NCBI GenBank assembly: GCA_964422915.1
Contig: CAYRDG010000001.1
Location: 101,402-165,401 of the forward strand
Origin: an uncultured Frigoriglobus sp.
GTDB taxonomy: Bacteria; Planctomycetota; Planctomycetia; Gemmatales; Gemmataceae
Direction of reading: 5' to 3'
DNA: 64,000 bases
Shown: positions 1 to 64,000 of the stretch, piece by piece
Layout of the letters: each line of letters opens with the position of its first letter
How positions within the stretch are numbered: position 1 is the stretch's first letter
Notes under the pieces: generated by a model
What the model was told of the DNA's origin: nothing
The model's database searches: none
The model's input: the letters and a program-made list of their open reading frames with translations, nothing else
Program-made: the position numbers and the translations under genes

Positions 1-630
1 GCGTATCGCGAGCTTCGCTTCGACGGCGACGACATTCCCAGTGTGAAACGCTTTGACATGACGAACGAGTTCGTCGCATACACAAGCACGTTCTCAAAAC
101 CGTGCGCGCCGGGGCTGAAGACGGGCTACGCGATCCTGCCACCAGACCTGATGGATGCGGTGCTGCACCTGAAGGGAAGCCACGATTTCGGCTCCGCGAA
201 TCTCTCGCAGCATCTCGCCTCGCAGCTCATCGAGAGCGGGGCTTATGCGCGCCATGCGGAGGAACTTCGCGCGGTCTACCGGCACAAGCGCGACGTGATG
301 CTTCAGACGCTCGCGGAGGAGTTTGCCGATTTCCCTTCGGCGAGTTGGACCGAGCCGGCCGGCGGCTTCTATGTCTGGCTAACGCTCGAGGGAATCGACA
401 CTGGTGCGAACGGCCCACTGGTTCCGGCAGCGCTGGAGACCGGTGTGCTGTATGTGCCGGGCGAGTGCGGTCACGTTGCCGACGAGAACGGTTGCGTACC
501 GAACAACGAAATCCGGCTCTGTTTCGGAGTCGCTACTCCCGATCAGGTGGTGGAGGGTATCCGCCGCCTCCGGAAAGCATGCGCGGTGATTACCGGTAAG
601 GCCGTGAGAATGTCTGTCGCGAATGTCTGA
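1..630 (+). CDS. PLP-dependent aminotransferase (fold type I), C-terminal fragment; 5' end outside window
   Basis: Frame 1 is open from base 1 to the stop at 628-630. The C-terminal region (GGFYVWLTLEG, EIRLCFG) looks like the small domain of class I/II or MocR-type aminotransferases. Confidence 0.7.
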   Translation, partial: AYRELRFDGDDIPSVKRFDMTNEFVAYTSTFSKPCAPGLKTGYAILPPDLMDAVLHLKGSHDFGSANLSQHLASQLIESGAYARHAEELRAVYRHKRDVMLQTLAEEFADFPSASWTEPAGGFYVWLTLEGIDTGANGPLVPAALETGVLYVPGECGHVADENGCVPNNEIRLCFGVATPDQVVEGIRRLRKACAVITGKAVRMSVANV

Positions 631-688
631 GCGGTCGCTCAGTCGTGGCAGGGAGGAGATCGAGGCGCCAGCGGGTGCCGCATCCGCA

Positions 689-1567
689 TCATTCCCACAA
701 CGCCAGCACGCGCGTCGGCCCGCCGCTGGCGCGTTCGATCTTCGGCACGCCGATAAAGAGGGTTGCGCCGGCCGGCGGCACCTTCCCCAGATTCGCCACA
801 CATTCCACCGCCCACTTTCCTGCGCCGAGCCAGAGCTTGTGAACAGGGAAGTCGGTCGCGGCGCCGGTGTCGATCGAGAGCGTATCGGCGAGCAACCCGG
901 CGGCGTCGCGCTCGTGAAGGAGGAACTCGGCCACGGTCTTCGAGAAGCCAGGGAAGTGCATTGCCTTCGCCGCGTCTGTTCCCAGAAAGGCTTTCGCGTC
1001 GCCGGCTTTCGCATCCCAGCCGCTACAGAGACAGACAGCGCACCCCTTCGGCAGCTTGCCGTGTGCCTTCTCCCAAGCCAGTAAATCATCCACGCTCACG
1101 GCTGCATCGGAGTCGCGCTTGACACGCGATCGGAGGTCGATGACGGCTGCCGGCGCGATGAACGACGCCGGATCGATCCTCTCCACGGTGACGCCGCTGG
1201 CGGAACAGTGCGACGGCGAGTCGAGGTGTGTGCCGTGGTGTTCGCCCACGTCCCAGCGATTCGCGTAGAAGCCATCATTGGCAAATATACTCTTGTTCGT
1301 GAGTGCGATTGGTTCGTTGCCGGGCCAGATGGGGAATGTGGGCGAGAGAGTGTGTGTCAGATCAAGAACGTGGCCGGCGCGAATGGTCCGGCATACGGCT
1401 GGCGTGCCCGGGGGCGCGGTGTCGTTCGGGCTGTCGTGTACGGAGCAGTTTGCGCCGGTGGTGCAGGAGACGCATGCGGCACCTGCCACGACACCTGCGG
1501 CGAAGTGGATCGCGTCGCGTCGGCTCATCCCGGCCAGTGCGGCTTCGATCACGGATGGGGCGCACAT
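689..1567 (-). CDS. Putative cyclase / kynurenine-formamidase-like hydrolase with Tat-like signal
   Basis: 292-aa ORF with an HHGTHLDSPSH motif (HxGTHxDxPxH of the putative cyclase family) and an N-terminal MSRRDAIHFAAG twin-arginine-like signal. A CAGGAG SD lies 8 nt before the ATG at 1567; an alternative start is at 1528. Confidence 0.75.
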   Translation of the reverse strand: MCAPSVIEAALAGMSRRDAIHFAAGVVAGAACVSCTTGANCSVHDSPNDTAPPGTPAVCRTIRAGHVLDLTHTLSPTFPIWPGNEPIALTNKSIFANDGFYANRWDVGEHHGTHLDSPSHCSASGVTVERIDPASFIAPAAVIDLRSRVKRDSDAAVSVDDLLAWEKAHGKLPKGCAVCLCSGWDAKAGDAKAFLGTDAAKAMHFPGFSKTVAEFLLHERDAAGLLADTLSIDTGAATDFPVHKLWLGAGKWAVECVANLGKVPPAGATLFIGVPKIERASGGPTRVLALWE

Positions 1568-1715
1568 GGCGAGACTCCTGGAGTTCCGGATACGCTGCCT
1601 GCGATGCTACTGCGAACGCGCGGGTGCTTCAACGCACTGCCAAAACTGTTTGACCAGTTCGGCATGAACGTCGTATTATCCGAGTTAGCTCTCCGCCGCA
1701 CTGAGGATTCGCATC

Positions 1716-2927
1716 ATGCTTCGCGTCACCATCCGGTTCGTCGGGGCACTCCTGTTAACCGCCCTCGTGTTCACGCCCACACGGGCTGATGAGCCGGTAT
1801 TCGAGGGACAACCCGTCTCGAAGTGGATCGACGCAGCTCAGAACGCTTCTTCCGCACGCCAGCGTGCGCTGGCCATCACAGCCCTGGGCAAAATCTGGGT
1901 CGCGCACATGGACAGGGATGCGATGACGAACATCGGTCGCGCGCTGCGTGTCGATCCGAGCGCTGCGGTGCGCACCCAGGCGGCCCTCACTCTCGCCGGG
2001 ATGCGGCCCGCCGATGAGAAATACTTCGCGAAAGATCTCGTCGCGGCGCTGGGCACCGAGAAAGTGTCGCGCGTTCGCAGAGAGATTCTCGCCGCGACCG
2101 CGAAGTTCCCGGACGTATGCGCGCTGGCTGTCGAGAACCTTCCGGGCGTCCTGAAGGATCCCGACCCCACAGTGAAGGTCGCCGCTGCAGAGTGTATCGC
2201 CACTGCCGGGGCCAATCTGAAGGAAGGCGCCAAGTCGGCCGCGCCTGGACTCGTGCCACTTCTGAAGGACGAGAACAAAGCGGTACGCGCCGCGGCAATC
2301 TTCGCGCTGGGTCGCATTCAACCTGATGGTGCCTCCACACTCTCCAACACGATGGCAACGATGCTCGGTGCCGAGAAGGACACCAGCATCAAGCGCGAAC
2401 TTGTCACATCGATCGGGCTGTTGGGCGAGAAGTCCGGGCCAGTTGTGGAGTCGCTGGGCGCGGCGCTGTCCGATTCCGACGATGAGGTCCGTCGGCGTGC
2501 AGCGCGTGTGCTGGGCACCTTCGGCACGGCCGCGGCGCCCGTTGCCGACAAACTCTTCAAGACGCTCGCGAGCGACAAGGCCGCGGATGTGCGTGTGGAT
2601 GCCGTGCGTGCGCTCGGCTCGGCGCTCGGCCCGGCGGGAGTGAAGTCGCGGGTCAAGGATTACTGCGCGCAGCTCGATCTGACGGCACAGCCGGCGTTCG
2701 AGGTGAGGCTGGCACTCGTGGAAGAAATCGGTGCGCTGGGGTGGGAGCATCTCGGCCAGTACCGAAAAGCGCCCGATAAGGCGGCTCAAACTCTGACGCA
2801 TGAAGTCATCGCGGCGTTGCGGCGGCGACTGGCCGATCCGCAGGTAAACGTGCGTGATGCGGCAGCCAGGGCGATTCGCCACATCGAGATGAAGCCTGAG
2901 CCGAAGAAGGAACCGGAGAAGCCGTGA
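1716..2927 (+). CDS. Exported HEAT-repeat protein
   Basis: 403-aa ORF with a signal-peptide-like N-terminus (LLLTALVFTPTRA). It contains repeated ~30-aa units of the type D..VR..AA.ALG typical of HEAT/PBS lyase-like repeats. Confidence 0.7.
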   Translation: MLRVTIRFVGALLLTALVFTPTRADEPVFEGQPVSKWIDAAQNASSARQRALAITALGKIWVAHMDRDAMTNIGRALRVDPSAAVRTQAALTLAGMRPADEKYFAKDLVAALGTEKVSRVRREILAATAKFPDVCALAVENLPGVLKDPDPTVKVAAAECIATAGANLKEGAKSAAPGLVPLLKDENKAVRAAAIFALGRIQPDGASTLSNTMATMLGAEKDTSIKRELVTSIGLLGEKSGPVVESLGAALSDSDDEVRRRAARVLGTFGTAAAPVADKLFKTLASDKAADVRVDAVRALGSALGPAGVKSRVKDYCAQLDLTAQPAFEVRLALVEEIGALGWEHLGQYRKAPDKAAQTLTHEVIAALRRRLADPQVNVRDAAARAIRHIEMKPEPKKEPEKP

Positions 2928-3070
2928 GTGCGCCGTGCGATCGTCAAGACCGGTAACCATTTCGTAGCCACCGAAGTCCGCCTAACCGGCGCACTTTTCG
3001 GTACGGCCGATCCTTTCGCGCGAAGCGCTATAACCCGGTTGACATCGGTATTGGGCGTTCTAGATACAGG

Positions 3071-4375
3071 ATGAATTACCTGAATTCATCCGTCGCCGAA
3101 CGGCCCCTCCTGCCGGCAACGGATCGGAGAACGCCGCTGATGTCTTCTCCTGGAACGCTATCCGCCGCACTGCACGTTCTGCCGAACTGGTGGCAGGACG
3201 CGTCCGACCCCGTTGTCTTCGACATGCTACTGGTGAACTGGTCGCGAGCGTGTGGGTGGAAGGCGAGCGGATTCGCGTGGGTGGGTGACAGCGAACCCGT
3301 GGCGCGGACGGTGCAGGGCGGCTCCGAGGTCGAGTTCATGGCACCCCCGGAGGTGCCCGACGCACTGCGTCGCCTCAAACACGGTGAAACGAGCGCCTTT
3401 TACTCACTGCCGAACTCGGCCGGGCGAGTCTTCGCGGCAGTGCAACCGGCCGGTCGCACCCCCGGCGTTCTGTGGGCAGAAAAGCCCGCGGGTCAGCCCT
3501 GGAGCGATGCCGAACGCGCTTACCTCACGCTTGCGGCCCGCACGGTCGAACGTGCTCCGGTGCTGTCGGCGATTATCGGGCCGGTCATCGATCCCGACCG
3601 GCTTTACCAGCGACTCGGAGACGCTGCCGTGATCGCCGGCCGTCTCGCGCACGACTTCGACAACTTGCTGCAGGGGATTATCGGCTTCTCCGACCTGACG
3701 CTGCCGCTGGTTCCCTCAGGTACGCAAGCGGCGAACTTCGTCGCCGAGATCGGCAAGGTCGGTCAGCGCGGGATTCAGTTCACGCAGCAACTGCACCACC
3801 TGAGCCGCAGCGGCCAAGTGAAGCCGACCCCTGGCTCGGTGGCGTTGGCTATTAACAAGGAGGAGACTCGCCTCCGGTCGGTGCTGCCCGTTGGCGTGCG
3901 TGTGGAGAAGGAATTGACCCCGAACCTGCCGCCTGTGGCTATGGAGGCCGGGCCGCTCCAGAGCGTACTGGGTCACTTGCTGGAAAACGCAGTCGAGGCC
4001 TGCCCGCAAGGGGGCGTGGTGCGGGTATCGGCTCGCACGGTCGAAATGGGCGAGGCAGAGGCCCGGGCCTATCTGGGCCGCGCCGGCGCCGGAGCATACT
4101 TGCAAATCAGCGTTTCCGACACCGGTTCGGGTATCCGTCCGGAAGTGCGGCGACGACTTTTCGTTGAACCGTTCTTCACCACCAAGGTGCGGCATCGCGG
4201 GTTGGGACTAGCTGTGGTCTACCGCGTACTCTGCTCGCATCGTGGTGGCATCCAACTGGAATCCGTACCCCCACCCGGGACCGGCACGCTGGCCAAAGTC
4301 GTGCTGCCACTGGCGGCCGTCCGGCCACCTGCGGTCGTCGCCGGACCCATTGCCGCCACCGCGGTCGGAGGTTGA
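3071..4375 (+). CDS. Soluble sensor histidine kinase
   Basis: H-box AHDFDNLLQGIIGFSDL, an N-box-like LLENAVEA, and G-boxes DTGSGI and GLGLAVVYRV. I saw no obvious TM helix. Confidence 0.85.
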   Translation: MNYLNSSVAERPLLPATDRRTPLMSSPGTLSAALHVLPNWWQDASDPVVFDMLLVNWSRACGWKASGFAWVGDSEPVARTVQGGSEVEFMAPPEVPDALRRLKHGETSAFYSLPNSAGRVFAAVQPAGRTPGVLWAEKPAGQPWSDAERAYLTLAARTVERAPVLSAIIGPVIDPDRLYQRLGDAAVIAGRLAHDFDNLLQGIIGFSDLTLPLVPSGTQAANFVAEIGKVGQRGIQFTQQLHHLSRSGQVKPTPGSVALAINKEETRLRSVLPVGVRVEKELTPNLPPVAMEAGPLQSVLGHLLENAVEACPQGGVVRVSARTVEMGEAEARAYLGRAGAGAYLQISVSDTGSGIRPEVRRRLFVEPFFTTKVRHRGLGLAVVYRVLCSHRGGIQLESVPPPGTGTLAKVVLPLAAVRPPAVVAGPIAATAVGG

Positions 4376-4380
4376 ATCCC

Positions 4381-5118
4381 ATGCACTTTGACATCGAAGA
4401 GCGTCTGACCCCCGCAATGAATATGATCCAGACACCCAAACCCATGTTCCCACCGATCACTCCTTCGCCGAAGCGTTTTCCCTCTGCGACCGAGCGAGAG
4501 TTGCAGTCGGCCGGCGATATCCACATCCTGATTCTGGATGACGACCCGCACACCTGTGCTGTCATCCAGGCCGCGTTGTCGAACCGCGACTTCGTTGTGG
4601 ATGTGGTCAGCGACCCGATGTTGGTGGAATCCGCGCTTTCCGGATCAACCAACTACCACCTCATCATCCTCGACTACGTACTGCCTGGCCTGGACACGGA
4701 GCAAGTCTTCGGGTGGGTCCGCGACCGTCAGCCCGATGCTAACATCGTTGTTGTCACCGGCTATCCGTCTGTCGATAGCGCCATCAACTGCCTGCGGGCC
4801 AAGACCTGCGACTACCTGACCAAGCCGTTTCAGGTGGAGCAACTCCGCGAGATCGTCTACCGGTGCCTGGAAACCAAGGGCCTCCTGCGGATGACCGAAG
4901 ACGCGCTGAAGGAAGCGCTGGGGACGGCGATCCGGGAACGCCGTAAGACTCTGGGGCTGACGCTGGCCAACATGAGCGACCGCACGGGTGTCTCGCTCGG
5001 TTACCTCAGCCAGATTGAACTGGGAAAGAACTCCGCCAGCATCGAGACGCTCTACCGCATCTGCCTGGCGCTGGGAATGAAGATGAGCGAACTTTTCAAC
5101 GCTATCCAGCGAAGCTGA
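4381..5118 (+). CDS. Response regulator: REC domain fused to an XRE-family HTH domain
   Basis: REC motifs ILILDDD, DYVLPGLD and LTKPF. The C-terminal LGLTLANMSDRTGVSLGYLSQIELGKNSASIETLYRICLALG matches an HTH_3/XRE fold. A GGAGG SD lies 10 nt upstream of the ATG at 4381; the ORF track starts at the TTG at 4372. Confidence 0.8.
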   Translation: MHFDIEERLTPAMNMIQTPKPMFPPITPSPKRFPSATERELQSAGDIHILILDDDPHTCAVIQAALSNRDFVVDVVSDPMLVESALSGSTNYHLIILDYVLPGLDTEQVFGWVRDRQPDANIVVVTGYPSVDSAINCLRAKTCDYLTKPFQVEQLREIVYRCLETKGLLRMTEDALKEALGTAIRERRKTLGLTLANMSDRTGVSLGYLSQIELGKNSASIETLYRICLALGMKMSELFNAIQRS

Positions 5119-5138
5119 AGTTGGAGTATGACGTACAG

Positions 5139-5173
5139 AGGGGCCGGCATTCCACCCTGGAGTGCCGACCCCT
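5139..5173. terminator. Hairpin between convergent genes (candidate bidirectional terminator)
   Basis: AGGGGCCGGCA (5139-5149) pairs with TGCCGACCCCT (5163-5173) at 10 of 11 positions, with a 13-nt loop. It is followed by TTCGCGTTT on the plus strand. Confidence 0.4.
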
Positions 5174-5185
5174 TTCGCGTTTCAT

Positions 5186-5431
5186 TCACCGCTTCAACTT
5201 CAGTCGCTCGTCGAGCCTTTCCGCTATGGCGTCCTCGTCGGGGAACTTCCCTGTTTCCAGCTTCGAGTAAATCAACTCGCCGTTGAACGAGATTTCAAAG
5301 CAACCGCCGCCAGACGGCACGAGGGTGAGGCCTGCGAGCTTCTGCTTGAAGCCCGTGAGCAAACGGGCCGCCAAACTGACGGCCTTTGGCTCGTACCCTC
5401 AAAGTGAGCAGTATTTCACTTCAACATTCAT
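5186..5431 (-). CDS. SelW/SelT/Rdx-family selenoprotein; in-frame UGA (minus-strand codon at 5399-5401) read as selenocysteine
   Basis: Manual minus-strand translation from the ATG at 5431-5429 gives MNVEVKYCSL-U-GYEPKAVSLAARLLTGFKQKLAGLTLVPSGGGCFEISFNGELIYSKLETGKFPDEDAIAERLDERLKLKR. CSLU is the CxxU redox motif, and GGxFE...G.LIYSK...G.FP is the Rdx core. A GGAGA SD lies 7 nt upstream of the ATG. The ORF track reports only the part downstream of the UGA (5186-5374). Confidence 0.8.
5370..5390 (-). promoter_or_regulatory. Candidate bacterial SECIS hairpin
   Basis: On the minus strand, 8 nt after the UGA: GCCAAA-GGCCGUCAG-UUUGGC (6-bp stem, 9-nt loop). A second 6-bp hairpin (GCCCGU-UUGCUC-ACGGGC) follows. 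The assignment rests on position only. Confidence 0.3.
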
Positions 5432-5434
5432 GCG

Positions 5435-5470
5435 ATGTCTCCAGGTTGAAAGCGGGCGATCTGGAGACAT
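5435..5470 (-). promoter_or_regulatory. Intercistronic hairpin overlapping the selenoprotein Shine-Dalgarno sequence
   Basis: Perfect 10-bp inverted repeat, ATGTCTCCAG (5435-5444) and CTGGAGACAT (5461-5470), with a 16-nt loop. On the minus-strand mRNA the ATG-proximal arm contains the GGAGA SD. Confidence 0.4.
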
Positions 5471-5483
5471 TCTACACTCGGAA

Positions 5484-6227
5484 CTAGGCGCGCGGGCCGC
5501 CACGATGCGACATCAGGAATTGATCGAGGCCGTGTGGGCCGCCGGTGTAGACCACCACAAATGTCACCGCCCCCAGACCGTGCTCCTCTGCAGGGATGAC
5601 TCGCGCGGTGGCGTGCGAGGACTGAGCGTCGTGGATGCCCTTCAGGTCGAAGTGGCCGTCGTGGCGGAAGACATAGACCTTCGCGGAGCCTCTGCCATTT
5701 GGACTGCGGAACACGATCACGGGCACATCGTTTCCTTGCAACCGCTCCACACCCTGAAAGACGAGCAAGTCGTAGTCGAAGGGGAAGGGCAACCGGTTGG
5801 GGATGTTGTTCGCAGCGAGGAACTGCCGGGTCGATTCCGGCGGGTCGTTCATCTCGTCGTCGATCTTCTGAACCATCAAGTCCGTGTCGACCTTCGGGCG
5901 TGATGCCGAGAAGAGGCTGACCCCCAGGAGCATGAGCACGACCGCGGCCGCCACGGCGACTCCGCTGCGGTAGAGCTTGCGGCGGAGGATTAGTCCCTGC
6001 TTCGCAGAGACATGCGCGATGAGCTGGTCGCGCAGCCCTGCCGGGACCGGCACCGCGCGCATGGCGGAAGCTACCGCGTGATCGAACGATGCGGCCGCGC
6101 GTGCATCGGCGGCGCAGGCGGCGCAGGTTGCGAAGTGGCCTTCCAGCGAGGCCGTCACGTCCGCGCCGAGTTCCTCGGCCGCGTGTCGCCTTAATCGCAG
6201 ATAGAACTGTGCGTCACGGCACTCCAT
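5484..6227 (-). CDS. Membrane-anchored anti-sigma factor with zf-HC2 (HxxxCxxC) N-terminal domain
   Basis: N-terminus MECRDAQFYL...EGHFATCAACAADA carries the H-x3-C-x2-C zinc anti-sigma motif. One TM helix (VAVAAAVVLMLLGVSLF) is followed by a ~130-aa extracytoplasmic domain. The start overlaps the sigma gene stop by 14 nt. Confidence 0.8.
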   Translation of the reverse strand: MECRDAQFYLRLRRHAAEELGADVTASLEGHFATCAACAADARAAASFDHAVASAMRAVPVPAGLRDQLIAHVSAKQGLILRRKLYRSGVAVAAAVVLMLLGVSLFSASRPKVDTDLMVQKIDDEMNDPPESTRQFLAANNIPNRLPFPFDYDLLVFQGVERLQGNDVPVIVFRSPNGRGSAKVYVFRHDGHFDLKGIHDAQSSHATARVIPAEEHGLGAVTFVVVYTGGPHGLDQFLMSHRGGPRA

Positions 6228-6768
6228 CGGTCACCTTCTTCGGGCCGGCGGCCTTTCCGTCGTGTTGGGCCTCGTCCCCATCGGCTGGCGTCAGACGATT
6301 TCGCAAGTATGCCTTGCCTCGCGCCAGCCGCGACATCACCGTTCCGATTGGCAATTCCATCTGCTCGGCGATGTCACGATAACTGAACTCTTCAAAATAG
6401 AACAGAATGATGGGCGTTCGGAACGTCTCGTCCAGGTCGTTGAGCGCTTGCTGGAGCTGCGCCGGGTCGATGTCCGGTACCGGGTCGTCCTCGCGCTGCA
6501 TCAGGTCGCCGACCGCATCGAGCGGTACAAGCCTGTGCCGCTTCTGATCGCGGATCCGGTGCAGGTAGAGGTTTCGCATAATGCGAAACAGCCACGCCTT
6601 CGCTCGATCCGGCTCGCGGAGTTGCGGCAGGTGAGCCAGTGCCTTGCCGAATGTCTCCTGCGTTAGATCGTCCGCATCGGCCGAGGAACCGCTGAGCCGG
6701 TAGGCGTAGCGGTAAAGCCCCTCGTAGTGAGCGTCGATCAACTGGGGCAGCCCACCGGCGGAAGGCAT
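6214..6768 (-). CDS. ECF-type RNA polymerase sigma-70 factor
   Basis: Region 2 (LYRYAYRLSGSSADADDLTQETFGKAL, WLFRIMRNLYLHRIR) and region 4 (FEEFSYRDIAEQMELPIGTVMSRLARGK) are recognisable. A GAGGGAG SD precedes the ATG. Confidence 0.9.
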   Translation of the reverse strand: MPSAGGLPQLIDAHYEGLYRYAYRLSGSSADADDLTQETFGKALAHLPQLREPDRAKAWLFRIMRNLYLHRIRDQKRHRLVPLDAVGDLMQREDDPVPDIDPAQLQQALNDLDETFRTPIILFYFEEFSYRDIAEQMELPIGTVMSRLARGKAYLRNRLTPADGDEAQHDGKAAGPKKVTDGVP

Positions 6769-7153
6769 AATGCTCCCTCATGATAACGGAACCCGAACCT
6801 GGCGATTTATTCCCTGAAGATGTGTTCGCCCGGCGCGCGTTCATCTCACAGAAGAACGCCGGACGGGCCGACGAAAATCACGATAGGGAGAAATCGATCG
6901 CTTTCTGAGAATTTTCGGGAATAACCTCCGTGGCTCAGTATCAATGTCGGCGTGGGTTAAACGGGCCGGCAGCAACGGCCGGAGTCCACTCGCTGCAAGT
7001 CGCATCCCATGAAGGGTTTGTGTCGTACGCGAGTTCTGGCAGCCGCCCGACCCCTCACACAGAAGGCCGCGACCCGGATTTGGCCGGGACCGTGAGTAAC
7101 CTCTCTGTTGTTCCCCACTGGTTCCCCGTCAGGGGTCGTTCAAGGAGATACTG

Positions 7154-7249
7154 ATGAAGCGGATCATCGTCGCGCTGGTTCTGGCTCTGAGCGTCGTTTC
7201 GGTCGTCGGCTGCGGCGGCGGCAGCGCCACCACCGGCACGAAGAAGTAA
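7154..7249 (+). CDS. Mini-lipoprotein (31 aa): signal peptide plus lipobox, 12-aa mature peptide
   Basis: MKRIIVALVLALSVVSVVGCGGGSATTGTKK. A strong AAGGAGA SD lies 6 nt upstream, the lipobox is VVG|C, and the ORF is followed by its own hairpin. It is absent from the ORF track because it is too short. Confidence 0.5.
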   Translation: MKRIIVALVLALSVVSVVGCGGGSATTGTKK

Positions 7250-7289
7250 GTTCGCTGCCCGTCTCGACGGGACCCACTTCATCGTGGAA

Positions 7290-7321
7290 GAAGGGTCGGC
7301 CGTTTCGACGGTCGGCCCTTC
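7290..7321 (+). terminator. Stem-loop with UUCG tetraloop after the first mini-lipoprotein ORF
   Basis: GAAGGGTCGGCCGT-TTCG-ACGGTCGGCCCTTC forms a 14-bp stem including two G-U pairs. It is followed by TGCGTTTCC. Confidence 0.5.
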
Positions 7322-7355
7322 TGCGTTTCCGCTCACCTCTTTCGAGATCACTCCT

Positions 7356-7475
7356 GTGCGCCGATTCTTCCTTCTCGCGCTTCTCATGGCTCTCACCCTG
7401 CCAACTCTCGGATGCGGCGGCGGTCGCGAACGGGGAAAGAATAGCGACCTCGACCGCCCCACCACCAAACGGTAG
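7356..7475 (+). CDS. Second mini-lipoprotein-like ORF (39 aa, GTG start)
   Basis: VRRFFLLALLMALTLPTLGCGGGRERGKNSDLDRPTTKR. It has the same signal-GCGGG architecture as 7154-7249, but the lipobox is less canonical (TLG|C) and the SD is weak. It lies inside the 7284-7475 track ORF. Confidence 0.35.
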   Translation: MRRFFLLALLMALTLPTLGCGGGRERGKNSDLDRPTTKR

Positions 7476-7595
7476 CGATTGCACAACGCACCGGGATTGA
7501 TCTTATACTTGAGTATACCCTTCTCGTTGAGAGCGCCCACTCGCTCGGATGCCGCTTCCCATTGGGGGCGGCAGGAAGCGTGACCGGCGCCGCTG

Positions 7596-10500
7596 TCACT
7601 TCGTCGAAGCACGCTGCAGCGCGCGGCTCGCGTCGCGCATCGCGCGCTCGGCGGCAGCCCGATTGCCGTCGGGGGCGAGATGCTGAATCGCCTTGCGCAT
7701 CGACCGCTCCGCACCGAGGAGTGCCTCGCCCGCGGCCGGAGTGGAGTTCGCTGGCGCGGCGGCCGTGAGTGTTTCGTTCGCTTTGTGCAGAAGTTTCTCG
7801 GCCGCCGCGCGATGGGTCTCGGCGTCCGCAGGGTTCCCCTTCGCAGCCTTCGACACGGCCTCAGTGAGTTGCCGGCGGGCTTCCTTCACCGTTTTCGCAA
7901 CCTGGGTGAGTGTGTCAATTTCACTCGGATCGAGTGCCTGTGTCGCGTCGGTCGCCTCCTCCATGAACTCGTCCAGATTGCGGACAAGATCGGCCATCTG
8001 CGCGAGTTGCCAAAGCGAGGTGCGGCGCTGGGAGGTGAATACCGAGGGTTGGAGCTGCCTGGCCAGTTCCGTGGTGAGGCCAGTGACCTGGGTGTGCAGG
8101 TATCGTTGTTGTTTTGCCAGTCCGCGGATCGTGCCGGCCAGTGATCGGGAAGGGAGGTAGCCATCGGCAACGGGCGGCTGGAGCGGTGTGGGTTGTGGTG
8201 GCGCGGTCGCGAGTTCAGTCACGTCGGCCATCAGCGCAGCAAGTTCGTCGAGTATCGTGGCGAGGCTCTTGAGGTTGGTCCCGATGCGATCAGGATCCGA
8301 CTTCGTGCGGAGTCGCGAATAGAGGTCGAGGGCGCGTTTCTTGAGAAGCTGCCCGGCGAGTCCCACGCGCGTGAACGTAAGCTCGTCGGCCTCGCGTGAG
8401 AGCATCCGCAGGGGTTTATCCGAGAAGAGGAGTTCTTTTGGCTTTTCGGCGGCAGCATGGCGAAGCCGAGCGAGTCGCTGGATGCGCTGAAGATCGGTTT
8501 CGGAGTTTTCGAGTCGGTCGGCGAGGAGGGCGACTGCCTCGGCCGCGGCGCGGATTCGCCGACGAGCCTCATCGGGTCGGTCACGCAGTCCCATCTCGGC
8601 CGCAATCACGGCAGCGCGGGCCTCTTCGAGCCTTCCAACGGCTTCAGGCGAGTTGAGATTCCCCAACCGAAGCGTGGCTTCTTGCAGCAGTGGTGTGGCC
8701 GGCTCCAGCAACTTCACTGAGAGTTCCGGACCGGCTGCATCGAGCGCATCGGCCAGCGCGACGAGCTTGCGGCGAAGCAAGCTGGCCGTTTCATCTGGCT
8801 GGGGAACGCCCTCTGCGGCCCACTTCAGCCGTTCCAGTTCGCGACGAGCCCACGCCTGCGACGCGATGATATCGAGTGGCGAACCGGCGAGAAGATCAGC
8901 GACTGCGGCCGAGAATGCGGCAGCGGCACGCGCGCGACGTGCGCCGAGTCCGGGAAGGTCCAGCGCCTCAATAGCCACGGCGAGCTTCCGCTGTCGTTCG
9001 GCTTGCGGCGTGAGTTTTTTGGCAATCGCTGCGATCAGCAACGCATCGGGTGGCTTTGTCTCATACCCCTTCAACACTGCTTCCACAGCGTTGGAACTGG
9101 CGTCGAGTTCCTGACGGAGTGCCGCAATTGCACGGAGCGTCCTCGCGAGTCGCTCGGCGACAGGAGGTGTGCTGTCGGCGAGTCGGTGGAGCGTGCGGAC
9201 CGTCAGTCGCATCGTCATCTCGGCACCGGCGCCATCGCCCGCGAGCGCCTTCCGTGCAAGGCGGGCATGGTCTGTGGCTTCGCGGATCTCCTTCGCCGCA
9301 TCTGGCAGTACCGGGAGTGATTCGATGGCCGATTCGATGGCCGACTGTTCGTCGCGGAGCGCAGACCGAGATGCGGGCGGCGCCGCGGCGAACCCTCCGG
9401 GCTTCGTCAGGACACGGAGACGCTCGATCAAATCTTCCTGCCAGAGCGCAAGTTGCCGCGTGGCGAACTTCGGATCGGTGCGATCGCTCGCCCACCTGTC
9501 GAAGGTGACCGCGATGTGTTCCAGTGCCTGCGCGTGTTTCTCCAGTTCCGTGAGTGCTTCGACTGTACGGCCAGCGGCAGCGAGATCGGCGACACGGAGG
9601 AAGTCGTCTGGCCGTGGCAGCGTCACTCCGGCGAGGCGGCAAGGTGTATCGAGGCGGTCGAAGACTGCTGCCGTCTGCTTCGCCAGCGCGTTCTGGTCCC
9701 GCGCGATGACAGAGACGAGGGCGGCGCGTGCCTCGGCCGCTGTGCGTTTCGCATCGGCATCGAGGTGGTGAAGCGTGTCGGCGAGTCGGCGCACGGAAGC
9801 AGCCAGTCGCCGGACCTCTGCAGCCTTCGCAGCCTCGGCAGCTCTACGCAGCGGTTCACTTTCGCGCACAAGTGTTTCCAGGCGAGTGAGGAGTTCGCGC
9901 TGGCGCGGCAGAAGGTCGTCGCCGGCCTTCACACGATCCGCGAGTGCGAACTGATCGATCGCCACCGCCATGAGTCGCAAGTGATCGAGCCGGTCCTGCG
10001 CAAGATGTGTGTTGCGAACGAGCAAGCCGCCGAGTTTCGCGCGAGCCTCGGTGAGTTGCGCACCGGCGGCAGCGAGCGCGCTGGCCCGCGAGGTGGGGTT
10101 ATTTGTCTCGGCCTTGCGGAGTGATTCATCCGCGTGCGCAAGGTTCAGCGCTGCGACATCGTGTGCGGCTGTCGCGAGTGCCCGCAGTTCCTGCGCGAGC
10201 GAAATCGTACGTGCAAGCTCTTGCAATGCTGCGGTAGTGTTTCGTAAACGCGCGCGGATGTTGTTCAGCCGCGCGGTTTGATCGAAGGTGAGCGCGTCAC
10301 GGCCTGCGGTATCGCGTTGAAGTGCCGCGAGTTCGGTTGCCGTGTCGGTAATTTCCTGGCTCGTGGCAGAAAGACCATCGCCGAGTGAATCACGCCAGAT
10401 GCCCACTTCGGTTTCAACCAGCGGTGGCGAATCTGGACGGATTCGCAGTTCCGACCACCCACCGGGCGGGTAGAGAGTCTCCTGCGGTCCGAGTTTCGCT

Positions 10501-11969
10501 TCATCGAATCTGCGGTTATCTCGAAGTCGCACACGCAGGCGGATCGTTTCTCCATCGGCTGCCTTGCCGGCGAGTGCGAGATCGAGCGTGCCAGAAACCT
10601 GCGGCCCCGCGACAGTGAGTGGGATGGGCTCTTCCACGGGTTTCGCGTCTGCCGGGCCAGTGAGGTATTCCAGCACAGCCGAGGATACGGCCAGATCGTC
10701 GCGCGCGGTAAAGGCGATTCGCACGCGATCCGTTATTCGGGCGGGTCGTGGTCGCACGGTGAGGCCGCTCAACTGCACGAATTGTGGTGGCGTGTCGGGC
10801 GTGACACGCACAGCGAGAGCCTTTTCAGTGCGGAGTCGCTTCCCACGTTCGACGCTGTCGAGAAGGAGTTTCAGTGTGCCATTCTGCCGAACGAGAAACT
10901 GTGCAGTTGCACTCAATTGATCGGATGCGAGCGCCAGTGGAATGACTTCCGACGGGCCACTGTCGGGTCGCCAGATGAGCTGTGCGAGTGCGGCAGTCCG
11001 CCGAAACTTCAGCCGAAACGCGATCGTACTGAATTGGAGTGCGTCGATGTCGGTGAAGCCCGACGCGATGCGCGGCGGACGGCCGGTGTAGGCCGGTTCC
11101 CGGACAACGATCTGTGTACCATCCGCCAGTTCCACCGTGTCGATGGCCGTGATGCGGAACCACGCACTGCGAACGCCGCCAATCTCCACGCTGTAGTCAA
11201 AGTCGTGCGGAACAGCAGGCAGCGTGATGTGGAACGTCGTGCCGTCGAAGGCCATCGGTTCGTGGCTCTCGGTCGCACTGGAAGAGAGGCGGATGCAGAG
11301 GGTGGCTTCTGTGGGCGTGAGGTGGCCAGCATCGTGTGTGACGTATGCCGAGAGGGTGACCGGCCCGCCGCGGCGCACAGTCAGTTCACCCGTGGCAACG
11401 TGGATGCGAAACTCACTGCGGGTATTCGCGTTCGCCCACGGCAGGACGATTCGTCGCAGTCGCTCGCTTCCACTGGGGTACGAAACGGCAGACGCGAACG
11501 CCAGCGCGGCGGCCAGCGCCGCGCCAGCGAGGCGCGCTGTCGCACGTACGGGCAAGGCACGCGCGAGGTTCAGACTCTTCACCCGGCGTGCGGTGTCCGC
11601 AGCGACTGCGGCGCGTACCGGACTGGGTGGGTCGGACTGCGGTTTGGTCACGGCCTCGCGGAGTCGTTCACCCAGTTCTGGCAGCAGTGGTTGCAGGTCG
11701 CAGGCCACCTCCGCGGGAGTGATCTCTGCACGCCACGGCAATACCACCGCGCGCCACGCCAGCACACCGAGGCCCGTGATCCAGGCCGACAGGCAAAGCC
11801 CACGCGCCCACGGCGGGAGATTGAAGGCGGCGTCGAACGCCGCCACCGCTGAGAGAATCGCCACGGCTGCCAGTACGAAACGGGCGGCACCGCGTGCCAT
11901 GCGAAGCAGACGGATGCGTGGAATCAGAGCGGAGAGCCGCTGCTCGATCTCGGGCCGGGTTGAGGCCAT
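7596..11969 (-). CDS. Large (1457 aa) membrane-anchored protein, DUF4175-like: two N-terminal TM helices, a beta-rich region, then a ~900-aa Ala/Leu/Arg-rich helical region
   Basis: Uninterrupted 4.4-kb ORF with N-terminal hydrophobic segments FVLAAVAILSAVAAFDAAF and LCLSAWITGLGVLAW. The family call comes from my recollection of the DUF4175/TIGR02302-type architecture, not from a search. Confidence 0.7.
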   Translation of the reverse strand: MASTRPEIEQRLSALIPRIRLLRMARGAARFVLAAVAILSAVAAFDAAFNLPPWARGLCLSAWITGLGVLAWRAVVLPWRAEITPAEVACDLQPLLPELGERLREAVTKPQSDPPSPVRAAVAADTARRVKSLNLARALPVRATARLAGAALAAALAFASAVSYPSGSERLRRIVLPWANANTRSEFRIHVATGELTVRRGGPVTLSAYVTHDAGHLTPTEATLCIRLSSSATESHEPMAFDGTTFHITLPAVPHDFDYSVEIGGVRSAWFRITAIDTVELADGTQIVVREPAYTGRPPRIASGFTDIDALQFSTIAFRLKFRRTAALAQLIWRPDSGPSEVIPLALASDQLSATAQFLVRQNGTLKLLLDSVERGKRLRTEKALAVRVTPDTPPQFVQLSGLTVRPRPARITDRVRIAFTARDDLAVSSAVLEYLTGPADAKPVEEPIPLTVAGPQVSGTLDLALAGKAADGETIRLRVRLRDNRRFDEAKLGPQETLYPPGGWSELRIRPDSPPLVETEVGIWRDSLGDGLSATSQEITDTATELAALQRDTAGRDALTFDQTARLNNIRARLRNTTAALQELARTISLAQELRALATAAHDVAALNLAHADESLRKAETNNPTSRASALAAAGAQLTEARAKLGGLLVRNTHLAQDRLDHLRLMAVAIDQFALADRVKAGDDLLPRQRELLTRLETLVRESEPLRRAAEAAKAAEVRRLAASVRRLADTLHHLDADAKRTAAEARAALVSVIARDQNALAKQTAAVFDRLDTPCRLAGVTLPRPDDFLRVADLAAAGRTVEALTELEKHAQALEHIAVTFDRWASDRTDPKFATRQLALWQEDLIERLRVLTKPGGFAAAPPASRSALRDEQSAIESAIESLPVLPDAAKEIREATDHARLARKALAGDGAGAEMTMRLTVRTLHRLADSTPPVAERLARTLRAIAALRQELDASSNAVEAVLKGYETKPPDALLIAAIAKKLTPQAERQRKLAVAIEALDLPGLGARRARAAAAFSAAVADLLAGSPLDIIASQAWARRELERLKWAAEGVPQPDETASLLRRKLVALADALDAAGPELSVKLLEPATPLLQEATLRLGNLNSPEAVGRLEEARAAVIAAEMGLRDRPDEARRRIRAAAEAVALLADRLENSETDLQRIQRLARLRHAAAEKPKELLFSDKPLRMLSREADELTFTRVGLAGQLLKKRALDLYSRLRTKSDPDRIGTNLKSLATILDELAALMADVTELATAPPQPTPLQPPVADGYLPSRSLAGTIRGLAKQQRYLHTQVTGLTTELARQLQPSVFTSQRRTSLWQLAQMADLVRNLDEFMEEATDATQALDPSEIDTLTQVAKTVKEARRQLTEAVSKAAKGNPADAETHRAAAEKLLHKANETLTAAAPANSTPAAGEALLGAERSMRKAIQHLAPDGNRAAAERAMRDASRALQRASTK

Positions 11970-12130
11970 GAACGCTCCGGCGAAACGGGCAGCCGCACGA
12001 CCCAGACGCGAAAGGGATGGGTAAGTAAACTATACCCGCCGTCGGACATCCGCGGCAAGCAGAGGGATTGGAGTTGGCTCACGCCACGTGCCCTTCCCAG
12101 GTTCCCGATTCTGCGGAGTATCCGTCCGAG

Positions 12131-12778
12131 ATGGTTTCACCCGAACGACTATCGGCCATGCAAGGCGCGTGGATACGCGCTCTGGAGAAGTATCGCGTTG
12201 CGCCGGCGGATGCGTATCCGGCCTTCGATACGCTCGTGGCAGCGTATAGCGCCCCGGAACGTCATTATCACAACCTGCAGCATCTTGCAGAGATGTTTCG
12301 TGTCGCTGATCGACTTTCATCCCAGGTGGAAGAACCACCGGCTCTCCATCTGGCGATCTGGTTCCACGACGCCGTGTACGACTCACGCGCGAAGGATAAC
12401 GAACGGCGCAGCGGCGAACTGGCAGTCGATCTGCTCGGACCGATTGGCGTACCGGCTTCGGCAATCGAGCGTATCGTCCAGATGATCTGGGCCACGCAAC
12501 TTGGTGACGAACAACCCGCGGCAGCACGCGACACGCGCGTGCTGCTCGATGCCGACCTCGCAATTCTCGGCGCAACCGAGGCCCGTTACGCTCGTTACGC
12601 GCAAGAGGTCCGGCAGGAGTATGCCTGGGTGCCGGAGGTTGACTACCGCGCCGGCCGCGCTGCGGTGCTGGAACACTTCCTGGCGCGGCCCCGCATCTAC
12701 CTCACAGATGTGCTGTTTGATGAGGGGGAACAGCACGCGCGGGAGAATCTGCGTGCCGAACTCGCAACGCTGAAATGA
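12131..12778 (+). CDS. HD-domain metal-dependent phosphohydrolase-like protein (COG4339-like)
   Basis: PERHYHNLQHLAEMF and LAIWFHDAVYD motifs. The start is uncertain: the track ORF starts at 12068, and ATG candidates are at 12131 and 12158. Confidence 0.6.
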   Translation: MVSPERLSAMQGAWIRALEKYRVAPADAYPAFDTLVAAYSAPERHYHNLQHLAEMFRVADRLSSQVEEPPALHLAIWFHDAVYDSRAKDNERRSGELAVDLLGPIGVPASAIERIVQMIWATQLGDEQPAAARDTRVLLDADLAILGATEARYARYAQEVRQEYAWVPEVDYRAGRAAVLEHFLARPRIYLTDVLFDEGEQHARENLRAELATLK

Positions 12779-12892
12779 GTGACGCCTGATCTGGCATCCG
12801 CTTTGCGAATCGAATATCGGGCGAGACCCTCTAACATGCAACGCCCGCCTCCTTCACCGAGAATCCGGGAGGCCGGGAAGGAGGGAATACAC

Positions 12893-15505
<2,613 letters not shown>

Positions 15506-15528
15506 CTGGCAGAGATCGAGGCTCACAC

Positions 15529-15560
15529 ACACCACCCACGGCTTCCGTCGTGGGTGGTGT
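15529..15560 (+). terminator. Hairpin downstream of clpB
   Basis: ACACCACCCACG-GCTTCCGT-CGTGGGTGGTGT forms a 12-bp perfect stem. There is no clear U-tract. Confidence 0.45.
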
Positions 15561-15676
15561 CGTGTCGGATAATCTGCGCGAAGCCGGTCAACCCGGCGAC
15601 GATCTCCTGACTTCGGCTCGCATGAGGTATAATGCACTCGCGCCCCGCGCTTCCTTGTGGGGCGCGGAGGGCCGTC

Positions 15677-17236
15677 ATGTCTGTTCTTGTTCCGACTGAC
15701 AATGCGTCCGAGTTCGACCCGGCTTCGTTGGGGATCACGCACCCTGGACCGGTGTGGGCCAATCTCTCGCCCGCGGCACTCACCGAGCATGCCGCCCGGC
15801 GTGGGGAAGCGATCCTGACCGATCTGGGCGCACTTGCGGCCTACACCGGCAAACGCACGGGCCGTTCTCCGAAGGACAAGTTTACAGTCAAGGAACCGCC
15901 TGCGGCCGATCAGGTCGACTGGGTCGCGAATCAGCCGATGACGCCGGATACCTTCCACCGGTTGCACGACCTGGTACGCGCGTATTTGCAGAATCGCGAA
16001 CTCTATGTCTTCGACGGCTACGCCGGGGCCGATCCGGCCCACCGCGTCTCGCTCCGCGTCGTCACGGAGAAGGCGTGGCACTCGCTGTTCGCACGCTGTC
16101 TCTTCCTCCGGCCCACAGCGGAAGAACTCCGCAACTTCGCACCGCAATGGACCATCCTGCACGCCTGCGACTTCCACGCCGACCCTGCACGCGACGGTAC
16201 CAAGAGCGAGGCGTGCGTTGCCATCAGTTTCGCGCAGCGACTCGTGGTCGCCTGCGGCACGCACTACGCCGGCGAGATCAAAAAGGCGATGTTCAGCGTG
16301 ATGAACTTCCTGTTGCCACAGCAGGGCGTCCTGCCGATGCATTGTTCCGCGAATGTTGGCGCTGCCAGCGACGTGGCACTCTTCTTCGGGTTATCGGGGA
16401 CAGGCAAGACGACACTCAGCGCCGACCCGGAACGCCGACTCATCGGCGACGACGAGCACGGCTGGTCTGACAATGGTGTCTTCAACATCGAGGGCGGTTG
16501 CTACGCCAAGACGATCAGGCTCTCGCAGGCTGGCGAACCACAGATCTGGAACGCGCTTCGATTCGGCTGCGTCATCGAGAACGTGCCTGTTGATCCACTC
16601 ACTCGCACACCAGACTTCAACAGCACGCGACACACGGAGAACACAAGGGCCGCATATCCGGTGGACTTCATCCCGTACTGCGAGCTATCCGGCGTTGGCG
16701 GCCATCCGAAGAAGGTCTTCTTTCTGACCTGCGACGCATTCGGCGTACTTCCTCCGCTGGCGAAACTCACACCGGATCAGGCCGTCGAATACTTCCTCTG
16801 CGGTTACACCGCGAAGATTCCTGGCACAGAAGTTGGTGTGGCCGAACCCGTGCCAGAGTTCAGCACCTGCTTCGCCAAGCCGTTCTTGCCGCTGCCGCCG
16901 AAGCACTACGCGGCGATGCTGAAGGCGAAACTGGAGCGGCACAAGGCTCCAGTCTGGCTGGTGAACACCGGTTGGACCGGCGGCCCTTACGGCGTTGGCA
17001 AGCGGATGAGCCTCACGCACACGCGCGCGTTGTTGCGCGCTGCACTCACGGGTCAGTTGAAAGAAGTGCCGTTCGAGCCAGACCCGATCTTCGGTCTGGC
17101 GATTCCCACGCGATGCCCGGACGTGCCCACCGAACTGCTCCGTCCGCGTGATGCCTGGGCCGACAAGGCCGCATACGATGCGAAGGCGAAGGAACTGGTT
17201 GCTCGTTTCCAGGCAGAGTTCAAGAAGTATGTGTGA
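15677..17236 (+). CDS. pckA: Phosphoenolpyruvate carboxykinase (ATP)
   Basis: GLSGTGKTTLS kinase-1a motif, RTGRSPKDKF, IGDDEHGW and NTGWTGG. A GGAGGG SD precedes the ATG at 15677. Confidence 0.95.
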   Translation: MSVLVPTDNASEFDPASLGITHPGPVWANLSPAALTEHAARRGEAILTDLGALAAYTGKRTGRSPKDKFTVKEPPAADQVDWVANQPMTPDTFHRLHDLVRAYLQNRELYVFDGYAGADPAHRVSLRVVTEKAWHSLFARCLFLRPTAEELRNFAPQWTILHACDFHADPARDGTKSEACVAISFAQRLVVACGTHYAGEIKKAMFSVMNFLLPQQGVLPMHCSANVGAASDVALFFGLSGTGKTTLSADPERRLIGDDEHGWSDNGVFNIEGGCYAKTIRLSQAGEPQIWNALRFGCVIENVPVDPLTRTPDFNSTRHTENTRAAYPVDFIPYCELSGVGGHPKKVFFLTCDAFGVLPPLAKLTPDQAVEYFLCGYTAKIPGTEVGVAEPVPEFSTCFAKPFLPLPPKHYAAMLKAKLERHKAPVWLVNTGWTGGPYGVGKRMSLTHTRALLRAALTGQLKEVPFEPDPIFGLAIPTRCPDVPTELLRPRDAWADKAAYDAKAKELVARFQAEFKKYV

Positions 17237-17271
17237 GTCGCGTTGTCGGCCGAATTCGCCGCACTACGATC

Positions 17272-17301
17272 GTGAAGCCGTGCGGTTCGCGCACGCTTCA
17301 C
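17272..17301. terminator. Hairpin between convergent pckA and the hydrolase gene
   Basis: GTGAAGC(C)GTGCG-GTTCG-CGCACGCTTCAC forms 12 bp with one bulge. Confidence 0.45.
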
Positions 17302-17311
17302 TCGTGCGACA

Positions 17312-18745
17312 TCATTCGTTCAATAATGTGCGAATCTCCCGGCTGGTCTCCTCGATGACTGTTTCGAGTGCCCCTGGCGCGACGGCGGAGATGATTTCCT
17401 GATAGATCCCGTAGCCGTAGGCACTGGCGGCAGGCAGATAGCCGGGTTGCCAGTCGTTGGTCACGGTGGCCACAATGATCGCGACGTTGGGAAAACGCGC
17501 GCGAAGTGTCGTCTGGAAACACTGATACAACTCGCCCGGGCAGAAGACCCACACCGAATCACCCAGTCGCTGGATCGCCATGCGATACGGATAGGCCGGC
17601 CCCGGCGGCATCGTGGCCAGCCGCGTCAGTTGCCGGCGCATTTGCTCGCCCTTCGCGCGGCATTCCGAAACTCGCGTAGTGTCGTTGACGGCAAGCGCCG
17701 ATTGCTCCTCAGCCTCCCACTTCGCTAACGCGGCCCTCGTTTCATCAGCCTTGGGCAGGTTGAGTCGGTAAGGGAGCGGAACCACGAACCGACACGCGGC
17801 CGACGCTGCCAGACGGTTGCGATCGGCTTCGCTCACGGGTTTGTGTTTCCACGAGCCGAGAACGGCACCGGATACGACCGGCCCGGCGAACGCGAAGTAC
17901 GTTCCTGGCGGCGGCAGCGATGCGAGAGCCGAACACGCCGCGAAACCGAGCTGTCGGCCGTTTCTGTCAGCAACTTGAGTGTCGCCGACGTACCCATCCT
18001 GCGGTCCGAGGTCGCCTGAAGCGCCTTGCAGAAACAGGCATGGAGCCGCGGTCACTTGCTCGATCACCTCGCGTGTCGCACCGACGTAATCGGGACTGAT
18101 GAGCGTGTTCTCCCATGCCAGCGTTGTTGGGTGGCAGGCGTAGTTCAGCACTGTGCCAAGCGTTTCGCCGGTGTCGTCGGCCACCGCCTGCGCAATGAGC
18201 ACCGTATCGTCGGCTGGTGCGTCTGGATTGAAGCCGCAGACGAACTGCTTCGAGCCGTTGTCCCAGAAGTCTCGCTGGCGAGCGAGATCGCACTTCGCGC
18301 TGCCGAACAGGAGCGTTGCGGGGCGCAGTGCGTTTGCCGCCTGCTGGGCTGTGCGTTCACAAATCTCGGCCAGCCTGTCGAGATACGGACTGATGAGGTC
18401 GCCGCCTGGCAACTCGGCTCGCGTGCGCGACATCCAGCCAGAACCATGTGTGTGTGAGAGACACACCATGACGCTTTCCGGGTCGGTCGGATTGATACGG
18501 TTGCGGATGGTTACATTTTCCGCGCTGTCGAGGATGCAGTGATCGAGTCCAACCACGATGAGGCGTGGGCCTCCGGGTGATTCGATGCACATCGCCGTGG
18601 CGGTGAGCGGTCTATGGACACCCGATGCGCGATCGTGCAACGCCGCGCCCCACATGCGGTGATAAATACCGACCGGCGGTGTGATGTCCGCTTGCGCGAA
18701 GCCTACATGACAGCGTGCTTGCGGCGTGTCGATGCGCGTGGTCAT
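17312..18745 (-). CDS. Neutral/alkaline ceramidase-N-terminal-like hydrolase (function unknown)
   Basis: VGFAQADITPPVGIY...MWG resembles the N-terminal signature of non-lysosomal ceramidase-like proteins. The ATG at 18745 overlaps the MFS stop (ATGA). Confidence 0.55.
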   Translation of the reverse strand: MTTRIDTPQARCHVGFAQADITPPVGIYHRMWGAALHDRASGVHRPLTATAMCIESPGGPRLIVVGLDHCILDSAENVTIRNRINPTDPESVMVCLSHTHGSGWMSRTRAELPGGDLISPYLDRLAEICERTAQQAANALRPATLLFGSAKCDLARQRDFWDNGSKQFVCGFNPDAPADDTVLIAQAVADDTGETLGTVLNYACHPTTLAWENTLISPDYVGATREVIEQVTAAPCLFLQGASGDLGPQDGYVGDTQVADRNGRQLGFAACSALASLPPPGTYFAFAGPVVSGAVLGSWKHKPVSEADRNRLAASAACRFVVPLPYRLNLPKADETRAALAKWEAEEQSALAVNDTTRVSECRAKGEQMRRQLTRLATMPPGPAYPYRMAIQRLGDSVWVFCPGELYQCFQTTLRARFPNVAIIVATVTNDWQPGYLPAASAYGYGIYQEIISAVAPGALETVIEETSREIRTLLNE

Positions 18746-19995
18746 TGCAGTTCCCCGGAGTCGTCGAAGAGCGTTCCCTGTGGGTTGAGTGCGATCCAGC
18801 AAACGGCCGCGGCGCCGAAGAGAGCCACGAAGAGGAGTAGTGCATGGTTCCAGTTGCCAGTGACTGCAACCATCCCGCCAACTGCGACCGGGAAGATCGT
18901 CGCACCGAGGTTCCCGCTCATATTCATCGTTGCAAATACCGTTGCGACATGCCGGCCGCCATAGGCGATGGCCAGCGCATAGGCACTCACTCCACTCGCC
19001 ATTCCACAGAAGGCGCCAATGCTGATGAGGAGAACTGCGAGTTGCGGATCAGCGATGAAATACGCAGCGGCCGCGACGAAAGTACAGGTGAAGAGTGAGA
19101 CACACGTCATTCCCTGACGTGCCAGCCGTGAGTTGCCCGTGCGACGCAAGAGCCAGTCCGAGAGGATCCCACCGAGTAACCCACCAAAAGCACCCGTGAA
19201 CGGCGGCCAGAACGCCAACCCACCGGCGTCCTGCGCTGTAAGACCCTTCGCCTCCTGGAGAAAACGAGCGAACCAGGTGTAGAAGAAAACCATCGCGCCG
19301 GCACGCAGAAACTGCTGAAAACAGAGGAGGAGCATCTGCGGATCGGTGACGAGCCTCGACCACCGCACGCGCGAGATAGCATCTGGTGACGGAAGATCAT
19401 GCCACTCATCGCCTGAATCATCAGTATCGCGTTTAACTTTTGGCGTGTCCGGTCCTGGTACTATGAACCAGAAGAGCACAGCCCAGAGGAGACCCGGCAA
19501 CGCATACAGGGCGAATATCTCACGCCACGTCAGTGCGCCGAGAAGGTTGCCGGTCATTCGAGGAGCCAGTGCGCCGCCGAGACTCATACAGCACGCCAGC
19601 GCGCCGGAGGCGAAGGCATGCTGCGTCTTGGGGAAGGTCGCACCGATGGCCTTCGTGCAACACGGAAAGACACTGGCCTGCGCTCCGCCCATCGTGGCCC
19701 AGATTAACAGCAATCCCAGTGGCCCGGCGGCAAGTCCGGCCAGTCCGGTGAGCACGGACCACGCCAGCGCGAACAGTACCAGCGTCGGCTTGCTGCCGAG
19801 TCGGTCGGCCGCCCACCCGCCGGGCAACTGCATGAGTGAATAGAGCAGGTACCATCCGCCCATCATCAGGCCGAGGTATTCGGAGGAAGTGTGTAAATCG
19901 TCCTCGATGGCCTTTGTCGCGCCGTTCATCGCCGAGCGCTGGACGTAGGCGATGAGTGTAATGGCACACAGGAAACAGAGGAGCGCGTATCGCAT
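18742..19995 (-). CDS. MFS transporter (anion:cation symporter / DgoT-like)
   Basis: About 12 predicted TM segments. MRYALLCFLCAITLIAYVQR and GGWAADRLG are typical MFS loop 2-3 motifs. The start was chosen at the ATG at 19995. Confidence 0.85.
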   Translation of the reverse strand: MRYALLCFLCAITLIAYVQRSAMNGATKAIEDDLHTSSEYLGLMMGGWYLLYSLMQLPGGWAADRLGSKPTLVLFALAWSVLTGLAGLAAGPLGLLLIWATMGGAQASVFPCCTKAIGATFPKTQHAFASGALACCMSLGGALAPRMTGNLLGALTWREIFALYALPGLLWAVLFWFIVPGPDTPKVKRDTDDSGDEWHDLPSPDAISRVRWSRLVTDPQMLLLCFQQFLRAGAMVFFYTWFARFLQEAKGLTAQDAGGLAFWPPFTGAFGGLLGGILSDWLLRRTGNSRLARQGMTCVSLFTCTFVAAAAYFIADPQLAVLLISIGAFCGMASGVSAYALAIAYGGRHVATVFATMNMSGNLGATIFPVAVGGMVAVTGNWNHALLLFVALFGAAAVCWIALNPQGTLFDDSGELQ

Positions 19996-20021
19996 GGATT
20001 GTCTTCGCGTTCGTCGGTGGC

Positions 20022-20930
20022 CTATCGAAGCAGGATTTGGAGTTGGGCGAACAACCGATCCACTTCCCGGGCGGTCTCGTCGTCGAGTTCCCAGCCGTAC
20101 GGCTTGCGCCGCCGCGCAGAGGTGAAGAGGCCGCGCTTCACCATGAGGTACTTCTCGACCGCGAGGAAACCATCCAATCCGGCCTGCAGTTGCAGCGCGA
20201 CCAGCGCACACACGGGGAAGTAGAGACGGTACGCGGTGGCGTCATCGCCGCGCTGGAGTGCCTTCCAGATGCCCACGATGCCATCGAGCAATTCCATGCC
20301 TGGCATTGTGCCGGCGATACCGCGGCGGTAGCTGTCGATGAGGAAGATGCCGCCCGATCCCTCGAACATCACCGCACGTCCGCTGGTCGCGTCGCGCAGC
20401 GCCGAGAGTGTCGGTCCGTTCGGCGCGGCTTCAGGCTTCAAGAGAATCTTCTCAGGCCCGTAACGATCGAGTAACTTCACGCAGACCGGGATCGGAATCG
20501 ACTGCCCGACGTAGCCGCTCGCGTCCTGCACAATCAGTGGGATACTGATCCCGTCTGCCAGCGTGCGAAAGTGATCGAGCAACTGCGATTCGCTCAGCTT
20601 TGCCGTGAGGGGCGGCACAGCCATAACGGCATCGCAGCCATCGCGTTCTGCGGCGCGGGCGTATACGAGTGCCTGCTTCGTGCTCTCGGCGCCCACGGCT
20701 GCGAACACTGGCCCGCGGCCAGCGGCGAACTCCACCAGCATTCGTGGGAGAGCGAGTCGCTCATCGTGCGTGAGGCGGAACGTCTCGGACACCATCCCGG
20801 TGCCGATGCCATTGGCGCCGACAGCGAATGCCCAGTTCACGGCGCGTTCCAGCGCGGGCCTGTCAATCTCATCGTCATCGGTGAACGGCGTGTGCGCGAT
20901 GGTCAACACGCCTTGCAATGTCCTGGGCAT
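20022..20930 (-). CDS. Dihydrodipicolinate synthase / N-acetylneuraminate lyase family (class I pyruvate aldolase-like)
   Basis: GVLTIAHTPFTDD...ID and GANGIGTGMVSE are consistent with a DapA-family fold. An AGGAGA SD precedes the ATG at 20930. Confidence 0.8.
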   Translation of the reverse strand: MPRTLQGVLTIAHTPFTDDDEIDRPALERAVNWAFAVGANGIGTGMVSETFRLTHDERLALPRMLVEFAAGRGPVFAAVGAESTKQALVYARAAERDGCDAVMAVPPLTAKLSESQLLDHFRTLADGISIPLIVQDASGYVGQSIPIPVCVKLLDRYGPEKILLKPEAAPNGPTLSALRDATSGRAVMFEGSGGIFLIDSYRRGIAGTMPGMELLDGIVGIWKALQRGDDATAYRLYFPVCALVALQLQAGLDGFLAVEKYLMVKRGLFTSARRRKPYGWELDDETAREVDRLFAQLQILLR

Positions 20931-20958
20931 GATGTCTCCTGTCGAGCCAGCGGCTCGA

Positions 20959-22137
20959 CTACCAGTCTCCCACGCTTCCATCGGAGTAGAACACGCGCTG
21001 GGGCATCTCCTGCTCGAACGGATGCTTCTTCACTTCGGCTTCGTTAATGACGATGCCAAGCCCTGGTCGCACGTTCGGCTTCACGAGGCGCCCTTGCGGT
21101 TCCACGGTGAAGCCTTCCTGCACCACATCGGCGCGCCACGGCACATCTGCGTGAACGGTTTCGCAGATGACGTAACTCGGCTGGCTGAAACCGAACTCCA
21201 GGCTCGCTGCGGTGCTGACAGGCCCTTGTGGGTTGTGTGGTGCCAGTGCGATCCGATGCGCTTCGGCGAGAGCCGCGATGCGCCGCGCTTCACTGAGACC
21301 GCCGCAATGCGTGATGTCGACCTGGCAGACTTCGCAGGCGCGCGCGTTGAATAGTTCCTTGAACGCTGCGAGGTTCGTCACACGTTCGCCGGTCGCGATC
21401 GGCGTGCTGACCGCGGCGTTGATCATCGCCAGCCCATCGACGCTCTCCGGCCAGCATGGCTCCTCGAAGAAGTAGAGGCCATATGGTTCGAGTGCCTTCG
21501 CGAACTGAAGGCCCATCGCTGGCGAAGGTCGCGCGTGGCAGTCCACCATGATGTCGATTCCTTCGCCCACCGCTTCGCGCATCGCGGCGACGCACCGTTC
21601 CGCAGTGCGGATCGGCTTCAGTCCTTCGAGCGGTAGCGTTGGCGGAACGGCCATGCTCTTGAACGCCGTGAAACCATCGGCGACCGCTTGCCGTGCGAGG
21701 TCGGCGAAGCGTTTTGCATCTTCACTGGCGGTTTCGTAGAAGTCTTCCATCCTGCCGCCGCCGAGGTGGCAATAGGTACGAACATGGTCGCGCACCGGGC
21801 CGCCCCAGAGTTTCGCGCAGGGTACGCCGCAGACCTTGCCGAGGATGTCCCACAGTGCGAGGTCGATGCCCGCTATCGCCGTGGCTCGCACGATGCCATG
21901 CCCGTGCCAGAAGTGCTGGCGATACATCATCTGCCAGAGATGCTCGATGCGTGTCGGATCCTCGCCGACGATCAACTCGGCACAATCCTGCACTGCGCCG
22001 ACGACGGCGCGTGTGTGCCATTCGAGCGTGGCTTCACCCCACCCGAACAGACCATCCTGGTCGGTGACGACCTTCACGAACACCCAGTTCCGCATCCGGG
22101 CGTGACAGACATGCGTTTCAATACGAGCGATCTTCAT
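20959..22137 (-). CDS. Enolase-superfamily dehydratase, D-galactonate/D-mannonate dehydratase-like
   Basis: [11 protein letters not shown]...[24 protein letters not shown]...[15 protein letters not shown] resembles DgoD/ManD-type members closely. Confidence 0.85.
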
Positions 22138-22308
22138 GGTCGCTCATTGTGCGATGCGGAATGCGAGAATGCCAGAGCGCGGTGCCGAGAACACGAACAG
22201 GATCACATCCTGGAGGGGAAGTTGGATGAACAAAGCCGCGCATGTGGGTCGGCGTGACCGTTAGCGGATCATGGATTCAGCCACTGGCGTTTCTGCGGAG
22301 AAGATTCT

Positions 22309-23271
22309 TCACGCACCGAGAAGTTCCTTCCCCAGCCCTCGCTGCTTCGCCACCTCGATGAGCCTTGCCGCAAGTGCGATGTCCTCGATTCCCAGCCCCA
22401 GCGATTTGAACATCGTCACGTCGCGCGGCGACTCGCGGCCCGGGTACTTGCCAACCAGCACCGGTGCGAGATCGTACACGTCGCCCCACTGGAGGATGCC
22501 GGCCTTCATCGATTCCACGAAGTCGCCGGCTTCGAGTCGCGCCTGCTCCTTGTTGTCCACCGTCACCAGGTTCGTGCGACGAAATACCTCCACGTCGGTT
22601 TCGGTCTTTGCGAGAAAGTTGGACCCGATCAGGTTGAGGTGCTGCCCTTCGCTCACCCATTCGCCGAGGAGGACCGGTTCTCGCGCGCTCGTGGCAGTGA
22701 TGAGGATGTCTCGCCCCATCGCGGCTTCTTCCGGCTTCTCGACGGGTACGACCTCGATGCCGGTTTCCTGTGTCAGTTGTGCGGCGAAGCTCTTGCGGCG
22801 TTCGGCATCGCGGCCATACACGTTCACTTGCTTGATTGGCCTGACCAGACACACCGCCAGCAGTTGCGTGCGTGCTTGCTTGCCTGTGCCGAACAGCCCG
22901 ACTGTGCTAGCGTCGGCGCGGGCGAGTTTCTTCGTCGCCACGCCGCTGGCGGCTCCTGTGCGAAACTGTCCGAGCAGGTCGGCCTCAACCACCGCAGTGA
23001 CGCCACCATTCCTGGCGTCGAAGAGCGTGACGTGAAACTTTGCTTTGCCATCCTTCGAGACGGTGTAGGCTTTGAAACCGAGTGCCCCGAGCGTCTTGGC
23101 CGCTGCGGGGAGAACATGCAGCATGACGTGATCGGTGCGAACGCGCTGCCGCGGCGCGTTCTCGGCCTCCTCGAGTCCCAGTTTCCGGAACGCAGCAGCC
23201 GTCGTTTCCATCGCGAGTTCCATTGTCAGAACGCGCGCGACATCTGCTTCGGACAGGTAATAGATGGACAT
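22309..23271 (-). CDS. Ornithine cyclodeaminase / mu-crystallin family protein
   Basis: 320-aa ORF with a Rossmann motif GLFGTGKQA and family-typical N-terminal and C-terminal regions (FKSLGLGIEDIA). Confidence 0.8.
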   Translation of the reverse strand: MSIYYLSEADVARVLTMELAMETTAAAFRKLGLEEAENAPRQRVRTDHVMLHVLPAAAKTLGALGFKAYTVSKDGKAKFHVTLFDARNGGVTAVVEADLLGQFRTGAASGVATKKLARADASTVGLFGTGKQARTQLLAVCLVRPIKQVNVYGRDAERRKSFAAQLTQETGIEVVPVEKPEEAAMGRDILITATSAREPVLLGEWVSEGQHLNLIGSNFLAKTETDVEVFRRTNLVTVDNKEQARLEAGDFVESMKAGILQWGDVYDLAPVLVGKYPGRESPRDVTMFKSLGLGIEDIALAARLIEVAKQRGLGKELLGA

Positions 23272-23301
23272 GGGATGACTCCCCGGCGAACTCTTGCTCG
23301 C

Positions 23302-24498
23302 TTACTTGGCTGATGCCAACCATTCCTTGAGTTTTCCAATTCCTGCCTCGATCACGTCGCGACTGGTCGCGAACGACAGCCGCGCGAAGCCTTCCACACC
23401 GAACGCCGAACCTGGAATGAGGTTGACGTGCGCCTGATCGAGCAGCGCCGCGCAGAAGGTGAGGGAATCGGTAACGGGCGTGGTGCCGAACGACTTGCCG
23501 AAGTAGGAGGAGACATCGAAGAAGGCGTAGAACGCGCCGTCGGGCACTGGGAGTTTCAGACCTGGGATTTGCTTGAGTAAACTAATGGCCAGTTCGCGCC
23601 GGGCGGCGAACTCCTTCCGCATCTCGGCGACGCACTCTTGCGGCCCGGTGAGCGCTGCGATGAGCGCCGCCTGGCTCACGCTCGATGGGCAGCTCGTTTC
23701 CTGACTCTGGATGGTGTCCATCGCTTTGATCACGGGTGCTGGGGCAACGGCCCAGCCCATCCGCCAGCCGGTCATGGCGTACGTCTTGCTTGCACCGCTG
23801 ACTGTGATGGTGCGATCCTTCAGCCACGGGCGGAGCGTTGCTACACACGTCGGCTTCGCGTTACCGTAAGTGAGTTGTTCGTAGATTTCGTCGCTGAGTA
23901 TGGCTGCGTCGGTGTCGCTCATGGCATCGACCAGCGCTTCGAGTTCCGCGCGAGTGTAGACACTGCCAGAAGGGTTGCAGGGTGAGTTGATCATCAGCAT
24001 GCGCGTGCGCGGACTGACCGCGGCGCGCAACTGTGCTGGCGTCAGCTTGAAACCAGCCTCAGGAGCGGCGTTCACCAGCACAGGTGTTGCGCCGGTCATG
24101 CTTACCAGGTCGGAATAGCTCACCCAGTATGGCGTGGGGATGATGACCTCGTCGCCCGGACCAACGGTGGCGGCCAGCGCGTTGTGGAGCGAGTGCTTTG
24201 CCCCATTCGAGACAAGGACGTTTTCCGGCGCGCATTCGAAGCCGTGGAACGCCTTGTACCACTTGCAGATGGCGGCCTTCACCTCGGCTGTTCCGCCAGT
24301 GGGCGTGTAGTGCGTCTGGCCGGAGAGAGCGGCGTTCTCTGCGGCGTCGCAAATGTGTTTGGGAGTGTTGAAATCCGGTTCGCCCAGGCTGAAGTCGTAG
24401 ACCTTGATGCCCGCCGCCTTCAGTTGACGGGCCTTTGTGCCAGCGGCTATTGTGGCGGAGGGCTTGACGGACGCGGCCAGCGTCGAGATGCGGATCAT
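23302..24498 (-). CDS. Aspartate/aromatic-type PLP aminotransferase (class I)
   Basis: SLGEPDFNTP, NPCNPSG and SGASKTYAMTGWRMGW (PLP-lysine region). The start was chosen at the ATG at 24498 by homology logic. Confidence 0.9.
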   Translation of the reverse strand: MIRISTLAASVKPSATIAAGTKARQLKAAGIKVYDFSLGEPDFNTPKHICDAAENAALSGQTHYTPTGGTAEVKAAICKWYKAFHGFECAPENVLVSNGAKHSLHNALAATVGPGDEVIIPTPYWVSYSDLVSMTGATPVLVNAAPEAGFKLTPAQLRAAVSPRTRMLMINSPCNPSGSVYTRAELEALVDAMSDTDAAILSDEIYEQLTYGNAKPTCVATLRPWLKDRTITVSGASKTYAMTGWRMGWAVAPAPVIKAMDTIQSQETSCPSSVSQAALIAALTGPQECVAEMRKEFAARRELAISLLKQIPGLKLPVPDGAFYAFFDVSSYFGKSFGTTPVTDSLTFCAALLDQAHVNLIPGSAFGVEGFARLSFATSRDVIEAGIGKLKEWLASAK

Positions 24499-24595
24499 TC
24501 GCGTTCGGTCCTGGGCGAGTGTGAGTGTTGGGAAGATCACCTGCCCACCATCGTACCGGATTCGCGCCCCGCTGGAATCCCCAACGTCACGGAAG

Positions 24596-25957
24596 ATGGT
24601 CATGCATGTCGCGCAGTTCATCCAGCGATACCCTCCCGCACTCGGCGGTTCCGAAGTGTATGCTCGCCGCTTGTGCGAGCATCTTGCCGCGCAGGGAGAT
24701 GGGGTAAGCGTGTGGACAAGCGACGCGCTCGAACTGAGTGAAATGTGGAAGACGAAGGCCAGGCCGCGCCCCGTGTCGACGACGCTCGCTGGGAGAAGTA
24801 GCGAAACGTCGGCGCCGTATCTTTCCTCGAAGCAGGGAGGCGATGAGGCGGCGCGAGTGGGTTTGTGTATTCGCCGCTATCGCCCGCTTCGCTTCGCCGC
24901 ACGACGTTACGTCCTCAAGGCTCTCTCGCTCGTACCGCATCGCTTCTGGCAATGCCTGACCGCGCCGTGCAATCCGATTTCCCTTGCGATGTGGCGTGAC
25001 GCCAACCGCTACGCCGGCCCGCTCGATGCGGTACACGCCACAGGGTTCCCGTACTCGTTCCCCATCGCATGTGGATTGCGGCTCGCACGTCGGCGCGGTG
25101 TGCCGTTCCTGCTCACGCCGTTTCTGCATCTCGGCGACCCGACCGATCCGCACGACCGCACGCGGCGGCAGTACACTGCTTCGCACCTGCGGTGGCTTTT
25201 GAACCAGGCGGATCGTGTCTTCGTGCAGACTCGCGCTGAAGGTCGCGCTACGATCGAACTTGGTGTTGCGAAGGATCGAGTGATCCTTCAAGGGTTAGGT
25301 GTGGAACCGGGTGATTGTACCGGAGGCGACCGCGCGGCCATGCGCGCCGCCTGTGGCCTTGTGCCTGAGGAAGTTGTGATCGGCCACCTGGCCAACAACA
25401 GCGCCGAGAAGGGGACAGTGGATCTTCTTCGCGCTGCTGAACGCGCCTGGTCGCGCGGCGCCGAGTTCCGGGTGCTGCTCGCTGGGCCAGAGATGCCGAA
25501 CTTCCGTGACTTCTGGGCTGGCTTTGCATGCAAGGATCGCGTCACGCGGCTTGGTGTGCTGAGCGAGGAGCAAAAGCGCGACTTCTTCGCCAGGATCGAC
25601 GCCTTCGCACTGCCGTCGCGTTGCGATTCGTTCGGGCTGGTGTTGCTGGAAGCGTGGGCGAGCGGCAAGCCGAATGTGGTGTACCGGGCCGGTGGGCCGG
25701 CAGAGATCGTGCGACACGAGATTGATGGCCTTCAGGTTGCGTGTGGCGATGTGGAGGAACTCGCGGCGTGCCTCACGCGACTGACGAAAGACGTGGCGCT
25801 GCGACGCCGCCTCGGAGAAGCCGGACAGGTTCGACTGGCAGTCGAGTTCCAGTGGCGTGACAAGCTGGAACTCGTGCGCGATACGATGAGCGAACTGGTC
25901 GCGCGCCGGGCAGCGTTGCAGTTCAGACCTTCAGCCCCTTGCCAAATCGCTTCTTGA
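24596..25957 (+). CDS. Glycosyltransferase family 4 (GT-B)
   Basis: N-terminal GGSEVYARRL and C-terminal FALPSRCDSFGLVLLEAWASGKPNV (E-x7-E region). The start is at 24596 or 24602. Confidence 0.85.
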   Translation: MVMHVAQFIQRYPPALGGSEVYARRLCEHLAAQGDGVSVWTSDALELSEMWKTKARPRPVSTTLAGRSSETSAPYLSSKQGGDEAARVGLCIRRYRPLRFAARRYVLKALSLVPHRFWQCLTAPCNPISLAMWRDANRYAGPLDAVHATGFPYSFPIACGLRLARRRGVPFLLTPFLHLGDPTDPHDRTRRQYTASHLRWLLNQADRVFVQTRAEGRATIELGVAKDRVILQGLGVEPGDCTGGDRAAMRAACGLVPEEVVIGHLANNSAEKGTVDLLRAAERAWSRGAEFRVLLAGPEMPNFRDFWAGFACKDRVTRLGVLSEEQKRDFFARIDAFALPSRCDSFGLVLLEAWASGKPNVVYRAGGPAEIVRHEIDGLQVACGDVEELAACLTRLTKDVALRRRLGEAGQVRLAVEFQWRDKLELVRDTMSELVARRAALQFRPSAPCQIAS

Positions 25958-26948
25958 GCAACATCACACCGTGTTCCGTGATGTCGGCAGAGCGTACATC
26001 AAGGTACTCCAGTTTCGCGTGTTTGGGGAGTGCAGCCAGTAACTCGGCCCCTGGATCACCGAGCTTGTTCTGCGAGAGATTCAGAGACGTGAGCTGGGCG
26101 AAGAGTGGCGCGGCGAGAAAGACGGTCAGTTTCTGGGAGTCGATGAAATTGATGCTCAGGTCGAGATGCCGCAGTGCCGGGACGTTCTTCCATTCGGCGA
26201 GCGCCACCAGCCCGGCATTGCCATGAAACGTTTTCGACAGGCGCAGGGACTGTAATCGCTGGAGCTTTTTTGAACGACCAAGCTCGGCAATGCCAAGCTC
26301 ACCCAGAGGGTTCGTCGATAGGTCTAGTCTCGTGAGTCGCGCGAGCGCGGACGATCTCGCCAGCCTCTTGGCTCCCACTACGTCCATCCGATCACCTGCC
26401 ACATTCAGTGATGAGAGGGCGGCCGTGTGCTTCGAGGAGAAAAGCGCACGCAAGTCGTTGTGGATCGGGCACCTTCCGCACGAACACATCCGGGAAAGAT
26501 CGACCACCGCAAGGCGTGCGAGAAATGCGCAGTTAGCCAGTCGGCGGACCTCATTCGAGGCATCCGGAAAGTGAGCAGTGCGGATGGTGGGTGCTACGTC
26601 GAACACTTTCTTCGCATGATTGGCGAAGGACGTTGCGGACATTTGCACGCCGTCGAGGAAGCCGCGCCGGAACGTCCATTCGTTCACCAGGTTGAGGTCT
26701 CGGAGCGGCTTCGCCCACAGGTCGCCGTACCTCTCCAGAATCGCGTTCGCTTCGCGTTCCCGTTTGCGGCGTTCGCGGCTTCCCTTCGGGAACGTCTCGG
26801 CCTGGCACTGCGCGCGGATGAGTGCCGCATGCGCTCTGTCTTCCTCATTGCCGTTCTCATCGAGCCAGTCGGCGAAGACCAGCCGTGGCGTATCGTCATC
26901 CGGGCTGGCCAGGATCGCGGTCAGGAACGCTTCACGCTCGCTTGTCAC
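25923..26948 (-). CDS. TIGR02996-domain protein with leucine-rich repeats
   Basis: EAFLTAILASPDDDTPRLVFADWLDENGN...ALIRAQC is the Gemmata-type repeat-companion domain, followed by ~25-aa LRRs (LxxLxLSxNxLG). Confidence 0.8.
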   Translation of the reverse strand: MTSEREAFLTAILASPDDDTPRLVFADWLDENGNEEDRAHAALIRAQCQAETFPKGSRERRKREREANAILERYGDLWAKPLRDLNLVNEWTFRRGFLDGVQMSATSFANHAKKVFDVAPTIRTAHFPDASNEVRRLANCAFLARLAVVDLSRMCSCGRCPIHNDLRALFSSKHTAALSSLNVAGDRMDVVGAKRLARSSALARLTRLDLSTNPLGELGIAELGRSKKLQRLQSLRLSKTFHGNAGLVALAEWKNVPALRHLDLSINFIDSQKLTVFLAAPLFAQLTSLNLSQNKLGDPGAELLAALPKHAKLEYLDVRSADITEHGVMLLKKRFGKGLKV

Positions 26949-26996
26949 GGGTCATCTCCTGGGCTGAGTTATCCTCTGAAGACGTTTGGTTTGCGG

Positions 26997-28535
26997 TCAC
27001 TTTTCCTTCGCGAGCAACTTCTTGATCTCCGCGCTGGCATCCTGAATATCACGCGCGTGGAATTCACCAAGAATCCTGCCGTCTCGATCAATTAGAATGG
27101 TGGTTGGGAACCCGCGGATGCCGTACTGAGCAATGGCTCCGCCGGGGCGTTTCTCATCACCACTGCCCACCCGTGTTCCCGGGACCAGCGCGCTGGGAAA
27201 AGGCATCTCCTTGCCCTTCCAGAGTTGTTTCTTGATCTTCACCAGTTTCGCGTCAAGTTTCTCGGCTGTATTCACTTCACCGTCGATGTCCATGTGAACA
27301 CCGACAATGGCCAACCCCTTGTCCGCGAACTTCTCGTGCAACTCGATTAGCACTGGCATCGACCCAACACACGGTCCGCACCAGTATCCCCAGAACTCCA
27401 CGAGGACATACTTCCCCTTCAGGTCGGCGAATCTGAGCTCTTTCCCCTTCCATCCAACAACGCCTTTCAGTTCCGGGGCAGGTTTCCCCTTCAGCAGGGC
27501 AAATGCCAGGGGCTTCATTGCAATCGGCTCTACAGTGTATTCATTCCGATTCTCTGGAACGGTGATCTCGACGTACCGGCCGTCTACCGCGCTCCCGTAC
27601 ATGTTGAGGGTGTATCGACCTGGCGGCGCGAGGAACTCGAACTTGCCGTCTTTCGAGGAGTAGAACGCGACCGGGCTGCCGTCTCGAAGCAGGTAACCGC
27701 CCGCCCAGCCGATTGGCTGCCCCGCCCTGGTCAGTTCCTCGCATGTGAGCGACCCTGAAAGTCGCACCTGTGGCAGCAATTCGACGCGAACTTGACCCGT
27801 GGCGAGCCGCGCCGGAGAGAGTGAGGCGAATCCCATCGTGTCCTTCGCGGCACCACGCGCGATGAGCTGGCCGGTACGAATGTTCTCGGTTGGTATTACG
27901 ACAGTTCCGCGGGCATCACAATTTCGGGCATCCCGGAAGATCCATCTGCGCGATTCCTTGCGGTTCTCACCATCGAGCCAGGACATGAACTCAGAGACAC
28001 TGGCGGCAGAGGCGGGTTTTCCATCGGCACCAATCACCGTGACTGCGACTTCCTTCGGGAACTCCTTGAAGTCTCTGGACGCACGGACGAGTGTGGCCAG
28101 GTACTGCTGGTCGTTGGCCACGAATATGGTCGGGCGTTTGCCGGTGTATTGATTGGGGAAGCAAAGCGTGAGCTGGCTGCCATTGAACGTGTATCGTCCT
28201 TGCAGAGTGCCAGCCGGGAGCTTGTAGCCTGTCAGGAATGCCGACAGGTCAAGTTCGGTGAGTTTGAGATCCACATTTCCAGGCCTGGCCGCATCGAAAA
28301 CGAGTGTGCCCTTCAACGTCGTCTTCGATCCCATCAGATTCGACAAGGTGAATGAATCTCCGTTCACACTAACGACAGATTTCCACACACGACCGAGTTC
28401 ACTTCGCTTCCTGAACGCGGCCTTGTCGAAGAGCCAGATTCCCTGGAACTGTTTCGCGGGCGATTTCGGCACGCCCGCACTCACGGCTGGCGAGACGACG
28501 GCGAGAAACACGACGATCGACAGGATGCGAAGCAT
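26997..28535 (-). CDS. Exported multidomain thiol:disulfide oxidoreductase (TIGR03067-like domain, beta-sandwich region, TlpA-type thioredoxin)
   Basis: Signal peptide MLRILSIVVFLAVVSPAVSA. FQGIWLFDKAAF...GDSFTL resembles the planctomycete TIGR03067 domain. The C-terminal VLVEFWGYWCGPC carries the thioredoxin active site. Confidence 0.8.
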   Translation of the reverse strand: MLRILSIVVFLAVVSPAVSAGVPKSPAKQFQGIWLFDKAAFRKRSELGRVWKSVVSVNGDSFTLSNLMGSKTTLKGTLVFDAARPGNVDLKLTELDLSAFLTGYKLPAGTLQGRYTFNGSQLTLCFPNQYTGKRPTIFVANDQQYLATLVRASRDFKEFPKEVAVTVIGADGKPASAASVSEFMSWLDGENRKESRRWIFRDARNCDARGTVVIPTENIRTGQLIARGAAKDTMGFASLSPARLATGQVRVELLPQVRLSGSLTCEELTRAGQPIGWAGGYLLRDGSPVAFYSSKDGKFEFLAPPGRYTLNMYGSAVDGRYVEITVPENRNEYTVEPIAMKPLAFALLKGKPAPELKGVVGWKGKELRFADLKGKYVLVEFWGYWCGPCVGSMPVLIELHEKFADKGLAIVGVHMDIDGEVNTAEKLDAKLVKIKKQLWKGKEMPFPSALVPGTRVGSGDEKRPGGAIAQYGIRGFPTTILIDRDGRILGEFHARDIQDASAEIKKLLAKEK

Positions 28536-28577
28536 GGCGAGCGACTCCTGTATTGGGAGTGTGAAGGGGTCGAGGAA

Positions 28578-29618
28578 TCAGGAATCACCAAGATACTCCG
28601 GCACCTTGACGCGAAGGTGTTCAATCTCCTGATGGGTCTCGCCAAGGTAGGCGAGCAGTCGGAGGTCGTCCTTCGTCACTGCGCCGCCGCTGAAGAGCCA
28701 CGACCGGACGCGGAAGAGTTTGTAGAGCTTCACGAGCTTGCGATCACTGATGAAAATCTTGTCTTCACGCACAAGCGCTTTGACGAGTCTTTGGTATTCC
28801 TTGAACACCTCTGGTGGGAAAAAGCGGTGCCGGTCGTTCTCCTCGTCGCCTCGGCCATCGCCGGTCTTGCGTGCGAACAGGTGAGTGAGGTAGCGGTTGG
28901 CTTTCAGGAAGTCGTCGAGCGTCGCGTGGCCTTCCACCCACGGCTTCTGGTTCAGGCCCTTGTACGCCTCTCCCTGCAAGCCGGCGTCGATCAGTTCGGC
29001 GAAGAACTCGTCCTGCACGCTGCGGCTTTGCACTTTCAGGACGAAGCGGTCCTTGAGCGCGGCCAGTTCGCCCTGTTCGGGGATTTCGTTGGTTGCCGCG
29101 AACATGATCCGTAGCGGCACCGGTTCTGGCTTCCCTTCCTGGTAGAACTTTTTCTCGTTGATGATGGTGAGAAGGATGTTGAGGATCGCCGAGTTCGACT
29201 TGAAGATTTCGTCGAGGAACACGAGCTTGGCAGTCGGCAGTTTTCCCTCCTTGCGTCGGATGTACTTGCCGTCGCGCAGTTCCTTGATGTCGATGGCGCC
29301 GATGATCTCGCTCGGTTCGGTGAAGCGTGTGAGCATGTATTCGAAGTAGTCGCCCTGTTCGATGCCCAGTGCGTCCTTGAACTTCACAACGATGTCGGAT
29401 TTTGCAGTGCCTGGCGGTCCGATGAGCAAGAGCGGCTCCTGGGCGATGCCGGCCACGCACATCAGGTCGATGATCTCCTGCTTGTTGACGAAGAAGCGAC
29501 CGAGCGACTCGCGGAAACGATTGATGCGCTTGCGAATCGTCTCGGCCTCGGCCTGTAAGTCGGCGAGCGAGAGTTCCTCGGGATTGACTACGGGTGCAGC
29601 TTTCGTGGCTGGCGGCAT
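28578..29618 (-). CDS. MoxR-class AAA+ ATPase, RavA-like
   Basis: Walker A LLIGPPGTAKS and Walker B LVFLDEIFKSNSAILNILLTIINEKKF, with overall collinearity to RavA. The start was chosen at the ATG at 29618 (MPPATK...). Confidence 0.85.
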   Translation of the reverse strand: MPPATKAAPVVNPEELSLADLQAEAETIRKRINRFRESLGRFFVNKQEIIDLMCVAGIAQEPLLLIGPPGTAKSDIVVKFKDALGIEQGDYFEYMLTRFTEPSEIIGAIDIKELRDGKYIRRKEGKLPTAKLVFLDEIFKSNSAILNILLTIINEKKFYQEGKPEPVPLRIMFAATNEIPEQGELAALKDRFVLKVQSRSVQDEFFAELIDAGLQGEAYKGLNQKPWVEGHATLDDFLKANRYLTHLFARKTGDGRGDEENDRHRFFPPEVFKEYQRLVKALVREDKIFISDRKLVKLYKLFRVRSWLFSGGAVTKDDLRLLAYLGETHQEIEHLRVKVPEYLGDS

Positions 29619-29787
29619 GATCTTCGGCGTCCTGTGGGAACAATGTCGATAGGTGAATGATAAGGTCTGGGGCGCGCGATGGGAATCTCGGAGGCGGTGG
29701 GCAATCCGCGATTCGGGTTGACGCATTCCCCCGCGCTGGTTTACGACTTCCCATCCGAGATTGCGCTTTTGCCGGAGCAGTGCCGAC

Positions 29788-31512
29788 ATGCTTACTAGCT
29801 TCAACCCGGTTGCCGCGCGCCTGCCTGCCGCCGTTGAGGAACCACCATACGCCGGCCGACTCACCGACCGCGCGTGCAAGTGGCTCGCCACCGCGCTGAT
29901 CCTGGCATCGGTGCTGTATCACCTTGTGTATCTCGCGTTCAACTGCCCGCTCGATATCTCCCAGGACGAGGCGCACTACTGGCAGTGGTCGCGACATCTC
30001 GCATGGAGTTACTACAGCAAGGGGCCACTGGTTGCGTGGCTCATCCGGGCATCGTGCGAGCTATTCGGTCCACTGAGTGAATCGCTGACTGGTTCGCTCA
30101 TGCCAGCGGTGCGGTTCCCGGCGCTCGTCAGCCACGCGGCGCTACTCGCGGGTTGGTATGTCCTTGCGGCTTCAACCCTGAAGAATCACCGGGCCGCGCT
30201 GGCGATGGTCGCCATGGCGCTGAGTTTCCCTGCGGTGTCGGCTACGGCGGTCATCATGACCATCGACCCGCCATTTCTGGCACTGTGGTGCTGGGCCGTG
30301 GTCGGGGTGTGGAAGGGGCTGGAGCGAAGTTCCCAGTCTCAGCTATCTTCGCGGCCAGGAACCGAGGGCGAAGCACCGCGCCGCACAGCCTCCGGGATGA
30401 GGTGGTGGCTTCTGGCCGCTGTTTGCTCCGCGCTGGGTGTGCTGGCGAAGTACCCAATGGTGCTGCTCCCCTGCGGCGTGTTCGGTTATCTCCTCTTCTA
30501 TCGGCGTGCCGAACTGAAGCGGGTGGGCTTCTGGGTGTTCGTGCTTGGCTCGGTCGCGGGGTTGGTGCCAGTGTTCGTGTGGAATGCTGCGAACGACTGG
30601 GTGACATTCAAGCACGTCGGGACGCAAGCGGCCGGGTCGCGCGGCAGCGGTATCCGATGGCTCGGCCCGCTCGCTTACGCTGGAGGGCAGGCCGCGTTCC
30701 TCATCGGAGCATGGTTCATCGTGTGGGTATGTGCCGCGTGGAAGTATCGCCGCGACTCCGATCCGGCTCGCGCGTTCCTCTGGTGGTGTTGCGTACCCGT
30801 GTGGGGCGTGTTCGCGGTCGCAAGCCTCAAGGCTTCCGGGCAGCTCAACTGGCCTGCGGCCGCTTACGTCACGGGCTTCGTGCTGTGCGTGGCGTGGATT
30901 CGCGAACAACTTGGCGGCGCGTATCGCAAGCCGGTCGCGCGGCTCGTCAGCTTCGGCCTGGCACTGGGCCTCGCGCTCTCGATCTTCGTGCATTACCCAC
31001 TGTTGATGCGGCCCGCGCTGGTATCCATCGCCGGAGCGCCTACGGAGAAGAACCCGACGCCGATTCGCAAGTTCGATCCGACGGCGCGGCTTCGTGGGTG
31101 GCAGACACTTGCGAAGGAAGTGGACCGGATTCGCGCGCGCGTTCGTGCCGAAACAGGCGAGGAACCACTCATCGCCGGGACCGTGTGGAACATGCCGGGC
31201 ATCCTTGGCGTTTACTGTGAAGGACACCCGGAGACCTATTCCTTCGGCCTGGCGATGGCCGATCGGCACTCGCAGTACGACGTGTGGCACCCGAACCCGG
31301 TGGCCGATGCGCAAGCGTTCCGCGGGCGAACGTTCGTGTTCGTGGGGGATGGACTCCCCGCAGACTCCGGTGTCTTCGACCACATCGATCCGCCGACCAT
31401 CGTCACGCACACGGAAGACGGTGTGCCAGTCGCGGTGTGGTGGGTGTGGGTAGGTCGTGGCTTCCGCGGCTTCCCTGACAAGCCGCTCTACCCACGCTCC
31501 GATCGTTACTAA
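29788..31512 (+). CDS. Glycosyltransferase family 39 (ArnT / PMT-like, polytopic membrane)
   Basis: DEAHYWQWSRHLAWSYYSKGPLVAWLI is the typical first periplasmic loop motif. There are at least 10 hydrophobic segments. Confidence 0.8.
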   Translation: MLTSFNPVAARLPAAVEEPPYAGRLTDRACKWLATALILASVLYHLVYLAFNCPLDISQDEAHYWQWSRHLAWSYYSKGPLVAWLIRASCELFGPLSESLTGSLMPAVRFPALVSHAALLAGWYVLAASTLKNHRAALAMVAMALSFPAVSATAVIMTIDPPFLALWCWAVVGVWKGLERSSQSQLSSRPGTEGEAPRRTASGMRWWLLAAVCSALGVLAKYPMVLLPCGVFGYLLFYRRAELKRVGFWVFVLGSVAGLVPVFVWNAANDWVTFKHVGTQAAGSRGSGIRWLGPLAYAGGQAAFLIGAWFIVWVCAAWKYRRDSDPARAFLWWCCVPVWGVFAVASLKASGQLNWPAAAYVTGFVLCVAWIREQLGGAYRKPVARLVSFGLALGLALSIFVHYPLLMRPALVSIAGAPTEKNPTPIRKFDPTARLRGWQTLAKEVDRIRARVRAETGEEPLIAGTVWNMPGILGVYCEGHPETYSFGLAMADRHSQYDVWHPNPVADAQAFRGRTFVFVGDGLPADSGVFDHIDPPTIVTHTEDGVPVAVWWVWVGRGFRGFPDKPLYPRSDRY

Positions 31513-31542
31513 CGCAAGCCCGCGCGCGGATTCACATAGATG

Positions 31543-31580
31543 CCCGGCGGCGAGAGAATGGACATTCTCTCGCCGCCGGG
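31543..31580 (+). terminator. Intrinsic terminator-like hairpin after the GT39 gene
   Basis: CCCGGCGGCGAGAGAATG-GA-CATTCTCTCGCCGCCGGG has 18-nt perfectly complementary arms and is followed by CGTTTTGG. An outer GGATTC/GAATCC pair flanks it. Confidence 0.65.
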
Positions 31581-31645
31581 CGTTTTGGCGAATCCACACT
31601 TCCGGTATAATTTCCACCATCTTTCCCGCACCTCGGAGCCGCACC

Positions 31646-33049
31646 ATGAACACCGGTCGCGTCCTGCAGTCGCTCGCGTGCGTCGGATTGGGCGTCCTCG
31701 GCGGAAGCCTCGTAACTCCGCAACTCGTCGGTCAGCCTGCGATTCCTCCACTCGGTGGGCCGCGCGCCGCGATGCCAGGGCGCGAGTGGCTGTCGGTTGC
31801 TCCGGTGGTCAATCGCGTACTGCCGGGCGTGGTGCTCATCGAGAGCCAGGGTCGCGAGAAGAAGACTGCCGGAGAAGATACCGATCCGGGTTTCGGTTCG
31901 GGCGTGCTGATTGACCCGTCGGGTGTCATTCTCACGAACAACCACGTCGTTAACGACCTCGACGCGGTGGAAATCACGCTTCACGACGGCCGCAAGTTCA
32001 CGACTACCGACATTCGCCGCGATCCGAAGTCAGACATCGCACTCGTGAAGATCGAATCGAAACAGCCTTTGCCAGTCGTCGAACTTGGCGATAGCAACGC
32101 GATGGAAGTCGGCGACCGCGTGCTTGCCATCGGCGCACCGTTCGGGCTGCTGGAATCGGTCACGAGCGGGATTGTCAGCGCGAAGGGACGCAAGGGGTTG
32201 AAGCTGAATCCGGTCGAGGATTTCATTCAGACCGATGCCGCGGTGAACTCCGGCAACAGCGGCGGAGCGCTTGTCAACATGGATGGCAAGGTGATCGGCC
32301 TGACGGCTGCGATCAAGACACGCACCGGCGGTTTCCAGGGGATCGGGCTGGCAGTGTCGAGCAACCTCGCGAAGCGTGTGGGTGCCGACCTGCTCAAGAA
32401 TGGCGGGGCGCGCCGGACATACATCGGTGCCAGCGTGCGCAATCTGGATGAGGATGCCGCACGCAAGGCGGGATACAAGGGCGCCGCCAGCGCCGCTGTG
32501 GTCACGTCTGTCGCGGAAGGCTCGCCAGCAGCGAAGGCCGGCGTTCTCATCGGCGATGTGATTACGAAGGTCAACGGCGTGCAGGTCCGCGATCGGCAGG
32601 AGTTCGCGAAGGTCGTTTCGACACTCCCGGCGGGGCAGACCGTGGATGTGCTTCTGTGGCGCGGCGGGAAGTTCTATCGCGGCAAGGTAACGGTTGAGGA
32701 GGGTAAGCCGCTTCCCAGGCCGACTCCGCTCCCTGGTATGGCGGCGACAACTGCCACCTCCGGGACACTGGGGCTGGCCATGACGGACTTCACCGCGGAG
32801 ATGGCGAAGATCCGCAAACTCCCCGATGGGACGAAGGGCGCGGCCATCTCTGGCGTGGAACACGACAGCCTCGCCGAGAAAGCCGGGCTGACACGCAGTT
32901 GGATCGTGCTCAAAGCAGACAAGACGCCAGTCACATCAGCACTGAGCTTCGAGCAGGCGCTTCGCAAGGCCGATCCGGAGAAGGGGATTCTGCTGGATGT
33001 GCTGAAGCCAGACGGCGACGTTGTGTTTGTCGTGTTGCCAGTGAAATGA
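31646..33049 (+). CDS. htrA: HtrA/DegP-family serine protease with two PDZ domains
   Basis: ILTNNHVV (His), DIALVKI (Asp) and GNSGGALVN (Ser) form the catalytic triad motifs. They are followed by two PDZ-like regions. Confidence 0.9.
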   Translation: MNTGRVLQSLACVGLGVLGGSLVTPQLVGQPAIPPLGGPRAAMPGREWLSVAPVVNRVLPGVVLIESQGREKKTAGEDTDPGFGSGVLIDPSGVILTNNHVVNDLDAVEITLHDGRKFTTTDIRRDPKSDIALVKIESKQPLPVVELGDSNAMEVGDRVLAIGAPFGLLESVTSGIVSAKGRKGLKLNPVEDFIQTDAAVNSGNSGGALVNMDGKVIGLTAAIKTRTGGFQGIGLAVSSNLAKRVGADLLKNGGARRTYIGASVRNLDEDAARKAGYKGAASAAVVTSVAEGSPAAKAGVLIGDVITKVNGVQVRDRQEFAKVVSTLPAGQTVDVLLWRGGKFYRGKVTVEEGKPLPRPTPLPGMAATTATSGTLGLAMTDFTAEMAKIRKLPDGTKGAAISGVEHDSLAEKAGLTRSWIVLKADKTPVTSALSFEQALRKADPEKGILLDVLKPDGDVVFVVLPVK

Positions 33050-33096
33050 AGTTACGGTGGCAGTGGGCGTTGCGCCAGTCGGACCTCACCCAACGC

Positions 33097-33834
33097 CTAT
33101 CCCTCATCGCGATTCCGTGCGGCCGCGCGGAGGGTGCCGTAGCCCACGGGTAGGAGCTTCGGCCGCGGCACCATAACGCCCGTGATGCCGCCGTGCGTGT
33201 CCCACAAATCGCGGTAGTTCGACCGCAGGAAGTGAAATACGTCTGGCTGTGGATGATTCGCGAGGTAGCCGCGCACCAGTTCGGCCATGCGGGAATCGTA
33301 CCCTTCCTTTGAGTGCGAATGCACTGCATAGCGGCCAGGGTGGCGCCGGAGGTCGCCATCGAAGCGCGGGCTGACGTGGTACAGTTCGTGAAACACCGTC
33401 ACAAGTTTTTCGCGGAATGGCTGATCGAGGAAACGCGGCAAGCAGAACGTGAGGACATAGAGCATCTCGCTTCCATCCACGAAGTAGCGCTGCACCTGAT
33501 ACTCGGTGTGGCCATGCCGCCGGGTCAACGCGCCGTCGCGGAAACGCAACGGCGTGACGCGAGCCTGGAGACCATAACGGCTGCGGTTGCGGCTGTGGGT
33601 GAAGCTGACGAGCACACGCGGCATCTGAACGTGACGCAGTTCCTCGCACCGCGACGCCACGTCGGCGCAGAGGCGGCGCATTCGTGCTGTGAAGTCGAAC
33701 ACCGCGGCGCGCGGCGCGGCGCCTGGCGGGCGGATGCCGTCGGGCACCACCCAGCGTGCGGGTAGTGGGTGCCGGGCATCCCAGCGCAGTTCCAGAGGGA
33801 GTGCTCGCGGGCGGCTATTCCTTGTGCCGATCAT
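33097..33834 (-). CDS. Hypothetical protein with HExxH zinc-metallopeptidase-like motif
   Basis: 245-aa ORF with VFHELYHV. I could not make a finer family assignment by eye. Confidence 0.55.
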   Translation of the reverse strand: MIGTRNSRPRALPLELRWDARHPLPARWVVPDGIRPPGAAPRAAVFDFTARMRRLCADVASRCEELRHVQMPRVLVSFTHSRNRSRYGLQARVTPLRFRDGALTRRHGHTEYQVQRYFVDGSEMLYVLTFCLPRFLDQPFREKLVTVFHELYHVSPRFDGDLRRHPGRYAVHSHSKEGYDSRMAELVRGYLANHPQPDVFHFLRSNYRDLWDTHGGITGVMVPRPKLLPVGYGTLRAAARNRDEG

Positions 33835-34056
33835 CCGTGCGGTAACCCATGAGCCGATGGAGGTGAGGCTAGAGGGCCATGCTAGAGCGGAACGTGAAGC
33901 GGGTCAACGATCTATCCGCCGGCTGTGTCTTCTTCACATATGTGAAATTCGATTGAAGCGGTGCGCGTGGACTGGCCGATACAGGTGGCAATCCCGGATG
34001 ATCCGCGCGAGGGGCGTGAGATCGTCAGGCAACGGATTCGCTTTATGGGGTGCGGG

Positions 34057-34365
34057 ATGCGGACCAATCGGAAATGGCTGGCGCGCGTCGCGGCCTTCGT
34101 TATGCTCGCTCTGACTTCCTCGACCGGGTGTCAGACCTGGTACGGCGGCTTGACGCTGCCAAGTGGTCGTTATTTGGACGGTCACTTCCCACAATACTTC
34201 GCACCAGACCCGTCATTCCCACTGCCGCGTGAGCTGGCCAGCATGGAAGACCCAGAGGGTGCCGCACGGCGTGCCGGCGGGCCCGCACTCGGACCGATTC
34301 CAGCGGCTCCTGGCGCGCCTGAACCAGGTGCCGGCAATCCTGGTGCTTCCACGCCGATCCCGTGA
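34057..34365 (+). CDS. Small lipoprotein, Pro/Gly/Ala-rich C-terminus
   Basis: MRTNRKWLARVAAFVMLALTSSTGC has a signal peptide plus lipobox. An alternative ATG is at 34045. Confidence 0.55.
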   Translation: MRTNRKWLARVAAFVMLALTSSTGCQTWYGGLTLPSGRYLDGHFPQYFAPDPSFPLPRELASMEDPEGAARRAGGPALGPIPAAPGAPEPGAGNPGASTPIP

Positions 34366-34387
34366 TTGAGCCATCAGTACGCACTCC

Positions 34388-34417
34388 GAACGCCAGCAAC
34401 GCAAGTTGCTGGCGTTC
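34388..34417 (+). terminator. Hairpin after the lipoprotein gene
   Basis: GAACGCCAGCAAC-GCAA-GTTGCTGGCGTTC forms a 13-bp perfect stem with a GCAA tetraloop. Confidence 0.55.
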
Positions 34418-34641
34418 GTGCGTTGGAGGAGCAGACTCGAATGCTTCTGCGCGAGCGGCAGTGAGTGAATCTCTCCTCCGAGAAAGCCGCGCGACCCTTC
34501 GCCGGCTCGGCTTGATTCGGCCGTGGCCTCACGTTATTGCCCCCCTGTACCGAGCGAACGACTTCCACCACCCGGCATGGACGCCGCGACGGGGGAGATA
34601 GCGGCGAATTGGGGTCGCCCGACGTTCGGGGGAGGGGAAAC

Positions 34642-35232
34642 ATGGCGCAGGGAACGCGCGGACGGTGGATGCGAGTCGCGGCGACTGGCTTCGGGGTGCT
34701 TCTCTGCACCAGCCTGGTCGGCTGCATGAACAGCGACAAACCAAAAGACCTGAGGAAGCAGGGGCTGCCTGGCACCCCGTCGCTCTCAGCCACGAATCCC
34801 GGAGCGGCAAACGCCCGGACGCGAATGGGAACCCAGCAGTACGGCGGGCCAGGTGCGAACCTGCAACAGGGAAGCCCTACGTCGCCGGCCGCAGGGCTTG
34901 GTGCAGGGGCGACGCGATACGGCACATCTGGCACGAACAGCTACAACAGTGGCGCTCAGCCAACCAACTTCAACACATACGGTGCGAATCCGGGTCAGCC
35001 GGGTGTGATCGGGTCGCCCACGATACCTGGCCAGGTGCCAGCAGGCGCTGGCGGGCCGATTGGGGCTGCGCCAGCGAGTACGAGCCACAGTGTCGCCGGG
35101 GCGTACAACGTGGACCCGTTGCCGCCTGCACCGCCGGGCGATCTGACTTACGGTGCCGTGACGCCACCTTCAACGAACAGCGCGCCGCAGCAGTATAGCC
35201 TTAGCAATGGTGCATACGGCGGTCGGCAGTAA
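34642..35232 (+). CDS. Low-complexity (G/N/Q/P/T/Y-rich) lipoprotein
   Basis: MAQGTRGRWMRVAATGFGVLLCTSLVGC has a signal peptide plus lipobox. A GGGGGAGGGG SD precedes the ATG at 34642. Confidence 0.55.
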   Translation: MAQGTRGRWMRVAATGFGVLLCTSLVGCMNSDKPKDLRKQGLPGTPSLSATNPGAANARTRMGTQQYGGPGANLQQGSPTSPAAGLGAGATRYGTSGTNSYNSGAQPTNFNTYGANPGQPGVIGSPTIPGQVPAGAGGPIGAAPASTSHSVAGAYNVDPLPPAPPGDLTYGAVTPPSTNSAPQQYSLSNGAYGGRQ

Positions 35233-35263
35233 GGAATGTGCGATTCGTGCGAGCGCCTGGGAT

Positions 35264-36037
35264 TTACACCCGGGCGTTCGCTTTTTCCAGCCGCTTCACG
35301 AAGCGCGCCGCGACGTAGCCCGCCTTGAAGCCAGCGTCGATATTCACCGTGCAGACACCCGCTGAGCAACTGTTGAGCATCGTCAGAAGCGCTGCGATTC
35401 CGCCAAAGGCCGAGCCGTAGCCAATGCTCGTTGGGCATGCGATCACCGGGCAATCGACCAGTCCGCCCACCACGCTCGGCAGCGCGCCGTCCATCCCTGC
35501 AACTACGATCACCACATCCGCGCTCGCGAGTCGCTCGCGCTGCCGCAGAATCCGGTGCAACCCCGCGACACCCACATCCACGATTAACTCCACCGCAGCG
35601 CCCATCACACTCGCGGTCACCATCGCTTCGCGTGCCACGGGTAGATCGCTCGTGCCAGCGGTGACGACGAAGACCTTCCCGGCCGGCGCGGGTCGCTCGC
35701 CAGGGCGTGGCAGCCAGAATGTGCGTGCGAGGCGGTCCTGTTCGGCCTGTGGGAACATCACCGCCAGGTGATCGGCCTGCGCTGCGCAGACGCGAGTGAC
35801 GAGGCAGTCCTCCCCGGCTTCGGAAAGCCGCCGAACCGCACCTTCCACCCATTCCGCCGTCTTCCCTTCCGCGAATACCACCTCAGGGAAACCGCATCGT
35901 TGCCTGCGGTCCAGGTCGAGCGTTGCGAAGCTCAGTTCGGCGACCGATGCCTGGCCGAGTTTCGTAGCGGCAGCCTCTATTCCGAGTGCGCCGGTCTGCA
36001 CGTCCTCCAGAAGTTCACGCAGCTCGTCGGGGGTCAT
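35264..36037 (-). CDS. larB: Nickel-pincer cofactor biosynthesis protein LarB (AIR-carboxylase-like)
   Basis: An N-terminal ~110-aa LarB-specific region is followed by a PurE-like core (VFVVTAGTSDLPVAREA...VDVGVAGLHR...VVIVVAGMDGALPSVVGG). A GGAGAG SD precedes the start. Confidence 0.85.
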   Translation of the reverse strand: MTPDELRELLEDVQTGALGIEAAATKLGQASVAELSFATLDLDRRQRCGFPEVVFAEGKTAEWVEGAVRRLSEAGEDCLVTRVCAAQADHLAVMFPQAEQDRLARTFWLPRPGERPAPAGKVFVVTAGTSDLPVAREAMVTASVMGAAVELIVDVGVAGLHRILRQRERLASADVVIVVAGMDGALPSVVGGLVDCPVIACPTSIGYGSAFGGIAALLTMLNSCSAGVCTVNIDAGFKAGYVAARFVKRLEKANARV

Positions 36038-36178
36038 TTTTTCTCTCCGTGGTGTTCCAGGTCGACCGCTTGACTGGCTGGCGAGCCGCTCGCGTAGCGA
36101 GAACCGATTCTTCTTCTGTCTTCGTAGCCGTGTGGGACCCAGGCGACGACTTGAAGGAATTTTGACTTCCTGCCAAAA

Positions 36179-37960
36179 ATGCTCAACTTCTCAGTCGCTG
36201 GAGTCGATACAGGCGATACGGCCCGCACAGCGCGCGGGCAGATGGGGGGCACGCTCATGCAATTCGCCGCAGTCGCACTGCTGGGGATGACGGTTGGCCA
36301 GCCGGCCGGGGCCGATTACATCCCCATGAACTCGCGCGACATCGCCATCCCCATCGAATACAAGAAAGACCGCAAGCAGATTCGCCAGGTACTGCTCTAC
36401 GTCGCACGCAACGGCGAGAACACCTGGTACCAGGAAGCGGCCGTCACGCCCGACAAGGATTCCTTCGCTTATCACGCGAAGGAAGACGGCGTGTACTGGT
36501 TCAAGATGGTGATCGAAGACCTCAAGGGGAATCGGGATCCGGCCGACCTGACACGCGATCCACCCGATCTGAAGATGGTCTTCGATACCACTCGGCCACA
36601 GGTGCATTTCACCAGTGCTCGCCGGAGCGGTGAAGAGATCATCGTGGAATGGCAGTTGGAGGACAAGTTCCCCAACGAGGCCGCAACAAAGGTTCACTTC
36701 CGCCCCTCGAACGATACGAAGGCGTTCTGGCGTGAAGTGCAACTCCCCGCCAACTCGCACAGTGGCGTGAAGTTCTCTTGCTTCACCACAGAGACTGTTA
36801 CGGTGAGAGTCACTGCAGCCGACGTGGCCGGCAATCGTACCGAGGCAACGAAAGACTTTCCTGGCACCGCACCGGCCACGAATCAGCAAACGACGAGCAC
36901 TGCCTACGCACCACCGATTCAGAACACCGGCGCGACCGAGAACAGCAGCGCGATTCCGGCTCCCGATGGCCGCGGGCCAGCAGTCACACCGCCAGTGGCG
37001 ATCACTCCGCCTGGCCCTGTCGCGCCCGTTCCTCCGGTCGGGCCTGCACCGCTTCCGCCATCGCCATCGGCGATGACAACAACTCCGCCCGCCGTGGCAT
37101 TGCCCGTCACGCCGGCGGCTGTTGCGAACACTCAGGCCGCTACCCAGCCACTACCAACGGTGGATCCGAAAGCACCGCCGGCGGCGCGATCGGCCACGAG
37201 CAACGCAACGCCCGCTTCCTGGGGTGCCGCCGCGCAGCCGACTGTGGAAGTCACTCGCGCACAGGTGATCAATTACGCGCGGTTCGACCTCGGCTTCGAC
37301 CTGGAGCAACGCGGACCTTCAGGCATCAGCCGCGTGGATCTTTGGGTCACACGCGACGAGGGAAAGACCTGGCGAAAGTGGAGCCAGCACGACGGCAAGG
37401 GCGGCGTAGTTCGCGTGGCACTCGACGTGCGTGAGAACACGCAACTGGAAGGGAACTACGGCTTCCACCTGGTACCAGTCAGTGGCGCCGGGCTGAGTGA
37501 ACGAGAACCGGCGGCCGGTGATGCTCCGGAGATGCGCGTGGTACTCGACGTAACCGCTCCGCAGATTGACCTGTACCCGCCCTCATCCGACCCGAACGCA
37601 TCGGACACGCTCGTTCTCCAATGGAAGGCGAGCGACCGTAACTTCGGCAACGAGCCGATCTCCCTGGAGTGGGGAGCCACGCCGACTGGGCCGTGGAAGC
37701 CCGTCGCGCTGACAGGTAGCGAACCAGTTGTGCAGGCCACGGCGATCAACACGCCGGTCGCGAAGCGACTGGCGAACACGGGGCAGTTCGCGTGGCGCGT
37801 GCCCGCCGGTGTGCCCGCCCGCGTCTATCTGAAAGCTACAGCCCGCGACGCTGCCGGTAACGTCAAGGAAGTCGTGACACGCGAGCCGATCCTCGTGGAT
37901 CTGACCAAGCCGAAGGCGAAGATCAGTGGTATTGTTCCGGCTGGCGCCACGAAGCCGTAG
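36179..37960 (+). CDS. Secreted hypothetical protein: two related beta-rich modules separated by a ~110-aa Pro/Thr/Ala-rich linker
   Basis: Both modules share a pattern (V.L(Y/W)V..(N/D).G.TW ... (D/E)G.Y.F..V..(D/S) ... (D/V)T..PQ(V/I)). The start is uncertain (36179, 36242 or 36257). Confidence 0.6.
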   Translation: MLNFSVAGVDTGDTARTARGQMGGTLMQFAAVALLGMTVGQPAGADYIPMNSRDIAIPIEYKKDRKQIRQVLLYVARNGENTWYQEAAVTPDKDSFAYHAKEDGVYWFKMVIEDLKGNRDPADLTRDPPDLKMVFDTTRPQVHFTSARRSGEEIIVEWQLEDKFPNEAATKVHFRPSNDTKAFWREVQLPANSHSGVKFSCFTTETVTVRVTAADVAGNRTEATKDFPGTAPATNQQTTSTAYAPPIQNTGATENSSAIPAPDGRGPAVTPPVAITPPGPVAPVPPVGPAPLPPSPSAMTTTPPAVALPVTPAAVANTQAATQPLPTVDPKAPPAARSATSNATPASWGAAAQPTVEVTRAQVINYARFDLGFDLEQRGPSGISRVDLWVTRDEGKTWRKWSQHDGKGGVVRVALDVRENTQLEGNYGFHLVPVSGAGLSEREPAAGDAPEMRVVLDVTAPQIDLYPPSSDPNASDTLVLQWKASDRNFGNEPISLEWGATPTGPWKPVALTGSEPVVQATAINTPVAKRLANTGQFAWRVPAGVPARVYLKATARDAAGNVKEVVTREPILVDLTKPKAKISGIVPAGATKP

Positions 37961-38238
37961 CTCGCGAAGCCAGAGGCTGGGTGGTGTTGAGACGCGCGGA
38001 ACCATGCGTTCACACTTCCTGGCAAGGGTCGACGGACGCAATAGCACGATTCAACTCTGGGCGATCGTGCGTGGGAACTCAAAGCGCAGACGGGAGTTTA
38101 CGGAACCAAATTGCTCGCAGAGTCCGGAATTCCGGTCCAGATCGCTGGTTCGATTTGCAAGAAGCCCTGTTCGTGACCTAGATTCCAGTTGCGACGTGAA
38201 TTCATCCTCACGCGCAACCAGGGACACAGGGTCGCGCG

Positions 38239-39129
38239 ATGGTTGAGAAAGCCACCGACACCTGGATAAGCGCGCCGAAGAAACTCTTCTCTGCGGCCAC
38301 GCGCGAGGCGTGTCTGGTCCATATCTATCCGTCTGGCCCGACGATGGGCTGCCGGTATCCGCTGACCGACCGGTCACTGGCCATTGGTCGTGGCGATGAC
38401 TGTGACATTCGGCTAACGGATCATTCCGTCTCGCGCAAACACGCCCGCATCGAGGCAACCCCTGACGGTTACCGCGTCTTCGACCAGAAAAGCCTCAACG
38501 GCACGTTCGTTAACGACAAGCAACTCGACTGCGGCACACTGCTGCACGATGGTGATTACCTCCGCGTCGGCAATTGCATCTATCGTTACCTGGCTGGCGG
38601 CAACATCGAGGCCGAGTATCACGAGGAGATTTACCGGCTCACGATCCTGGATGGCCTCACACAGATTCACAACAGCCGATATTTGAACGAATTCCTGGCG
38701 CGCGAGGTGGTTCGATCGCAGCGTCACAACCGCCCTCTGTCGGTACTGGCGCTCGACATCGACCGGTTCAAGACACTCAACGACTCACTCGGCCACCTCT
38801 GCGGCGACTTCGCCCTGCGCGAACTGGCAGATGTGATCCGTGACAACGTGCGACAGGAAGACCTTTTCGCTCGTTGTGGTGGTGAGGAGTTCGTTGCTGT
38901 ATTGGTAGAGACGACCCTGGAGGGTGCAGTGATCGTGGCCGAACGGTTGCGTGAAGCTGTCCAGAATCATCAGTTCCGCTTTGAGACAACGCCAATCAGC
39001 ATCACTGTGAGCATCGGCATCGCGACCACCAGCGGTGATGCGGCTGTCACACCCAAGTCGCTTCGTCAGGCGGCGGACGACATGCTCTACGAGGCCAAAC
39101 GCGGCGGTCGCAACCGCGTCTGCTGGTAG
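38239..39129 (+). CDS. FHA-domain diguanylate cyclase (FHA-GGDEF)
   Basis: FHA motifs: LAIGRGDDCDIRL.D.SVSRKHARI and SLNGTFVN. The GGDEF domain shows RHNRPLSVLALDIDRFKTLND and an active site GGEEF. Confidence 0.9.
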   Translation: MVEKATDTWISAPKKLFSAATREACLVHIYPSGPTMGCRYPLTDRSLAIGRGDDCDIRLTDHSVSRKHARIEATPDGYRVFDQKSLNGTFVNDKQLDCGTLLHDGDYLRVGNCIYRYLAGGNIEAEYHEEIYRLTILDGLTQIHNSRYLNEFLAREVVRSQRHNRPLSVLALDIDRFKTLNDSLGHLCGDFALRELADVIRDNVRQEDLFARCGGEEFVAVLVETTLEGAVIVAERLREAVQNHQFRFETTPISITVSIGIATTSGDAAVTPKSLRQAADDMLYEAKRGGRNRVCW

Positions 39130-39176
39130 CCGGATAATGGCACGGCGTTCCTTTCGCTCTTCCGCTGGCCTCTCTG

Positions 39177-40610
39177 TTACAGCACCGGGCTGAATAGCCG
39201 GCAGGCGTTCTCCGCGAGTCGGCCAACGAAGGGCCGCTTCGCATACAGTTCCGGATCGAGCCGCACCGACCATTCCAGGTCTTTCAAGAATGCTGCTTCC
39301 AGTGCCTGCGTCATGGCAGTGTCGAAGAACTGGCAGTTGAGTTCGAAGTTCAGGTGCAGGCTACGGTTGTCCATGTTCGCGGAACCGACGGACGCCCACT
39401 CGCCATCCACCAGCACGAACTTGCTGTGCATCATGCCACGCGCATACTGATACACCTTCACACCGGCGTCGATCATGTCGCCCCAGTAGTAGCGTGCCGC
39501 GAGGAACGGCACCCATTTGTCGGGCCGGAAGAGGCCGAGGAATCTCACGTCCACGCCCGAGCGCGCCGCCAGAAGCATCGCATCGCGTAGCCCGGTATCC
39601 GGGACGAAATACGGGCTGGCGATCCACGCCCGCTGTTTCGCGCGAATTATCGCGGCGAGGTACGTTTCGCGAATCGCCTTGAAATCGGCGTCTGGCCCGG
39701 ATGCGACCACCTGCGCCAGAGTCGTGCCTGTTGTGTCATGCTCTGGATAGTACGCGGCACCTGTGACGGCCTCGCCGGCCGCGAAGTACCAGTCTTCGAG
39801 GAATGCCTGCTGGAAACCCTCCGCCGCCGATCCTTCGACGCGGAAGTGCGTATCACGCCAATAGCCGAACTTCGGGCTGAGACCGAGGTACTCGTCGCCG
39901 ATATTCAACCCGCCGGAGAACGCCACGCGGCCATCCACGACAAGCACCTTGCGGTGGTTCCGCAGGTTCACCCGGAACGGATTGAACAGTGGCAGGAACG
40001 ATGCCACCTTTCCGCCGTCGCGTTTCAGCCCGCGGAGGAGGCGATTGGGTAGGTTGAACGAACCGACTGAGTCGAGGAGGAAACGTACTTCCACGCCGCG
40101 CCGGGCGCAGTTGCTCAGGAGTTCGATGAAGCGGCGGCCGCTCTGGTCTGGTCGGAAAATGAAGAACTGGATGTGGACGTTGTGCTGGGCGCGTTCGATG
40201 GCCTCTGCCATTGCGTCGAACGCCTTCGTGCCTTCCGTAAATAACGTAACGGCATTGCCAGCCGTAACGGGGTAACCATCGCTGTGCTGCCCCAGGCGAG
40301 CCAGTACGTTCCAGCGTGGCGGCACTTCCACTCCTTCACCACCGCGTCGGGCGAACTCCTTGTATGCTCGCCCGCGCTGCCGCCGTTGGGCGAGTCGCCG
40401 GTGAACGCTCTGATAGCCGAAGACCAAAAACAGCAACGAGCCGAGAATCGGCAGGAGAATCACCGTGAGCGACCACGCGATGGCCGACATTGGTTCGCGC
40501 TTCAGATGCAGTACCGCCAGGAGTGCCCCCACGGTTACCACGATTTCAAACATCACCACCCAGGCGGTGATGTCCTGCCAGTACGTCGAGACAAAATCGG
40601 AGAACGACAT
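39177..40610 (-). CDS. cls: Cardiolipin synthase (PLD superfamily)
   Basis: Two N-terminal TM helices and two HKD motifs (HRKVLVVDG...GGLNIGDEY and HSKFVLVDG...GSANMDNRS). The start was chosen at MSFSDF (ATG at 40610). Confidence 0.9.
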   Translation of the reverse strand: MSFSDFVSTYWQDITAWVVMFEIVVTVGALLAVLHLKREPMSAIAWSLTVILLPILGSLLFLVFGYQSVHRRLAQRRQRGRAYKEFARRGGEGVEVPPRWNVLARLGQHSDGYPVTAGNAVTLFTEGTKAFDAMAEAIERAQHNVHIQFFIFRPDQSGRRFIELLSNCARRGVEVRFLLDSVGSFNLPNRLLRGLKRDGGKVASFLPLFNPFRVNLRNHRKVLVVDGRVAFSGGLNIGDEYLGLSPKFGYWRDTHFRVEGSAAEGFQQAFLEDWYFAAGEAVTGAAYYPEHDTTGTTLAQVVASGPDADFKAIRETYLAAIIRAKQRAWIASPYFVPDTGLRDAMLLAARSGVDVRFLGLFRPDKWVPFLAARYYWGDMIDAGVKVYQYARGMMHSKFVLVDGEWASVGSANMDNRSLHLNFELNCQFFDTAMTQALEAAFLKDLEWSVRLDPELYAKRPFVGRLAENACRLFSPVL

Positions 40611-40688
40611 GCGATCAGTATAGCCAGTCAAATGTGGGTTCCGCGACAGACCCCGCTTCACGTTTGGTCTTCCCCCAATACAGAGTCC

Positions 40689-41717
40689 ATGATCGTTTCT
40701 CGCCAGGACTGGGGTGATATTGTGAAGCGAGTCGTGTTCGATCGGTTCGGGCCGCCGTCCGAGGTACTGCGTGTCGAGGACGATGTGCCAGCCCCGCCGC
40801 TGCGGCGGGGTGAAGTGCTCGTGCGGATGATCGCCAGCCCGGTCAATCCGTCCGATCTCATGTACATCGCCGGCCAGTACGGTTTGAAGCCGCAACTCCC
40901 TGCGACACCCGGCTTCGAGGGCGTTGGTGTTGTCGAGGCGGCCGGCGGCGGGCTACTCGGCTGGTTCCGCAAGGGGAAGCGCGTTGCGGTCGTGAACGAT
41001 CGCGTTGGGAATTGGGCCGAGTATACGGTCACGACCGCGAGGCAGGTCATCCCTGTGCCAGATGCCCTCTCCGACGAGCAAGCCGCGAGTTTCTTCGTGA
41101 ATCCTGCCACCGCGCTGGCCATGACACTGCATGTATTGAAACTGCACCGCGGCGCCTGGCTGCTTCAGAGCGCCGCGGGAGGTGAACTTGGCAAGATGGT
41201 GATTCGCCTGGGACACACACACGGCTTTCGCACGATCAATCTCGTCCGCCGGCGTGAGCAGGTGGACGAATTGAAGCAACTCGGTGCAGATCACGTCATC
41301 GTGGAAGGCGACGGCCCAGTTCCGGAGCAGGTGCGGAAATTGGTGCCCGATGGCGTGCGGTTCGCAATTGATCCGGTTGGCGGGGCAACAGGTTCGGGCG
41401 TGATCGCATCACTCGCTCATGGCGGGCGTTGCCTTCTTTACGGCTCGCTTTCCGATGAGCCGGTGTCGGTTCATCCGCGTTACTTCATCGGCAATGGGCT
41501 GCAGGTCGAGGGCTTCTGGCTCGGAGAGTGGGCCAAGCGCCAACGCATTCCGACACTGCTCCGCCTCTTCCGACACGTCGGCAATCTGATAACCGAAGGT
41601 GTGTTCCAGACGCACTTCGCGGCGACCTACTCTCTCGATCAGGTGCGACAGGCAGTCGAACACGCCGCGGCACCAGGCAAGGGTGGCAAAGTTCTACTGA
41701 AGATCGCCGACCGGTAG
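40689..41717 (+). CDS. Zinc-type alcohol dehydrogenase / NADPH:quinone oxidoreductase family (MDR)
   Basis: EVLVRMIASPVNPSDL and PGFEGVGVVEAAG, plus a nucleotide-binding region LLQSAAGGELG. An alternative GTG start is at 40722. Confidence 0.85.
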   Translation: MIVSRQDWGDIVKRVVFDRFGPPSEVLRVEDDVPAPPLRRGEVLVRMIASPVNPSDLMYIAGQYGLKPQLPATPGFEGVGVVEAAGGGLLGWFRKGKRVAVVNDRVGNWAEYTVTTARQVIPVPDALSDEQAASFFVNPATALAMTLHVLKLHRGAWLLQSAAGGELGKMVIRLGHTHGFRTINLVRRREQVDELKQLGADHVIVEGDGPVPEQVRKLVPDGVRFAIDPVGGATGSGVIASLAHGGRCLLYGSLSDEPVSVHPRYFIGNGLQVEGFWLGEWAKRQRIPTLLRLFRHVGNLITEGVFQTHFAATYSLDQVRQAVEHAAAPGKGGKVLLKIADR

Positions 41718-41843
41718 CGTCGGCCCGGATCGCCATGTGCAATCGCCCCCTGTTCATTGTCAGTCGCTCGCGTAACATCTCATCGCATTCGCCCTCCTTT
41801 CGGCCGGCGCACGCCGGCTCATCGCCTCCCTCCACGGTGACTC

Positions 41844-42557
41844 ATGTTCCGACTCTCGTGCCTCTCGCTCGCGACTGCATTGGCGCTGGTGCTGCCCGCC
41901 AGCGCCGACAACGGCGCCACCTCGCCGTTCAACGGTAAGGATTTCTCTGGCTGGAAGCTCAAGAACGAGAAAGCCAGCAAGTGGGTGGTGGGGAATGCCA
42001 CCATGAGTACGAAGGAACCTCGCCAACTGGATGTGACACCTGCCACGAGCCAGAGCGCGGCTCTCGTCAACGCTCTGAAGGTTGGACAGCACGGCTCGGA
42101 CATCTTCACGGCAGGCAAGTACGGTGACATTCACCTTGAACTGGAATTCCAGGTGCCGAAGGGATCGAACTCGGGCGTTTACCTCATGGGTGAATACGAA
42201 GTGCAGGTTCTGGACAGCTTCGGCAAGCCAGACAGCCAGCTCGGCCAGGGCGACCTCGGCGCGCTTTACAGCGCGGCTGCGCCCAAGAAGAATGCGGCGA
42301 AGAAGCCAGGTGAGTGGCAGAAGTTCGTCATCGACTTCCAGGCACCGAAGTTCGACAAGGCCGGCAAGAAGATTGCCAACGCGAAGTTCGTCAAGGTGGA
42401 GTTGAATGGCGTGGTTCTTCACGAGAACGTGGAGATGAAGCAACAAACGCCAGGCGGGCTGACAGGCAAGGAACATGCCACTGGCCCACTGATGTTCCAG
42501 GGTGATCATGGTCCCGTTGCTTACCGGAACATCACGATCAGCGCGACCAAAAAGTGA
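41844..42557 (+). CDS. DUF1080 (3-keto-disaccharide hydrolase-like) domain protein, exported
   Basis: Signal peptide, FNGKDFSGWK, NSGVYL...YEVQVLDS and PLMFQGDHGPVAYRNI are typical DUF1080 strings. Confidence 0.8.
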   Translation: MFRLSCLSLATALALVLPASADNGATSPFNGKDFSGWKLKNEKASKWVVGNATMSTKEPRQLDVTPATSQSAALVNALKVGQHGSDIFTAGKYGDIHLELEFQVPKGSNSGVYLMGEYEVQVLDSFGKPDSQLGQGDLGALYSAAAPKKNAAKKPGEWQKFVIDFQAPKFDKAGKKIANAKFVKVELNGVVLHENVEMKQQTPGGLTGKEHATGPLMFQGDHGPVAYRNITISATKK

Positions 42558-42783
42558 ACAGTCGCTCGTCTGGGTAGGAGAACTGGCACGCGCACGTTGA
42601 GAGAGTCGGGTGCTCTCTCGACGTGTGGCCCGGATGTTCGTCCTGTGTCCGTACCGCCGTCTGTGCCGGATATTTTCCTCGACACGTCTGCTGCTCTTGG
42701 AAGGCTCACTGCCCACAGCCCATTGCCTGCTATACACTTTCTTGAAAGCAACCCACCGCCGCCACAGCCCATCGAGACTGCCA

Positions 42784-43932
42784 ATGACAACCGAGGCCGA
42801 TTTCAAACCGGGTCTGGAAGATGTGCCGGCCGCGAAGTCCGCGGTGAGTTTCCTGGATGGCAAGAAGGCCGTGCTGGAATATCGGGGCATCCCTGTCGAG
42901 GTACTGGCGAAGGAGAGCAATTTCGAGGAAGTCGCGTGGCTACTCATCAAGGGCGACCTTCCCACGCAGAAGCAACTCTCCGAGTTCGACCACGACCTGC
43001 GTCAGCGTCGCGCGATTCACTTCCGCCTCAAAGATCTCATCCGCTGCATGCCCCCGGAAGGGCACCCGATGGACGCACTGCACGCATCCGTCGCAGCGCT
43101 GGGGATGTTTTATCCTTGCCCTCATGTGAATGATCCGGCGAAGAACTGGGACGCTTCCATGCGGCTTCTCGCCGCGATGCCGACACTGGTAGCGGCATTC
43201 AATCGCACACGCCGCGGCGAGGACATCATCGAGCCTCGCAATGATCTCGATCACGCCGGCAACTTCTACTACATGCTTTTCGGCAAGGAGCCGACGCCTG
43301 CGACGCGGAAGGTACTCGATGCGTGTCTGATTCTGCACGCCGAACACACGATGAACGCCAGCACCTTCACGGCGCGTGTCGTTGGCTCGACGCTAGCAAC
43401 GCCGTACCAGACCATCGCCGCCGCGATTGGCTCGCTGTCCGGGCCGCTGCATGGTGGGGCGAATGAAGAAGCGCTGCGGCAGTTCGAGGAGATCGGCGGG
43501 CCGGAGAACGTGGTGGCATGGCTCGACGCCAAGCGCGCCGCGGATCCAAAGTACAAGGTCATGGGGATCGGCCACCGCGTCTACAAGGTGAAAGACGCTC
43601 GTGCCACAGTTCTCCAGGAGATCGCGGAGCACGTCTTCGCCGAGACGAGCCGACCCAAGAACTATGAGACCGCGCTGGAACTGGAGCGCGTTGCCGCGGG
43701 TATCTATGGGCCGCGCGGTATCTATCCGAACGTGGACTTCTATTCTGGCGTCGTTTACCAGTCGCTGGGTATTCCGATCGACGTGTTCACGCCGATCTTT
43801 GCCATCGCTCGCGCCGCCGGCTGGCTGGCACACTGGACCGAGCAGCTTGTCGGCAACCGCATCTTCCGCCCGGAGCAGATTTCCATTGGCAAGAGTGGCG
43901 TGAAGTACATACCGCTGGAACAGAGGGCATGA
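42784..43932 (+). CDS. gltA: Citrate synthase (short, ~380 aa type)
   Basis: GLEDV, LEYRGI, ILHAEH, GPLHGGANE and GHRVYK motifs. The start is at the ATG at 42784. Confidence 0.92.
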   Translation: MTTEADFKPGLEDVPAAKSAVSFLDGKKAVLEYRGIPVEVLAKESNFEEVAWLLIKGDLPTQKQLSEFDHDLRQRRAIHFRLKDLIRCMPPEGHPMDALHASVAALGMFYPCPHVNDPAKNWDASMRLLAAMPTLVAAFNRTRRGEDIIEPRNDLDHAGNFYYMLFGKEPTPATRKVLDACLILHAEHTMNASTFTARVVGSTLATPYQTIAAAIGSLSGPLHGGANEEALRQFEEIGGPENVVAWLDAKRAADPKYKVMGIGHRVYKVKDARATVLQEIAEHVFAETSRPKNYETALELERVAAGIYGPRGIYPNVDFYSGVVYQSLGIPIDVFTPIFAIARAAGWLAHWTEQLVGNRIFRPEQISIGKSGVKYIPLEQRA

Positions 43933-44423
43933 GCCGCCTGGCCGAAGCTCTGGAACAGATGGACTTCACTCGTCGGTATACCTTGAAGAGGGTGGACGGC
44001 GTGCCGCTGTCGGAGTGGTTCACCATCCCGCCTGGCGGCGTGTCGCACATTGCGTGGCAGGTGGGGCACCTCGCCTTTGCCGAGTACGGGCTATGCCTCG
44101 ACCGGCTCCGGCCACGCACACACGCAGACCAATCGCTCATCTCCGATACGTTCCTCCTCGCATTCGCACGCGATTCCCAGCCGGCCAGCGCCACCGGTTT
44201 CACAGCGGTCGAGATTCGCGCTGTCTTTGACCGCGTTCATGCACGTGTGATGGAGGAACTCCCGACCTATCCGGATGCCGATCTCGACTTGCCGTTGCTC
44301 AAACCGCACTCGCTAGTCGCAACGCGTATCGGCATTCTCCGCTACGCTCCGCTGCACGAGATGATTCACTGCGGTCAGATTGCGCTGATCCGCCGAATGC
44401 TTGGCAACGCGCCGATCTGGTGA
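43929..44423 (+). CDS. DinB-superfamily protein
   Basis: 164-aa four-helix-bundle-like sequence with HIAWQVGHLA and HEMIHCGQIA (His triad positions). The ATG overlaps the gltA stop (ATGA). Confidence 0.7.
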   Translation: MSRLAEALEQMDFTRRYTLKRVDGVPLSEWFTIPPGGVSHIAWQVGHLAFAEYGLCLDRLRPRTHADQSLISDTFLLAFARDSQPASATGFTAVEIRAVFDRVHARVMEELPTYPDADLDLPLLKPHSLVATRIGILRYAPLHEMIHCGQIALIRRMLGNAPIW

Positions 44424-44589
44424 ACCCGGCGCGGCTGTTACATATCCTGTCAGTAATGGTGGTCCGGACGTGATGCCGACCGCTGGACAACCCGAAGTAC
44501 GCCCCGCCGCCTCGTTGCGAGCGCTCGCAGCGTGAGCGGATCACCACATGCAACCCGCCCCGGATGGACGGGTCTATCCAGAGTCACAC

Positions 44590-45885
44590 ATGCTCGACGC
44601 CGATTTCATCGTCAAGAATGCCGATGCCGTGAAGGCCAACTGCCGCAACCGTGGCGTATCGGAGATCCCTGTTGATCGCGCGATCGCCTTCGAGGCGAAA
44701 CGCAAGGAACTGGTGCAACTGCGGAGCGAGACGGCAGCGAAGAAAAATGAGATCAGTAAGCAGTTCCCGAAGGCCAAGACGCCCGAGGAGAAACAGGCAC
44801 TGAAGGATCAGGCCGCGACGTTCGACCGCGAAGTGGATGTCATCGACGCCGAACTGAAGCTCATCGCGGGCGACCTGCTCGTGAACGTGTTGCTCATCCC
44901 GAATATGACGCACCCGGCGGCTCCCGTCGGAGGCGAGGAGGCCAACACAGTCGTCGCGCAGTTCGGCGAACCCAAGGCGTTCGACTTTCAAGCGAAGGAT
45001 CACGTTGAACTGTGCGAGGCGCTGGATCTCGCCGATTTCGAGGCCGGAACGCGCGTGGCAGGGCAGAAGTTCTACTTCCTCAAGAACGAGGGGGCGCTGC
45101 TCGAATTTGCGCTTGTGCAATATGCGATGCAGGTTGCTGTGAAGGCCGGCTATACTCCAGTAATCACGCCCGACCTCGCGCGTGTGGAAGTGCTCGAGGG
45201 GATCGGCTTCATGCCCCGAAACCCCGACCCTGAGAAGCGGGAAGTTTACACCATCGCGGATAGCGACCTGTGCCTCATCGCCACGGCCGAAATCACACTG
45301 GGCGGCATGCACCGTGACCGGATCTTCGATGAAGCCGAACTGCCGAAGCGATACGTCGGACTGTCGCACTGCTTCCGCACAGAAGCCGGCGCCGCCGGGC
45401 GCGACACGCGCGGTCTTTATCGCGTTCACCAGTTCACGAAGGTCGAGATGTTCGCCTTCTGCACGCCGGAAAACAGCGATGTCTTGCACGAGGAGATTCG
45501 CGCACTGGAGGAGCAAATCTTCCAGGGATTGGGTCTGCCGTTCCACGTCATCGACACCGCGACCGGCGACCTCGGCGGTCCGGCGTATCGCAAGTACGAT
45601 CTGGAAGCGTGGATGCCCGGCCGTGGCAATGGCGGTGCATATGGCGAAGTGACGAGTACGTCGAACTGCACCGACTTTCAGGCGCGCCGGCTTGGCATTC
45701 GATACAAGGGAAAGGGCTTCAAGGGAACACGCTTCGTCCACACGCTCAACGGTACGGCCGTGGCCTGCACGCGAGCACTGGTGGCGATTCTGGAGAATTA
45801 CCAACAGGCGGATGGCACCGTGTTGATCCCCGAAGTGCTGCGTCCCTGGGTCGGGAAGGATCGCATTGAGGCGAAGAAGGGGTGA
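44590..45885 (+). CDS. serS: Serine--tRNA ligase
   Basis: N-terminal coiled-coil arm and class II motifs (FRTEAG, RVHQFTKVEMF, GTAVACTRALVAILENYQ). Confidence 0.95.
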   Translation: MLDADFIVKNADAVKANCRNRGVSEIPVDRAIAFEAKRKELVQLRSETAAKKNEISKQFPKAKTPEEKQALKDQAATFDREVDVIDAELKLIAGDLLVNVLLIPNMTHPAAPVGGEEANTVVAQFGEPKAFDFQAKDHVELCEALDLADFEAGTRVAGQKFYFLKNEGALLEFALVQYAMQVAVKAGYTPVITPDLARVEVLEGIGFMPRNPDPEKREVYTIADSDLCLIATAEITLGGMHRDRIFDEAELPKRYVGLSHCFRTEAGAAGRDTRGLYRVHQFTKVEMFAFCTPENSDVLHEEIRALEEQIFQGLGLPFHVIDTATGDLGGPAYRKYDLEAWMPGRGNGGAYGEVTSTSNCTDFQARRLGIRYKGKGFKGTRFVHTLNGTAVACTRALVAILENYQQADGTVLIPEVLRPWVGKDRIEAKKG

Positions 45886-45895
45886 ATCCGTGAGT

Positions 45896-45926
45896 GGGGG
45901 GGCACAGGGAAACCGTGGCCCCCCCC
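45896..45926. terminator. G/C-run hairpin between convergent serS and the thioredoxin gene
   Basis: GGGGGGGCAC...GTGGCCCCCCCC forms an imperfect stem. Confidence 0.35.
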
Positions 45927-45937
45927 TGAGATCGGCA

Positions 45938-47026
45938 TCAGTCCTTCGGCTTGCCGTCGTACTTCTTGGTCATGGCCTCAAGCTGCTTCTTGAGGTTCCC
46001 ATCGGCGGCGGCGATGGCTTTCGCACCTGCTGCCTTGGCCTTTGTCGTGTCACCTGAGGCGAAGTACGCTTCGGCCAGGAAATACAGTGGGATCGGCTCT
46101 TTACCGCCGCTCACCTTCACGCCAGACTCTGCGGCCTTAATGGAGAGTGCGAGCAGTTCCTTGTTGCCTTTGGCATCGGGGCCGCGCAGGGCTGACGATA
46201 CCGAACCCAGTAACCGGTCGTCGCCGGACTTCTCGCCCTTGGCGATCAGTTGTTCGGCGCTCTTCATCGCTTCGTCAATCTTCTTGGCTCGCACCAGCGA
46301 ACTCAGACGCGGCCCGTTGAAGTAGGGGATGCCTGCCAGTTTCGGGTGTTTTTTCTCGAAACCGGCCAGTTCCTTCAGGAAGACATTTGGATCCTTGTCG
46401 CGAGTGGCGCTGAACACCGCGGATACTTCTTTCTCAATATCTTTCAGCCCGTCGTTGTCAGTGTCGGTCCACTTACCCGACACGACCTTCGGCAGAACGG
46501 CATCGAGGTACATTGGGTGGCCGATGTACGCGATCTTCCCTTGCTTGTTCACGACGAAGCAGCACGGAATGCCGTTGCGCCCGGCAGCCTTCATCCAAGC
46601 GTTGTACGTTTCGCGATCGTCGCCATACGCGAAGGTGTAACCGAGTTTCGGTCCACGCTTCTCGACCATCGCCGAAACCTTTGCCTGCGTGTTGTTTGGG
46701 TCCTTCGCCGAGAAGCCGATGAACGTGACACCCTGCGATCTGTACTCGCGCTGCAGTTCGCCCATGTGCGGCATCATCACGATGCACGGACCACACCACG
46801 TCGCCCAAAACTCGACGACGTACACCTTTCCTTGTGCGAAACCTTTCACCTCTGCGCCCTGCAGCCACTTGGTGGCAACCAGTGGCGGGGCCTTGTCGCC
46901 AACCTTCAGGGTTGGTTCCTTTTTCTCGGGTTGTTTGGCCTTGATGATCGGCGTGGGTTTCACGTTCTGGGCCGCGACTGCGGTCGTCAGTCCGACCAGC
47001 GCGGCGAGAGTCAGTAGCTTCCGCAT
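45938..47026 (-). CDS. Exported TlpA-like thioredoxin with C-terminal helical (TPR-like) domain
   Basis: Signal peptide MRKLLTLAALVGLTTAVAA, active site VVEFWATWCGPC and an Ala/Lys-rich helical C-terminal half. Confidence 0.8.
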   Translation of the reverse strand: MRKLLTLAALVGLTTAVAAQNVKPTPIIKAKQPEKKEPTLKVGDKAPPLVATKWLQGAEVKGFAQGKVYVVEFWATWCGPCIVMMPHMGELQREYRSQGVTFIGFSAKDPNNTQAKVSAMVEKRGPKLGYTFAYGDDRETYNAWMKAAGRNGIPCCFVVNKQGKIAYIGHPMYLDAVLPKVVSGKWTDTDNDGLKDIEKEVSAVFSATRDKDPNVFLKELAGFEKKHPKLAGIPYFNGPRLSSLVRAKKIDEAMKSAEQLIAKGEKSGDDRLLGSVSSALRGPDAKGNKELLALSIKAAESGVKVSGGKEPIPLYFLAEAYFASGDTTKAKAAGAKAIAAADGNLKKQLEAMTKKYDGKPKD

Positions 47027-47092
47027 GGTGCATCCCTCTGGGTTTGTGGAAGAGGCAACCAAGAGTGTACGGCAAGTCGCGGAACAGGAAAG

Positions 47093-47761
47093 CTAAAAAG
47101 TTGGGGCGAACGAACCCCGAACCCAGAGCCGCCCGGATAGCAGCCCGCGGAGGTACGAAATCTCTCCTATTTGCGTGAACCCTTCCGCGACGAGCAGCGG
47201 AGCGGGATCGGTGAGCCGCCGCGCCGAGAGTCGCGCCGCGACACCGAAGAAGCCGTATAGCCCCGCGAGTAGGAACCGCGCGGTCAGTCGCGCGGCGCCG
47301 GAGTGCGGTACGCGGAAGTCGCCGTCTACCCAGAGAGCCTCCGGCGCGCATTTCATTGCCACCCGCCGGACAACCGCTGCGAGTTCCGCCGGCCGGAAGC
47401 AATCGAGGAAGAAATTCGTGACCACAAGGTCGTAGCCGTTTGCCGGGAGTGGGTCGATGCGAGCATCAGCGAGGATGAACCGCGTGCGTGCGGCCGCACC
47501 GGGGATCGCTACGACCTGCTGGCGTGCCAGCGTGATCATGCCAGGACTGATGTCAACACTGTCTACCTCGATCGTCTGATTGAAGCGAAGTAGGTCCGCG
47601 AGAAAACGCCCATCGCCATCTCCGAGCACCAGCGCCCGACGACAATCGCCGAGTTGGTGCAGGTGTGCAGTCCGACAGGAGTGCAAGAGATTGCCGAACG
47701 TGAGCCGTTCAAGCGTGCGATATGCCGGCGCGAGCCGGTCGAAGGAGGGACGCGGATTCAC
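47093..47761 (-). CDS. Class I SAM-dependent methyltransferase
   Basis: Motif I ALVLGDGDGRF and post-I VDSVDISPGM, then DLVVTNFFLDCF. The GTG start at 47761 overlaps the upstream stop (GTGA). The rest of the 472-aa track ORF is judged spurious. Confidence 0.7.
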   Translation of the reverse strand: MNPRPSFDRLAPAYRTLERLTFGNLLHSCRTAHLHQLGDCRRALVLGDGDGRFLADLLRFNQTIEVDSVDISPGMITLARQQVVAIPGAAARTRFILADARIDPLPANGYDLVVTNFFLDCFRPAELAAVVRRVAMKCAPEALWVDGDFRVPHSGAARLTARFLLAGLYGFFGVAARLSARRLTDPAPLLVAEGFTQIGEISYLRGLLSGRLWVRGSFAPTF

Positions 47762-48531
47762 GAGCAGACCGCCACGAGTAGCGGGGAGAGGAGCGCCACA
47801 TCGGCCAGCACGCGGGCAGCGCGGACCGACACACGCGCATGGATTGCGTGGAGCGCCAGAAGCGCCGCCGCGCTGGCACAGATGGCTGTTCCCACAGGTC
47901 GCGGGGCGGCCAGGACCGGTGTGAGTGCGGCGATGCCGGCGAGAGCCACGAGCCACTTCGGCGGCGCGCCGAGGCCGCGCGTCTCCCACAGGCTGATCAG
48001 CGCGCAGTTCAGCCAGCATAGAGCCGCGAACGCGATCACGCCCGGCAACCAGTCGATCTGCGATGCCTGAACGATGAGCGGGATCGACACACCTGCCGCG
48101 AACACAATCCCCACCGAGATTTCCTTCGCCCCGCGGTCGAGCACGCTTTTCGTTCGCAGGAGGTGAACCGCGGCGAAGTAGCCAACCGCAGCGCCCAGAA
48201 CAATGATCCCGACACGGAGGTGCTCTCGCGGAAGCGCAGTGAAGGCGACCACGGCCGCGCCAAGAATCGCTGCCCCTGCCACGACCAACCAGGCGAGCCA
48301 GTTTCGGCCTGCGACACGATGACGATCGGAGGAGGTGATGCCGCGTCGGGCATCCAGGCTGCGGTCGATGAGGTAAGCCGCCCACACCATCAGGGCGAGT
48401 TCGGCAGATGCGGCTAGTGGTACTGCGATACCTGCGACCGAACCGAGGAACACCTGCCATGTGACCGCCACAGCCGGCGCGTCGAGCGCCAGCAAGTTCG
48501 GCCAGAGCCACCAGGGGTGGGAGTCGTTCAC
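47758..48531 (-). CDS. Polytopic membrane protein, UbiA-prenyltransferase-like (tentative)
   Basis: About 7-8 hydrophobic segments. AAYLIDRSLDARRG resembles the first Asp-rich (DxxxD) motif of UbiA-family enzymes. The start is uncertain (GTG at 48531, or the track ATG at 48702). Confidence 0.5.
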   Translation of the reverse strand: MNDSHPWWLWPNLLALDAPAVAVTWQVFLGSVAGIAVPLAASAELALMVWAAYLIDRSLDARRGITSSDRHRVAGRNWLAWLVVAGAAILGAAVVAFTALPREHLRVGIIVLGAAVGYFAAVHLLRTKSVLDRGAKEISVGIVFAAGVSIPLIVQASQIDWLPGVIAFAALCWLNCALISLWETRGLGAPPKWLVALAGIAALTPVLAAPRPVGTAICASAAALLALHAIHARVSVRAARVLADVALLSPLLVAVCS

Positions 48532-49457
48532 GGTGGTTCCGCAGGAAGGAAAGGGCGTCCGTGTGAATCGTAGTAGGTCGTGTGGCGGCGGCGAGTCGGG
48601 CTTGTGATGCAGGCTCACCACAGGCTCTGTTGCGACCGGCGAATCGGATGCCAGCGATCGGGCGAAAACGCCTACCTGGACGGGGTGCGCCAGCAAGTCC
48701 ACATTCGCGGGAGAACGAGGATGCGATGGAGATTGCGATCAGGGCGCGAACATGAGTTAGTGGGTCGGCGAGTGACGGTGAGCCAACCGAAACGGATCGG
48801 GTGACTCAGGTTGTCGCGGTCGAGGGTACGATGACTCTCCCACCTCCCACTCCGCAGCCGGAATTGCACTGACCGAAGGGACGGGTCACGGGTGGTTCGC
48901 ACGGTCCAGATTGCCGACACTTCATGGAATCGCCAGGAGGCGGAAGGGCCGTGCTGCGCGATTAGACACTTGCATTTCCAAAATGAGCCGTTATCAATCA
49001 ATGGAACCGGCACAATCCCTGCGTCGGTCAGGACTCCTTCCAGTGGGGTAGTTCGGGCCAATCGGTTCCGAAACCTTCCGCTTGCGTTGGGGTTCACTTG
49101 CTTGCCCCGCCATGGCGATAACGGTGGGAAATCGCTCAGCACAGAGGTGAGGAACGCACCGGCGCTTTGGACTCATACTTGCCTTCGATCCAGTCGCCTC
49201 CCCTTCTGTCGCACTGCCAGTGAACAACGTGTCCTGGCAACGTCCCTCGTTGACCGCCGCCACAACTTGACCGAAACGTGCGTTCGGGGCGCACGGACCG
49301 ACTGGTCGGGATTCACTCCCGCTGCTCACCACAGCGCGACAGTGTCTCTCGCAACGGTCGCGGCGTGTTTTTGTCCTACGAAACGCACAGACCAGTTGTA
49401 CGCGCGGATTCATTCCGCCCTGCTGCACTCATACATCCACCGCGAGAGGCATCTCCG

Positions 49458-52400
49458 ATGAACTGGTTCAAATTCTTCCGCCTTGCATCCTCCTCGAAGC
49501 ACAAGATGCGGGGAGTCTGGCGGCCGAATCGGTCACAACTCGTGCTGGAAGGACTGGAGGACCGATCGGTTCCTGCTACCTGCATCTGGACAGGCGCTGA
49601 TGTCCCTGACCAGGACAACAACGCCGACGGCGATACCGTTGATCCGGGCGAGAGTGGCAACCTTCGATGGTCAGATCCGCTGAACTGGGCGGGTGGACTG
49701 ATTCCCGGTTTCGGTGGTAGTACGACGGACGATGTGATCTTCCCAGACACGGTTCCAACGTTCAGCAAGAACTATGGCGGCGTGGATGGTCCCAACTCGT
49801 TGATGGATCTCAACGTCACCATAAACAGCCTTACTATTGCGCATTCTGGCTACCGGATTGTCGATTCTGCCCCGCAAGAGCCGGTGCTGGGTCCTGTGCC
49901 TACCATCCCTTCGCAACTTAGAACGCTCACGGTCACCGGTTCGATCACATACACGGGATCGCCTGATACCACAGGCTTCCCGCAGGGAAGTCGGGGTTAT
50001 AACGGTATCAGCGAGGCGACGTTTCGGACGCAGTTGGCCCGTGGTGCCAATAGCGAGCAACCGTTCGTGACGCTTCAGCCCACAGGAACGCTGATCTTCG
50101 GTGGGCATATCAGTACCGCGCCGACGCTTACATCCATCGGGATTGGCAAAGAAGGGCCAGGTACACTTTCGCTGGGTGGTACGAATGACTTCGATGGTGT
50201 AGTTGAAGTTAAAGCTGGCACGCTCGTTGTCACCTCCAACCAGGCTCTTGGGAGCACGAACGTAGGCACCTTTGTTGCCAATGGCGCCACACTGACTGTG
50301 AATACGGCGAACCTATCAGAGTCGATCCAGATCATGGGAACCGGTGTAGGTGGTGCGGCCCTCAACGGTGTCGGTGGAATCTCCGGTGGTATCGCGCTGA
50401 CCCCCTCGGCGACGATCGGGGGTGCACTGACGATCACAGGCGTGGTTTCCGGCTCAGGAGACTTGACAAGCACCGGTTTTCTGACACTGGCGAACGCTAA
50501 TACCTACCTTGGGCAGACGCTGGTCACGTCCGGCACACTGACGATCACCCACAACGATGCCCTCTCTCCTGGCAATCTGACGCGAGTCAGTGCCGGCGCG
50601 ACACTGGAATTGTTGGGTCATCGGGTCGTGGATGATGAAGACCTCTACCTCAACGGCGGTACACTCCTTGCCAGTACCGCACGCGACGGAAGCGTGTCGG
50701 ACTGGCAAAGCCCGATTTACCTTTCCGCCCCTTCCAGCATCAGTGCCGACGAGACTGCGGCTCTCATCCTCAGTGGGCCGCTCGCCAATACCTCCAATAG
50801 CTTCACGGCCAGCTTGACGAAAATCGGCAAGGGACAGGCGTTATTCCCGAACGCCAACCCGGACTTCCACGGCGACATGATCATCAGCAACGGCATCCTC
50901 ATCATGCCACGTGCCGACGTACTCGGCCCGGCAACCTCCGCCGGTCAAGTGGGCGACCCACTCACAGGTGGGTCGATCATCGTCAACTACGACCTCGCCA
51001 CCGCGACCGGCGGAACGCTGCTCGTCACCGGTCAGTTCACGAGCCAGAAAGCCGTGACCATTCGTGGCATGGGCTACAGTGGCTTTAACCCCGCGACGCT
51101 GGTGCTGCCACTTCCTGCGACACCCACTCCCACAGGGAAACTGACCGGTGCAGGGGCGCTACGACTCTTCCAACCCGCGACAGGGCCGGCCACCACGATC
51201 AAGTGGAATGCCCCCATCACTGTTGGTACCACGGCCGACCCGTCTGGCAGTACTGGTGTGATCTTCGGCGACGCAGGTACATCTCTGACGGTCAATGGAA
51301 TCATTGGCGGTGCCGCGGGCCAGAATCTTCAGAAGGCTGGGGCCGGTTCACTGAAGATTACCAATGCCAACACGTTCCTCGGAACTCTGACACTCCTGGA
51401 CGGAACAACCACCATCACGAATAGCGAGGCTCTGGGCGGAGTCGGTGGCGACGGTACGGTTGTGTCGTCGGGCGCGACGCTGGCCATGTCGGATGGCTTG
51501 ACTGTCGAGGACGAAACGCTGACACTTTCCAGCAAGTTCGGCGTCCCGGCGACACTCCAGGTCGGGAAGGGTGCGAGCCTCTGGACGGGGCTGGTCAACC
51601 TTGTGGGCAACGGCTTCACAGGCATTACTGGCGAAGCCGATATCCTGGTGACGGATCCCGCAGCAACGTTGACATTCACCAACGTCGTGAGTGGCGATGC
51701 CAGACTTCGTAAACTTGGCGACGGCGAATTCCGGCTCTATGGCACGCAGGCGAACACCTTCATCGGCACCCTCCAACTTGATGCTGGGCGTGTCGCACTG
51801 GGTAAACCCAACGGCGTCAATGCGCTGGCGGGAGACCTCGTGATCGGTGACGGTGTAGGGGGCAATAGTGTTGATCGGCTCCGATTCGACGCATCCAACC
51901 AGATTCCCGACAACTCAAAGATCCGGGTGAACTCGTCGGGGTTCTTCAACCTCAATGGCAAAACCGAGACTGTCGGTCCCCTGGCTCTCCAGGGAGGTGA
52001 AGTTCAGACCTTTGCCGGTTCACTCATTCTCAGCACGGATGTGACAACGCTGGGCGGTCCTGATGCATCCGTCATAACGGGCAACCTCTTCCTCGGTTCT
52101 ACTACACGAACCTTTAACTTCCTCCCTGGCCCGGCTTCTTCGTTTGCCTCCAGCGCCAATCCTGCGGAATCGGGCAAGGTCGTGAGGTTCACCTTTGATG
52201 TGGCGTATAACCCTGGTGATCCGATTCCGACCGGAACCGTGGAGTTCTACGACGGCATCACGCGCATTGGCACGACAACACTCGGTACCGCGCCGCCTCC
52301 TGGCCCGAACACCGTTCGGGCCGCGTTCCAGACCACATCGCTCTCTGTTGGTACTCACATTATCAGTGCCAAGTACCTGGGCGATAGTAACTACTCGTCG

Positions 52401-55400
52401 CTTTCTGTGGAGCTGGCGCAGCCGCAACTGATTGTTAACCCGCCTGCATCACTGTCGCTCACTTCCAGCGCCATTCCGTCGCTACCTGGCCAGGACGTGA
52501 CGTTCACGTTCCAGGCCGCTGGCTCGGCCATTGACCCGATCCCGACCGGCTCGGTGGATTTCTTCGACGGAGCGGTGAAGCTCAACGCCACTCCCATCGC
52601 TCTCGCTGGCGGGGTTGCGACGATCACCACGAACACTTTGACCGTCGGGATGCACACGATTGTGGCTGTCTACACTGGTGACTCGTCCTACTCCGCCAGT
52701 TCGGTGACGCTCGCCAACCAGCAGGTCGGCTCACCTGCGATCATTCAGGTTTCGTCCAGTGCCGACCCGGTTCCCGCCGGTTCCAATGTAATCTTCACCT
52801 TTAATGCGAGTGGCGAACTCGGCACTCCCCAGGGAACCGTAACCTTCTACGTGGATTCGATCCTACCCGCCAACCAGATTGGCACCCCCCAAACACTCAC
52901 CGGCGGCATCGCATCGGTCTCCACGAGCACACTTGCGGCTGGCACGCACGATATCATTGCCGTCTACAGCGGCGACACCAATTACCTCCCGGGTCAGACG
53001 AACCTCGTTCCCCAACAGATGGTTGGCACACATGTAGTGCTCCAGATTACTTCCTCGAAGAACCAGTCCGTTGACAAGGAGAGCGTGACATTCACTGTTA
53101 CCGCGACTGGAAGCAATGGCCCTGTTACCGGCAGTGTCCAGTTCTTTGACAACGGCACGCCACTCGGCATCCTCACGGCGCTGGCGGGTGGCACTGCCAC
53201 GACAACTTCCACCACGCTTGCAGTGGGGAACCACACCATCACTGCGTCCTACATGGGTAGTGCCACTTACCTGCCCGACACAGTAATGCTTCTCCCGGGC
53301 CAGTCGGTGATCGCAACGCCAAACCCGTCGAGTGGAACGATCTTCGCGGCTGTCTCGTCCGACAATAACTCGTCTGAGTCAGGCCAGAATGTGACGTTCA
53401 CTTACACGGCGTATCCAGCCAGCGGTGGCGCGGCGGCGACTGGGAACGTGCAGTTCTCATACTCCACCACTGGCCCAGGCGGTACCTTCCTGCCCATTGG
53501 TGGTGTCCAGGCACTCGTGCCAGGTGGCGGAGCGATCTCAACGGCCCAAGCGAGTTCTGCATCGCTTCCCGTGGGAAATATCACGATCAAGGCGACGTAC
53601 TCCAACGGGAACTACGGTAGTGGTGATACCTTCCTGGCGCCGGTCCAGATCGTCAACAATCCTCTGGTAGCTGAGCTGACGTCGAACCAGAACCCGGTTC
53701 CTCCTGGCAGTTCGCTGACGTTTACCTTCAACGCCGTCTTCCCCGCTGGCGGTCCAAGCCCTGCTACCGGCGCGAATGTGCGGTTCTTTGATGGGGCAAT
53801 TCAGATCGGGTCCCAGCAGTCGCTCACTGTTAGTGGTAACACGGCGACAGCCTCGGTCACGACCAACGCACTCACGGTCGGCACGCATACGATCACGGCC
53901 GTCTACTCCGGGAATAACAGCTACGCAGCCAAGACGGTGACGCTCACGCCATCCCAGATTGTCGGGGCGCCACCGGCGATGATGCTTTCCTCGGACAACA
54001 ACCCAGTGATCCCTGGTGGTCTGCTAACCTTCACCTTCACGGCCACGCCGCCTGCCACGGGCGCCGTGCCGAGTGGAACCGTGACCTTCTTTGATAACGG
54101 TGTCGCGCTCAGCACGCAGACTCTGACACTGGGTAGCGCCTCGTACATCACCAACAGCCTGACCCCGGGCAGCCACGTCATCACGGCGACCTACTCAGGT
54201 GACCTCGACTACGTGGGTGGGACGGTCTCTCTACTGCCGAATCAGATAGTCAACGACCCCCCGGCAGTTCAACTGACCGCGGACGTGAACCCGGCTCTCG
54301 TGGGCCAAACAGTCACGTTCACGACACAGATTTCACGGAAGAACCTGACCGACCCAGCGCCGACGGGAACCGTGACCTTCTACAACGGCTCCGTCTCCCT
54401 CGCTAACCAGATCGGCGTTCCTCAGACGGTTTCTCTTGGCATCGCTCAGGTGTCGACCAACACGCTCCCACTCGGTACGGACACGATCATCGCGGTGTAT
54501 AGCGGCGACACGAACTATGCAGCCCAAACGCTTTACTACACACAGACGATCACTCTCACGCCGGTCCCGGTATCGCCGCCTCCAACGGTCGTGGCCAAGT
54601 CTGATCCGCTCCTGGTGGTTAACTCGCCCATCGCTGGTGGGCTGGGTGCCGGTATCATCAAGACCGGCGTCGGCTCGATGACGCTCAACGCCGCGAACAC
54701 CTACACCGGCCCAACCACGATCAACGGAGATGGTGGCTCGCTCGTCCTGGGTGTGAACAACGCCCTGCCAGATACCGCGCTGACTATCAAGGCAGGTACG
54801 CTGGATGTAAATGGGAAGCAGGATGCCGTCGCGTCGCTCACGGGCACGCTTCCAGGGATCATCAATCTCAACGGAGGCAACTTCACTACGGGACTGGATA
54901 ACTCGTCCACAACCTATGGTGGAGCAATCACTGGTACGGGTTACTTCAGAAAGGTGGGAACAGGGACCCTCACGCTGGCTGGCTCAAGTCCAACGTACAC
55001 AGGCACGACAGTCGCATTTTCCGGCACACTGTTGGTACTGGCCAATCAGGGCAACGCGGCGGTGATCGTCCGCAATGGGGCGACGCTGGGTGGAACAGGC
55101 CCGGTCGGCGATGTGAGTGTTGATGCTGGCGGGCGTCTCTCGCCTGGCTCCAGCCCTGCGATCCTCACCACGGGGGCCGTCACCCTTGTCCCAGGCTCAC
55201 AGTTCATCGTCGAAGCCAACGGTCCCAATCCGGGGACTGGCTACGACCAACTCAACGCCACGGGTAACGTCAACCTCAACGGCGCGACGCTGGACTTCCG
55301 CCCCGCCCCGGCGCTTGCCATCAACGATACGTTCGTGATCGTGAAGACGACAGCAACTGTGACTGGAACCTTCGCAGGTCTGACCAACGGGCAGACCTTC

Positions 55401-57002
55401 ATCATGAACAACCATGTTTACCAGATTGTGTACACGGCTCAGGATGTGACCATCACACTTGTTGGGCTGCAGTCGAGCATGGCACTGACCTCGGACCTGA
55501 ACCCGGCACAGCCCACGCAGACAATCACGTTCAGTGCCACGGTGACGCCGACCGTACCAGGCCCGGTGCCCGCAGGTACGGTTTCCTTCTACGACGGTGC
55601 GACTCTGCTTGGGAGCGGCACCCTCAACGGTTCAGGGGTTGCGACTTACGCAACGACACTGGCCACCGGCACACACACGATCACCGCGAAGTTCCAGTCC
55701 GTGACGTCGCCGACAGCACAGTATGTGGCACCGGATGCGACTCTTGTTCAGTCGGTGACCGTGCTTTCGACGACGACCATCGTGGCGGCGCAAGGCCCGG
55801 TCTATGCGGGCGCACCGGCCACGTTCGTCGCGAGTGTGGCACAGGTTTCGGGTCAGCCGATCCCGACCGGAACGATCACATTCGTCGATCTCACGACGAA
55901 TACGGTACTGGGTGCTGCTGCGCTGGATGCCGCAGGGAACGCATCGTTCACCACAACCGCGCTGCGGCCCGATGTGAGCACCGTGCAGGCGGTCTACTCC
56001 GGGAATACCTTCTATCGGGCCAGTTCTGGCACTGTGGATCAGGTCATCAAGACCAATGAACGGATCGTGACTGGCACTGACACCGGCACAGTGGCCACCG
56101 TGCTGGTGTACAACGCACTGACTCGCGGTCTGATTCGTGAAATCCATCCGTTCGACGCCTACACGCTGGGGGTGAAGGTTGCCACGGGCGATGTGAACCA
56201 CGACGGTTTCGCCGACATCATCGTGTCAGCTGGCGCAGGCGCTCCGGGCGGGCACGTCAAGATCTTCGACGGGAAGACGTTTGGCGAGATTGCGAGTTTC
56301 TTCACCTTCCCAGGCTACAACGGTGGGGTGAACATCGCCTCTGGCGACGTGGATGGTGATGGCTACGCTGACGTGATCATCGGTACGGCCCAGGCCAACG
56401 ATCACGTGAAGGTGTTCTCGGGCCACGGGTTGACCACTGGTGCAGGGCCAACCGCCAGTACGCTGATGAGTTTCTTCGCCTATGGTGCTGGCAACACGGT
56501 TGGTGTCACGGTTGCCGCCGGCGATGTGAACGGCGATGGCCGTGCCGATGTGATCACTGGTTCGGCTACATTCGCCGGCCACGTCAAGGCATTCCAGGCG
56601 ATGACGGGGCAACTCATCGGCAGTTACTTCGCTTACGGCGCCGGTTACCTGGGTGGAATCAACGTGGCGGCCGGCGATGTGAATGGCGATGGTCGTGCCG
56701 AGATCATCACCGGCGCGACCAACGCTCCGCACGTCAAGGTGCTGAACCTTGCCGGGCAGGAACTGGCCAGTTTCTTTGCCTACCCTGGCAGCCCGTTCGG
56801 GGCACGAGTCGCATCCACGGACCGCGACGGTGACGGCAAGGCCGACATCATCACTGGTGCTGGCGGCTCGGCACCGCATGTGAAGATCTTCAACGGGCAG
56901 ACGCTGCAACTGCTTGACAGCTTCTATGCGGTTGCGCCGGGCCAACCGGTGCCGGGAACGGGTGTGTTCGTCGGGGCCAGCGACTCTGACTCCGTGATCT
57001 GA
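49458..57002 (+). CDS. Giant (2514 aa) surface/adhesin-like protein: PATR beta-strand repeats, 10 Ig-like repeats, C-terminal FG-GAP/VCBS repeats
   Basis: Uninterrupted 7.5-kb ORF. The N-terminus is MNWFKFFRLASSSKHKMRGVWRPNRSQLVLEGLEDRSVPA. It has G.G.L.L.G.N.Y.G.T....GTL units, repeated P.GTV.F.DG...LG...L..G.A......L..G.H.I.A.Y.GD..Y modules, and GDVNGDG.ADII.G units. Confidence 0.9.
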   Translation: MNWFKFFRLASSSKHKMRGVWRPNRSQLVLEGLEDRSVPATCIWTGADVPDQDNNADGDTVDPGESGNLRWSDPLNWAGGLIPGFGGSTTDDVIFPDTVPTFSKNYGGVDGPNSLMDLNVTINSLTIAHSGYRIVDSAPQEPVLGPVPTIPSQLRTLTVTGSITYTGSPDTTGFPQGSRGYNGISEATFRTQLARGANSEQPFVTLQPTGTLIFGGHISTAPTLTSIGIGKEGPGTLSLGGTNDFDGVVEVKAGTLVVTSNQALGSTNVGTFVANGATLTVNTANLSESIQIMGTGVGGAALNGVGGISGGIALTPSATIGGALTITGVVSGSGDLTSTGFLTLANANTYLGQTLVTSGTLTITHNDALSPGNLTRVSAGATLELLGHRVVDDEDLYLNGGTLLASTARDGSVSDWQSPIYLSAPSSISADETAALILSGPLANTSNSFTASLTKIGKGQALFPNANPDFHGDMIISNGILIMPRADVLGPATSAGQVGDPLTGGSIIVNYDLATATGGTLLVTGQFTSQKAVTIRGMGYSGFNPATLVLPLPATPTPTGKLTGAGALRLFQPATGPATTIKWNAPITVGTTADPSGSTGVIFGDAGTSLTVNGIIGGAAGQNLQKAGAGSLKITNANTFLGTLTLLDGTTTITNSEALGGVGGDGTVVSSGATLAMSDGLTVEDETLTLSSKFGVPATLQVGKGASLWTGLVNLVGNGFTGITGEADILVTDPAATLTFTNVVSGDARLRKLGDGEFRLYGTQANTFIGTLQLDAGRVALGKPNGVNALAGDLVIGDGVGGNSVDRLRFDASNQIPDNSKIRVNSSGFFNLNGKTETVGPLALQGGEVQTFAGSLILSTDVTTLGGPDASVITGNLFLGSTTRTFNFLPGPASSFASSANPAESGKVVRFTFDVAYNPGDPIPTGTVEFYDGITRIGTTTLGTAPPPGPNTVRAAFQTTSLSVGTHIISAKYLGDSNYSSLSVELAQPQLIVNPPASLSLTSSAIPSLPGQDVTFTFQAAGSAIDPIPTGSVDFFDGAVKLNATPIALAGGVATITTNTLTVGMHTIVAVYTGDSSYSASSVTLANQQVGSPAIIQVSSSADPVPAGSNVIFTFNASGELGTPQGTVTFYVDSILPANQIGTPQTLTGGIASVSTSTLAAGTHDIIAVYSGDTNYLPGQTNLVPQQMVGTHVVLQITSSKNQSVDKESVTFTVTATGSNGPVTGSVQFFDNGTPLGILTALAGGTATTTSTTLAVGNHTITASYMGSATYLPDTVMLLPGQSVIATPNPSSGTIFAAVSSDNNSSESGQNVTFTYTAYPASGGAAATGNVQFSYSTTGPGGTFLPIGGVQALVPGGGAISTAQASSASLPVGNITIKATYSNGNYGSGDTFLAPVQIVNNPLVAELTSNQNPVPPGSSLTFTFNAVFPAGGPSPATGANVRFFDGAIQIGSQQSLTVSGNTATASVTTNALTVGTHTITAVYSGNNSYAAKTVTLTPSQIVGAPPAMMLSSDNNPVIPGGLLTFTFTATPPATGAVPSGTVTFFDNGVALSTQTLTLGSASYITNSLTPGSHVITATYSGDLDYVGGTVSLLPNQIVNDPPAVQLTADVNPALVGQTVTFTTQISRKNLTDPAPTGTVTFYNGSVSLANQIGVPQTVSLGIAQVSTNTLPLGTDTIIAVYSGDTNYAAQTLYYTQTITLTPVPVSPPPTVVAKSDPLLVVNSPIAGGLGAGIIKTGVGSMTLNAANTYTGPTTINGDGGSLVLGVNNALPDTALTIKAGTLDVNGKQDAVASLTGTLPGIINLNGGNFTTGLDNSSTTYGGAITGTGYFRKVGTGTLTLAGSSPTYTGTTVAFSGTLLVLANQGNAAVIVRNGATLGGTGPVGDVSVDAGGRLSPGSSPAILTTGAVTLVPGSQFIVEANGPNPGTGYDQLNATGNVNLNGATLDFRPAPALAINDTFVIVKTTATVTGTFAGLTNGQTFIMNNHVYQIVYTAQDVTITLVGLQSSMALTSDLNPAQPTQTITFSATVTPTVPGPVPAGTVSFYDGATLLGSGTLNGSGVATYATTLATGTHTITAKFQSVTSPTAQYVAPDATLVQSVTVLSTTTIVAAQGPVYAGAPATFVASVAQVSGQPIPTGTITFVDLTTNTVLGAAALDAAGNASFTTTALRPDVSTVQAVYSGNTFYRASSGTVDQVIKTNERIVTGTDTGTVATVLVYNALTRGLIREIHPFDAYTLGVKVATGDVNHDGFADIIVSAGAGAPGGHVKIFDGKTFGEIASFFTFPGYNGGVNIASGDVDGDGYADVIIGTAQANDHVKVFSGHGLTTGAGPTASTLMSFFAYGAGNTVGVTVAAGDVNGDGRADVITGSATFAGHVKAFQAMTGQLIGSYFAYGAGYLGGINVAAGDVNGDGRAEIITGATNAPHVKVLNLAGQELASFFAYPGSPFGARVASTDRDGDGKADIITGAGGSAPHVKIFNGQTLQLLDSFYAVAPGQPVPGTGVFVGASDSDSVI
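52141..54560 (+). repeat. Eight tandem ~100-aa Ig-like (Big_3-type) coding repeats inside the giant ORF
   Basis: Each unit ends in a (I/V).A.Y.GD..Y-type motif: ISAKYLGDSNY, IVAVYTGDSSY, IIAVYSGDTNY, ITASYMGSATY, IKATYSNGNY, ITAVYSGNNSY, ITATYSGDLDY, IIAVYSGDTNY. Two more units lie at about 55487-56040. Confidence 0.75.
56170..56900 (+). repeat. Five FG-GAP/VCBS-type repeats at the C-terminus of the giant ORF
   Basis: GDVNHDGFADIIVSAG, GDVDGDGYADVIIG, GDVNGDGRADVITG, GDVNGDGRAEIITG and TDRDGDGKADIITG. Each is followed by HVK(I/V)F. Confidence 0.75.
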
Positions 57003-57009
57003 ACCGATT

Positions 57010-57043
57010 ATGGCTCAACTGGCGGCGATGCCAGTTGAGCCAT
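57010..57043. terminator. Hairpin between the convergent giant ORF and the molybdoenzyme gene
   Basis: ATGGCTCAACTGGC-GGCGAT-GCCAGTTGAGCCAT forms a 14-bp perfect stem. Confidence 0.6.
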
Positions 57044-57075
57044 GACTATCCTCGGTTGGTGTGGTCGGGCGATAC

Positions 57076-58326
57076 TCACCCGGCCACGGTAAACTTCACG
57101 CTTTCGATGTCGCACTGGCCGCCTTTCCTGAAGGGGCGCGGCATCGGTTGTGCCTGTCCTTTCGCATCAATGGTACGGCACCGCAGGATATATTCGCCCG
57201 CGGGTTGGCCGGGAAGCAATGCCGCCCAGTGCGCCTTCGCTAGACGCATTGGCCACTCCTTTGGCTTTCCTTCCGAATCGAAGCCGAACGCGCCCTTCAG
57301 TAGTTCACCATTCACATCGCCGCCCCACTGTTTGGGTGGCGGAAGGATCGTCGCATCTGTCCACGGTGCCGTGGTGAAGTATGGATCGTCTGACTTCACG
57401 CCTTTCCCAGCGGGGCTGATCCACACCTGTACTTTGGCCAACCCCGATATGCCGGCCTGTGCATAACCCGTCACTGCTAGTGGGGCGTTGGCCTTTGCGC
57501 CGTGAGGAATGTGCAGCGTTGCGGCGAAAGTCTTCATCGGGCTGTCGAGGTCGTTGTTGCCGTTGGCGTAGGTGTCGTTGGCGTGGGAGATATTGCTGAG
57601 AACAATGTGCGAAAGCCACTTCACGCACTTGAAGCCATAGTGTTCTGGCACAACGACACGCACAGGGCCGCCGCGTTCAGGCGTGAGCCACTGGCCGTTC
57701 AGTTTGTAGCAGGCGATGACAGGTGGGAGTCCGTCGTAATCTTCGAGAACGCGGCCCACAGGCAACGAACTGCGGAACATCTGCTTCGGGTCGTCGTTGT
57801 GGTAGCCGTAGTAGAAGATGCGGCGAAGATTCGCCGTTGGCTTCGCCAGCCACACAAGCCCGCGCAGCGGCACACCCTCCCAGACACCCATCCCCAGCGG
57901 GCAGCCGATGTTGAGACACGTCATCAACTTCGCGAAACGCACCGCGTGTTTCTTCCCCAGTTTCAGGAGTGTGTCGAAGTCGATGGCGGTATTGGCCGTC
58001 TTCGTGAACGACTTCCCGATGGTTGCGCGGTGTTCGGGGTCGGAGATGATCTCTAACTTCCACGACGTGCGCGTGAGGCCAACCTCCTTCCGCTTTGACT
58101 CGGAAAGCGTGTGTGGTACTGGTCGGCCGCGCGACACATCGCCGAACGCGATCGCCGGTGTGAAGTAACTTTCGAGTCGCTTGAGTACCGGATCGAGTTC
58201 CGGTGGCAATCTGGCTGGGGCGCTGGCCGCGAGTGACGAACCCGCTGCGAGTGTCGTCCCGGCGCGGAGGAAGAATCGCCGCGAGAGTTCGTTGTGCTCC
58301 GCGAGAAACGCTTTCGCCTCGCTCAT
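57076..58326 (-). CDS. Molybdopterin-dependent oxidoreductase (sulfite-oxidase / YedY-like fold) with Tat signal
   Basis: N-terminal SRRFFLRAGTTLAAGSSLAASAP is a twin-arginine signal. The central region resembles the oxidoreductase molybdopterin-binding domain. Family level only. Confidence 0.7.
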   Translation of the reverse strand: MSEAKAFLAEHNELSRRFFLRAGTTLAAGSSLAASAPARLPPELDPVLKRLESYFTPAIAFGDVSRGRPVPHTLSESKRKEVGLTRTSWKLEIISDPEHRATIGKSFTKTANTAIDFDTLLKLGKKHAVRFAKLMTCLNIGCPLGMGVWEGVPLRGLVWLAKPTANLRRIFYYGYHNDDPKQMFRSSLPVGRVLEDYDGLPPVIACYKLNGQWLTPERGGPVRVVVPEHYGFKCVKWLSHIVLSNISHANDTYANGNNDLDSPMKTFAATLHIPHGAKANAPLAVTGYAQAGISGLAKVQVWISPAGKGVKSDDPYFTTAPWTDATILPPPKQWGGDVNGELLKGAFGFDSEGKPKEWPMRLAKAHWAALLPGQPAGEYILRCRTIDAKGQAQPMPRPFRKGGQCDIESVKFTVAG

Positions 58327-58386
58327 GATCGGTTCCTTCGTACACCAACGGTTGAATCGCTTCGATCATAACCGGGAGTACGACTG

Positions 58387-59472
58387 ATGGCAGCAAATGT
58401 TTGTCGCTGGGGGATTCTGGGTGCCGCGAACATCGCCCGCAAGAACTGGAAGGCGATCCGGTTCGCGGAGAACGCGACGCTCACTGCTGTTGCCAGCCGC
58501 GACCCGGCCCGGGCGCAAGAGTGGATCGACGCGAACCAGACCGAGTGTTCCTTCCCCACGTCGCCGACCGCGTGCGGATACGACGATCTACTGAAGCGCT
58601 CCGACGTGGACGCAGTCTACATTCCACTGCCAACCGGCGTACGGCGCGAGTGGGTTGTGAAGGCGGCGCATGCTGGTAAGCACATCCTCTGTGAGAAACC
58701 GTGTGGCCAGGACGCGGGCGAACTTCGCCTGATGCTCGATGCCTGCCAGACAAACGGCGTGCAGTTCATGGACGGTGTCATGTTCATGCACGGCAAGCGA
58801 CTTACACTCCTGCGCAGCGTGCTCGACGACGTCGAAACGGTGGGCCAACTTCGCCGGGTCGCCACGCAATTCAGTTTCGCGGCCGGCGACGACTTTCTGA
58901 AGAGCAACATCCGCGTGAGCGCCGCGACGGAGCCACTCGGCGCGCTGGGCGATCTCGGCTGGTACAACATTCGCTTCTCGCTGTTCGCAATGAAGTATCA
59001 GATGCCTGCGAAGGTTTGTGGCCGGATGCTGACTGCGCACCCCGACGGCGTGCCGCTGGAGTTCTCGGGCGAGATGTTCTGGCCGACTGGCATCTCCGCG
59101 TCGTTCTATTGCTCGTTCAACACAGAATTGCAGCAGTGGGCGCACCTCAGCGGCACGAAAGGGAGCATTGCCGTACGGGATTTCGTGCTGCCGTACTATG
59201 GATGCGAGTCCGAGTTCATCGCGGATCGCCCGGTGTTCAACGTGAAGGGGACAAGTTACCACTGGGAGAGTCACCCGAAGCGCTTCGCAGTGACGGAGTA
59301 CAGCGATGGCGCTCCGGACGCACAGGAGACGAACATGATCCGTACCTTCAGCGGCCTGGTACTGGGTCAGAAGGTTGATCCCTTCTGGCCCGAGGTTGCG
59401 TGGAAGACGCAGACCGTGCTCGATGCCTGTCTCGCGTCATCTCGCACGGGTGGCGCGATGGTGGAACTGTAA
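58387..59472 (+). CDS. Gfo/Idh/MocA-family NAD(P)-dependent oxidoreductase
   Basis: N-terminal Rossmann motif RWGILGAANIARK and the EKP motif (HILCEKPCG). Confidence 0.85.
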   Translation: MAANVCRWGILGAANIARKNWKAIRFAENATLTAVASRDPARAQEWIDANQTECSFPTSPTACGYDDLLKRSDVDAVYIPLPTGVRREWVVKAAHAGKHILCEKPCGQDAGELRLMLDACQTNGVQFMDGVMFMHGKRLTLLRSVLDDVETVGQLRRVATQFSFAAGDDFLKSNIRVSAATEPLGALGDLGWYNIRFSLFAMKYQMPAKVCGRMLTAHPDGVPLEFSGEMFWPTGISASFYCSFNTELQQWAHLSGTKGSIAVRDFVLPYYGCESEFIADRPVFNVKGTSYHWESHPKRFAVTEYSDGAPDAQETNMIRTFSGLVLGQKVDPFWPEVAWKTQTVLDACLASSRTGGAMVEL

Positions 59473-59548
59473 GGCCGAGTGGTGCGTGGCCGGTTCGCGA
59501 CTTCGTGGATGATCTGCGAAGCCGCGAACCGGCCGCTCGCCAGAGCAA

Positions 59549-60733
59549 TTACTTCTGGGGAGTTGCTTGAGGCTTTCCGAAGATTGTTTCCGGCTTCCGG
59601 TACTCGGTCTCCACTTTCTCACCATCGAGATCAATCTGGAATGCGCCTGTCGGTCGTCTGAACTGAACGCCATCCACCACGATCACGTCGCTCACGCTCA
59701 GTCCCTGTGTGACGGTGTAGATACTGTCGGTTTCGTTGCTGATGGCGATTTCACGTCGGTGTGCCACGCCGGTCTTATCGACGACGTAGACGCACGGCTT
59801 GTCGCGCGGCGAGAACACCGCACGCTGTGGGATGATGAGGGCATTCTTGAGTGTGTGGTGCATCACCACATTGCCGCCCTGACCGTGGCGCAACAGACCA
59901 TCCGGGTTTGCGAAGTCCGCGCGGAGGGCGATGCGCCCGTGGTCATCGAAGGTGGTTCCGATTGCGGCGAGTTTTCCTATCTGGGGGAACAGGCGGCCGT
60001 TCCCCAGCACGAGTTCGGTCGGCGTTCCCAACTTCATCTCCTCCGGGTTGGTCATGTATGTGAGGTATCGAGCCTCAGACATATTGAAGTAGACCCATAC
60101 GTTTCTGGCGTTGGATAGCGTCGTGATCGCGTCGCCCGGCTTGACGACACTGCCAGCCTGTCGTTGCAGTCGGCCGATCAGCCCATCGAACGGCGCCTTG
60201 ATCTCCGTGGACTGCAGTTCCGTCTTCGCGATCCGCGCTTTGGCTTCGGCCCTGGCCAGTTTCGTTGTGGCCCGTTTCACTTCCTGAGGAGAAACGTCCA
60301 GTTTTTTGCGTAAGTCGGTGGCGTTGGCGAGTTCGGTTTTCGCGTGCTCGACATCCACGAGTGCCTCATCGTATTTCGCCTGGTAAAGCGCTGGCTGAAG
60401 TTGGAACAACAACTGACCCTGCTTCACGGTCTGGCCTTCCTTCACCAGGGCTTTCGCGATCGTTCCCGGAACGAGAGCCGCCACGTTGAAGTACTGCTGC
60501 GAGTGAACCCTGGCGGTGTATCGTTCCGTTACGACAACATCTTTCACAACGGGGTTGGTGACCCCAACAACAGGGCGTGCCGGGTTGAGTGGCGTTGCCG
60601 TCTCTTGACTGGCTTGCGCGTCCGATCTCGGATCGCTTCGAGCCTGAACCTGCCGGAACACAATCACTCCCCCGACGACCAGGCAGAGAGTTGCAAGCCC
60701 GACCGCCCACAAGCGGAATCGTCGCTGCTTCAT
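59549..60733 (-). CDS. RND/HlyD-family periplasmic adaptor (membrane fusion protein)
   Basis: N-terminal TM anchor, a lipoyl-like hairpin (GQTVKQGQLLFQL ... IKAPFDGLIGR), a coiled-coil segment and beta-barrel/MP domains. Confidence 0.85.
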   Translation of the reverse strand: MKQRRFRLWAVGLATLCLVVGGVIVFRQVQARSDPRSDAQASQETATPLNPARPVVGVTNPVVKDVVVTERYTARVHSQQYFNVAALVPGTIAKALVKEGQTVKQGQLLFQLQPALYQAKYDEALVDVEHAKTELANATDLRKKLDVSPQEVKRATTKLARAEAKARIAKTELQSTEIKAPFDGLIGRLQRQAGSVVKPGDAITTLSNARNVWVYFNMSEARYLTYMTNPEEMKLGTPTELVLGNGRLFPQIGKLAAIGTTFDDHGRIALRADFANPDGLLRHGQGGNVVMHHTLKNALIIPQRAVFSPRDKPCVYVVDKTGVAHRREIAISNETDSIYTVTQGLSVSDVIVVDGVQFRRPTGAFQIDLDGEKVETEYRKPETIFGKPQATPQK

Positions 60734-60771
60734 GGCACTGCACCCGCGAAGTGGAATGGTAACGTGTCATA

Positions 60772-61737
60772 TTACCGGGCGAGGTACTTCTTCGGAACCT
60801 CTGCACCAGCCACATACATGAGCTTGGCGATCTTGCACATTTGATAGACGTTGATCCGAAAGTCTGGGCATGTGCTGACCAGACAGTAGGCATCGGTTGG
60901 TGTGAAACCGTACTCCGTGATGAGCCAGTCCATGAGGTTGAACGTCGCGGTTTCGACGGCGACCTCCAGTGGTTTGTCCGCGAAGATCGAGACGATACTC
61001 TCAGCTTTCTCGATTCGCATCCACGGGATGCGTTTTTGTTTCAGCAACTCCAGCTTCACTCGAACGGTGGCCTTTGTCTCGGCTGCGGTGCCTGTAAACT
61101 CGGTGTCGCCCTGGCTGGCGTGAACATCTCCCAGGTAGAACAACGCGCCGGGGTGGTACACCGGCAGGTGGATGCGGTTGCCAGGCGCCGCATCGCGAAT
61201 GTCCAGATTACCACCCCACGGCCCCTGTCCGTCAATGCTGGTAGCGACTTCGCGGTCGGGGCAGACACCAAGCGTGCCGATGAACGGTGTGATTGGCCAC
61301 TGAATCGTGTCGCTGAAGTGCAGGATTCCGTCGCGTGTGGTTCCACTTGGTCCGGGTGTGTGTCGGAAGATTTTTGTGGTGTAGTCGCCTGAGAGTTCCG
61401 GCCAGCGAGTCGATTCGCCCAGCGGCCCGCGCCGCGGCCCGATGGCGACCCACGAGTAATCGTCAACCACAATGTCTTCAATGGTAACGACGACCACGTC
61501 GCCACGCTCCGCACCTTCGAGGCAGACCGGGCCGCCAATGGGGTTGGCCTGTGGAGGGGAGCGGTCGAATCCGGGCCGCTTGCCTGGAATGGCCTTGTCG
61601 GCTGGTGATTTGAAGAAGCCCGTGCTGGCATCGTAGGTTTCGATTTCGAAGCTCTCGCCTGGCCGCACGCGCAGAAGCGGTTCATCGCGCCAGTCGAAGG
61701 CGTACTTGCGCGATTGCTCCCGCGGAATGCGTTGCAT
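60772..61737 (-). CDS. Acetamidase/formamidase-family amidohydrolase
   Basis: GESFEIETYDASTG, NPIGGPV, GGNLDIRD and GDVHASQGDTEFTGTA are family-typical strings. The start is at the ATG at 61737. Confidence 0.85.
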   Translation of the reverse strand: MQRIPREQSRKYAFDWRDEPLLRVRPGESFEIETYDASTGFFKSPADKAIPGKRPGFDRSPPQANPIGGPVCLEGAERGDVVVVTIEDIVVDDYSWVAIGPRRGPLGESTRWPELSGDYTTKIFRHTPGPSGTTRDGILHFSDTIQWPITPFIGTLGVCPDREVATSIDGQGPWGGNLDIRDAAPGNRIHLPVYHPGALFYLGDVHASQGDTEFTGTAAETKATVRVKLELLKQKRIPWMRIEKAESIVSIFADKPLEVAVETATFNLMDWLITEYGFTPTDAYCLVSTCPDFRINVYQMCKIAKLMYVAGAEVPKKYLAR

Positions 61738-61838
61738 GATGGAATCTCTGTGAGTGAACTGATTACGGATGGAGTTGCGAGGCCGTCTCGCCGCTCGCAC
61801 CGACGGCCTTCTGATTCGGCTTCAAGCGGCCTCTGTTG

Positions 61839-63512
61839 TCATTCCCCCAGGGCTTTTCCATCCAGTCGTCTATCGGCGGCTCCGGTTCGCAGGCCAGTTG
61901 TGGGGTCAATCCAGATCGAGTGCGCATCGCCCTGACCTGCGGCGCTGATCGTGTGGCCCATCGCCTTTAATTTCTTCACCAGTTCCGGGTACTGTTTCAT
62001 ACCCTCGAACTTTGCTGTATCGGGGAGCCACTGGTGATGCAGACGCGGAGCACCGACGGCCTCGCCAATCGGCATGTCGAACTCCAGTACGTTCAGCACG
62101 ACGCACAGCACCGTGTTGATGATCGTGCGTCCGCCGGGACTACCGGTGACGAGTACCGGTTTGCCGTTCTTCAGCACGATGACGGGTGTCTGGGAGGAGA
62201 GCATCCGCTTACCCGGCGCGACCTGGTTGGGCTTGGTGCCAATCAATCCCCCGGAGGTGGTCACCCCTGGCTTCGGGTTGAAGTCGGTCATCTCGTTGTT
62301 GAGCAGATAGCCCGCGCCGCGAACGACAACGCGATTACCGTAGCTGTTCTCCAGCGTGTAGGTGTTGCTAACCGCCATCCCGCCGCTGTCAATCACGGAG
62401 AAGTGTGTCGTGTGGTTACTCTCACGGCCCAGAGTAATCTCCGGGGCAAGCTCCTTGCTCGGTGTCGGCTTCTTCGGGTTGATGCCGGTGGCCAGTTGCT
62501 TCGCGTAGGGCTTCGCTGTGAGCCTGTCGGGGATCTTCGTGAAGTCCGGGTCGCCGAGATACCGAGCGCGATCCGCATAGGCACGTTTCATCGCCTCGAT
62601 CATCAGGTGCATTGTCTCTGGCGACCAGCGGCCGAGTTTCTTGAGGTCGTAGTTTTCGAGGATGTTGAGCATTTCGGCCAGCGCGATGCCGCCAGAACTC
62701 GGTGGCGACGGTCCATACACGTCGTAACCGCGAAACGTGGTGTGAATCGGCTTCCGCTCGTTGGCCCTGTACGAGGCGAGGTCGTCCTTCGTGATGAGGC
62801 CGCTGCCGGCCTGCATTTCCTTTGCGAGCAGCCCCGCGAGTTCGCCCGTGTAGAAGACGTCCGGTCCCTTCGTGGCGATGAGTCGCAGTGTACGGCCGAG
62901 GTCCTTCAGCATGAGCGTGTCCCCGGCTTTCCATGTTCCCCCACCGGGCTTGCCATAGACACGCTTGAACTCGACATTCGTCGTCCTGGCGTCGGCGAGA
63001 ACGCGGTTGAGGCTACCTGCGAGCGCCCCATCCATCGTGAAACCCTTCTCAGCCAGTTGTGCGGCCGGGGCCACAACGTCCTCCCAGCGGAGCTTGCCGA
63101 ACTTCTTGTGGGCCAGCGCCAGCCCTCGAACAGTTCCGGGCACGCCTGCGGCCTTGTGGGAAAGCCATGTGACCTTGCCATCGGCGAAGAGATCGACCTT
63201 CGCGGCGGCTGGGGCAGTCTCACGATATTCGAAGCAGGTCGGCTCCTTGCCAGGTGCGGCGACCATCATGAAGCCGCCGCCACCGATGTTGCCTGCCTGC
63301 GGCCATGTTACCGCCATCGCGAACGCCGTGGCGACCGCGGCATCGACCGCGTTGCCGCCTTTCTTGAGAATCGCCAGCCCCACTTCTGCGGCGGGCGGCG
63401 ACACGCACACCACCATACCGCCCTTCGATGTGATGGTCTGCGACTTCGGCTGCGCGGCAGCAGGAGAAGTGAGAAACGCGAGTAGGAGAAACAGCAGGAG
63501 TGTGCGGAGCAT
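61839..63512 (-). CDS. ggt: Gamma-glutamyltransferase
   Basis: Signal peptide, GGNAVDAAVA, GIGGGGFM, the autoprocessing site NHTTHFSV and GSPGGRTIINTV. Confidence 0.93.
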   Translation of the reverse strand: MLRTLLLFLLLAFLTSPAAAQPKSQTITSKGGMVVCVSPPAAEVGLAILKKGGNAVDAAVATAFAMAVTWPQAGNIGGGGFMMVAAPGKEPTCFEYRETAPAAAKVDLFADGKVTWLSHKAAGVPGTVRGLALAHKKFGKLRWEDVVAPAAQLAEKGFTMDGALAGSLNRVLADARTTNVEFKRVYGKPGGGTWKAGDTLMLKDLGRTLRLIATKGPDVFYTGELAGLLAKEMQAGSGLITKDDLASYRANERKPIHTTFRGYDVYGPSPPSSGGIALAEMLNILENYDLKKLGRWSPETMHLMIEAMKRAYADRARYLGDPDFTKIPDRLTAKPYAKQLATGINPKKPTPSKELAPEITLGRESNHTTHFSVIDSGGMAVSNTYTLENSYGNRVVVRGAGYLLNNEMTDFNPKPGVTTSGGLIGTKPNQVAPGKRMLSSQTPVIVLKNGKPVLVTGSPGGRTIINTVLCVVLNVLEFDMPIGEAVGAPRLHHQWLPDTAKFEGMKQYPELVKKLKAMGHTISAAGQGDAHSIWIDPTTGLRTGAADRRLDGKALGE

Positions 63513-63580
63513 GGGTGAGGGTTCCCGTGTGTTCTCGTTGAGTATCGCTGTCGTTCACCGTGAACGTGCCCGCCTGGCCA

Positions 63581-64000
63581 TTATTCCGCGCGCAGGGCAG
63601 CCGAGCTTTCGACGCCGAGGTTCTGGTAAATCTGGCGTGTCGCATCCGACCTGTTGAGCGTGTAAAAGTGTATGCCGCGAACGTTGTTATGCAGGAGGTC
63701 CGCGCACTGTTCCGTGGCCCAACTGATTCCCACTCGCGTGACGGCATCGTCGTCGGCGCAACGATTGATGGCGCGCTGGAGCTTCGCCGGGAATCGCGCC
63801 CCGGCGGCGAGTTCCGCCATTCGCACCATGCCAGCCTTCGACGTGATCGGCATGATCCCTGCAACAACGGGCACCTTGATGCCGGCCAACTCGCAGCGAT
63901 CACGGAAATCGTAGAAGTCGCGGTTGTCGAAGAACAGTTGCGTACAGATGTAGTCTGCACCGGCATCCACCTTGCGCTTGAGGTGGTCCATCTCCTGCAA
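63581..64000 (-). CDS. metF: Methylenetetrahydrofolate reductase, C-terminal part; 5' end outside window
   Basis: KVDAGADYICTQLFFD, GIMPITS and GIHFYTLN motifs. The ORF runs off the window end. Confidence 0.9.
   Translation of the reverse strand: MQEMDHLKRKVDAGADYICTQLFFDNRDFYDFRDRCELAGIKVPVVAGIMPITSKAGMVRMAELAAGARFPAKLQRAINRCADDDAVTRVGISWATEQCADLLHNNVRGIHFYTLNRSDATRQIYQNLGVESSAALRAE

Follow-up and report, generated by a model that had tools for sequence, protein, structure and literature searches.

A predicted SelW-like selenoprotein gene with a conserved in-frame UGA and a covarying SECIS-like hairpin in a Gemmataceae-like planctomycete

Results

The SelW-like reading frame

When analysing a 64-kb stretch of DNA from a Gemmataceae-like planctomycete (the whole stretch from now on referred to as the window), a short gene was found on the minus strand that is very probably a genuine SelW-like (Rdx, SelT/SelW/SelH) selenoprotein gene. 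It has a reading frame that continues through a conserved in-frame UGA, its product belongs to the Rdx family and the UGA is followed by a SECIS-like element that shows covariation. The coordinates of the gene, its signals and its neighbours are collected in Table 1.

The frame runs from ATG 5431-5429 to the stop at 5188-5186 and consists, when translated, of 81 sense codons with a single in-frame TGA (codon 11), giving MNVEVKYCSL, a stop, GYEPKAVSLAARLLTGFKQKLAGLTLVPSGGGCFEISFNGELIYSKLETGKFPDEDAIAERLDERLKLKR and the final stop. The 5' part of the minus-strand mRNA reads ...CCUGGAGACAUCGC AUG AAU GUU GAA GUG AAA UAC UGC UCA CUU UGA and from the UGA on the sequence is UGA GGG UAC GAG CCA AAG GCC GUC AGU UUG GCG GCC... 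The original prediction, made from the letters alone, stated that one minus-strand frame read through the UGA joins a 62-aa ORF, and this frame was found together with all the motifs quoted for it. The TTG-started 62-aa ORF, 5186-5374, is indeed the sole version of the gene in the mechanical ORF list, as had been pointed out, and the GGAGA proposed as a Shine-Dalgarno sequence 7 nt before the ATG is present, the distance being 7 nt for GGAG and 6 nt for GGAGA. A Logan contig (run SRR11845633), possibly derived from the same underlying data, is identical to the region over 389 aligned bases, TGA included.

Table 1. Features in and around the predicted SelW-like gene, with positions numbered from the first letter of the window.
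Feature	Position	Strand	Remarks
SelW-like/Rdx selenoprotein CDS (predicted), complete	5186..5431	-	81 aa including Sec11; stop TGA 5188-5186
Cys8 codon TGC, first residue of the CxxU redox motif	5408..5410	-	Cys invariant, 79/79 sequences
In-frame UGA, predicted Sec11 codon	5399..5401	-	TGA in 79/79 sequences; aligned with the second Cys of CxxC in solved structures
Shine-Dalgarno-like GGAGA	5438..5442	-	6-7 nt 5' of ATG 5431-5429
SECIS upper stem-loop, GGCCGUCA-GUU-UGGCGGCC	5366..5384	-	8-bp stem, apical loop GUU 22 nt after the UGA
Extended SECIS with lower stem (GAGCC/GGCUU region)	5349..5392	-	window-specific prediction
5' leader hairpin AUGUCUCCAG...CUGGAGACAU, 10 bp	5435..5470	-	-16.6 kcal/mol; SD of the SelW-like gene lies in the 3' arm
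Putative anti-sigma factor, 247 aa, ZAS-like C3...H31-x3-C35-x2-C38	5484..6227	-	DUF3379 match, 1e-5
ECF-type sigma-70 factor	6214..6768	-	Sigma70_r2 and Sigma70_r4_2; overlaps the start of the anti-sigma gene
GC-rich hairpin, 14-15 bp	5140..5172	.	between the SelW-like gene and the convergent response regulator
Response-regulator gene, convergent	4372..5118	+	
Histidine kinase gene	3071..4375		

Family membership

For family searches and PDB alignments of the 81-aa protein the U was written as C. The protein matches Pfam Rdx (PF10262), much better than expected by chance, with E=6.4e-21 and 74.8 bits (cutoff 22.6) over positions 1-73 of the 74 in the profile, and NCBIfam TIGR02174 (CXXU_selWTH) with 67.9 bits (cutoff 34.2). 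The 62-aa ORF scores 48.3 bits against Rdx and covers profile positions 19-73 only, and the suggestion that a TTG start deletes the redox motif is supported by the loss of the first 18 positions of the profile. The equivalog NF041051 (SelTWH_Campy) was considered and rejected for the 81-aa protein, the score of 76.7 bits being lower than the cutoff of 88.

The Cys-form structures 3DEX, 2FA8, 2OJL, 2OKA, 2OBK and 2P0G, together with 2LJK and 2NPB, align with residues 3 to about 76, and the UGA is in the position of the second Cys of CxxC, with C8-S-L-U11 aligned to the CxxC of 3DEX, 2FA8 and 2LJK. Strand beta1 and the first active-site Cys are therefore both encoded by the ten codons 5' of the UGA, and the CxxU redox motif is located after the first beta strand, which is a criterion for the Rdx family. 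The full Rdx/SelW pattern that had been claimed for the product is accordingly seen in a match that spans the UGA, not only in PF10262 but also in TIGR02174 and in the alignments with 3DEX, 2FA8, 2OBK and 2NPB. Homology to solved structures, with E down to 4e-10, points to a SelW-like protein that would adopt a thioredoxin-like beta-alpha-beta-beta-beta-alpha fold.

Conservation of the in-frame UGA

A protein-database search with the SelW-like protein gave 183 homologs. Among the 120 of these that were listed almost all are 54-71 aa long, with a query coverage of about 58-77%, and many are labelled 'selenoprotein W-related'. Their lengths indicate that they have been cut at the same UGA by gene callers, which is the kind of truncation the original prediction had expected for such genes.

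A genome scan, using one genome per species, revealed 79 related loci in about 10 phyla, of which 78 could be aligned through the UGA region; these 78 and the window make up the 79 sequences compared here. The loci are found in Gemmataceae, Pirellulales, Isosphaeraceae, Verrucomicrobiota, Pseudomonadales, Gemmatimonadota, Poribacteria, Bacillales, Desulfovibrionaceae, Acidobacteriota, Latescibacterota and others, the best identity recorded in the scan, for Gemmataceae, being 72%. The window gene is about 59-77% identical to orthologues of other Gemmataceae that are intact. A frameshift is present in one of the related loci, L062.

The homologous codon is TGA in 78/78 alignable loci, within the context [YF]-C-x-x-TGA-[NG]-Y-E-P-K-A-V-S-L-A, and with such conservation across genomes a sequencing error is excluded. 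The Cys at -3 from the TGA is invariant (79/79), the nine codons 5' of the TGA are free of stops in all 79 sequences and in 71 of them an ATG, GTG or TTG is situated exactly 10 codons before it, while purine-rich motifs (GGAG, GAGG or AGGAG) are found at Shine-Dalgarno distance in most related loci. Mean entropies in the upstream codons are 1.23, 0.78 and 1.61 bits at positions 1, 2 and 3 (79 sequences), a codon-like pattern; the scan was seeded partly with the peptide patterns MNVEVKYC and EPKAVSLA, so that protein-level conservation in these stretches is partly selected, whereas this selection concerns neither the TGA nor the synonymous sites. Homologues align across the segment upstream of the UGA and the orthologous loci show no frame-breaking differences there, in line with what had been predicted. 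The UGA is aligned with a Cys of homologues and has coding conservation on both sides, as expected of a bacterial selenoprotein gene.

A SECIS-like hairpin downstream of the UGA

The hairpin at 5384-5366 is encoded by the codons K-A-V-S-L-A-A and has a folding energy of -12.6 kcal/mol on its own; TTG 5374-5372, the start of the 62-aa ORF, lies inside its loop/stem. The published bSECIS model (PMC13188914, Fig. 2 legend) describes an apical loop of 3-9 nt on an upper stem of 4-16 bp, with a G as one of the first two loop nucleotides (as a rule G[G/U]), a distance of 16-37 nt from UGA to loop and an MFE <= -7.5 kcal/mol. With its GUU loop, 8-bp stem, spacing of 22 nt and MFE of -19.4 kcal/mol the window hairpin agrees with the model on every point, and unconstrained folds of 69/79 sequences pass as well. 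A SECIS element had been expected within 5330-5400 and this hairpin, which also shows covariation, is located there.

RNAalifold on the 79 sequences gave a family-wide core of 5 bp, which is extended to 8 bp in Gemmataceae and in many of the other loci. The extended fold predicted for the window (Table 1) has an MFE of -19 to -25 kcal/mol and z = -2.0. A family-wide lower stem (GAGC/GCUC) was rejected, as the pairing is not kept across loci.

Three of the SECIS pairs join two wobble positions. Pair 24/36 (columns of alignment A1), one of the wobble-wobble pairs, occurs as CG in 56 sequences, GU in 8, UA in 7, GC in 2 and AU and UG in one each, so that 75/79 are paired and 4 unpaired, and pair 27/33 has changed twice from CG to GC, in Bacillales loci, alongside a Val-to-Ala and a Leu-to-Phe change. 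The covariation score, resting on 2-3 varying pairs, is 0.151 compared to 0.066 +/- 0.007 in shuffles, of which 0/500 reach the observed value, and slid partners give <= 0.073; that few pairs vary is due to the extreme conservation of the element. At the V, S and L codons the third position has an entropy of 0.27, 0.10 and 0.27 bits, compared to about 1.6-1.9 in most other codons. Wobble sites are thus frozen only at the top of the hairpin, which indicates a constraint at the nucleotide level that the protein does not require.

No Rfam SECIS family was matched at the gathering threshold in the whole window or at E<=10 in 5100-5520. The matches that were obtained in 5100-5520 at E<=10 were chance miRNA-like ones, on the hairpin at 5140-5172 only.

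UGA usage and the Sec machinery

TGA is the commonest ordinary stop in the window and ends 24 of the 42 predicted genes, so that a read-through of UGA would be local and site-specific. A six-frame scan of the window for a second gene with a UGA in a redox motif (C..U, U..C and similar, with coding-like GC3 on both sides) gave none, the other matches being rejected as gene ends abutting unrelated frames. In the 64-kb window ARAGORN found no tRNA, tRNA-Sec included, and a Pfam scan of its 42 predicted genes found no SelA, SelB or SelD, only the universal seryl-tRNA synthetase.

Several orthologues are located next to genes of the Sec pathway. In Verrucomicrobia a tRNA-Sec (anticodon TCA) is found 3' of the orthologue in three loci (L044, 3360-3456; L049, 3270-3366; L079, 3402-3498), and in L049 the order is SelW-like gene, tRNA-Sec, selA and selB. 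The selA beside the Verrucomicrobia orthologue matches TIGR00474 with 470 bits (cutoff 268) and selB, which is cut by the locus end, matches TIGR00475 with 299 bits (cutoff 242). In two loci of Bacillales (L053 and L059) selA comes directly after the SelW-like gene (561 bits); L053 originates from an isolate, Pseudalkalibacillus decolorationis DSM 14890. Complete gene sets for Sec insertion have been reported for Gemmata obscuriglobus and Isosphaera pallida (PMC4807772). The linkage of orthologues to tRNA-Sec, selA and selB and the gene sets of these two planctomycetes give indirect support for the presence of a Sec machinery.

Genomic neighbourhood

The SelW-like gene is situated 52 nt downstream of the putative anti-sigma gene 5484-6227, on the same strand, and the two are possibly co-transcribed. 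In Gemmata algarum (L002) the orthologue of the anti-sigma gene has a weak zf-HC2 match. The trio of sigma, anti-sigma and SelW-like genes is kept in L002, L040 and L017, where the ECF sigma orthologue has the same position and is 72-80% identical, and partly in L005; among the related loci it is absent outside Gemmataceae. In Pirellulales the gene is usually flanked by an ABC-F ATPase on its upstream side and by EF-P and P5C reductase on its downstream side, all of them housekeeping genes without an obvious connection to the SelW-like one. Several 'families' that came out of neighbour clustering (clusters 2, 7 and 8) were discarded, as they consist of shadow ORFs overlapping the SelW-like gene itself.

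In the leader, the orthologue of G. algarum also has a hairpin over the Shine-Dalgarno sequence, of a different sequence, while other relatives do not clearly have one. The hairpin at 5140-5172 has a folding energy of -30.6 kcal/mol on the minus strand and -36.2 kcal/mol on the plus strand, where UUUCGCGUUUC comes next, and from its predicted fold it is probably a bidirectional terminator for the SelW-like and response-regulator transcripts. It was not called in a simple terminator scan because the minus strand has no T-run. A scan for sigma-70 promoters, which is uninformative for ECF or planctomycete promoters, showed none near the SelW-like gene.

Discussion

Alternatives to a selenoprotein gene

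The shortened form of the gene, 58-62 aa, agrees exactly with the output of the ORF finder and with public gene calls, and the TTG is found at the same place in 59/79 sequences, so the UGA could be taken as a true stop with the product starting at an internal TTG/CTG and the 10 codons upstream being a leader peptide or untranslated. This TTG is however a part of the conserved SECIS loop/stem, in 20 sequences it is CTG, TTC or CTA, and no Shine-Dalgarno sequence precedes it. The resulting protein would start within the Rdx domain (profile 19-73 only) and lack strand beta1 together with the CxxC/U motif, whereas the 10 upstream codons show codon-type conservation with an invariant Cys and a conserved start and Shine-Dalgarno sequence in about 10 phyla, which makes a true stop extremely improbable. 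Scarcely any probability is likewise left for a decoding of the UGA as Trp, Cys or Gly, by reassignment or by SECIS-independent near-cognate read-through. Cys or Trp is inserted at a low level at Sec-UGA under selenium limitation, and one public translation (P0002) has a W at the UGA position, but P0002 differs in three residues only from L014, a locus of a Pirellulales MAG with an ordinary TGA at this codon, so that the W is probably a translation-table artefact. A reassignment is excluded by TGA ending 24/42 genes in the window, and both the conserved covarying hairpin at SECIS distance and the selC-selA-selB linkage in orthologous loci point to Sec.

It may also be asked whether the gene is a relic, in an organism that has lost the Sec machinery, a non-functional remnant yielding only a 10-aa peptide. 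Bacteria have often lost the Sec trait (PMC1794560), the machinery was not found within the 64-kb window and L062 offers an example of a related locus with a frameshift. The window gene itself has no degenerative change: start, Shine-Dalgarno sequence, Cys8, UGA, 8-bp SECIS and the full downstream frame are all intact, the identity to intact Gemmataceae orthologues is about 59-77% with synteny kept, and the relative G. obscuriglobus is reported to have the full Sec machinery (PMC4807772). A relic is therefore regarded as very unlikely.

Proposed mechanism and function

For a SelW-like selenoprotein gene, as preferred here, translation would start at ATG 5431 and at UGA 5401-5399 the ribosome would not terminate; with the codon in the A site, the hairpin 5384-5366 would recruit SelB-GTP-Sec-tRNA(Sec) and Sec would be inserted as residue 11. 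The 81-aa product would be a small thioredoxin-fold protein with C8-S-L-U11 where strand beta1 ends and helix alpha1 begins, and the pair Cys8-Sec11 may cycle between the selenol/thiol and selenenylsulfide forms, making the protein a putative thiol-dependent oxidoreductase.

The Gemmataceae gene, being directly 3' of the ECF sigma/ZAS-like anti-sigma pair, may belong to their stress regulon. Its last place in a conserved ECF sigma/ZAS-type (Hx3Cx2C) anti-sigma unit together with a leader hairpin covering the Shine-Dalgarno sequence suggests, by analogy with the thioredoxin in the SigR-RsrA regulon, a selenol effector in the response to thiol stress that is under sigma control and possibly also gated at translation. 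An orthologue heading a selC-selA-selB cluster could, judging from its gene order, instead take part in selenium handling for the Sec pathway and not in general antioxidant defence. A specific role of this sort, as a sigma-controlled effector in Gemmataceae and in Sec-pathway selenium handling in Verrucomicrobia and Bacillales, is a tentative proposal from the genomic contexts and we consider it unlikely.

Significance

The locus is an ordinary addition to a well-known family, agreeing with every family criterion that could be tested, and nothing in it would surprise a selenoprotein specialist. Descriptions of bacterial SelW-like CxxU selenoproteins, and of the systematic misannotation of their genes, go back to 2005 (Zhang, Fomenko & Gladyshev, PMC1088965), and in the Sargasso Sea data set they were the most abundant selenoprotein family, with 48 genes and bacterial SECIS elements noted (PMC1088965). 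Few Cys homologues of the family are found among Sec-using organisms (PMC1794560), and a 2026 review has an entry for SELENOW-like, PF10262, CxxU, as 'predicted with high confidence' (PMC13188914). Mildly new are the linkage to ECF sigma/ZAS genes in Gemmataceae, the linkage to selC-selA-selB in Verrucomicrobia and Bacillales and a cross-phylum SECIS of exceptional conservation with no Rfam match.

For annotation the case is relevant in that a gene caller would report a 58-62 aa fragment from which the active site is missing, while a correct call enlarges a planctomycete selenoproteome by one member and makes the organism a likely user of Sec. When aligned, the 78 loci and the window present an unusually clean cross-phylum bSECIS which could seed a covariance model for automatic detection of the family, and the sigma/anti-sigma and selC-selA-selB contexts are testable leads to the function of the SelW-like protein.

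Comparison with known systems

When compared with the bacterial SelW-like selenoproteins the window gene shows no essential difference. Both have a length of ~80 aa, an N-terminal CxxU in an Rdx domain and an in-frame UGA followed at once by a small hairpin with a G in the apical loop, and both share few Cys-form orthologues and a routine truncation in annotation. Particular to the window gene are its host, a Gemmataceae-like planctomycete, and its location 3' of an ECF sigma/anti-sigma pair, a context of which no mention was found in the papers cited here. The SECIS of E. coli fdhF and the general bSECIS (PMC13188914, Fig. 2) are, like the window element, stem-loops that follow closely on the UGA within the coding sequence; the apical loop is small and begins G-U, and the spacing falls within 16-37 nt. 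Compared to fdhF the window element, a putative SelB site, is of unrelated primary sequence, has a 3-nt loop, GUU, in the MFE fold and shows no evident bulged U.

Mammalian SELENOW (2NPB) and the other members of the Rdx family (SelT, SelH, Rdx12/MIEN1 2LJK) belong to the same Pfam family and have the CxxU at the same position; over residues 3-72 the window protein aligns with 2NPB (mouse SelW, E=1e-3) and with 2LJK (MIEN1, E=1e-9). The eukaryotic SELENOW members depend on a kink-turn SECIS in the 3'-UTR and SBP2/eEFSec, whereas the predicted SECIS of the window gene is of the bacterial SelB type and is situated in the CDS directly after the UGA, the sole difference between this locus and mammalian SelW. 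With the Cys-form bacterial Rdx proteins (3DEX SAV_2001, 2FA8 Atu0228, 2OBK, 2OKA, 2OJL and 2P0G) the window protein has the domain and the length class in common, and the motifs YC..C, GG.FE. and G.FP are kept. In these proteins CxxC is followed by R-W/L-R-A at the start of the helix, while the Sec forms have U-[NG]-YEPKAVSLA, with codons that double as SECIS.

Genomic context of the SelW-like gene

In the window the SelW-like selenoprotein gene is the last in the order ECF sigma factor, overlapping anti-sigma factor and SelW-like selenoprotein, the first two occupying 5484–6768 on the minus strand, and the anti-sigma factor carries a ZAS-like C...Hx3Cx2C motif. This order is kept across Gemmataceae (the window, Gemmata algarum L002, the loci L017 and L040 and, in part, L005) but is not conserved in other phyla among the related loci compared. 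Because of the conserved order within Gemmataceae, the selenoprotein of this family may be a member of a thiol/redox-stress sigma regulon.

Selenocysteine machinery is found beside orthologues elsewhere. In Verrucomicrobia MAGs the orthologue stands first in a cluster, followed by tRNA-Sec, selA and selB, and in L053 and L059, both from Bacillales, selA is located directly 3' of the SelW-like gene, with a thioredoxin reductase gene ~0.4 kb beyond selA in L059.

Coordinates of neighbouring genes, hairpins and large proteins
Feature	Locus	Position	Strand	Remarks
tRNA-Sec	L044	3360-3456		Verrucomicrobia cluster
tRNA-Sec	L049	3270-3366		Verrucomicrobia cluster
tRNA-Sec	L079	3402-3498		Verrucomicrobia cluster
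selA, selB	L049	3289-4734, 4728-6224		part of cluster
selA	L053	3261-4709		after SelW-like gene
Interval in the selA and thioredoxin reductase neighbourhood	L059	5103-6062
Very stable hairpin, 14-15 bp	window	5140-5172		between convergent SelW-like and response-regulator genes; -31 to -36 kcal/mol
Leader hairpin, 10 bp	window	5435-5470	-	AUGUCUCCAG...CUGGAGACAU; predicted fold, -16.6 kcal/mol
Redoxin/AhpC-TSA/thioredoxin-like large protein	window	26997-28535	-	complete ORF without UGA
Redoxin/AhpC-TSA/thioredoxin-like large protein	window	45938-47062	-	complete ORF without UGA
Ala/Arg-rich protein, 1457 aa	window	7596-11969	-	zero Pfam matches
Protein, 2574 aa	window	49278-57002	+	nine Big_3_5 Ig-like repeats and FG-GAP repeats

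Hairpins flanking the gene

The predicted leader hairpin sequesters the Shine-Dalgarno sequence of the SelW-like gene, which in the Gemmata algarum orthologue is likewise covered, by a longer hairpin of different sequence. The structure may serve to gate translation, or it may do no more than terminate the upstream operon. The intergenic hairpin downstream is likely a bidirectional terminator; its minus strand is without a clear T-run, and the Rfam matches on it are to miRNA families and arise by chance.

Atypical records of the family

The public ENA protein record P0002 has Trp at the Sec position (YCSLWNYEPK). It is nearly identical to the translation of the Pirellulales MAG locus L014, from which three residues differ, and at the codon for this Trp L014 has a plain TGA, so that the Trp looks like a translation-table artefact and not a real Trp form. 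A Gemmataceae MAG copy (L062, 3001–3241) retains start, CxxU and SECIS while the frame is lost after approximately codon 32 (KQKV...), which points to an indel in the assembly or else to a true pseudogene.

Other parts of the window

Three stretches of 1.1–1.4 kb each (18802–20022, 23271–24437 and 33834–35264) contain no gene according to a crude GC3-based gene map, and a scan of them for redox-motif UGA codons gave no convincing case. The 1457-aa and 2574-aa proteins, which have no relation to the selenoprotein finding, are typical planctomycete giant genes.
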